From positions 1 to 47,622 of the forward strand of contig JAQGDQ010001318.1 in the NCBI GenBank assembly GCA_030141605.1: a stretch of DNA of 47,622 nucleotides, in the 5' to 3' direction. Below, piece by piece: positions 1-47,622 of this stretch. Made by a program: the position numbers and the translations under genes. The stretch is from Tubiluchus corallicola. Its lineage: Eukaryota; Animalia; Priapulida. The notes below the pieces were generated by a model. That model was not told the origin of the DNA, did not search any database, and saw only the letters and a program-made list of their open reading frames with translations. How positions within the stretch are numbered: position 1 is the stretch's first letter; each line of letters opens with the position of its first letter.

Positions 1-68
1 TTTTTCCCCTAATTGACAATTACGTTGCAACACTTATTAATGACGATTAAAACAGACTGCAGGTTTAA

Positions 69-671
69 ATCACAACCAGACCCAATCTTAAACTGTAGGT
101 CAAAACAATCTACTCATTAAAATATTGAAAGGAAACATACTGTTTTTTCAAGAATGACTTACGTGAAAGAAATATTACCACACAAACACAATTTCAGCTC
201 GCGCCACTACTTCATCGCAGTTACATGTATTTCGCCATTCGCTAGTTAGACTGGCACTAGCGCCTGTATTTCGGAAACACATTGCACAAAAAACAGGTAC
301 TGTACCTCTCAGCTCAGATGTGTTCGTTTGCGTCGAACTGCACACGTTCGACAGCTCATGCGTGAACACAGCTGTAAATATGAAATTTTGTCTTAAAACT
401 TGCCTAGTTTAGTACAACACACTGAATATCTTACAGTAGCACTATACTTCAATTTTCGCTTTGGCAAACACGTGCAACACGCTCGTGGAATATTTTTCTT
501 GTTGAAAATTATGTTAGTTTGTGATGTCATCAACAGATGGGATCGCCCACTGTTAATTGAGTTTTTAATCTATTATTTAATTATCAGAAACACTTTTGCA
601 CTGTGTTAAAATTCATACTTTTTATCAGACTTGAAAATGGGGTAGTGTATGAAAAATCATCCTGTCATCCT
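69..671 (+). mobile_element. ~600-bp non-autonomous DNA transposon, TTAA-flanked (Kolobok-like), full-length copy
   Basis: TTAA at 65-68 and 672-675. Across the family the termini are imperfect 12-bp inverted repeats (AGCAAAACCGGA vs AGGAAGACAGGA). Homologous copies near 7432, 12890, 13932, 15039 and 17470. Confidence 0.75.
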
Positions 672-959
672 TTAACAACAGACGAAGAAATTGAAATTTT
701 TATAAAGAAAGCACCGCGCAGCAATAACAAGTAATTCGGGCGCTGAGTAAATAGTTCTATCGTGTTGGTACATGGATATTTGCACGTTTTGTTTGCTCAC
801 AAATGATGTAATATTCTGAATACACGCTGAGTCAAGTTCAGCTGTGATTGGCCATTTGATAAAGTCAACACAGTAGAAATTATCTGTTTTATCTGATCAG
901 TGGGGACGATCTATGAGCTACTTGACAAAGAGCATGTGCTAGGTAACTCGGCGGTGATC

Positions 960-1700
960 GAGATTGATTGGTTGAATGATTGTTTGATTGTTTGACTGAC
1001 TGACGATTGGTAGATTATCTGAATGATTGGTTGATTGCAATACAAATTATTATCCATAAAATCAATTCATAAATGCATAAATTCTTACTTATTGAAACTG
1101 TAACTGATTGACAGACTTACTGAGTGACTAACCGACTACTTCACTGATTGGTTGATTGACTGACTCACTAAATGAATGAGTGACTAACTGAACGAGTGTC
1201 TAATTGATTACTTGTCTGATTGATTGATTGATTGATTGATTGACTGACTTACTAACTGACTGATTTATTTTTATTTAACTCTTTATTTCGAACTAAGTTC
1301 ATAGAACACAAAGACAGTACTTACAAAGCATACAATACTATACAAATCACTTCTCCCAATATGCATAAGTTCTTACATATAGAAATTTTGACTGATTGAC
1401 AGACTGACTGACTGAGTGACTAATTGATCGATTGTCTAATTGATTACTTGACTGATTGATTGATTTGTTGATTGACTGACTGACTAACTGACTGATTTAT
1501 TTGTTATTTAACTCTTTATTTCAAACTAAGTTCGTAGAATACATCTACAATACTTACAAGCCGTACAGTACTTATCTCCCTAGCATACACAAATTGTTAC
1601 ATGAACAAACAGTAACAGACTGCTTACCTGACTGATTGATTGATTGAACAATTGCCTTTTCGATAGACTAAATGATTTTTTCATTGACCGATTTATTGCT
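960..1700. repeat. (GACT/GATT)n low-complexity region with a ~290-bp internal duplication
   Basis: ATGCATAA..TTCTTAC..GACTGATTGACAGACT-like block recurs at about 1073 and 1361. Confidence 0.7.
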
Positions 1701-1914
1701 TGGGATACCAAATTTGCACTACGAATTGTTGAGCAGTAGTAACGACTAGTCAATTTTACGCTTCATTAATTTCGAAATTAATGATTTCTTACTTTTTTCG
1801 GACAAACGACTTATCAACTAGAGGGGAAAAAGGGAGTTTCAAAGAACTCTCAAATTCCTGATTCCATTTTCCAACAAAAATTACACGTGCTTTAGAAAAA
1901 ATATGCGAGTTCTG

Positions 1915-3792
1915 GTGTCAAATACTGTCTGCGGATGAATTCTGAAACCACAAGTGCATTCTTGTAGCTTTGTGTCAAATAATGTCTGTGGATGAATTCT
2001 GAAACCACAAGTGCATTCTTGTAGCTTTGTGTCAAATAATGTCTGCGGATGAATTCTGAAACCACAAGTGCATTCTTGTAGCTTTGTGTCAAATAATGTC
2101 TGTGGATGAATTCTGAAACCACAAGTGCATTCTTGTAGCTTTGTGCCAAATAATGTCTGTGGATGAGTTCTGAAACCACAAGTGCATTCTTGTAGCTTTG
2201 TGCCAAATAATGTCTGTGGATGAATTCTGAAACCACAAGTGCATTCTTGTAGCTTTGTGTCAAACAATGTCTGTGGATGAATTCTGAAACCACAAGTGCA
2301 TTCTTGTAGCTTTGGTGTCAAATAATGTCTGTGGATGAATTCTGAAACCACAAGCGCATTCTTGTAGCTTTGTGTCAAATAATGTCTGTGGATGAATTCT
2401 GAAATCACAAGCGCATTCTTGTAGCTTTGTGTCAAATAATGTCTGTGGATGAATTCTGAAACCACAAGTGCATTCTTGTAGCTTTGTGTCAAATAATGTC
2501 TGTGGATGAATTCTGAAACCACGAGTGCATTCTTGTAGCTTTGTGTCAAATAATGTCTGTGGATGAATTCTGAAACCACAAGCGCATTCTTGTTGCTTTG
2601 TGTCAAATAATGTCTGTGGATGAGTTCTGAAACCACAAGTGCATTCTTGTAGCTTTGTGTCAAATAATGTCTGTGGATGAATTCTGAAACCACAAGTGCA
2701 TTCTTGTAGCTTTGTGTCAAATAATGTCTGCGGATGAATTCTGAAACCACAAGTGCATTCTTGTAGCTTTGTGTCAAATAATGTCTGTGGATGAATTCTG
2801 AAACCACAAGTGCATTCTTGTAGCTTTGTGCCAAATAATGTCTGTGGATGAATTCTGAAACCACAAGTGCATTCTTGTAGCTTTGGTGTCAAATAATGTC
2901 TGTGGATGAATTCTGAAACCACAAGTGCATTCTTGTAGCTTTGTGTCAAATAATGTCTGTGGATGAATTCTGAAATCACAAGTGCATTCTTGTAGCTTTG
3001 TGTCAAATAATGTCTGTGGATGAATTCTGAAACCACAAGTGCATTCTTGTAGCTTTGTGTCAAATAATGTCTGTGGATGAATTCTGAAACCACGAGTGCA
3101 TTCTTGTAGCTTTGTGTCAAATAATGTCTGTGGATGAATTCTGAAACCACAAGCGCATTCTTGTTGCTTTGTGTCAAATAATGTCTGTGGATGAATTCTG
3201 AAACCACAAGTGCATTCTTGTAGCTTTGTGTCAAATAATGTCTGTGGATGAATTCTGAAACCACAAGTGCATTCTTGTAGCTTTGTGTCAAACAATGTCT
3301 GTGGATGAATTCTGAAACCACAAGTGCATTCTTGTAGCTTTGTGTCAAATAATGTCTGCAGATGAATTCTGAAACCACAAGTGCATTCTTGTAGCTTTGT
3401 GTCAAATAATGTCTGTGGATGAATTCTGAAACCACAAGTGCATTCTTGTAGCTTTGTGTCAAACAATGTCTGTGGATGAATTCTGAAACCACAAGTGCAT
3501 TCTTGTAGCTTTGTGTCAAATAATGTCTGTGGATGAGTTCTGAAACCACAAGTGCATTCTTGTAGCTTTGTGTCAAACAATGTCTGTGGATGAATTCTGA
3601 AACCACAAGTGCATTCTTGTAGCTTTGTGTCAAATAATGTCTGTGGATGAGTTCTGAAACCACAAGTGCATTCTTGTAGCTTTGGTGTCAAATAATGTCT
3701 GTGGATGAATTCTGAAACCGCAAGTGCATTCTTGTAGCTTTGTGTCAAATAATGTCTGTGGATGAATTCTGAAACCACAAGTGCATTCTTGT
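1915..3792. repeat. 57-bp tandem satellite, about 33 copies
   Basis: Unit GTGTCAAATAATGTCTGTGGATGAATTCTGAAACCACAAGTGCATTCTTGTAGCTTT; no spacers. Confidence 0.97.
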
Positions 3793-3841
3793 ATCTTTAA
3801 TCTTAGCGTAATACTTGAATCTGCATGACAGCAGCAATGTT

Positions 3842-3925
3842 GTCATCATCACCACTACAATCACCACCATCATCATCATCGCCATCATCATCATCATCAT
3901 CATCGTCACACTCACTATCACATTC
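3842..3925. repeat. (CAT/CAC)n microsatellite
   Basis: Direct reading. Confidence 0.85.
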
Positions 3926-5807
3926 ATGAATGATTATGAAAGTTATGATTCCTTATTACAATTATGAAGTCTTCTTGTGTCAGTGCACGAAATACTGGTT
4001 TTGTTTGTCACCGTGCAATGTCAGACTCTGCTATAATGACAAATGCTTACTTACTAACTCATTTGACACGCGATTACGTAAGCTGTTACTAAATGTACTC
4101 AATAAATTAATCTAAGATGACGAATTTACACGTTGTCATCATCTCATAAATAACTCCTGTGTAGCAGTGTTGATATGAAGATGTAAATGTTTATGGGGCT
4201 GATCGAAATCACGACGCTTGTTGTCAAGAAAAATAGATTCAACTGTTACTACGTAATCCATCCCTCGATTCACCACAGACACTATGTAAATTGTTAACTA
4301 CTTTCGCGGAGTTTTTTGCGGACAAATTTTCTCTCGTCATACTTTGTGTAAACTTTTGACACTTTCAAACCATCCCGCGGCGCAAAAAATTGTTTGAAAA
4401 GAATTAAACAAACGAGAAATGCTATTTAAAGTTAGTTTACGAACGCCGCTTTTGACAAAACGGTTTTTTTCCCGCTTTCAATGCGCAACTTTGTGTTCCG
4501 CGCAACCGCTGGAATTCAACCGATGTAGTAAACACGCCGGGCATAGTAAACATTTCAAACGCCACTCGTTACACCATTTGATGTAAAGTATAAATCAAAA
4601 GCTGTAAAAATAATGCGCTGGGATGCTTCATGTGTTACTGCAGTGTTTCATGGCTAATAATGTGTTTAAAAAATTATAAAAATAATAATAATTGGGCTCT
4701 TGTATTGCATTTATATAGAATCAAGGTCTATAGCTATCAAGGCATAATATGATATCAATCTCATAGACTTAAAAAAGCAATACTAGATTCTAATTTAGAA
4801 ATATGAAATCGGACGCGAACTCAAAACCGTTTGCCAAGAAACCATAATTGCTCAATTTCGATTGCTAATTGCACATCGACTGCTCTTAGAATCACTTTAC
4901 CCGACTAATATACACAACTTTTAACATTTCCAAGGGGGAAGAAAAACACATTTTAAAGTACATACCTCTAAAAAAACGTTCCATACAAAATGTCTCTTAG
5001 TATTACGCTTACCAGTTTGAACGATATAATTGGAAATTCTTTAACAATTTCAGATGTTTGAGCCAGCTGGTAAAATATCACTGAATCACCTTCCCAATGT
5101 GCACCACTGACTCACCAACAAAAATTATTAATCTTATAGACAAGTTAAGGTAATTTAAGTTTTTACTTAGCGAAGTGTACTCCATGAATGTCACTTAGTA
5201 ATGTCATTCCATGTTCTGATCATTTTTTTAAACTACGCAATGTTACCTAAACTTATTTCAAACGACTAACCCTCAAAATGGCTGCGACTACCGGTCATCG
5301 TGGTAATTTGAATTTGCAAACATTTAGAACATTAAGAACGTTACTGTTAATGCAAGCTCTGGGTGTAATAAGGCAGCATATAAGTGAAACAAAATTTCAA
5401 AACAAATTTTAAGCTTCAATTAAAAGTGTTTTCTTGTAATTGATCCAGCAGTTTCTTACCTGGTGTCTTACTACAGGTGTTTTTGGTGGCCTTCTGCCCA
5501 TTTGTTTTAAAGCTTTCTGACTGGTCACCTGTAGTCCATTGGTCATTTTATGCTACCTTTTTTTTAAATTTCATCTGCGACTTAACTTCGAGTAACCTAA
5601 GAAATAGGTTCTGGATGTTGTGACCAGGCAATGAATTGGTTATAGCATAACGAAAAACGACATCAAAATTTAAACCCACAATCTTATGGCAAATTTTGGT
5701 ATACCATCTTTTATATACCATTTATATTCCATTTATGTTCCATGTTTATATTTCATTGTTTGTAAGCTTTCGTAACATTTTTCATGTTATTTTCTGGCCA
5801 ACTTTTG

Positions 5808-6930
5808 CTGGTAGTCTACTGTCTTTCCTGGTAATCTACTGTCTTTCCTGGTAATCTACTGTCTTTTCTGGTGGTCTACTGTCTTTCCTGGTGGTCTACT
5901 GTCTTTCCTGGTAGTCTACTGTCTTTCCTGGTAATCTACTGCCTTTCCTGGTGGTCTACTGTCTTTCCTCGTGGTCTACTGTTTTTTTCTGGAGGCCTAC
6001 TGTCTTTCCTGATAGTCTACTGTCTTTCCTGATAGTCTGCTGTCTCTCCTGGTGGTGTACCATCTTTTCTGGTAGTCTACTGTCTTTCCTGGTGGTCTAC
6101 TGTTTTTTCTGGTGGTGTACTGTCTTTCTGGTAGTCTACCGTCTTTCCTGGTTGTCTACTGTCTTTGGTCTACTGTCTTTCCTGGTGGTCTACTGTTTTT
6201 TCTGGTGGTGTACTGTCTTTCTGGTAGTCTTCTGTTTTTGCTGGTTGTCTACTGTCTTTCCTGGTGGTCTACTGTCTTACCTTGTGGTATGCTGTCTTTC
6301 TGGTGGTCTACTGTCTTTCCTGGTAGTCTACTGTCTTTCCTGGTAATCCACTGTCTTTCCTGTTGGTCTACTGTCTTTCCTGCTAGTCTACTGTCTTTCC
6401 TGGTGGTTCAGTGTCATTCCTGGTGGTCTACTGTGTTTCGTTGTGGTCTACTATCTTTCCTGGAGCTACTGTTTTTGTTGGTAGTCTACTGTCTTTCCTG
6501 GTGATCTACTGTCTTTCCTGGTGGTCTACTGTCTTTCCTGGAGTTCTACTGTTTTGTTGGTAGTCTAGTGCATTTGCTGATAGTCTAGTGCATTTGCTGG
6601 TAGTCTAGTGCATTTGCTGGTTGTCTATTGTCTTTCCTTGTGGTCTACTGTCTTTCCTGGTGGTCTACTGTTTTTCCTGGTGGTCTACTGTCTTTCCTTG
6701 TGGTCTACTGTCTTTCCTGATAGTCTACTGTCTTTCCTTTTGGGCTACTGTCTTTCTAGTGGTCTACTGGTTTTCCTGGTGGTCCACTGTCTTTCCTTGT
6801 GGTCTACTATCTTTCCTCGAGTTCTACTGTTTTTGTTGGTAGTCTAGTGCATTTGCTGGTAGTCTATTGCATTTGCTGGTAGTCTACTGGTTTTGCTGGT
6901 AGTCTACTGTTTTTGCTGGTAGCCTACCGT
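5808..6930. repeat. 20-bp minisatellite (GGTRGTCTACTGTCTTTCCT)n
   Basis: About 55 degenerate tandem units. Confidence 0.93.
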
Positions 6931-7431
6931 TTGAGAGTTCCTAATTTGTGAGGTAGTCTGCCCAACCAGATGACCTTTGCATACCCGCTACATAAGCCAT
7001 ATAAAAACGAAGAAAAATTTCAGAAATGTTGTTTACTACAAACAAGTTTACCTTTTCACTACGAATCCTATTAATTCACAAAATGTGCTTGACACATGTG
7101 TGGACACGTAGGCACGCATGCTCAAAAATGGGTGTTTATTTACCAAAAAGAACTTAGATTGCCCCAGGTTTGCGTCCAGATGTGCTGCTCTGGAGTATGT
7201 TAGAGGGTGTTTGGTATTCTATTAAGCTTGTTTACGCGTCGTAAAATTAATATTTTAGCTTCAGTGTCAAATTATTTACTATATAGTTAAAGCTTGTTTT
7301 TATACTCTGGGAATCATTAATTATGATGAAGCGTTTGAAGCTGTTAACGATGTATTAATCTTCTAGATTTATGGAATTGGATGACGTTGATTTGCGGATG
7401 CCGAAAATGGGAGGGTCCTAAATGGATTTAA

Positions 7432-7821
7432 AGGAAGACAGGATATTTTTTTCATATCCTGCCCTATTTTCAAGTCCTAAAAAATGTATACATTTTAACA
7501 CAAATGTTACTGCAAAAGAGTTTCTGATAATTAATTAATAGATTAAAAACTTAATTAACGGACGGGCGAGCCCAACTGCTTGTCACATGAAAAACTAACA
7601 TAATTTTCAACAGCAAAAATATTCCACGAGCGTGCTACTGTAAGATATTCAGCGTGTTGTACTAAAACTAGGCAAGTTTTAAGATAAAAATTCAAATTTC
7701 AAGTTTACAGCTTGGTCACGCATGAGCTGTCGAACTTGTGCAGTTCGTCACAAACTAACACATCTAAATTGAGAGGTACAGCTCCTGTTTTTGTGCAATG
7801 CGTTACCAAAATGCAGGCGCC
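7432..7821 (-). mobile_element. Truncated copy of the same TTAA/Kolobok-like element
   Basis: Begins TTAA-AGGAAGACAGGAT; reverse-complement similarity to about 260-671. Confidence 0.72.
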
Positions 7822-8157
7822 AAATAAATTTATTATAAAACCGAAAATTTTGTGGATTTTTGTTCTTTTTCTTCTTTCTTCTTCGCAATTAGGGTATTAC
7901 CATCGTTTTGAGAGCAGAAAGCAAAGACAAAGTAGAATATTCGCGCATTATTGCCTTTATTTCAGGAACAGTAAGCAAACACTATGTGGAATGCTCGCGT
8001 TCTTGAAATGGCAGAAATCGTGGTACAAATAAACACGACTGATCGGTCACTTCAAATAAAAGTATTTTTAAAAACGCTTACTTATAAAACATGCCGACTC
8101 AATTCTGCCTTGATATGTTTTAGAACTATGCGTAGGTACAACAAGACCCAGGACTGC

Positions 8158-8912
8158 TTTATTGAACAACCTGGAGAAGTACTGAACAATCTGGAGAACT
8201 ATCGAACAACACGCAGAACTATGGAATAACACAGAGAACTATCGAATAACAAAGAGAACTATCGAGCAACATGGGGAACTATCGTAAAACAAGCAGAACT
8301 ATCAAACGACACAAAGAGCCGTTGAACAACACGGAGAACTATTGAATAACACGGGAAACTATTGAACAACACGTTGAACAATAAGGATAACTGTTGAATC
8401 ACACAGAAAACTATTGAACAACACAGTGAACTATTGAGCAATACGGAGAACTAATGAACAACACGGAGAACTGTTGAACAACATGGAGAACAATTGAACA
8501 ACATGAAAACTGTTGAACAACGCTGAGAACTATTGGACAACTCGTAGAACTATTGGATAACACGGAAAACTATTGAGCAACTCGGACAACTATTGAACAA
8601 CATGGAGAACAATTGAACAACATAAAAACTGTTGAACAACGCTGAGAACTATTGGACAACTCGTAGAACTATTCAACAACACGGCGAATAATTGAGCAAC
8701 TCAGAGCGCAATTTAACAACACGTAGAACTATTGGATAACACGGAGAAGTATTGGACAACACGGGGAACTATTGAGCAACTCGGAGAGCTATTGAACAAC
8801 ACGAAGAACTGTTGAACAGCACGGAGAACTATTGAACAACATAGAGAACTTTTGAACAACACGGAGAACTATTGAGCAACTCGGAGAACTATTGAGCAAC
8901 TCAGAGAACTAT
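8158..8912. repeat. 20-bp minisatellite (GAGAACTATTGAACAACACG)n
   Basis: About 37 degenerate tandem units. Confidence 0.92.
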
Positions 8913-9047
8913 GCACAAAACATTAAGGCGTGATCAGTTAAATGTTCGCAATTATTACAGAACAGCCACAATATAATGTTTGGCCCATGAGAATAATGTA
9001 TGTCATTAGTGTATTAATTTGGTGTGTAATTATAATTAGGTGTCTAT

Positions 9048-9248
9048 TACAACAACAACAACAACGACAACAACAACAACAACAATAACAACAACAACAG
9101 CAACTATAACAACAACAATAACAACAACAACAACTATAACAACAACAGCAACAACAACAACAACTATAACAAACAATAACAACAACAACACCAACAGCAA
9201 CAACAACTATAACAACAACAACAAAAACAACAACAACAATAATAATAA
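9048..9248. repeat. (ACA)n microsatellite
   Basis: Direct reading; source of the poly-T/N pseudo-ORF. Confidence 0.92.
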
Positions 9249-10574
9249 AATTCGTTATTGCTATAAAAATTACACATCATTGAACAGCAAACTACACTTT
9301 CAAAAATTGACAGTGTAACCAGCGTTTCCACTGCTGTGAGCAATACTGTTGTACAATAAAATGAATTTATAATACGTAGAACAAGTTTTGTAATACAGGT
9401 GTGCTGCTAACGCAAACTCTGTATGCAATAAGACCGTATGTAGATGATACAAAATTTCAAGATGAATTTTTCAAGCCTTATGGAAGTAAGGAGTTTTCTT
9501 ATGTAAATTTTCATCTGAGCATGTAATCATTTCAGACACTTCATATCAGTCTAGTGATCCACATGTGTAAAGACGTGTTCAAATAAATCCCTCTCTTCCC
9601 GCATTGATTATCATATCAACCCCAAGCAGCAAAGGGCTTCATTCCGCAAAGAACTAATGAAAACAACCTGAAGCCATGCGCTACTCAGTCGAGCGTGTGC
9701 TCATTCCACTTAGAGAAGCCACAGCACGCACCCCCCACCCACCAACCTTTTGACCATTTCTCTTGCTCGTATTAACCCATCTTCACTATCTGGCTTCAAT
9801 GGAATGCGTACGAGGAAGCCAATTAGTGTTGTGTGACTGCGGCAAGGCGCCTCTTGGTGGCATTTGATCTAGTCCTTCATTGAAGATTCTCCCTGAAATA
9901 TTTGCAATTCCTGCTGCAGGCGACGCCAGACGCAGGTGTGGGGATGCAGACTGAGAAACTGACGCACATCGGGAAATAAAACGAATTAAACCAAGTTGCA
10001 TATAAATTAAGAAAAGAAAGTAATTTGAAAAGAACAAGAAAACATTGTATAGCAAAAATACTGAAAAAAGGTTGAAACAGGAATGCAAAAAAGGAAAAAA
10101 GGAAAAGGAGAATAGAGAAGAATGAAATGAAGAGGAGAAGGATAAAAGAAAAGGAGACAGAATAAAAGAAACAATCGAAATGTGCAGAGTTAAAAAAAAG
10201 GAGAAGAAAACATGCAAATAAACAAGAATGAGGAGAAAGAATAAACAAGGCCTAAATGGTACTTACATTGCTGCACTTATACTCATGTTTGAATAAAAGA
10301 GTGTGAGAAAAAGAGGCAAAAAATAAAGAATGAGGAAGGGAAACTTATATGGTTCTTGTATCGCAAACTTGCAACGTATCACAGGAAACGAAACAATAAT
10401 TTTCAATCTGATATTGGCAAAAACTTGTTTGCTAGCACTGCACCTTCAAGACGATATTCAAGACAATAATTTTCATTCTTATATTCATTCAGCACTGTAA
10501 GTTCAAGACAATATTTAGACGTACAGTGCTTTTATTTACAGTGTCTGTATAAATAATAAATAATGATGTAGTGC

Positions 10575-10700
10575 CTAATCATCACATATGCACATGTTGT
10601 GACGAATTAACTCTTTACTTATGTGAATGACAAACAGGATGGGTAATACGAATGCACCTTGCGGCACTCCGTCTACTACTGAAAGGGTTGCCTGCATATT
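10575..10700 (-). mobile_element. Degenerate LINE (CR1/L2-like) reverse transcriptase fragment
   Basis: VVDGVPQGAFVLPILFVIHISKEL..CICDD resembles the RT motif SGVPQGSVLGPLLF.IYI.DL..YADD. Confidence 0.65.
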
Positions 10701-10979
10701 TACGCTCAGAACCGCGCCAGATCTTGGTGAAACCGAGTAAGATGGAAAGAAAACATCTGTGCGTGGTAAAAAAGCAAGATAAATAAACCTTTGACCCGCC
10801 ATTGAGCCAGGCGATGACATCCTACCGCGATCTGTGGTGTTGGGTTAACTGGGAACACTATCCCGTCTCTTAACGCAAAGGGCTTCATAACAAGCTAAGT
10901 AAAGACATTGCAGGGGAACCGAGTCGCGCGGGAGGTTGCAAGTGCTGCATGCTTGTTTTCGTGTGTACTAGTCAAAGAT

Positions 10980-11270
10980 GAGTTGAGAGAGTAGGGTTAG
11001 GATGGGGAAACAGAGACAGAAGGGAGAAGGGTGTTGAGGAAGAGAAGTGTAAAGGAGAAAGAGAAGAAAAGAGGTCCAGAGAAAAATTGCAAGAACAAAC
11101 AAAAAAGAAAAAGAAAATAAGAAAAGGTAACAAGAAAGAAGGCTGAAGAGATGAAAGAAGAATCAAAAAAGGAAGGAACGAGGACGAATAGGTGAAGAAA
11201 AGAAGAAACGAAGACAAAAAGGACGAAAAATTGAGTAAGCAAGCAAAGAGAGAGAGAGAGAGAACGAGAA

Positions 11271-11312
<42 letters not shown>

Positions 11313-11665
11313 GAGAGAGAGAAAGAGAGAGAGAGAAAGAAGGGGAAGAGAGATAGACACAGACACGGGGGATAAAAAAGAGAAAAAGGAGAAAGATGAG
11401 GAAATAGAGACAGAGACAGAAGAGTGTGTGCGAGTGTGTGAAAGAAAGAAAGCGAGAGAGAATAAGGAATTAAGAGGCAGAGACACAAAGAGAAAAGGGG
11501 AGGGACAGGGAGAGATAGATAGTAGAGAGAGAGACAGAGAGAGAGTGTGCGAGAGAAAAAAAGAGGGGAAAAGTGAGAGATAGAAAGAGAAAGCGGGAGA
11601 ACGAGACAGAGAGAAAGAAAGACAAAGAGAGAAAACGAGTAAGAGAGAGCGAGAGAAAGGACGGA
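10980..11665. repeat. Polypurine GA-rich low-complexity tract with (GA)n core
   Basis: Direct reading. Confidence 0.85.
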
Positions 11666-12144
11666 ATAAAACTAAACTCCTCACAGTTACCACATATGTC
11701 TCATAAGTGTCCTGCAAGCCACGTGTCACGCGGCGTATCCTGGAAATCCTGGAATTCTTACAAATCTCCTGGATTTGTGGTCAAAATCTTGCCGGACGAA
11801 TAAACAAGCAAATTCACATTCCTCCCTTTTCGGCTTCTCCGGATCGAATCCCAAAAATGCCAGGCAGATTTTTTTGTGAAAATAGCTCACGGTCAACGTT
11901 GGACACGCCTGATTCAGATTGGCTCTGGGCAGACCACCAAGTGAGATTCTGGAGTAGTGAAGAATGGTTAGACGATATATTATTAATAATTAAGATTTTG
12001 CGCCTGTAGGCCTATTTTGTCATGTTCATTATTAGGCCTAAATGTTCAAATTTGTTCCATAAGTTTGTTTAGTTTGGAATTTCTATGACCATGTATGGTA
12101 GAACATAGCATAACTTTATGCAGCACCATGGAGGAGTAACTTAC

Positions 12145-12520
12145 TTGTCTGTTTGTTTGTTTGTTTATTTATTTGTATGTTTATTTATTTATTTTTCTGC
12201 TTATCTACTTATCTGCTTATTTATTTATCAACTTATTTTATTGTTTAGTTATTTACTTTCTTATTTATCCGCGTACGTATTCCGTTAGTTACTTATCTTT
12301 TTATTAGTTTATTTATTTATTTGTATGTTTATTTATTTATTTATTTTGCTTATCTACATATCTGCTTATTTATTTATATACTTATCCACTTATTTATTTA
12401 CTTACTTATTTCTTATTACTTATTATTAATGTATTCCATTATTTACTTTTACTTATCTCTTTATTTATCCCTTTGGTTATTTATATTCTGATTTATTCAC
12501 TTATTTATTTATATATTTAA
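12145..12520. repeat. (TTTA)n-like low-complexity region
   Basis: Direct reading. Confidence 0.75.
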
Positions 12521-12889
12521 TGCTATTTTAATTTCAAGTGACCAAAGTGGAAAGCAGCAAACAAATGATAAAAATTCACGTAATCAGGATTTAATTGAAT
12601 TTCTCATTAGTTAAATAATCGTTTTTTATTTTTTGTGGTTGATTATTTATTCGTACTTATATTCCTTTAAATATTCTTTAAATAATCTTCTTGTTCCTTA
12701 TTTATTAACATGTTTTTTTTATTTATTTATTTATTTATTCATTCATTCAGTGAGTTGTAAAGTGTTTTCTTAAATCAACCAATTTATTCCATCAGTCAGG
12801 CGTTCGTATCGACGAGAGTAAATTATAAAAATATTTGTTTCAGTTCCAACATGACCTATGACAAAATGTTAAGAGTTAAAAGAAAATTG

Positions 12890-13319
12890 TACCAAGTCTT
12901 AAACTGTAGGTGAAAACAATCCACTCTTTAAAATATTGAAAGGAAACATACTATTTTTTCAAAAGTAAACTTACGAGAATTATTACAACACCAACACAGT
13001 TTCACGTTGACGCCACTAGTTCTTCATTGTTACATGCATTTCACCATTCGCTAGTTAGACGGGAACTAGCGTCTGCATTTCGGAAACGCATTGCACAATT
13101 ATTAATCTACTGCGTTTAAAAACAGATTTGTATTTGTAGGGACGTGTCCTGTATATCTTGTTTATTTAAGTGTGTAATTTGTTAATTGTATTTGTGTTTA
13201 CGCTTGTGAAACAAAGCGTTTTCTATTATTAATAATAATAATAATATTGTTGTTGTTATTATTATTATTATTGTTATTATTATTGTTATTATTATTGTTG
13301 TTGTCAGTATTATTATAAC

Positions 13320-13358
<39 letters not shown>

Positions 13359-13393
13359 TATTATTATTATTATTATTGTTATTATTATTATTA

Positions 13394-13453
<60 letters not shown>

Positions 13454-14380
13454 GTAAACAACCTAATGCCAGCTTTCGGAAATACTATATTGAATGTTTC
13501 ATTAAAAATAAACAACTAAATATACGAAACCGTAATAGTAAACAAAAAACAAACAAACAATAAATACGGTGACAAATCGCTTTGGAAAGCTCTGGTAATT
13601 TACTGGCACACGCCTCCGCTTCAAGTAAAATCTGCTAACAGCCAAAACTGTTTAAAGTGCAGTAACAGATGATATATTAACTTGCAAAATCAACCTTCAT
13701 AAATTAAGGCAAATAAAAAACTATATAATTGTAACTTGGCAGCTTTCGTGCATTAAAATAAAACATGTTTTCATACTAGTAAAAAAAACTTCCTCAATCC
13801 TCATTCGTCAACAATATGTTTACACGAAGTCCTGAGATGTTCATTTAAATTTAGACAAAATTAGATAATAACGTTCTTATATTATAATCATCACTATAGA
13901 TTATATGATGTAAACTGCTGTAACATTTTTAAAGCAAAACCGGTCCCAATCGAAAACTGTAGGTCAAAACAATCTACTCATTAAAGTATTGAAAGGAAAC
14001 ATACTGTTTTTTTCAAAAATGACTTATCACAGAAAAAATTATTACCACAGAAAAACAAAATTTCACGTTGACGCCACTAGTTCTTCATTGTTACATGCAT
14101 TTCACCATTCGCTAGTTAGACGGGAACTAGCGTCTGCATTTCGGAAACGCATTGCACAATTATTAATCTACTGCGTTTAAAAACAGATTTGTATTTGTAG
14201 GGAGGTGTCCTGTATATCTTGTTTATTTAAGTGTGTAATTTGTTAATTGTATTTGTGTTTACGCTTGTGAAACAAAGCGTTTTCTATTATTAATAATAAT
14301 AATAATATTGTTGTTGTTATTATTATTATTATTGTTATTATTATTATTATTATTATTGTTGTTGTCAGTATTATTATAAC

Positions 14381-14450
<70 letters not shown>

Positions 14451-14466
14451 GTTATTATTATTATTA

Positions 14467-14559
<93 letters not shown>

Positions 14560-15382
14560 GTAAACAACCTAATGCCAGCTTTCGGAAATACTATATTGAA
14601 TGTTTCATTAAAAATAAACAACTAAATATACGAAACCGTAATAGTAAACAAAAAACAAACAAACAATAAATACGGTGACAAATCGCTTTGGAAAGCTCTG
14701 GTAATTTACTGGCACACGCCTCCGCTTCAAGTAAAATCTGCTAACAGCCAAAACTGTTTAAAGTGCAGTAACAGATGATATATTAACTTGCAAAATCAAC
14801 CTTCATAAATTAAGGCAAATAAAAAACTATATAATTGTAACTTGGCAGCTTTCGTGCATTAAAATAAAACATGTTTTCATACTAGTAAAAAAAACTTCCT
14901 CAATCCTCATTCGTCAACAATATGTTTACACGAAGTCCTGAGATGTTCATTTAAATTTAGACAAAATTAGATAATAACGTTCTTATATTATAATCATCAC
15001 TATAGATTATATGATGTAAACAGCTGTAACATTTTTAAAGCAAAGCCGGACCCAATCTAAAGCTGTAGGTCAAAACAATCTACTCATTAAAGTATTGAAA
15101 GGAAACATACTGTTTTTTTCTCAAAAATGACTTATCACAGAGAAAATTATTACCACACAAAAACAAAATTTCACGTTGACGCCACTAGCTCTTCGTTGTC
15201 ACATGCATTTCACCATTCGCTAGTTAGACGGGCACTAGTGCCTCCATTTCGGAAAAGCATTGCATAAAAAAACAGGTGCTGTACCACTCAGTTCAGATGC
15301 ATTAGTTTGTGACGAACTTCACACGTTTGACAGCTCATGCGTGAGCACAGCAGTAAATTTGAAATTTAAATTTTTATTTTAA
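12890..15382 (+). repeat. ~1.1-kb tandem segmental duplication: MITE fragment - X - MITE fragment - X - MITE fragment; X contains (TAT)n/(AAT)n tracts
   Basis: 13099-13928 and 14160-15035 are near-identical apart from microsatellite length; three left-end fragments of the Kolobok-like element mark the junctions. Confidence 0.85.
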
Positions 15383-15384
15383 AA

Positions 15385-15649
15385 CATACATACATACATA
15401 CATACATACATACATACATACATACATACATACATACATACATACATACATACATACATACATACATACATACATACATACATACATACACACATACATA
15501 GATGGTTGGATAGATAGATAGATGATAGATGGATGGATGGATGTATGGATGGATGGATGGATGGATGGATGGATGGATGGATGGATGGACGGACGGACGG
15601 ACGGACGGACGGACGGACGGACGGGACGGACGGGACGGACGGACGGACG

Positions 15650-15707
<58 letters not shown>

Positions 15708-15722
15708 TAGATAGATAGATAG
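15385..15722. repeat. Compound tetranucleotide microsatellite (CATA)n-(GATA)-(GGAT)n-(GGAC)n-(AGAC)n-(AGAT)n
   Basis: Direct reading. Confidence 0.95.
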
Positions 15723-17469
15723 GAAGATATGTATTCATACAGTATATACTCAAATGCTCATATATTCATATAATATCATACTTATTGTTCGATTAAATTC
15801 AATAACACTCTTTTACGTATAGATCATCTTTAGCCCTCAGATTTTTTTATCATGCTCAGTAACACTGCTACTAAAAACAGTTAAATCTTTTATCTGGAGG
15901 GGCGAATGTCTATTTTCAATATGTACCATTCAGATGTTGCAATAAACAGTGTTATTATTGTAAAATATTGTAGACATTGTACTTAAAATGTGTTATTATT
16001 ATTATAAACGAGAACCAATAATAGGAATGAAGGTGCTAAAAAAACGTGTAACTTCATTTTCGACTATTTTTAAAACAATCATTTCTTCAGTCTCTGCAGT
16101 CAATTCTGTAGTGCTAAAATAATGAATATGCGACACACGATAAAGGTGACAGAGTCCACACCCTGTCAACCTAAATGATGAATAGGTACGAAAAGCTAAT
16201 AATGGCAACGAGTCCAAACTAATTATACTCTTACTTCGTACAATTTTTATAACTCTGGCTTGGGTCAGCGTAGGTAATTGACTGGTACTCTTTGTGTGGT
16301 GCAACGTGAATTTATGCAGATAATGTAACCAGCGACAATTATCCCGTCGTCTCGTTGAAATCGTTCTTTGCAGTGCGATAATTAAGCCATTTAACAGTAT
16401 AAGGGCGCGTTCACACCAACCAGTTTTCTGTCGCAAGATTTTTTAAGTTTGCATTTTGTGAGAACACGAATTTTTTTACGATAAATGTGCTGGGACGATC
16501 ATGGTATATATAACACATTGCTGTTCATTTGAAATATTTACTATAATAAGTTGGTTTGATAAACATGAAAATATTATGGGCCTATAAGAATAATCTATAA
16601 TAATCTTTTTTATTTATCTTGCAACACACGCACAGTTATAATACACTTAATTTGGAAACAAAAAATGTGAAGAACGGGCAGCGAAAGACCACTTGGTCAT
16701 CTAGTCAGCTGCCCTTTGGTTAGTCATAAACATTTTTATAAGCGCTATGCTACAGTGCATTAGTGTTGTACTGCTTATAACAAAGATTTAATTGTTATGA
16801 ATGACATTAAATTGATATGCTTATGACGTGTTAATACAATTCATACACAGTAATAATAAGTGCATAATAAAAAAAATCAAACAAGAACTGAAAATAAACA
16901 TCTGACAACGGAAACATAAGAACAACGGCAACTGAAATATACTTCATAATACAAGCATAATTCTTAGACAGTTAAAATAAATTATCATGTAAATAATAGA
17001 ACTGAGAATCAGGTTTATCTATATATTGGTATATTGAAGTATATTAAATTTGGCGTTAATTTTCATGCACAGGCATACAGAAGTTATAATTTACATAACA
17101 AAAAGCGGTTCATGCGGGAAAAACAACCGAAATAAAAAAAATACATAGTAAGCAACATTGCAAGTTGTGTGTTATAGTCAGTCGTGCATAAGCAAGCGAA
17201 TGTATAAGCAAGCGAACCTATCCGATTTTAACTTCGAGAGCTAACAATGAGATATTTCAGAATTGGCTAATGTATCGAGACAGCCTAAAATCGAGCACGG
17301 AAAACTACTTGCGGAGAGCCCCGAGCTGAAATTTATACAATCTAAAAACGATGGTTAGTAGAATAATATTGAAATGAAGTTAATAATTTATAGCATTTTT
17401 AAACTATCTGACATAATGTAATTATCACAGAACTAAAATGTGATTGAAAAATTTCTAGATTTTATTTAA

Positions 17470-18078
17470 AGGAAGACAGGATGATTTTTCATATACCACC
17501 CCATTTTCAAGTCCGATAAAAAGCATACATTTTAACATGGTTAATACTGGAAAACCGCTGCTGATAATTAAATAATAGATTAAAAACTTAATTAACGGCA
17601 GGTGAGCCCAACTATTGATAACATCATCAACTAACATCATTTTCCACAGCAAAAATATTCCACGAGCGTGTTGCACGTGTTTGCGAAAGTGAAAATTGAA
17701 GTACAGTGCTACTGTAAGATATTCAGTGTGTTGTACTAAAACTAGGCAAGTTCTAAGATAAAAATTCACTCTTCAAATTTACTGTTGTACTCACGCATGA
17801 GATGTTGAACATGTGTAGTTCGTCACGAACCAACACATCTAAACCGAGAGGCACAGCACCATTTTTATGCAATGCGTTTCTGAAATGCGTTTAACTAGCG
17901 AATGGCGAAATGCAGGTAACAGTGAAAAACTAGTGACAAAAAACGTGAAATTGTGTTTGTGTGGTAATAATTCTTTCACGTAAGTCATTTTTGAAAAAAT
18001 AATATGTTTAATTTCTATATTTTAAAGAGTAGATTGTTTTGACCTACACTACAGTTTAAGATTGAATCCAGTTTTGCT
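17470..18078 (-). mobile_element. Full-length inverted copy of the TTAA/Kolobok-like element
   Basis: TTAA-AGGAAGACAGGATG...CCAGTTTTGCT; collinear with 69-671. Confidence 0.75.
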
Positions 18079-18785
18079 TTTACGGCTTTCCAGATACCGT
18101 ATTCCATAGAATTAAGTCCCATTTTTATTAGCAACAATCTTTATCAGCATTTCACTTTGACCATGATGTAGACTGGTTGTTTTCTTTATTGTTTTGCTGC
18201 CATCTATTGAGTGTTTTATACGTCAAAATATTCTCAGTTGACGATTGTAGCGAACATTGAAGTTTTAACATGTGCAATACAAGCAAGGAGTTTTTAGCCA
18301 AAAATTAAAACCCACTAATTGTAAACATGCAGCGTTCACATATAAAAGTTAATCTATTACAATATCAGGCTGTGAAAATTTCAACTTTGTAAGGCATTTG
18401 CTTCTAATATTATTGTCGTCTAAACGTCGGTAATTTTTTCTGTGCCATCCGGTATCTGATGTATTCGACGTCATTTTTTGTAGAGAATTTGATAAATTTT
18501 GATTCGAATGGTCTATAATTTGCCTTTCTTTCAGACAGGAGTAGTATGGCTGTATTACTTGTACGTTTCAACTAATGGTAAAAAGAAGCCATTTTTTTTA
18601 CACTTGACTTAAATGAACAACTAATCCTCGAACAACATTTATTGCATTTTAATGTACAATTAAAAATATTCAAATCACAATACAAAATATGCGCATAGAA
18701 TGCTTTGCTTAAAAATGTAAAAGAAATTTAAATATTTTTTATCTCCCGCCAAACAAATGTTGATGCCGGTATATTTCAAGAAAAA

Positions 18786-19033
18786 TGACGTAATCTGGTG
18801 TCTGCTGGGCAGCGTGAATGCCGTGAAGGCAAGGTTGATGAAGGTACGCGATGAGAAATTTCTACAGTTTGCTTAGAAATTCTGTTATTCTAGCGTTGTA
18901 TTTAACTGTGACGTAATCTGGTGTCTGCTGGGCAGCGTGAATGCCGTGAAGGCAAGCTGTGTGAAGGTACGCGATGAGAAATTTCTACAGTTTGCTTAGA
19001 AGTTCTGCTATTCTAATGTTGTGTTTAACTGTG
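18786..19033. repeat. ~123-bp tandem duplication (2 copies)
   Basis: TGACGTAATCTGGTGTCTGCTGGGCAGCGTGAATGCCGTGAAGGC occurs at about 18786 and 18909. Confidence 0.85.
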
Positions 19034-19717
19034 TTTATCTAGAAATTAGTCATTCGATCAATTATGATCAAATTTAAGGTGATTACATTGCTTTAATATA
19101 CAGGTTTACACCTTAAAATATGTAAGTAATTATCATTAATTACGTAAATAATTAATTTACAGATTTTTGTTGACTTTCAGATACGCATGTAAACTTGCCA
19201 GCGCGTAGTAGGTACCGGGTGGGTTACTTAGTTTATAGAGTTCGCTCTATAAGTTAAAAAAAGATTTTGAATTAGCTGGCGGGATAGTGTTTATTTTGCA
19301 CGGAAACTGGATGACGCCATTTTTCGTTTAAAATAGCCGCGCCCAGGCAAAAGTAATCACGACTTTAAATTGATTTTACTAATTACACGAGATACTTACC
19401 ACATTTTTATTGCTGAAACTTTCTAACATTTTTCCCAAATATTAAAGTAAGCTCAACTTCCCGAGAGACATGGCTTTTGCTTTAAGCGAGAAAAGTGAAC
19501 ACAAAGAAATCGAGCATACTACTAAGAGGGCACCAAAAACAACACAGCCACTCCTGAACAACAAATTTATACAGTTTGCTAATTGGTTAGAAAGGCATTT
19601 GTTATCGAGTTACCTGCCTAGTAGATGACTGTCCTTGACAAGCTGCAAATGGAAAATTTTAAAATTGCATCGCAAAAAAATGCGCAAACATCGAAAAATT
19701 CATATTACAATTAATAC

Positions 19718-19723
19718 TTTATT
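19718..19723 (-). promoter_or_regulatory. Candidate KDM3 polyadenylation signal AATAAA (alternative at 18638-18643)
   Basis: TTTATT on the + strand about 840 nt past the stop codon; motif only. Confidence 0.3.
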
Positions 19724-20160
19724 GTAAAAATTATTTACACATACAAAGGGTTTTGGCGCTTTTTACAAAGCAGCAAAAAGACTGACTATTTGAACAACAA
19801 GCAAACGAAAACTATTAAATATTAATGCTATTATTACTGTTATTATTATATGCACAAGTTTTCTCTAAGAAACAGAAGACAAAACAACATCATTAATCCT
19901 ACAAAAAACGAATTAAAACATATAGCTGGTGTAATTGATCATTAATTACTGAACATTTGGTACCAAACTTGACCAGAAAAATGGACCCGAGGAGGAGTTG
20001 AACCTGTAGCCTTCGGGATACAATCACTAGACTTCACAGTCCCTTCTGATTCTTGCAAATTTCTTCAATTGTACAAGGTCATGAATAAATCACCATCATT
20101 GAGATTGAACAAAGGCGCAGGGGGCAGTGTAGTCCAGGAGGTACCGTAGTCCAGTGTCCA

Positions 20161-20345
20161 GGGACAGTGTAGGCCAGTCATCTCGGCACTTGACTTGTCA
20201 TCCAAAAGTATCTGGTTCAAGTCCAGATTAGTACAAATTTTCACGTTTCCTTCTTTACAGCAAAGTTTAGTGTTAAAGCTTCAACTGTTGAGGGTTCAGT
20301 GACCTCAGCCCATTGGTGATTGAGTAAGGCTATAAATATACATAT
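20161..20345 (+). mobile_element. Possible decayed tRNA-derived SINE in the KDM3 3' region
   Basis: A-box-like GTGTAGGCCAGTC and B-box GGTTCAAGTCC; an opposite-strand B-box-like GGTTCAACTCC lies near 20000. Confidence 0.35.
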
Positions 20346-20561
20346 TTATAAAAAACTATCTTTAACTAACTAAACTACAGCAGGTACATTACGTATGAAA
20401 GCTTTCTAGCTACAATACAGCAATATACAAGCAAACAGAATAGAGTAATTATATGTATCTACAAAAGATTTTCCATAATTGACATGATGCAACAAAATAC
20501 GATTAAAAAGAATCTGTCGTCGTGGCAACTACTGTGAAAACTACGGATGCGTAATGCCGTT

Positions 20562-20636
20562 TCAGCTCGGTTCGGATTTTGTTTTCAACAGAACGGCAAT
20601 GGCATCTTTGACTGAGTGGAAAATTATGTTCTTGAT
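20562..20636 (-). CDS. KDM3: KDM3 terminal coding exon ([24 protein letters not shown])
   Basis: tatttttcag acceptor; matches the KDM3 C-terminal KN.I.H.VKDA helix; TGA at 20562-20564. Confidence 0.94.
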   Translation of the reverse strand: MKNIIFHSVKDAIAVLLKTKSEPS

Positions 20637-20741
20637 CTGAAAAATACGAAAAAAATCAATACGTCATTTTCACGATTCAAACAGCCTAACACACAGAAAC
20701 ATAACATGCAGAAATGCTCTCCCCCCTCTCTCTCTCCCTTC

Positions 20742-20777
<36 letters not shown>

Positions 20778-23700
20778 TCTCTCCTTTGCTCCCACCCTCC
20801 CTTCCACCCTCACATCTCTCTCCAACTTCTGTCTCACCGTTTGTCCCTCTCCTTCTCTCCCTCTCTCTTTCCCCCAATCACACTCTCTTTTTCTCACATC
20901 TCTTTCCAACTTCTCTCTCACTGTTTGTCCCTCTCCTTCTCCCCTCTCTCTTTCCGCCAGTCACACTCTTTTCCTCACATCTCTCTCCAACTTCTCTCTC
21001 ACTGTTTTTCTCTCTCCTCCCCCTCTCTCTTTCCCCCAGTCACACTCTTTTTCCTCACATCTCTCTCCAACGTCTCTCTCACTTCTTTCCACACCGTGAC
21101 TAGAAGACGCGTAACTTGGGCAGCTAGGTATTGAACAAACGTAAGATGTAGTTGCAAGCTCAAGCATAGCAGATTCTCTAAAGTTAAACAAACGACGATC
21201 GATTTCAAAAGATCACATTCTCAGTCGCAAGATACCCTTTAACCATTTACCAAAGGTCGTCTTAATTTCATCATTATGTACGTTGCTTGTGTGATTGTTA
21301 GGCACAGGTGCCCGCAGTGAGCGAATGAAAAGTTTTATTAATATTTCAATTACTTCATAGAACTAGCAAGGCTTATGAAAGTTACTTGATTGATGGGACT
21401 CATGCAAATTTTAGTGAACAATCACAAGTTATTGTGAAATCATTTCAAAAAGATCACGAACAAGAGAACTGTGATCATCTCGAACTTGAAACGTTTTGAT
21501 CAGGCTTTTTTTTCTGGATTCTAGTTGAGCGATAAGTTCTAACAAAAGTGGAACTGGATCACAAATCAAAATGGGAAGGTAAAAAAATAAAGAAATGAAA
21601 AGCAGACAAACAAGGGAAAGAGAGAGAGAAAGAGAGAGTGGGGAGGGTGAGAGAGAGAGAGAAGGGAAAAGAGAGGGAGGAGGGAGAAAGAGTGAGAGGG
21701 GGAAGAGATAAAGGGAGAAAAAGAGAGAGAGAAGAGAGAGAGACAGGGGGAAACAGACAGAAAGAGGGGGAGAGAGAGAGAGAGAGGCAGGCAGGCAAAC
21801 AGACAGACAGACAGACAGAGAGAGAGAGAGAGAGCCCCAGAAGAGTACTTGTTCACAAAAAGATAAACTAACGGACGGCGTGTACCAATTCACGTGAAAA
21901 TACAAACCTGCAGCTTATCTTCGTGGTTTGAGTGAGAGTCGGAGAGATCTCGGAATTCTTGCGTCATCCTGAAGCAATGACCAATACCTTCTGGCGACAC
22001 GAAGTCTTCCGCCACTTTTATACAGCTGTGAAGATTTCTCACCTGAGAAGAGTAAGCAAGTGTCAAGATTCTGTAGAGGAAAATGTACTTAAACTCTCGC
22101 TTGTATCGTAACAAATTTCAACTTCTCGGGTTTTGTAATATGTAAGAGCATGTGTAGATTCTTAATTATTTACAATTATTTAATTACTTACTAATTAATT
22201 ATTTTGTAAATTGATGGATTTGATAGAATTGATAGAATCTTTATTTATGTTATTTCTTTTTAATAAATCTAAGAACGGAACTCAAGATACATATACATCC
22301 ATTAAAAATACATCGGTAACGTACAGCGAGTAAAATTGCCAGTGGCGGCTCGTGTCTAGGTACTGTGGAACTGCAGCGCCCCCTATTTTCACTCAAAATT
22401 ATTGATAATATTTAAGATGATAATTGTATTTCTTTAGTTCTTTATATTTGTACGGAACCCACGTGTACAGGTACTGTGGAACTGCAGCACCCCTATTTTC
22501 ACTCAATATTATTGATAATATTTAATATAATAATTGTATTTCTTTAGTTCTTTCTTATTACACTTGTATGGAACCAGAACACGTGAGGATAGTACAGTGC
22601 TTCACAGCCCAGGCAATGTGGTGTTTGGCTGTTGTGCGCATGTGGCCATGCACGTCTGAACCCAGGTAGAGAAAGTACTGTCACTCACACAGTTTGTTGT
22701 CAGTTGTTACGTGCTTACAGTGAATGGATCAAGCTTGAACTGCGACAATTTAGGCTATTAGTATGCAAAAATATTTTTTGTTTAGGATTTTATCAAGTTT
22801 ATGTAGAAACTTTCGTATGCTTGTTTGTTTAAAATTACGATTACAAATTACAACATTAAAATTATATGTGTGTTTGGTTTTACGCTGGATAGAAATTTTC
22901 TGAAGCAGCACTCCTAGTAATTTTATCTACGAACTTCCACCCTCACCTTCAATGAAGCCATTAACTCACCTGGTCAGGAACGCCAGCAAATACGATAGCT
23001 ACATACCCTCACCTTCAATGAAGCCATTAACTCACCTGGTCAGGAACGCCAGCAAATACGATAGCTATGTACCCTCACGTTCAATGAAGCCATTAACTCA
23101 CCTGGTCAGGAACGCCAGCAAATACGATAGCTACATACCCTCACCTTCAATGAAGCCATTAACTCACCTGGTCAGGAACGCCAGCAAATACGATAGCTAC
23201 ATACCCTCACGTTCAATGAAGCCATCAACTCACCTGGTCAGGAACGCCAGCAAATACGATAGCTACATACCCTCACGTTCAATGAAGCCATTAACTCACC
23301 TGGTCAGGAATGCCAACAAATATGATACCGACATACACTTACCTTCAATGAAGCCATTAACTCACCTGGTGAGGAATCCCAACAAAGATGATACCTACAT
23401 ATCCTTACCTTCAATGAAGCCATTAACTCACCTGGTCACGAACGCCAGCAAATATGATACCGACATACACTTACCTTCAATGAAGCCATTAACTCACCTG
23501 GTGAGGAATCCCAACAAATATGATAGCTACATATCCTTACTTTTAACGAAGCCATCATCTTACCAGTGAGGTGCACCTCCAGGTATAATACTTACAGACC
23601 TTTAAAGCCATTAACTCACCTGGTGAGGAGCACCAGCAGGTATGAACACGCAGTCACCAAGGAACTGGACAATGCAGTAACCAGCTACCTGGTACTCATC

Positions 23701-26700
23701 ATACAGCCGCTTCCTCAGGTAAGCGTCCAGGTACCATGACTGGTCGTGAATGTAGTCGCTGTGGACTTCGTCCTTCTCACCTCGCTCGTTAGCCACCTGA
23801 GAAAAAAGAGAAACATCGTTATCTTTGTCATCATATTTTAATAGTACGACAGGCCTTGAATAACCGATTAATCAAGGTGCATGTTAAACAACCATAGTTT
23901 AGCAACACCAGGTGCACTTGGCAAATGGATGAATGACTACTGAGAAAGCTGAGTCTAAGCAGTTTCATTGGCTATACTGCTTACAGCTACTTATCAGTTT
24001 GACGTAAGAATGGAAAAGGACTCAAATGCCCGAAAGAGCAAAAAATCAGTAAGAAACCACTAAGCTGTTCACGGTGGCCAATCAACTAGGTTATTTTTAA
24101 ACAATTTTTGCAGAAATAATTTACCGCACACACTGAACATGCCGTGAAAATTACAAGTTATATGCTTATTAAAATACGCGAAAAAAGCTTAATAATCATA
24201 AGAAACTGGAATATGTCTTTCAATCTGTCAGATGGATGAAAATTTAGAAACATCAGTATTTTGTAATTTTTATGAAAACAAATATTTGAATGAATGTATT
24301 TTTCACACATTCGCAACGATTCCTGAATTTGAGCAAAACGACGTGTCGAGGAAATAGGGATATTGCACCACGATCACATGTTTAACTAGTTTGTTATCTC
24401 GCAAAATGTTCCAAGGCGCGTTCAGACGAGAGTTTTCTCGGTAAGTTAACTCGTCAAGTAACTCAACAAGTAATTTGCAAGATAGCAAAACTGTAAGTAA
24501 ACTCTCCAGCCGTAAGCAGAAGCTGACACTCCCTTCTCTGTTCACTGCGAGAAGTATCGAGAGTAACTAGCAGAGGTGTTCGCAGTAGACAGTTACTCCA
24601 GTTACTCTCCAACAGTAAGAGCAAGCCGACACTCCCTTCTCGATTCGCTGCGATAAGTATCGAGAGTAACTAGCCGAGGCATTCACACAAGACAGTTACT
24701 CAAGTTACTCTCCCACAGTAACAACAAGCTGACACTCCCTTCTCGATTCGCTACGAGAAGTATCGAAAGTAACTCTCCGAAGGAGCTCTCACTAGACAGT
24801 AACTCGCTGCAAATGTCAGAGAGTTTGCAACTGCATGCCATCAGTAACTCGCAAAGCAGTTCAAACTTTTGTGTTTGCCATCAGAGAGAAAACGCGCAAC
24901 AGAAAAGTCGCTAGTGTGAACAAGCCATTAGTGAAGATCACCTTATCAACTAAATATGCTAGTGTGAACAAGCCATTAGTGACGATCACCTTACCAACTA
25001 AATACAGTCGATTCAACATCTACCATTAGCTCAAATCATCCTCATATATAAGATGTTATTTCACGACGTAAACGCAACACAACATGACACCTGGTGGCAA
25101 AAAAACAAACAATTTATGCAGAAACCTTTTTGAGAAGACTTCGTATTTTGTCCGCATCTTCCGGTGCGTAGATGTGCCACAGGGCGCCCGGGACTTCGTT
25201 CGGATCCTGCAGCCTGGCTTTGGTTTGCACGTCTGCCCCTGACTCTTCAATTGCGAGTATGGCTTCTGTAAAACATGATAAAAATCAATTAAAAATCAAT
25301 AAATCAATAAACACTTATAAGCATTTCTTACAAACACTTGCTTTTGCACAGAGAAATAGACGAAAGTTGTGGCGTATAGTAAATGTGTGGGTGACCACTG
25401 AGTTCAAGATGCACATTAAGTTTGGCCGCCAAGTTTCGGTCCTGCCACAACCGTTCAGTACTATCAGCAGACATTGCCGTTGTGTTGGATGTGATTTGGA
25501 ATAAGCTGAACTGTACAAAAAAAATCAAGAACAACAAAAAACTGAATTACATAAATGACAATTCTAAGAACAATATAAATTATAGACCGGTACACAACCG
25601 TTTGTTGGGGGGGGGGTATTTAAACCGCAAGTAACAGCACAGAAGAACTTACTGCATCAAAGTATTGCTGAAACAAGATGGAAGCCATCACGGCTTTTAA
25701 ATTTTGTAAGAAAGTCTCACACAGCCTGGAGTCTTGAGTGGTATGATTAAAGCAGCGGCCTGAAAACTGTGGGATTAATTTTTCCAATCAAACTGAACTG
25801 CCTGGAAATTTACAGGACCTCAAACCCGCACCTGGATAGAAGTTTATCCTGGAAGACTGGGTGGATGCTAAGATGATAAAAACGTTCATTACACACACAC
25901 ATCTCGGTTTGCCGGACCTCATTTTTAAGGATGATGCAAGTATCGAACAAAGTCTGAACCGTTAAAAGTCCTGCATACTACAGGACAGTCCGTTGTTTCG
26001 CTAGCTGACCACTAGTTGGCGGGTCGTCACTTTGTTTACATCATTACATCAGCGCAACCAAGCAGCGTGTAACGACATCAGTGTAGCTTGTATGTCAGGA
26101 GCAGCCCGTACTAGACGTTTTTGAGACAATCAGACGACTGATTCTACATTACCGTAGTCTAGTGCACGGCGCGTACTGTATTAACTTAGTATCAGTAAAT
26201 ACGGACAAATGACAGAATCAGACCCACGTCTCCCCGCTTTTGCAAACAGAGACACGATGCATCTAATTGATCAGTATACAACAGATGTGAGGCATCTACA
26301 AGGTGTACTAGATCTTGTGTTCTTGCAGTCATTGGTGAAACCATAACACTCAAGATTGCAAGCTGTAGAGACGTTTCGATGATGCTCTAGTACTTCAGTA
26401 TCAGTGGTTGCTCAAGTATAAGTACCGAGGAACTGCAGCACCCCCTATTTTCACTCGATATTATCGATCATATTTAATATAATGAGTCTTTTTTCTTTAG
26501 TTCTTTCTTTATACTTGTACGGAACCAGAGCACGTGATGGTAGTACTGTTTGCAGGTCAGCACAGTGCACTCCAGCAATGCGGTGTTTTGCTGTTGGGCA
26601 CATTCGGTCATGTGCACGTCTGAGAGCAGGTAGAGAAAGTACTGTCGCTCACACAGTTTCACACAGTGTCAGTTGTCACGTGCTTACCGTGAACGGATAG

Positions 26701-29700
26701 AGCTTGAAATGCGACAATTTAGGCTACTAGTAAGCAGAAAATCTTTTTGTGTTTACGATTTTATTAAGTTTATGTATAAACTTTCATATGTTTGTTTACT
26801 AATCACAACATTAAAATTACATGTGTTTGCTTCGTTTTACACAGTATTAAAACAATGGCTAAAAATTTTCTGAAGCAGTACCGCCACTAATTTCAGCTAC
26901 GAGCCACCAATGCTCAATGTAATAAGTTGTTCTGTAATATTACTCATTGTTTTTTGTAGCACCCTGTATATCACAAAATGCTGTAGCCTTTAACACTTTG
27001 ACTCACGGTGATGAATGCAATTCTTCTGGGTGACGAAAATAATCATTTTTCCACCGAATCTAAGAATAAAGTATTAAGGACAGTCGCTAATCTAAATCTA
27101 TCATAAACTAACCAGGTTAAAGTTTCTAAGAAGTCGACGCACATTGCCACGTTCTTTGCAAAAAAAAATTTTCAAATTACATAATCTATTACCAGTCACA
27201 TACACGTCGGCGCGTGCGCGCATGTGCGTGTGTGTGCATGTGCGTGTGTGTGAGTGTGCTCTCAAAGGCGTGTTCTAAGCGCTCCCATCTGGTAGAGTTA
27301 CTCGCTGTATAAGCATTTCAGTACTTATCAAGAACTAAAGGAAGCAAGCTCAGGTAATTTTGTCATGAAACTCCCAGGCCTGTGCCAGATGGCCTGTTTG
27401 GAGCAAAAAACACTGACACATAATCTGTTTAAATCTACATCGTAAAATCGCACACATACTGAACAACGCGATAAACTTTTAAATTGTGCAAAGAAAGCCG
27501 CACGAAACGATGTCGACTTGCTAAAGGAAGAAGCAGAACAAGCAAAGAAAAGAAAAAGAAAGACAGGTGCTCTACAAGTAGGTCTACGGGAGGGAGCCTC
27601 CTCTTACCTTGTGCTGCACGCCTCCAACCTGGCAGCAAATCCTCAGTTTCAGCTAAAGCGTAAAGCAAGCAATAAGGTAAGCAACATAAAATCCGTAAGC
27701 GTAACTCAGCAATGCACAGAAGGTAGGGGCGAGCATTTTGCGACAGATGGCGAATTCGAATCAAATCGATTTGTGATTTTGAAACTCGAATCGAACAGAA
27801 TTTCAGCATTTTCGAATTCGAATTCCATTTTATGGGGTTTCCCACAGAATTTTAAGATAAATTTCCATGACTGTTCCCTGACCAAATATTGATTTTCCAT
27901 GACCAAGAGAAGCAGAAATTGCATTACCAGTACACATATTCAAACATTTTTGTGTCAGGACATTCATTATGTGTCGGCCAATCATTATTTTAGGAACAGA
28001 AATCGAAAATGGAAGCCTGACATGGCAAAATTTTACTTGAACACGAATTACTGAAAAATACGCTTGGAAAAATATCCGTTCACGGTGATTATCTTTGTAA
28101 CACTTTTCAATTTTCCGGACTTTTCGCCCCATTTTCATCATTTTCCCTAAATTTTTCCTCTTTTCCCTGACTTTTTCATAACTATCCAAGATAGCCTGTA
28201 TTTTCAAGGATTTTTCAAGATTTTCCCCGACTGTAGGATCTCTGATTTTAAGGACTGTTCCAGTAAATTTTCGAATTGCTAATAAAAAGCGGTCTCACAA
28301 AGATCGTGCATACTGCCAGTTTTGCAATGCAGCAAAACCACTAATAATTTCTTTAAAAATTGCTCACAGTTAAATTGTGCTGAAGGCGTGATGCTTCAAA
28401 CATTTTAATGATAAAGAACGTATGTAGCTAAATTGCTGAATTATTCGAATTTATAATTTTAGCTTTGAATAGAATTTGACCTAAAAAACTCATATGAATC
28501 GAATTCGAACGGATGATGCTCGCCCCCTAATTAACGAGTGAAACAAGTGCAATAGGCCGGTGATGATACGTTAAGTTTATCTTGCACAGAAGCCATGGCA
28601 AAGATTCATTTTTACAGCCAAGGCAATGCAAGTGATTCGAAGCCATGCATATTACAATACAAACCTTTCTTTTCTGTTTTCGTTTCTATTTCAAATTTTC
28701 CAGAAAGCATTACTACCAGTTCACCTTTCTCGGAGAAAAGGATTTTATAAAAATTTGGGAACTCGAATTAGTTGGTATTTTTTCTGTCTGGAGTGAAGTT
28801 TACCATTCTTCACTAGAAAACAGGACATGTGTTCACCTTAAATGAAAGAACAAGTCACTCAGTATGCTGGGTTTATTTTACTGCTATCACTTAAACTGTT
28901 TGTGGTGTGCTAAATGAAAGGACAAGTCACTCAGCATGTTGGGTTTATTTTACTGTTATCACTTAAACTGTTTGTGGTGTGCTAAATGAAAGGACAAGTC
29001 ACTCAGCATGTTGGGTTTATTTTACTGTTATCACTTAAACTGTTTGTGGTGTGCTAAAGGAAAGAACAATTCACTCAGCATGTTGGGTTTATTTTACTGT
29101 TATCACTTAAACTGTTTGTGGTGTGCTAAATGAAAGGACAAGTCACTCAGCATGTTGGGTTTATTTTACTGTTATCACTTAAACTGTTTGTGGTGTGCTA
29201 AAGGAAAGAACAATTCACTCAGCATGTTGGGTTTATTTTACTGTTATCACTTAAACTGTTTGTGGTGTGCTAAATGAAAGGACAAGTCACTCAGCATGTT
29301 GGGTTTATTTTACTGGTATCACTTAAACTTTTTGTGGTGTGCTAAAGGAAAGGACAAGTCACTCAGTATGTTGGGTTTATTTTACTGTTATCACTTAAAC
29401 TTTTTGTGGTGTGCTAAATGCACCATTTTCCTTCAGGTGATGAACAATGTCATTGGTGACAGAATGGGCGATAAAAACGGGAGCACTCAAGCGTAAAATG
29501 ACCGGGACTTTAAAGTAATTTCACTAATGACATGAGGCGCTTATTGCAGTCTTATTACAAAATCCTAAAGTTTTCTGCAAACAATGAAATAAGTCTAACT
29601 TCCCGGGAGGCTTAACTTTTCCTTTAATTTATATGAAATAGTCAGGAGTTGACCTTTCATTTAATTTATATGAAATAGTCAGGAGTTGGCTTCATTTAAT

Positions 29701-32700
29701 TTATATGAAATAGTCGGGAATAATGCCTATTTATAGTAACCATAACTTATAATGTCTTCAAGTGAGAAAAAAATAAACAGCTCCACATTCAACTGCATGC
29801 ACGCTCGGGGTGGAAAATGTTTAAATGGAAAATCGATAAAAACCTAAAATGTGGTCAGCGAGTTCCATAAATTTTTTTTTAAATAAACATAAACGATAAC
29901 AGAAAACAAAGGCAGTGCAAACGGCAGTTAGTTTGCGATGTTTGCATTGAACCAGTGCGAAAATTTTACGCACAAATCTTGAAATCTCATGAACGCATGT
30001 CAAAGGACAGATGCAGTAAACAAAGTTCGTATATGGACAGTGACAGCATTGCTTATTTAACCACTAAAAAACAAAACGTTTTCATTTGTGCTTCCTGGGC
30101 CATTGCATTTGAGCCCCAGTAGCAGACAAAATCACAAGACAGGCACAGCTCAACATTTTTAAAGGGATTTCTATCCGACATTGAACACCAGGTACCACTA
30201 GAGCAAAGTGTGCAGGTCAAAGACCAACTAATTTTGCCTTGCCGTCTGCTTAACCCTAGGTCCCGGGTTCCCACAGAATTCTAAAACAAATTTCCCTGAT
30301 TTTTCCCAAACCAAATATTGATTTTCCACGACCAAGATAAGCAAAAATTGCATTACCAGTACACATATTCATACATTTTTGTGTATGGACATTATTCATA
30401 CATATACTGATACATAATGTGTTGGCCCATCATTATCTTTGGAACAGAAATCGAAACTGGGAGCCTGTAATATCAAAATTTTATTTGAACGCGAAACGCG
30501 CAAAAATATGTTTGGAAAAATATCAGTTCACGGTGATTATTTTTGCAACCCTTTCCAATTTCCCTGACTTTTTGCCCCATTTTCATCATTGTCCTATCTT
30601 TTTGCAAAATCATCTTTTTTCCCTGACTTTTCCATGACTTTCCAGGATAGTGTGTATTTTCAAAGATTTTCCAGGCTTCTCCCTGACCAGGAGAACCCTG
30701 ACAGGTAAAATGTTAACGACGCCCACCTTCCGCGTGATTGTAGTTTTGATCGTCCAGAGGTATGCCTACGTGCATCATCACGTTGACGGCATCCGATATG
30801 TCCAGATGAAGATTAGTGGTGCCCTCGCTGGGAAACATGGCCGAACCTGAAGATAGAAAAAATGAAATTAGGATTAAAGGAAAGCAGGACGATTGTTTAG
30901 ACTCAATCTCATTTTAACTTACTGTCCAAAATATACATTTTCTTGCCTATAAAAGTTAGCAATTGTTTCTTATATTTGAATAATTAGGTTAGAAAGTTAA
31001 TTAATGGCAACCGAACACAGCTATTGCTTACGTCAGAAACTAACAACAGTTTGTGCAATGGCAGGCGTCTTCCCTTGCGCTTCAAGCAAGTTTGCATAGA
31101 TGTTACAGTACTTTTTAATTGCATGTTACGAAAAATGGGCTTTACATCATATGACGTCTGAAACTAACACTGCAGTTCATGATCATTCTTATCACGGTAC
31201 CGCCTTCTATTTGACGGCCATGCGCATGTGACAAAAAGGTGCCGCTGCCAATCTTAGTAGATTCACTGAACCACGCGTAGCTTTGAAAGTTAAACAAAAT
31301 TTCTGTATCTGAAGTAGTTATTATTTAATCTAAGCTTTGATTTAAAAAAAGCTATTGTTGTTTTCAATATTTTAGAGCATTCTTTATTCTGAACTCGTGT
31401 TTACACAATCATTCTTTATGATATACATATTCATGTTGAGGGCACTCAATGCAAACCATAATAATACAGCATGAATTAATGTCAAGATGTGAACATTCTC
31501 TGATGTGAAGTATCACAGTATGAGTGTGCATTCATATTCGTATTGTAGACGACTCTTTAGCGTCATCTCCCAAAAACATATCGTAAGTATAAGTCGAGCC
31601 CAAAAATTTCACCTTAAAATCGCCTCCCAAAAATTTGACATGTACATAATTATATACGGTACATAACGAATTTATTAGAACTGAGTAATTAGCTTATAGA
31701 TTATTTAAACATACCATACGCATTTAATTAGCTTGTAATTATTAAACATACCATAAGCATTGTACATCTTTGGACCGAGATCTGGCCTGACAAAAAACTC
31801 AGGTAACCGGGCGGCAAGGTTGAAGCAGCCGTCACGACGCGTGTACTCTGGGATCGGAATTGTATCCATCAGGTTCTTAAATCTATCAAACATATCATAA
31901 TTTTTTTACATAATTACTCAGGTAATTACTGTCAAATATAATCACTCTTAAAAAACTATAATAATATATAATATAGTCTATAATATAATATATTATAGAG
32001 GTCTATAATATAGGCAGTGAATTGTGAGTAATTTTTAACTGAGGTCTAAAATTGTGTATCCTTCTCCTTTAAATTCAAGCAGGCAAAACAAAAGAACACA
32101 CTCACCTGTCCGGCATGAGCATGCTGAAGTCGTCCCCTGGTGGCCAATCTTTGAGTTTCAGCAGCATGGGTTCACCAAGTTCATCCAGCATCCGTTCTAG
32201 GAATGAAATCAGAATTTTAGGATGACTGTGACAAAACTTAAACCAATTTTCACTATTTACAGCAGCTGCAAGAAAAGTTGTCAAGCCATTCACACGTACA
32301 ACAAGCTGCAAGAGAAGTTGTCAAACCATTCACATGTACAACAAGCTGCAAGAGAAGTTGTCAAGCCATTCACATGTACAACAAGCTGCAAGAGAAGTTG
32401 TCAAGCCATTCACATGTACAACAAGCTGCAAGAGAAGTTGTCAAGCCATACAACAAGCTGCAAGAGAAGTTGTCAAGCCATTCACGTGTGCAACAAGCTG
32501 CAAGAGAAGTTGTCAAGCCATTCACATGTACAACAAGCTGCAAGAGAAGTTGTCAAGCCATTCACATGTACAACAAGCTGCAAGAGAAGTTGTCAAGCCA
32601 TTCGCATGTGTAACACGCTGCAAGAGAAGTTGTCAAACCATTCACATGTGCAACAAGCTGCAAGAGAAGTTGTCAAGCCATTCACGTGTGCAACAAGCTG

Positions 32701-35700
32701 CGAAAGAAGTTGTCAAGCCATTCACGTGTGCAACAAGCTGCAAGATAAGTTGCCAAACCATTCACATGTTGCACACTTTACTCTCAGAGAGAAGTTGTGC
32801 AACAAGCTGCAAGATAAGTTGCCAAACCATTCACATGTTGCACACTTCACTCTCAGAGAGAAGTTGTGCAACAAGCTACGAGAGAAGTGTATAATCAGGT
32901 AAAATCTCTTTGCTTTTAGATGCATTGAAAATGAACAGTAACTGTTCGAAATCAAGCAGCATAAAATTCTATTTTGAAGAAAACAAGACATGCATTATTT
33001 GCACCAGCAAAGTAAAAAACTGAAGACGAAGAAGACAACCACTTTGTAACAAAACCAGAAAGTATAAAAAATAAAAGCGGATTACTAATGAAAAGTTTGC
33101 ATTACCAGACATTTTCTCAAATCCGTTCCAGAATTTAGCCATGGGCATGTTCGGTATCGTCGTGCCCGTCTTGCAATTGATCAAGTCGTTCATTTGCTTT
33201 CCGAAGTCTCGCGTGAAACTCTCGGGCAGCCATAATTGCGGATCCAGCAGCTTGTGAACGCCCGATACGATGACAGGCTGAAAGACAGGAAACAAGGTCG
33301 CAATAAGATGCGAATGCTTTCGATCAGTTTTGCTTAAGAAGCTTGTGAGTTTAGCTGCAGTATGTCAAATCACTTAGTTAAGGGATGGTGTTAAGTTAAA
33401 CTCACAATACGTGCACAATAAGCCTGTTCACAGTTTCGTTGTGCAGTTGCTGTAGGTCAAAGGTTAAGTCACAATACGTGCACAATAAGCCTGTTCACAG
33501 TTTCGTTGTGCAGTTGTTGTAGGTCAAAGGTAAGGTGTACCACAGCAATGCGTCTCAACTACAACCGTCGCATGGCATGTGTATAAGGCAAAGCCGATTG
33601 CCGCATCAGTTCGGGAACTTGCTTAATTATCATTAGTTTCTACGTAGAGTGATTTACTAGCAGGATCTTGCTTGGAAACAAGAAAAAAATGAACTAGGTA
33701 ATGTTCTGGCTAGCTGTCAAAACTGTTATTATTACAATAGCTTGGGCTGCTAGGCATTGTTAAGTGTAGAGTGATTTACTAGCAGGATCTTGCTTGGAAA
33801 CAAGAAAAAAAATGAACTAGGTAATGTTCTGGCCAGCTGCTAAAACTGTTACTAATATAATAGCTTGGGCTACTAGGCATTGTTAAGTGTAGAGTGATTT
33901 ACTAGCAGGATCTTGCTTGCGAACAAGAAAAAAATGAACTAGGCAAGGTTCTAGCTAGCTGCTGAAACTGTTACTATCACGGCAGCAGTAACCACATATC
34001 CATAATAGAGACAGTCGAGATTGAATTACCAGAATGTCTTCATCTATGTCCTAGGGTCTGATTACCAAATACAAAATAGTAAACGACAGAAAGTTTTTAC
34101 CTGTCCTCGCTTCCACTGATCACGAAACAGCGACACATTTTTCGGGTGTCGTGGCTCGTGCAGGTGTAGTAGCCGTCCTCCGCACAGCCACGAATGAGGC
34201 ACCTCCGGATACAGGACTTTCATCATGGTGACAGTCGACGCCCTGCCCGCCTGCGACTGGAAACATTCAAAAGTTTCAAATTAGAAGAGAAAACGTGATG
34301 CGTGATGTTGACAATTCGATGAATTGATGACTACTGTAACCGTGAAACTACACTCGTATCTCGGACCTCACATCACATGGGGCGGGACATACACATGGTG
34401 AATAATTACATCGGTCAAAGGCACTGGCATCAGTCAGTTTTTTTATTAATATTGAATAACTACAACAGTCATATAACGTTGAAAACACAGAAGTTAAGCA
34501 ATGTAGAGCCTGGTTAGTACTTGGATGGGTGACCGCCTAGGAATACCAGGTGCTGTAGGCCTGCGGGATGCCCACGCTGTATTTCGACACTAGGCGGAGG
34601 AGCTGCACAAGCAGCCAACGGCAAGAGGGCGGAGGAGGTCAAGTGACCTAACGGCCATGTGTAGAGGAGTAAACCTTCCAAATCAGTAGTGGAGCCCCAA
34701 AGGCGGAGCAGTGCAGCATGCTCACTGACTCCGGCAGCTCCTGCAGCCAACCTGGTGCCAAACGTATCGCTCCGCTTTCCTTTGGACTACACCAGGGAGG
34801 AAGAAGAGGGTAGGGGGTTCCTGTTGTTTGGGCAACTCAGGATCTCCATACACCTTGCCCAGGCGTGCACCCTGGAGACGTTCAAGGATCGGACTGCTCA
34901 GCCACAGTCGACGCTGCAGCTCCATCAATGTGATCAATAACTGACTCTTTTGGCGCACACTCCATTGCCTTCCGAGACAGAAGGATGCCAGCAGCAACAA
35001 AGGGTCAAAGACAATGGCCATAAGTCAGTTTTTTTATTAATATTGAATAACTCCAAAACTACAGTACTTATTTAATGCATAATAGTCATTAAGAAATATT
35101 AAAAACCTTTACAAGAACTTATAAAATATGAAACCAGGATAAAATGTTTATTCAGCACAGAATAAAAGATAAATGATTATTGATATTTACATCTTTTAAG
35201 CATTTTTTAAGTTTCAGTACCGTGAAACTTGCATGTAAGACACCGAGGTTAGGCACTCGGATTATGTGAAAATTAGGGGCAAATGACTCAGTTACACATT
35301 AGCATAAGTTTTTCATATGAATAATGGAACCAGGCAGAGTCAATTGATTAACACGCTCATGCTCACAGATTTCGAAAAAAATCTGGTCAGTTAAAAGGTA
35401 AGCTGGATAAATACATTGGAAAAAAATGCTACTGAAAGTTTCGGTTACGATTTCGAAGAAAACGAGGTTCAACCCTGAAAAATTTTCTCAACGAATTTAC
35501 GCGATTTACAAAAATGGCACTGGTCTTCCAAAAATTCGGAATTCCACGTATCCGCGGAAAATTCTCATCCCTGGAAGACAAAAGCCAAAAATGTAAACCA
35601 AATGATTCATACCAACGGTGTTGGTGGCTGCACAAGTGGAGTTTCTGCCGGCTTAGGAGCGGACAGGTGTTGTCCAATCACCCTAGAGAGGACCGCTTCC

Positions 35701-38700
35701 AAATCAAACCCTCCTGCAGAACCCTTCTCTTTGGTAGACATACCTGAACCTGAAAATTAACATCAAAATACTTTAAAATATTTGAAAGCAAACAAATTTT
35801 TTTCCTTTCCAATGTTTCAATTTCAAAGAGACAGTTTATAGTTAGTGAAATGTTATAAGTTATAAGTTTGTTTATTTCCACTCTGCATCTAACAGTTATA
35901 ATAAAAATACAGATAATTTCACTGAAGTAAATATAAATATAAATGCAATATAATGTAGAAATTGTAAGATTCTTATGCAGAATATACATGTGCAAAGTAC
36001 ATTACAGAATAATTTTGATGCATACAGTTTGAGCCTAAAAGCATAGCTTGACAGGCCAAACTGTACGTGGAAATCTTAAAGAAATGATTAATAATTGAAA
36101 TAATGATAATATATACATAAAAGTGGGGGGGGGGGTAGTGAATGAAAGATGAAATGGAGCAAGAACTAAGAAAAACTGTGATCATGATTACAAAGTGTTC
36201 AGTAACCTGTTAAACAGACTCACGTTTGATTAAGATTACTGTGGAAAAAGAATGCAGGTGATTATACCATTATCAAACTGTGTTACTCTCAATGCTTTTG
36301 AAATATTTCTTTTCTGACGGTTTTGTTAAAAGTTGAAAGAGAGTGACTATGTTTTGAATTGCGGCTTAGTCAATTCCATAGGACTAGTGAAATACAGGAT
36401 GCTTCAAGTTCCTCGTTAACAGCAATTACAACAGGAAGCCTAACGATAATTTGGTTGCTGGACGTACAGACTACGATTCAAGAGAATTTTAGTGGCGTTA
36501 AACTTGGCTTCATTAGACGACTGCAGTGATTTTAATCTACACCCTGCATATCAGTACTTTACGGCCGTGTTCTAGAGTCGGCGTCGTAGCAGAACGCAGG
36601 CTTACAAGTTTTTTTAGGTCAGCGCCAGTGATATCATCATTATCATAATTAGCTGTAATTATCACTGAGTCGTTTTACTCAAAGTCCTTTTACACAAGTT
36701 TAATAACAGTGAAAGATGAAGTACATTGTTAAACAGCAACAAGCTGAACGAATCAGTGAAGTCGTAAGCGACCAAGACGTCGAGAAACAGACGTGAAATT
36801 ACAGGCAAGACGTTAGAGAAGCGAACAAACCGAAATGGGCGGCAATTTGTAACAAATTCGAATCTGTCTGTGTTGGCTTCACTGGTTCCGCTTTGACAGC
36901 GGCTTCTTTTCCCGATGTCGTCGCAGCACCGGCTAAATGATTGTTGCTCTTGGGAAATGCATCCTGAAAAAACAACATCCAGGGCTTATTAAGTAAGCGA
37001 ATAAAGGGCCTTAGGAGAAATCCACAAGTCGAAGACGCAGTGGGCCTGTAACTTACTGTACAGAGGCCCTAATGGCTTTAAATATACAGTAAACTGTGTA
37101 TAATTCAAACACCTGGCATTAAGCAAGTTTGGCATCACAACCAGGTGAATTACTAAATGAATTTAATTCTTAAATACATGACTCTGCAAATGTAAAAATT
37201 TTGTTTTGTCATCAAAAATTAAGCATTAAGAGAAGCGTTTGCCATTAAGAGAGTCATTTGCATTAACCGAGGCATTGATATTAATCAAGGCAATTGGCAT
37301 TAAGCGAGGCATTTGACACTAAGAGAGGCATTTGGCATTAATAGAGGCACCTGCCATTAAGAGAGGCATTTGGCATTAAGTGAGGCATGTGGCACTAAGC
37401 GAGGCATTTGCACCAACGCAACAAAAAACTCAGCTATTTCAACTACAAAACAAATGAACACTATTAATATTAATACTATTATTACTGTTATTATTATAGT
37501 AAACTCTGTATAACTCTCGGGACAGGAAAATTTGTTCGAGTTATGTAAGGGTACAAGTTAGACAATGTTCGTAAGAAAACAACGCTGACTCGTTCACCAA
37601 CGTTGGAAAATACACTGGTAACACTACAGCCTGTGAAATGACAAACTGAACCTGTCATGAAATATCAAACAACAATTTTTCTGAATAATGAAAAACAAAA
37701 TGACTGGTCCAAGTCTATTGTACTCTGACTTAATAGAATTTGGCAATAATAATATTAAGATCTAGCTATGAAACCACGTTCATGAAGCTATTCTGTGTGC
37801 AGCGTTCTGCTAAGGTAATACAAGAAATCTTGGCATTTTTGCTGAAACTAGCAGTTAGAATCGTAATGTGGTGCACACTTTCGCACATGATTTCTCACTT
37901 AGGGTGTTATAGGCAGGGATAATTTCGGTTAGATTATTATTAATTGTACCGGGAATACGGATGAGTTACGCGATAATTCGAGTTACCGATTTCGAGTACG
38001 TGACGTTTGGTAAAGAGAAACACGAAAGGGAAAATATGCTCCACGAGATCTGCTCGAGATAAGCAAGAATTCGAGTTATAACGGGTCGCATTAGTTTTCT
38101 GTAGTAATATAATGAAATATTTGAAAAAAGGTTACACTCTGGCACACCAAGAGACAAATTTGTTTCAATGAGCCTCCAAATACCAGTGGGCCCTAGGCCC
38201 ATGGTCTACATGGGCTATGGGTAAAGCCGGTCCCAAGTGAATACACACACACCTTCAAAATTCAAAATAGCAAGATTGACTAATTGTTAAGCTAAACAAA
38301 GTTTCTGTACATTTTGTTGACCATTAAAAGCCAACAGTTGATCAGCAACACAAAAGAACAGTACCTTCCCGTTCGGTCCCTGTGGATGTGCTCGTCCCAA
38401 CTTGTTGGCCGACCGCTTGATGCTGCAAGGACAATCTTCCGGAATGTTCCACTTCTGACGGGCTCTGTGAACCATTTTCCTCACTTCCCATAGCGCTGAA
38501 GAGCGAAAATATGCAAGTTTCAATACAGTTATTAAATGAATTGAGGCACAAAAGCTGCAAAACTTTTGTCCGAATGACTACCAGTTCGATTGCATGGCTG
38601 CACATATTGAAATGCAAATCACTGTTCATTACTAGATGTAAATTTTTACAGTTAAGAATAGGTTAGAAAATGTTGTTTATGATCAGCTTAATGTTGCAGA

Positions 38701-41700
38701 AGGAAACTGATGGTTTAAGTGGTCCACTAAAGGAAAAGGAGGACCCACATGGAGCAGAACAGCCGAATGTAAAATTTCTTAAAGTGCTTCTGGCACACGT
38801 AACATCTACTTCTCACATTATTATCACTAAATTGACATTTCTGGATGCAGAGCAACTTTTTTTAAATTGTATTTTTCCTCGGACTTCTTATTTGTGGCAC
38901 TGAGTATCAGAAATTTGTTTCTTTTGTAACTATAACCTCACCCGATTCAAGAATAACCGCATATTATAGCAAATCAGTTAAATTAGTTATAAGGATTCTA
39001 TTTTCTAACCTCTCCTTGTAAAAAAAGCAATTTGCATAAAAAATCAATTACAGTAAAACAGGTGAGCAAAAATACAACTAATGCCAAAAATTACTCAAGT
39101 CAGACAGAGCAAGATATGACCAGGTGAGTTACACTTACCTTTTCCAGGTATTATCACCGTCGGCATCATTTGAGCCGCATCGTGCCACCTGACCTCCTTG
39201 TTGCGGAAGAGAGTGCAAGCCAACCAGTTGTACTCGTCCCTGTCTTCGGCATGCTCGTGATCGCAGTCGCACGCCCGCCCCTCCCGCCGCCCCCGGAAGC
39301 AGTCGAGGCAGACGACGAAGCCGCAACGAGCGCACGTCCAGTGAAGGTTGAACAGCGTGGTGGCGCACACGTCGCACATTTCCCGCACTCCCTGCACGAC
39401 TCGCTTCCAAGCCGATTCTGGAGAAGTGCAATAACATTTATGAGAGATATTGACATCTGCAGACCGAATGTGGCTGCCAAAACGGGATGACAAAACGGAA
39501 TAATACTGACTGTTAAGGTCAGTTTCTGGCCTTAACATGTAGGTGGCAGCACCTATGTGAACTTACCTGTAATTTTACCTGTGAAGTTGTAAATTAGGTT
39601 GAGCCTCACTAAACATGCTTACAGAAGCCCCAGTAAACATTAAATAATGTTTAGATAAATTTATTTGTAGCATCTCTACCTGATTTGCTATAAACCAGTA
39701 TGACGTTCCAAGGATGTATTAAGTTGTTATAGCTGCACGATGTGAGTAATATTTACTTTTATTGCATTAAATTATAATAATTAGATCATTATACATTTGT
39801 AAGCAGTGAAAGCAGTCAAATTTATTATTTTCATTTTTTTTATATACAGAAATAAAAATTTCTGAGAACACCATATGCTACGAAGGAAAATCTTTTGTGT
39901 TTCCAATCACACTGACGATGATGAAGATAAAAATTCAGTTAATGGTGCTGATGATGACGATGACAAAGATGTTGGCTAATCATAATGATGATGATCACAA
40001 TGACGATGACACTGACAAAGATGTTAGCTAAGTGAACTGGCACAAATCAGTTAACCTCATTTTAAACTAGTGGCGGAACCGTTAAATAAATTATAATCAA
40101 TATGGCTTTAATGTATTTTTCAGCATAAGATTCAAACCGATACGAATTCTCTGCTCATTTTGGGAAAAATCCAGGAAAATCGTACGTACGAACGCAGCCG
40201 TCATTGCCGTAAAATCAAGCAATATGGCACTATCTTTGTGCAGATAACTAGGCGTGAGCACATCACCCTCATAAGCTCTCTAAAGATTTCTTATATTTCT
40301 TGTAAACATTTCAAACTTTTTTTTTCACCAGCTGCTTTCTTGTAAAATATGATTTTAAATTTATTAAAATTAACTACTGAATTGGCGTCGTATCTATATA
40401 ATTGATCATGAAAACACAATCAGTGTGCCACCACAATTTTAAACTAGTGACGTCGGGACGCTCCGATAAACCGAAGCTTCGAAACTGAATCCGAAACAGA
40501 GGTTCGGCTATGCTGAGGTTCTGTGTTAATTCAGATCCGACCGAATTACCCAGAGTTTTCCTTGAAAAGCACGATTTTGCTTCAACAGCAGAAGCGACTC
40601 GGAGTTATGGACTCTTTCACCTGTAAATTTTTCAGTTACTTAATTTGCTGTGTTTTTCGACAACTTAGTCTTACTTTGAAAAACGCAAGTGTTGCCATAT
40701 TCACTTTCAGCGTCTGTCCAAAGCACGAAATCCTTCAACAAATATGTTAAGGTTTCTTGTATTATTTTAGCGCACAACGTGGCTTAGATATTTTACTTCA
40801 AGCAGATTTTTTAACAACGTGTGTAGATAAAGGCAGCCCTAAGCCGTTCGAATAAGACTCGGTTTACAGAAACACCTAAAAAATTCAGATTCGAATTCGA
40901 TTCGGAATAGAAAATTATGCGAAAATGAGATTCCCATTTCATCCAGATTCGAAAATTGCTTTAAACTGAGATTCGGATTTGAGGTGGATTCAAAAATTAT
41001 TATAAAATGAGATCCGTCATTTCAGATTTGTCACATCCCTATTTTAAATGATATAAAATAGTACACAACCCACTGACTCAGTTTGCCAAATGGTTGCTAA
41101 GCAACGGATTTTTGAAAGCAGATGCGATTCATTAACGTATATGGCATTAGGCAAGGAAAACAAACCACGACTCACGTCTGCATCTCGTCTTCCACGTCAG
41201 TGCCTCTTTCTCCTGCTCCACGACCTCGCAAAACTGATTGCCGATGTTCATCAAGATGTACTTGGACATTTCGGCGTCCAGCTTCGGATGCGGAACGTAG
41301 TCGGGATGCGGCAGCCAATGACGAAAGTCGTCCTCTAGAGCATCACCCGGCTCAGAAAAACCAGCCGTAGCCATCGAGCCATTTTCTTTTGTTGCTAGCC
41401 TGGAAACAGAATGTTAATTGCATCAGGAGTTTAATGACCCATTTAATAGACAAAATAGTCGATCTCTACAACATTTATGACATTAAAGCCACTAAATGTT
41501 TAACCCGTTCAGGAGAGCATCATTCAAAACAGGCCATATAAGTCCCATGACTTCTGCTACTGTATGAGCACAGACATAACTAAATGATTACAAAACAGGT
41601 ACCGTTCTATTCAGGAGAATCTTCGACATCCAATCATGGTAATTGTTTAAACATTTATAAGTGATTTAATTGGATCAAATTAAGTAAAACACGCCCTTTT

Positions 41701-44700
41701 CAGGCACTCCAACTTAGCCTATTGAGTAGCTTAGTCTGGTGTACACTTGTGTGATCGTACACACTATTTTATGGATCACCTGCTTGCTACACCCCAAGAA
41801 AACCGTCTGCTGTACAGAGTTCCAGGAAAAGCCAATCAACCAGCCAAGGACAAATTAAGGTCGTTTCATTTTTTAGCAGACGTCTCTTTAAAAACAGAAA
41901 AGACTTAAGGCCAAAGAGTATCAGAGTGTTTTGTCTGGACAGTTGAAATTTTTTGCATTAACCAATTTCACAAACGCTGCAGATACAAAAAGCTTTTTTC
42001 ATTTTTTTCATCAAAAATCGATTTTTAATTTGTTTAAGGTATGCATGTGCATTTCATACGTAATTTTACGTGAAATTTCATTGGGTGAGGCATAGAAACA
42101 TACAAAAGTTATCAAATATAGCATAATCGCTGCTTAGTGAAAGCAGTTTTTCATGAACCCATGCAAAATGCAACAAATGCTTATGGTTCTGAAAGGAGTT
42201 GAGCTTTCAAATGGCCAATACATGATTCTGACACATCAAATCAGTCACAAATGACAGTTAAAAATCTCCCACTTCACTACTCAAAATTTAGCATGTAGCA
42301 TCGCTGTTCTGGCATTCTATTTCTACTCATAATTATGACTTCACCAGGTCAGTTACCGTATATACTCGCATATAAGCCGAATTTAGAACTATAAAATACA
42401 ATACTGAAATCAGGGGGTCGGCTTATATGCGCATGAAACAAAATGAACACAAGGACAGACACTAATGCCAATTTTCCAGCCACACATTTTCATCGCTATC
42501 TGACTTTATTTGGTTGTGTGTCACCCAATGTATAATTTCTTCTAGTATGTAACATAAAAGTAAGCATTTTACATCTTTATAGTAAAAGATTTCTATGAAC
42601 CAAAAATACCCAATTAACAAAATGTGACAAAAAGGGATCAATTTTGTTGATTGGGTATGGAGTAAAATTAGACAAGTTGATGGTCGGCTTATATACGGGT
42701 TTTTGCAAAAACTGGCCATTTTAAAGCACTTTTAGGGGGTCGGCTTATATGCGATGTAGGCTTATATGCGAGTATATACGGTAATTCCAAATGCCACATC
42801 AAAAATAATTGATAAAATGTGTAATGAGCCTTTTCAGAGGTCAGTGATTGATGACGATCGTGAAAAGGTGGTTAAGTGTAGCAGACAACGCATTTGTGTA
42901 CATTTGACAATGCCTCGCAGCACAAATGATTTTAGTATGCTATTAGCGATTTTGAAATAGGTTTTTAAACAAGTTAAATTACTAAGAACTTTCTTTTCTA
43001 ATCAGATCAATCTTTCAAGAAGGTAAGCACAATGCTAAGTTTTATGACTTTGTGAGGATATTTTTTTGGGACAAACTTTACAATTGTCCTTTCTTTCCCT
43101 TTAAGACTTCAAACAGCCAGAAATTCAAGTAGAATAACGAACTCATTCATGTGTTACAAATTTTTAACGTCATTTTGGAAATACGTTTGAAAATTTCTAC
43201 GTTTATCTCAAACCCGAACTTCGTCTGCGCCATCTTTAATTTCGTCAACATCGCTGGATGACAAAAATTCGACTTACTTTCGAAAAGCATAAAACCTGCA
43301 AAAGATGCTGCCGGGGTCCTTGGTGTTTCGCAAGACTTTGCACTCCCTACATCGGCTGACCTTCGCTTTTATCTCTTGACAAGCGCTGCACTGAAGAGAC
43401 GCGTTCAAACTCAAAGCGTTCTTAACTTGCTTCGACTTCACGAAACAGTCGCTAGCAACAACTAAAGAAGCAATGGTAAAATTAGAACATTGTTAGAACA
43501 ATGATAAAATCAGAACATTGTTAGAAGAAAGGTAAGATTAAAACATTGTTAAACAATGGTAAAATGACTAACATGCATTTACAATGACCATGAATGAGAT
43601 CAAAAGGTCCTGGTATTAAGGTATTAACAATTGCGAACAGTGATTAGAAACAATGTAAGTATTATCATGATGACTAGAAACAATCGTAAGCATTAACTAC
43701 GTAATAACTGGAAACAATGGTAGGCCTAAACTGCGTAATAACTGGACATAAATGTAGGCATTAACTACGTAATAACTGGAAACAATGGTAAGCATAAACT
43801 ATGTAATAACTGGAAAGAATGGTAAACATTAACTCTGTAATAACTGGAAACAATGGTAAGCATTAACTACGTAATAACTGGAAACAATGGTAAGCATTAA
43901 CTACGCAATAACTGGAAACAATGGTAAACATTATCTACATAATAACTGGAAACAATGGTAAGCATAAACTACATAACAATTGAAAACAATGGTAAGCATT
44001 AACTACGTAATAACTGGAAACAATGGAAAGCATTAACTACGTAATAACTGGATACAATGGTAAATATTAACTATCTTGTGATAACCAGAAACAACGGTAA
44101 GTGTTAACAGTCACATGATTATTACAAACAATTGTATTAAGCAATGAAATTTGCAATTCCTGGCATCAGAAATCAAAATAAAGAAATAAATATCATATAT
44201 TTTTGCAGTAGATCTCTGGATGTTTTGAGTCTCTGTCGAAAGATTTCTTAGCAAGCGGTAGATAGAAATTAAGAGCAGGACCAACCGAGACTGAAAATTG
44301 AGTTATTCAAAAGAGGCGAGCATTTTTTATCAGAAAGCGAATTGAAACAAACCAGTTATTACGTAGTTAATGCTTACCATTGTTTCGTGTTATTACGTAG
44401 TTACTGCTTACCATTTTTTCCAGTTATTATGAAGTTAATGCTTACCATTGTTTCCAGTTATTACGTTGTTAATACATACAACTGCTTCCAGTTATTACGT
44501 GGTTACTGCTTACCATTGTTTCCAGTTATTACATAGTTAATGCTTACCATTGTTTATAGTTATTACATTGTTAATTTGTTTCATATCGGAACAATTATGG
44601 ACATTATTATCGTAAAATTAGGCAAAAATTTAACAAAAAAAACAGATCTTTACCTTGTTTTAAAGGCTCCTCTTCAATTTCTATCTTTTTGACGCACTTT

Positions 44701-46166
44701 TGTTTCTTGCTGTTTATACTGGCACGTCTTTGAACAGTCACATACTTGGGTTCTTGGACGTTGCCAACATCTTTTTTCTTCATCCCTGGAAGAGATTTCT
44801 CGGCACTGCTCTTTCGTTTCTGAGTAACTGGCACCGTTTCTGGTTTCTGGTTCACGGTGCCGCCATGGTTTAAATTGTTGAACGATTTTGCAGGTAAAGC
44901 ATGATCAGTTTTAGCGCTTTCTCTGTTTTTGATTTCGGTTTCGAATTTTAAACTAGCCTGCGAATAAGGAGAAATAATTGTTTGAGCACCAGGAATGCTC
45001 ATTTGAACACTGAGCGACTGTTGTTTTTCCTCCACTTCTTTTTCTTCTTCTTCCTCCCCGCTGGCGTCCATGTGGTCCTCGATTGTGTCAATCTTAGACT
45101 TGTCCCCGTCCATTTTACGAAACTTTTTCAGCGAGTCCGGTTGCTTACCGCTCTTCTTCTTACGCGGAGGGCGGCTATCCCGACTGTGCTCCGATTCGCT
45201 CTCGGACGAAGTCGTCGACGACGTCTGTATCTGCAGTTGAGACGACGGCACTCTCTTCTTCGCCGACTTTTTTCCCAGCTTCTGCGTAACTTCGATGGCC
45301 AGCTCGCTGGGGACAACTGCGTGTTTGGCGGTCGACGGGCTTTGCTTTTCCGTCGGTTTACCAGAGCAGTCGACGAAGCACGGTCGCGTCTGCTCGTTAA
45401 CGATTGCCACGGGTTTCACAATTGCGGAGTTCGATTTCTCCGGCACTTTACTGGAACAGTTAACAAAACAAGGTCGAGTTTGCTCGCTAACAACTAAAGT
45501 AGGTTTGACCATGGTTGAATCTTGTCTATCTATTCGCGCGTTAGAACAACTGACAAAGCATGGACGAACCTGCTCGCTAACGACCACAGCCTGCTGGGTA
45601 ACGACAGCATTCTGATTTTCTTGCACTTTATCAGAACAGTCGACAAAACACGGCCTGATCTGCGGCGATGCTATGCACTGATGAGAGGCCGCTAGTATCT
45701 GCTGATCGTTCAACTTCTGCAGCTTTATCCGGGCGTGCTGAGCGGCTTCGGCCGCTTTAAAATCCGCATCGTCCGGTACGCATGTCAGACCGATGTTGCT
45801 GACGTGTGGATTAGAGACGAACTGCGTAAACTGATTGACAAACGACGCTGCGGCAGGTTGAGGCTGCGACACGATCGTGTGCGAGTAGACTTTGATGTCG
45901 TCGTCGACGATCGCATGCGGATGTGCGACCGGTTGAAGCTGCAGAGTCTGTCGCTGTTGATAAGCTTTCATAAACGGCCCAACAAGCTGCTGATATGAGG
46001 AGGAAGTTTTTGCAGGCGGGTTCGTTTTTCTACTCATGTCGTGGCTTCGGTTTATGGTTGTCATCCATGCAGTGAAGCTGCTCATGGCACAGCCGCTTGG
46101 CTCTTGCATCGCCTTATCAATAAAAGACTTAAAATGGTTGTTCATATTTAACATGGCATTGAACAT
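20562..46166 (-). CDS. KDM3: Lysine-specific histone demethylase, KDM3/JMJD1 family (JmjC, H3K9me1/2). 16 coding exons, about 1265 aa from ATG 46166; the true 5' end is uncertain
   Basis: Hand-spliced exons with GT-AG boundaries and consistent phases (3798 nt in total). Family motifs: CREC...[26 protein letters not shown]...[105 protein letters not shown]. Confidence 0.95.
20717..21090. repeat. CT-rich tract with ~68-bp internal repeats (GA-rich on the KDM3 sense strand)
   Basis: Direct reading. Confidence 0.85.
21600..21835. repeat. GA-rich tract (UC-rich on the KDM3 sense strand)
   Basis: Direct reading. Confidence 0.85.
21908..22042 (-). CDS. KDM3: KDM3 JmjC exon ([24 protein letters not shown])
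   Basis: cttctcag acceptor, CAG|GTTTGT donor, [12 protein letters not shown] motif. Confidence 0.96.
22340..22940 (+). mobile_element. hAT-like MITE (TIR CAGTGGCGGCTCGT), 3' end abutting the 66-bp array
   Basis: Homologous to 26402-26912 along its length. Confidence 0.65.
22938..23640. repeat. 66-bp minisatellite (9 copies plus 1 degenerate) derived from the KDM3 exon/intron junction
   Basis: AATGAAGCCATTAACTCACCTGGT recurs at 22951, 23017 ... 23479 in 66-bp steps, and its core matches the real donor at 23605-23624. Confidence 0.95.
23620..23796 (-). CDS. KDM3: KDM3 JmjC exon with distal His ligand (..[24 protein letters not shown])
   Basis: ttttctcag acceptor, CAG|GTGAGT donor, conserved sequence. 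Confidence 0.96.
24500..24810. repeat. ~103-bp tandem repeat (3 copies), probably the interior of a MITE starting near 24414
   Basis: GCYGACACTCCCTTCTC recurs at about 24522, 24625 and 24728. Confidence 0.7.
25126..25265 (-). CDS. KDM3: KDM3 JmjC exon (..[24 protein letters not shown])
   Basis: ttttacag acceptor, AAG|GTTTCT donor, [15 protein letters not shown] motif. Confidence 0.95.
26402..26912 (+). mobile_element. hAT-like MITE
   Basis: CAGTGGTTGCTC...GAGCCACCAATG imperfect TIRs; degenerate 8-bp TSD TTCAGTAT/CTCAATGT. Confidence 0.7.
27724..28529 (+). mobile_element. hAT-like MITE (TAGGGGCGAGCA...TGCTCGCCCCCTA) with TTCGAA subterminal motifs, containing a nested MITE at about 27834-28245
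   Basis: Terminal inverted repeats visible; the nested element is homologous to 30263-30701. Confidence 0.65.
28845..29418. repeat. 72-bp minisatellite, 8 copies
   Basis: Unit ..GACAAGTCACTCAGCATGTTGGGTTTATTTTACTGTTATCACTTAAACTGTTTGTGGTGTGCTAAATGAAAG. Confidence 0.95.
30263..30701 (+). mobile_element. hAT-like MITE (CCGGGTTCCCAC...GAGAACCCTG) with TTCCCTGAC subterminal repeats
   Basis: Imperfect TIRs; second copy at about 27834-28245. Confidence 0.65.
30727..30846 (-). CDS. KDM3: KDM3 JmjC exon with HxD Fe(II) ligands ([22 protein letters not shown])
   Basis: tatcttcag acceptor, AG|GTGGGC donor, NLHLD motif. Confidence 0.96.
31752..31882 (-). CDS. KDM3: KDM3 JmjC exon ([26 protein letters not shown])
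   Basis: tttgatag acceptor, ATG|GTATGT donor, [12 protein letters not shown] motif. Confidence 0.96.
32106..32196 (-). CDS. KDM3: KDM3 exon ([31 protein letters not shown])
   Basis: ttcctag acceptor, AG|GTGAGT donor, LKLKDWPP motif. Confidence 0.96.
32258..32890. repeat. 40-bp minisatellite, about 15 copies, filling most of a KDM3 intron
   Basis: Unit ACAAGCTGCAAGAGAAGTTGTCAAGCCATTCACATGTACA. Confidence 0.95.
33106..33277 (-). CDS. KDM3: KDM3 exon ([23 protein letters not shown])
   Basis: tctttcag acceptor, TG|GTAATG donor, conserved sequence. Confidence 0.95.
33402..33533. repeat. ~67-bp tandem duplication
   Basis: TCACAATACGTGCACAATAAGCCTGTTCACAG.. occurs twice. Confidence 0.85.
33644..33978. 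repeat. ~122-bp tandem repeat, 3 copies
   Basis: GTAGAGTGATTTACTAGCAGGATCTTGCTTG at about 33644, 33767 and 33889. Confidence 0.9.
34101..34256 (-). CDS. KDM3: KDM3 exon (..[31 protein letters not shown])
   Basis: tttccag acceptor, CAG|GTAAAA donor, strongly conserved motif. Confidence 0.95.
34462..34560 (+). pseudogene. 5S rRNA-derived segment (SINE head, not a functional 5S gene)
   Basis: Clear 5S sequence, but roughly 17 nt missing between AAAACAC and GAAGTTAAG, plus several substitutions. Confidence 0.85.
34462..35001 (+). mobile_element. 5S rRNA-derived SINE (SINE3 type): degenerate 5S head with internal deletion, ~440-bp GC-rich body and short (GCA/CAA)n tail, flanked by a ~50-bp direct repeat
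   Basis: 34462-34560 reads ..ACGTTGAAAACAC/GAAGTTAAGCAA..GGTTAGTACTTGGATGGGTGACCGCCTAGGAATACCAGGTGCTGTAGGC (5S box A, IE and box C kept; no T-run terminator). Direct repeats at 34413-34461 and 35003-35052. Confidence 0.8.
35613..35749 (-). CDS. KDM3: KDM3 linker exon (..[15 protein letters not shown]..)
   Basis: ttttcag acceptor, TTG|GTATGA donor; phase 1 to 0; amphipathic helix resembling the one preceding the JmjC region in KDM3 proteins. Confidence 0.78.
36831..36963 (-). CDS. KDM3: KDM3 linker exon ([20 protein letters not shown])
   Basis: ttttttcag acceptor, G|GTTTGT donor; phase 0 to 1 bridges its neighbours; poorly conserved sequence. Confidence 0.75.
37222..37412. repeat. ~19-bp minisatellite (GCATTAAGAGAGGCATTTG)n
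   Basis: About 10 degenerate units. Confidence 0.8.
38365..38495 (-). CDS. KDM3: KDM3 exon ([24 protein letters not shown]..)
   Basis: tcttcag acceptor, AAG|GTACTG donor, conserved H..R.KW.I...CPC motif. Confidence 0.92.
39139..39417 (-). CDS. KDM3: KDM3 exon, C6-type zinc finger ([38 protein letters not shown])
   Basis: ttctccag acceptor, AG|GTAAGT donor, hallmark KDM3 zinc finger. Confidence 0.96.
40068..40436 (+). mobile_element. hAT-like MITE (TAGTGGCGG...GCCACCACAA) with 8-bp TSD TTTTAAAC
   Basis: TTTTAAAC at 40060-40067 and 40437-40444. Confidence 0.55.
40445..41041 (+). mobile_element. hAT-like MITE (TAGTGACGT...ACATCCCTA) with TTCGG/TTCGAA subterminal motifs and 8-bp TSD TTTTAAAC/T
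   Basis: Flanked by TTTTAAAC (40437) and TTTTAAAT (41042). Confidence 0.6.
41176..41399 (-). CDS. KDM3: KDM3 exon ([39 protein letters not shown]..)
   Basis: tttccag acceptor, C|GTGAGT donor, conserved YIL..IG..FC..V..EKEA motif. Confidence 0.93.
42356..42781. mobile_element. Tc1/mariner-pogo-type MITE with TA TSD
   Basis: TA-CCGTATATACTCGCATATAAGCC ... GGCTTATATGCGAGTATATACGG-TA, a perfect TIR; related remnant at about 31580-31661. Confidence 0.88.
43278..43461 (-). CDS. KDM3: KDM3 exon (..[31 protein letters not shown])
   Basis: cttctttag acceptor, AA|GTAAGT donor, conserved CREC and FCRF motifs. Confidence 0.92.
43676..44573. repeat. Two 34-bp tandem arrays in inverted orientation (about 43676-44108 and 44353-44573); foldback structure
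   Basis: Unit CATTAACTACGTAATAACTGGAAACAATGGTAAG, and its reverse complement CTTACCATTGTTTCCAGTTATTACGTAGTTAATG. Confidence 0.9.
44654..46166 (-). CDS. KDM3: KDM3 large N-terminal exon (low complexity, 4 x 30-aa Cys-containing repeats, basic NLS-like patches)
   Basis: Open frame of about 504 codons; donor CAAG|GTAAAG at 44653 (phase 1) joins the next exon in frame. An in-frame TAG at 46200-46202 limits the ORF upstream. Candidate acceptors at 46236 and 46200. Confidence 0.8.
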
Positions 46167-46602
46167 CTGACGTAAATTTTCTTCGCTACGAATCTCTGAC
46201 TAGAAGTGGCACAGCAGCCCTGAGCGTTAGATGGCCTGAAAACATGAGAGCATTTTATTGCGGACCTCGTTGAGCGACAGGATGATTCGATGCCGCTGCC
46301 GCCGCAAGGAGTGTGAACGGTTTGCACGAAATTACTGAAATTTCTAAGAAGATTCAAGTCAAAGGAAACATTCCCCTTGACAGATTGCACAATTGTGCTG
46401 TATTATTGCACGCACTAATGTGCAAAAATTTATAATTTTTTTTTGCTACGTACATCGACTCATTCAAGGAACTTCAGCAAACATTCAGCTTTGGGAATGC
46501 AGCACTCTCACTAAAAGTGCTACGGTCACCATTGCTGCCAACAAGTAACGGAAGCCATTAAAAATATTGTCGTGTGACCGCTATAAAGAATGGTCATGCT
46601 AC

Positions 46603-46769
46603 CTCGTAATACAGGTTGGGTCTGTTGAACGGAGCTTTCAGGACAGGACAAGATGGTATGTTCAGCATTTTCTGCACGTCTTTAGTCACTGTCATTGTGC
46701 ACGTTGCAGTCAATCCCAAGATCGGAACTTTTGGAAACTGACGTTTCATGATCCCAAGAATCTTGTAAT
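46603..46769 (-). CDS. RECQL: Internal exon of a RecQ1/RECQL-type ATP-dependent DNA helicase (motif III to end of the first RecA-like domain)
   Basis: 167-bp stop-free exon; ttttgtag acceptor (phase 1), GAG|GTAGCA donor (phase 0). Translates (D)[55 protein letters not shown], matching the RECQL pattern DYK.LGI.KRQFP....GLTAT....FNRPNLYYE. Confidence 0.88.
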
Positions 46770-46849
46770 CTACAAAATCACATAAATGTTAAAACATAAA
46801 AAATGAAAATAACAAGATTATGGAAAATTATGATCATATTTTGGGTGCA

Positions 46850-47250
46850 TCCTATTTTACAAGCCTACATTCGCTCCAGTTTTTCCTTGTGCGATGCTAA
46901 CCAAAGATTACCCATATTGCTTGGTCATTGGATCCTACTTAATTTCTGCAAGCATTATGAAACAAACGAAGATCTACATGAAAAAATAAAAGAAGAACCT
47001 TGGACAAGAAAAATAAAAAGACGCCATTTAAGATGGATTGGGCATACGGTTAGACTACCTGATGATATTCCAGTGAAGATAGCTCTTTAACAAGCCATAG
47101 AACCAGCTAAAAACCTGCAGGGAGACAAATGTTAACATATTTAGATTTTGCACAGAAAGATTTAAACACTTCAACATTGATCCTTAGAAATAAATGCACT
47201 TGGGGCATTGCAGCGAGTAGGGAGTCCTGGCATAGGGAGGTGAACAGAAT
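46850..47250 (+). mobile_element. Degenerate RTE-clade-like LINE, 3' end of ORF
   Basis: TNEDLHEKIKEEPWTRKIKRRHLRWIGHTVRLPDDIPVKIAL followed by PAGR and A.SRESW motifs typical of RTE C-termini; interrupted by stops. Confidence 0.7.
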
Positions 47251-47622
47251 CATGTCCCTGAACGTGTGATACTCGGAGATTATCCTAAGACTGTCCACTT
47301 ACTTAAGCTTTCCATGAATCAATTCAGCCATCAATGGAGCAAAGAAAAGACAGATTGCACGCATGAATGGATTTCACACAAAAAACCTCAATGGAACATC
47401 TCTTATTTCTGTTTGGTGGCAAAAGGTGGAGAGTGTCATGCCCTTGGACGATTGAAGTGCATCACATGATCACAATTTCTGCAATGGAAGTGGTGCTGGC
47501 AAGCCACACCTGGTATTTTCTCGATTAACTGCTGTACTTGCTTGCCCGAGGGCAGGTTTCTTATATTAAAATTCTGCTTATCCAAAGTTTATAACAGACA
47601 TAATGGGTTTTCAAGAATTATG

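Follow-up and report, generated by a model that had tools for sequence, protein, structure and literature searches.

The window analysed here, a 47,622-nt stretch of contig JAQGDQ010001318.1 from the priapulid Tubiluchus corallicola (assembly GCA_030141605.1, forward strand), contains a coding exon of the helicase gene RECQL and, downstream of it on the same strand, a gene of the KDM3 histone demethylase family. Each is genuine, the exon as well as the gene. Across the region in which they meet, the window is made up of a 1.3-kb stretch of the native RECQL locus, a segment of 305 bp that matched nothing else (hereafter the linker) and, as the third piece, a KDM3 gene cut inside a large exon; the features are arranged as follows.

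20562..43461, minus strand: the remaining KDM3 gene, with zinc-finger exons and JmjC domain, in 13-15 further GT-AG exons with an open frame
44654..46022, minus strand: 3' part of a large low-complexity KDM3 exon, cut in phase 0 at 46022/46023 (breakpoint 2)
46023..46327, no strand assigned: the 305-bp linker, with AGs at 46235 and 46199, an ATG at 46166 and a frame of 59 codons, rich in Met, that is in register with KDM3
46328..46602, minus strand: first 275 bp of the native RECQL downstream intron, ending at 46328/46327 (breakpoint 1)
46603..46769, minus strand: RECQL (RecQ1) coding exon, from motif III to FNRPNLYYE at the end of RecA domain 1; the single-copy native allele
46770..47622, minus strand: RECQL upstream intron, with a high-copy repeat and no upstream RECQL exon inside the window

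A sequence-only reading of this DNA had described an intact, stop-free RECQL exon with both splice sites, spanning motif III to RPNLYYE, and our analysis bears this out. The exon (46769-46603) is 167 bp long, is flanked by tttgtag and gtagca, and translates as YKILG...GLTATC...FNRPNLYYE. Human RECQ1 chains match it with E values of 2e-15 to 2e-14, while WRN reaches 1e-7 and BLM 3e-6, and it stands nearer to RecQ1 than to bacterial RecQ or to either of these two. Of the 25 columns with a conservation of 90% or more in 99 homologues, it keeps 24, and it carries Cys after GLTAT where Ala is usual, a residue that none of the 99 has at this place. Independent contigs came from runs X1 and X2, which represent one sample (S1), and from run X3, which represents a second sample (S2) from a different study, so that two samples were informative. 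A single contig per run matches the exon at a likeness of at least 80%, its depth is that of single-copy DNA (177.8 in X1, against 163.6-207.3 for the KDM3 contigs), and X1 and X2 are identical to the window at the Cys codon; we therefore regard the exon as the native allele. The one difference noted between exon and contigs, at 46657, is a synonymous change in an Ile codon by our by-hand reading. The earlier statement that no further RECQL exon lies within the window also holds, since a tblastn search with 20 RECQL proteins gave a next-best E of at least 0.18, and a 60-homologue profile run against 2,558 stop-to-stop segments gave one match at E 1.7e-33 and the next at 3.1. The upstream intron contains a high-copy repeat at about 46960-47270 (X1 depth above 250,000 over 46876-47340), which, from its translation, we take to be LINE-like; three records of run X6, guessed to be RNA and comprising 13 million letters, match the window, all of them on this repeat, and no record of run X5 matches the window.

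The placement of KDM3 downstream of the RECQL exon on the same strand was likewise confirmed, with a frame that stays open from 46022 through GT-AG exons to the stop at 20564-20562. Two of the exons, near 36963 and near 35749, are uncertain, and 26 alternative exon chains, spanning 1,125-1,225 aa, read open. The window gives a KDM3 profile match at E 3.5e-280 with the metal-ligand motifs LHLD and PHQ, and the gene belongs to the KDM3/JMJD1 family by its zinc-finger block and its JmjC domain with HxD...H, which share one open frame; a full-length N-terminal region with a native start appears to be missing. Ahead of the zinc-finger block the window encodes 503 aa, whereas the median of 58 homologues is 854 aa and no more than two of them are that short, in a comparison restricted to homologues of at least 1,200 aa and hence biased towards long values. 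A HMMER search found one relative, P0243, a single-member Logan protein read as a KDM3 exon solely from that match, which has 567 residues ahead of RxCFVDCS where the window has 122-212 counted from 46022. Because the P0243 version of the exon thus extends 355-445 residues further upstream, the KDM3 gene of the window looks 5'-truncated. A word-index search of the 515-aa KDM3 exon product against proteins of 283-902 aa found no match. Elsewhere in the window, 78 other ORFs in 1-30712, chosen from 178 listed, gave three weak matches to Pfam, all below cut-off.

We then turn to the junctions, at which independent contigs leave the window. At breakpoint 1, the contigs of X1, X2 and X3 follow the window to 46328 and then continue for 593, 600 and 145 other letters, respectively, and the first 30 letters of this loose end are identical in three runs, two samples and two studies. 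At breakpoint 2, a 2,541-nt X1 contig of single-copy depth (207) matches 44744-46022 and then runs upstream for 1,262 other letters; an X2 contig also leaves the window at 46022, by 6 letters. The evidence at this second point comes from one sample (S1), as X3 has no contig over 45701-46022. On the two flanks the window differs from X1 at only 2 of 1,279 nt and 3 of 671 nt. The X1 extension past 46022 is open for its first 10 codons and Ser-rich in the KDM3 frame by our by-hand translation, which is weak alone, with a chance of about 0.6. Thus each flank runs on, in independent data, into unique DNA other than that of the window (on the KDM3 side, in one sample), and the RECQL-KDM3 adjacency is reproduced in neither of the two informative samples, with divergence at 46328 in both and at 46022 in one. 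Linker depth is zero over 46037-46294 in all three runs that reach a flank, and no contig bridges the linker; such a gap is no proof of absence, and X1 is also uncovered at 44382-44743, where contigs end flush. The case against the join therefore rests on contigs that continue into other DNA and not on missing cover of the linker. We also considered and rejected a local rearrangement within the window, by inversion or duplication, as neither 30-letter loose end occurs in the window at up to three mismatches.

The linker carries both proposed acceptors as well as the ATG. Seven of its 59 open in-frame codons are ATG, a number reached by none of 20,000 shuffles although noticed post hoc, and its Met content is 11.9%, against 1.3% for the rest of the KDM3 exon. 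Its codon score of -0.048 falls at the very bottom of the range of 19 held-out KDM3 blocks, whose median is 0.28, and is exceeded by that of another frame. A likeness between FKSFIDK in the linker and FQSFVEK in P0243 was dismissed, since 430 of 1,000 shuffles score as well. As to origin, blastn gave no match in phages or plasmids, a search of the window itself was empty, exact 26-mers were absent from the metagenome, prokaryote and viral contigs searched, and scans of metagenome and prokaryote contigs gave no match to the linker peptide; Pfam, NCBIfam, Rfam and the ESM Atlas held nothing, and blastx against 241 proteins was empty. The linker has five CATG and no GATC sites, and a restriction-ligation concatemer was rejected because neither GATC nor CATG stands at either junction.

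The sequence-only reading had offered four options, of which three would make the arrangement a feature of the species: a fusion of RecA domain 1 to KDM3 switched by acceptor choice, a KDM3 gene nested in a RECQL intron, or a captured RECQL exon. Even taken together, these are unlikely. The splices themselves are as described, 46603 to 46235 giving A-I-stop and 46603 to 46199 staying in frame with KDM3, which is what a fixed fusion gene would have in its favor. However, the AG at 46199 belongs to the TAG stop that bounds the ORF, and an in-frame open AG arises in 77.5% of 20,000 shuffles (23.5% with a pyrimidine tract), so the in-frame acceptor loses weight as evidence. Both acceptors lie within the 305 bp that have no contig support, and the DNA of the other samples lacks them. 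A RECQL profile searched against at least 120 KDM3 homologues among the matches listed, and a KDM3 profile against at least 120 such RECQL homologues, gave no hit at E <= 0.01, and a fixed fusion is most improbable. Among the papers listed, a full-text literature search returned no report of a RECQL-KDM3 fusion. Nesting of KDM3 in a RECQL intron of great length as the normal structure, the linker supplying its start, could draw on the intact exon, on the 46 kb free of downstream RECQL exons and on the ATG-rich linker frame as a possible real N-terminus, but 275 bp past the donor the intron enters other unique DNA in two samples, KDM3 continues upstream into other DNA in one, and the nested gene would be unusually short for its family; we consider it very improbable. 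Duplication of a RECQL exon, or its capture by a transposon, into the KDM3 5' region would explain the lone exon, the high-copy repeat 200 bp upstream and the unusual Cys, yet the single-copy, near-identical native exon, with its Cys codon shared by both S1 runs, speaks against it, as does the zero depth of the linker, which is not the end of a resident multi-copy element. Searches for a long terminal repeat around the junctions found none, and we give capture hardly any probability, no more than a fixed fusion.

The fourth option, misassembly, fared best of the four, although it shares its support with an explanation that had not been listed, a rearrangement private to the sequenced haplotype. 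Because the public contigs depart from the window at 46328 and 46022, we think it somewhat more probable than the opposite that the join is a three-piece chimera of library preparation or assembly and not a gene of the species. A single long read, or an amplified or ligated molecule, would have combined a KDM3 fragment, a short stray fragment and a RECQL fragment, and the assembler would have retained this chimeric tail where a contig stops. A distance of 1.3 kb separates the join from the end of the window, which is of odd length, and this end may also be a contig end. Chimeric reads were put at 0.8% of bulk HiFi reads and at up to 70% after amplification (10.64898/2026.06.11.730069), and mis-joins at 20 to about 700 per long-read assembly (PMC8081667); counting against a chimera, chimeric read ends are trimmed by assemblers (PMC7545148). 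The longer upstream part of P0243 and the short N-terminal part in the window favor a chimera, and the seven in-frame ATGs of the linker are unlike what a random stray fragment would predict. If the join is chimeric, both genes would be ordinary in the species, RECQL full and KDM3 longer than here, the ATG at 46166 would not be the true KDM3 start, and the two acceptors would be chance AGs.

A real rearrangement private to this haplotype, by inversion, translocation or a double deletion with the 305-bp filler, would have cut through an intron of RECQL and the large exon of KDM3, and we hold it to be a serious but less probable alternative. It would leave a null allele of RECQL and place a 5'-truncated KDM3 under the RECQL promoter. 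Human genomes are known to carry templated insertions at breakpoints. The two sharp breakpoints with accurate sequence on either side and the Met-rich linker frame in register with KDM3 are consistent with this origin, and only two samples were informative; on the other hand, S1 lacks the form, as does at least one allele of S2, two conserved genes would be disrupted together, and neither the alignment to P0243 nor the codon score lends the linker peptide support. S1 appears to have a single form, since the X1 contigs are unbroken at both points and a sample with two forms would be expected to branch the contig graph. In a variant of the rearrangement, RECQL and KDM3 would share a strand, with RECQL upstream, and the linker would be a surviving piece of the interval, possibly with KDM3's own start, but a native single-copy linker would usually occur in X1 (depth about 200), X2 or X3 and is in none of them. 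That a segregating rearrangement places a catalytically intact, 5'-truncated KDM3 under the RECQL promoter and, through the 46603 to 46199 splice, yields a protein joining the RECQL N-terminus and RecA domain 1 to KDM3 by a Met-rich linker is quite unlikely. If S1 is the source of the window, an artefact is near certain; if the window has another source, chimera and private rearrangement both stand.

Our analysis suggests caution, in that where an exon is intact, an AG falls in frame and the reading frame stays open, a junction that other samples lack can pass for a fusion gene, and a gene model built from this window would carry a false KDM3 start. If the junction were true, it would be a young fusion allele, uniting part of a DNA-repair helicase with an H3K9 demethylase, newborn in a wild invertebrate; even so, it would be a variant of one haplotype and probably inactive as an ATPase. 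In SF2 helicases, RecA domain 1 without RecA domain 2 lacks motifs IV-VI and the arginine finger and would make no working ATPase, which also counts against a fixed fusion.

In comparison with known systems, the window exon resembles the segment that ends RecA domain 1 in RECQL/RecQ1 helicase (PDB 2V1X, 4U7D, 7A8R), with 64-80% identity to at least 120 homologues among the matches listed, mostly named RecQ1, and its exon ends recur in all five short exon-level ORFs listed; it differs from a RecQ1 gene in being one exon only, with the downstream intron cut at 46328 and GLTATC instead of GLTATA. Similarly, the downstream gene shares with KDM3/JMJD1 H3K9 demethylases the zinc-finger block and the JmjC domain with HxD...H ligands, at 60-67% identity over about 390-440 aa to its best 25 matches, but its N-terminal region appears some 350-450 aa short of expectation and its start codon is supplied by the linker. 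An exon captured by a Helitron or Pack-MULE type of element is a poor parallel, as the exon is single-copy and the linker has zero depth. The join itself is like complex structural variants with templated insertion in that two loci are joined via a filler of a few hundred bases, although the filler here has no template in the window or in the runs compared. Finally, it differs from the chimeric long reads and mis-joins described in 10.64898/2026.06.11.730069 and PMC8081667 in having three pieces, with a middle one that matched nothing searched, and it shares with them separate loci, sharp joins, irreproducibility in independent data and, as the probable result, a false structural variant or gene.

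The public data divide the window into three pieces with two sharp breakpoints, past which they continue differently: the RECQL side, a 305-bp linker (46023-46327) and KDM3. Of six public runs listed, none of them on record as RNA, five were examined, all as contigs; contig record coordinates follow the record's own direction, as record 19 of X3 shows. On the RECQL side, a 1,264-nt contig of run X1 matches 46328-46998 and then carries 593 other letters, and from the same base the contigs of X2 (same sample) and X3 (another sample and study) carry 600 and 145 other letters, respectively, the first 30 letters past 46328 being identical in all three (two samples, two studies). On the KDM3 side, a 2,541-nt X1 contig matches 44744-46022 and continues upstream with 1,262 other letters; at the same base an X2 contig also leaves the window sequence, for 6 letters. 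X3 contigs stop short of 46022, and this breakpoint was thus seen in one sample (X1 and X2). The X1 breakpoint contigs have depths of 178 and 207, versus 164-183 for other KDM3 contigs, and this single-copy depth indicates that the other DNA is unique rather than repeat. Neither loose end is present in the window, and no contig in the runs examined covers the interval between 46022 and 46328; a second hole in X1 (44382-44743) differs from this gap in having flush contig ends. Among its options, the sequence-only reading had interpreted the RECQL-KDM3 adjacency at the gene level; this interpretation is not confirmed, as contigs leave the window sequence at 46328 and 46022.

The RECQL exon (46769-46603, minus strand) is a native allele. 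It is intact, as that reading proposed, with AG and GT at its borders and a stop-free translation, and in homology searches RecQ1 is far ahead of WRN, BLM and bacterial RecQ, with 64-80% identity among the matches listed (120 of 149 homologues) and 24 of 25 highly conserved columns of the homologue alignment retained. Likeness starts and stops at the same residues in each of five short ORFs of single-exon scale from other records, which marks this as an old exon unit. The claimed absence of RECQL exons downstream of 46603 was also borne out, since neither tblastn with 20 proteins nor a profile search of 2,558 segments found a further RECQL exon in the window. Each run has a single covering contig at a likeness of at least 80%, and the sole listed difference, 46657, is synonymous. 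GLTAT is followed by Cys (46699-46701, minus strand), a residue that none of 99 RECQL homologues carries at this position, 97% of them having Ala; X1 and X2 share this Cys, which points to a native lineage change. Together, the single contig per run, the synonymous difference and the unchanged Cys argue that the exon is neither a duplicate that is drifting nor a copy that was captured. At 46960-47270 lies a very high-copy repeat remnant (X1 depth >250,000), whose plus-strand translation resembles the terminal part of a LINE reverse transcriptase.

KDM3 shares the strand of the RECQL exon and is open in frame, as previously read:

46022 to 20562, minus strand: KDM3, zinc-finger and JmjC exons, single open frame

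Compared with its homologues, this gene looks cut short at its 5' side. Ahead of the zinc-finger block, the 58 homologues that are 1,200 aa or longer have a median of 854 aa, versus 503 aa in the window when read from the ATG at 46166, and 2 of the 58 are this short. When 1.84 billion representatives were searched, one relative of the large KDM3 exon came up, the 812-aa protein P0243, with a common RxCFVDCS-to-acidic stretch (42% over 136 aa). P0243 has 567 residues before RxCFVDCS, versus 122-212 in the window counted from 46022, and this surplus of 355-445 residues agrees with the extra letters of X1, which have room for 420 codons; hand translation of that loose end in the KDM3 frame gives ten codons that are open and Ser-rich, a weak sign alone. 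Within the large exon, 45360-45660 (minus strand) holds four RPCFVxCS motifs with a 30-aa period, versus one in P0243, and an in-frame 81-nt skip in X3 (45350-45432) indicates that this part differs in length between samples.

The splice readings made earlier, 46603 to 46235 and 46603 to 46199, are both correct, the AG at 46199 being the last two bases of the TAG at the ORF boundary. Such signals are weak evidence: when the 305 bp upstream of 46022 were dinucleotide-shuffled 20,000 times, 77.5% of the shuffles had an in-frame open AG, 23.5% had one with a pyrimidine tract and 8.0% had 59 open codons, and real intron pieces gave 57%, 19% and 6%. The linker (47% GC) had no match in phages or plasmids, the window, metagenome, prokaryote or viral contigs, Pfam, NCBIfam, Rfam, the ESM Atlas or 241 proteins. 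Two properties were noticed post hoc: 46023-46199 (minus strand) gives 59 Met-rich open codons in register with KDM3 with seven ATGs, a number that 0 of 20,000 shuffles reached, while of the 11 minus-strand ATGs of the linker, 8 are in the KDM3 frame (p 0.009). In a codon model the KDM3 frame scores -0.048. Set beside 19 held-out KDM3 blocks, whose median is 0.28, this is at the bottom; it is close to the 0.034 of the true RECQL exon and exceeds about 95% of the intron windows, and another linker frame scores higher. The linker may be a coding fragment, either from a third locus or from a further organism, or else a remnant of the 5' region of KDM3 itself.

Elsewhere, 12901-15264 holds a tandem duplication of about 1.3 kb (12901-14156 and 13954-15264, 92.7% identity), which may be genuine or may reflect a join left uncollapsed. 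Long ORFs across the minisatellite arrays are repeat artefacts, and one KDM3 intron contains two 34-bp arrays, 43673-44108 and 44352-44575, in inverted orientation to each other. The Pfam scan of selected ORFs gave three weak matches in all, each below the cut-off, and no protein-coding gene was found downstream of KDM3 (1-20500) among the ORFs so scanned.

Minisatellites of the window
1915-3798: 57-bp units
5804-6920: 20-bp units
22939-23555: 66-bp units
28839-29420: 72-bp units
32249-32769: 40-bp units
43673-44575: 34-bp units

We lean towards a join that would have formed in a chimeric molecule or been made by the assembler, the false join then being kept at a contig tip; survival there is suggested by the mere 1.3 kb of RECQL sequence beyond the join and the odd window length. 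One study found 0.8% of bulk HiFi reads to be chimeric, and as many as 70% when the DNA had been amplified (10.64898/2026.06.11.730069); in long-read assemblies from a single bird, mis-joins, some of them chimeric, numbered from 20 to about 700 (PMC8081667). Assemblers are described as trimming chimeric ends (PMC7545148), so that survival of such a join is not the rule. The Met-rich in-frame codons of the linker speak against a simple artefact, and a real private rearrangement, the main rival, is a possibility to be taken seriously, if a rather doubtful one.

A fixed RECQL-KDM3 fusion, nesting or exon capture is in each case highly improbable: all three require general adjacency. The RECQL profile against KDM3 homologues, and the converse, gave no match among the 120 listed per family. 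It is also improbable, if less so, that one haplotype carries an expressed fusion allele; RecA1 alone lacks motifs IV-VI, and a fusion, even if expressed, would likely have no ATP hydrolysis. Among the papers listed by full-text searches, none was seen to report a RecQ-KDM3 fusion. RECQL and KDM3 are ordinary members of known families, and their adjacency is particular to this window.
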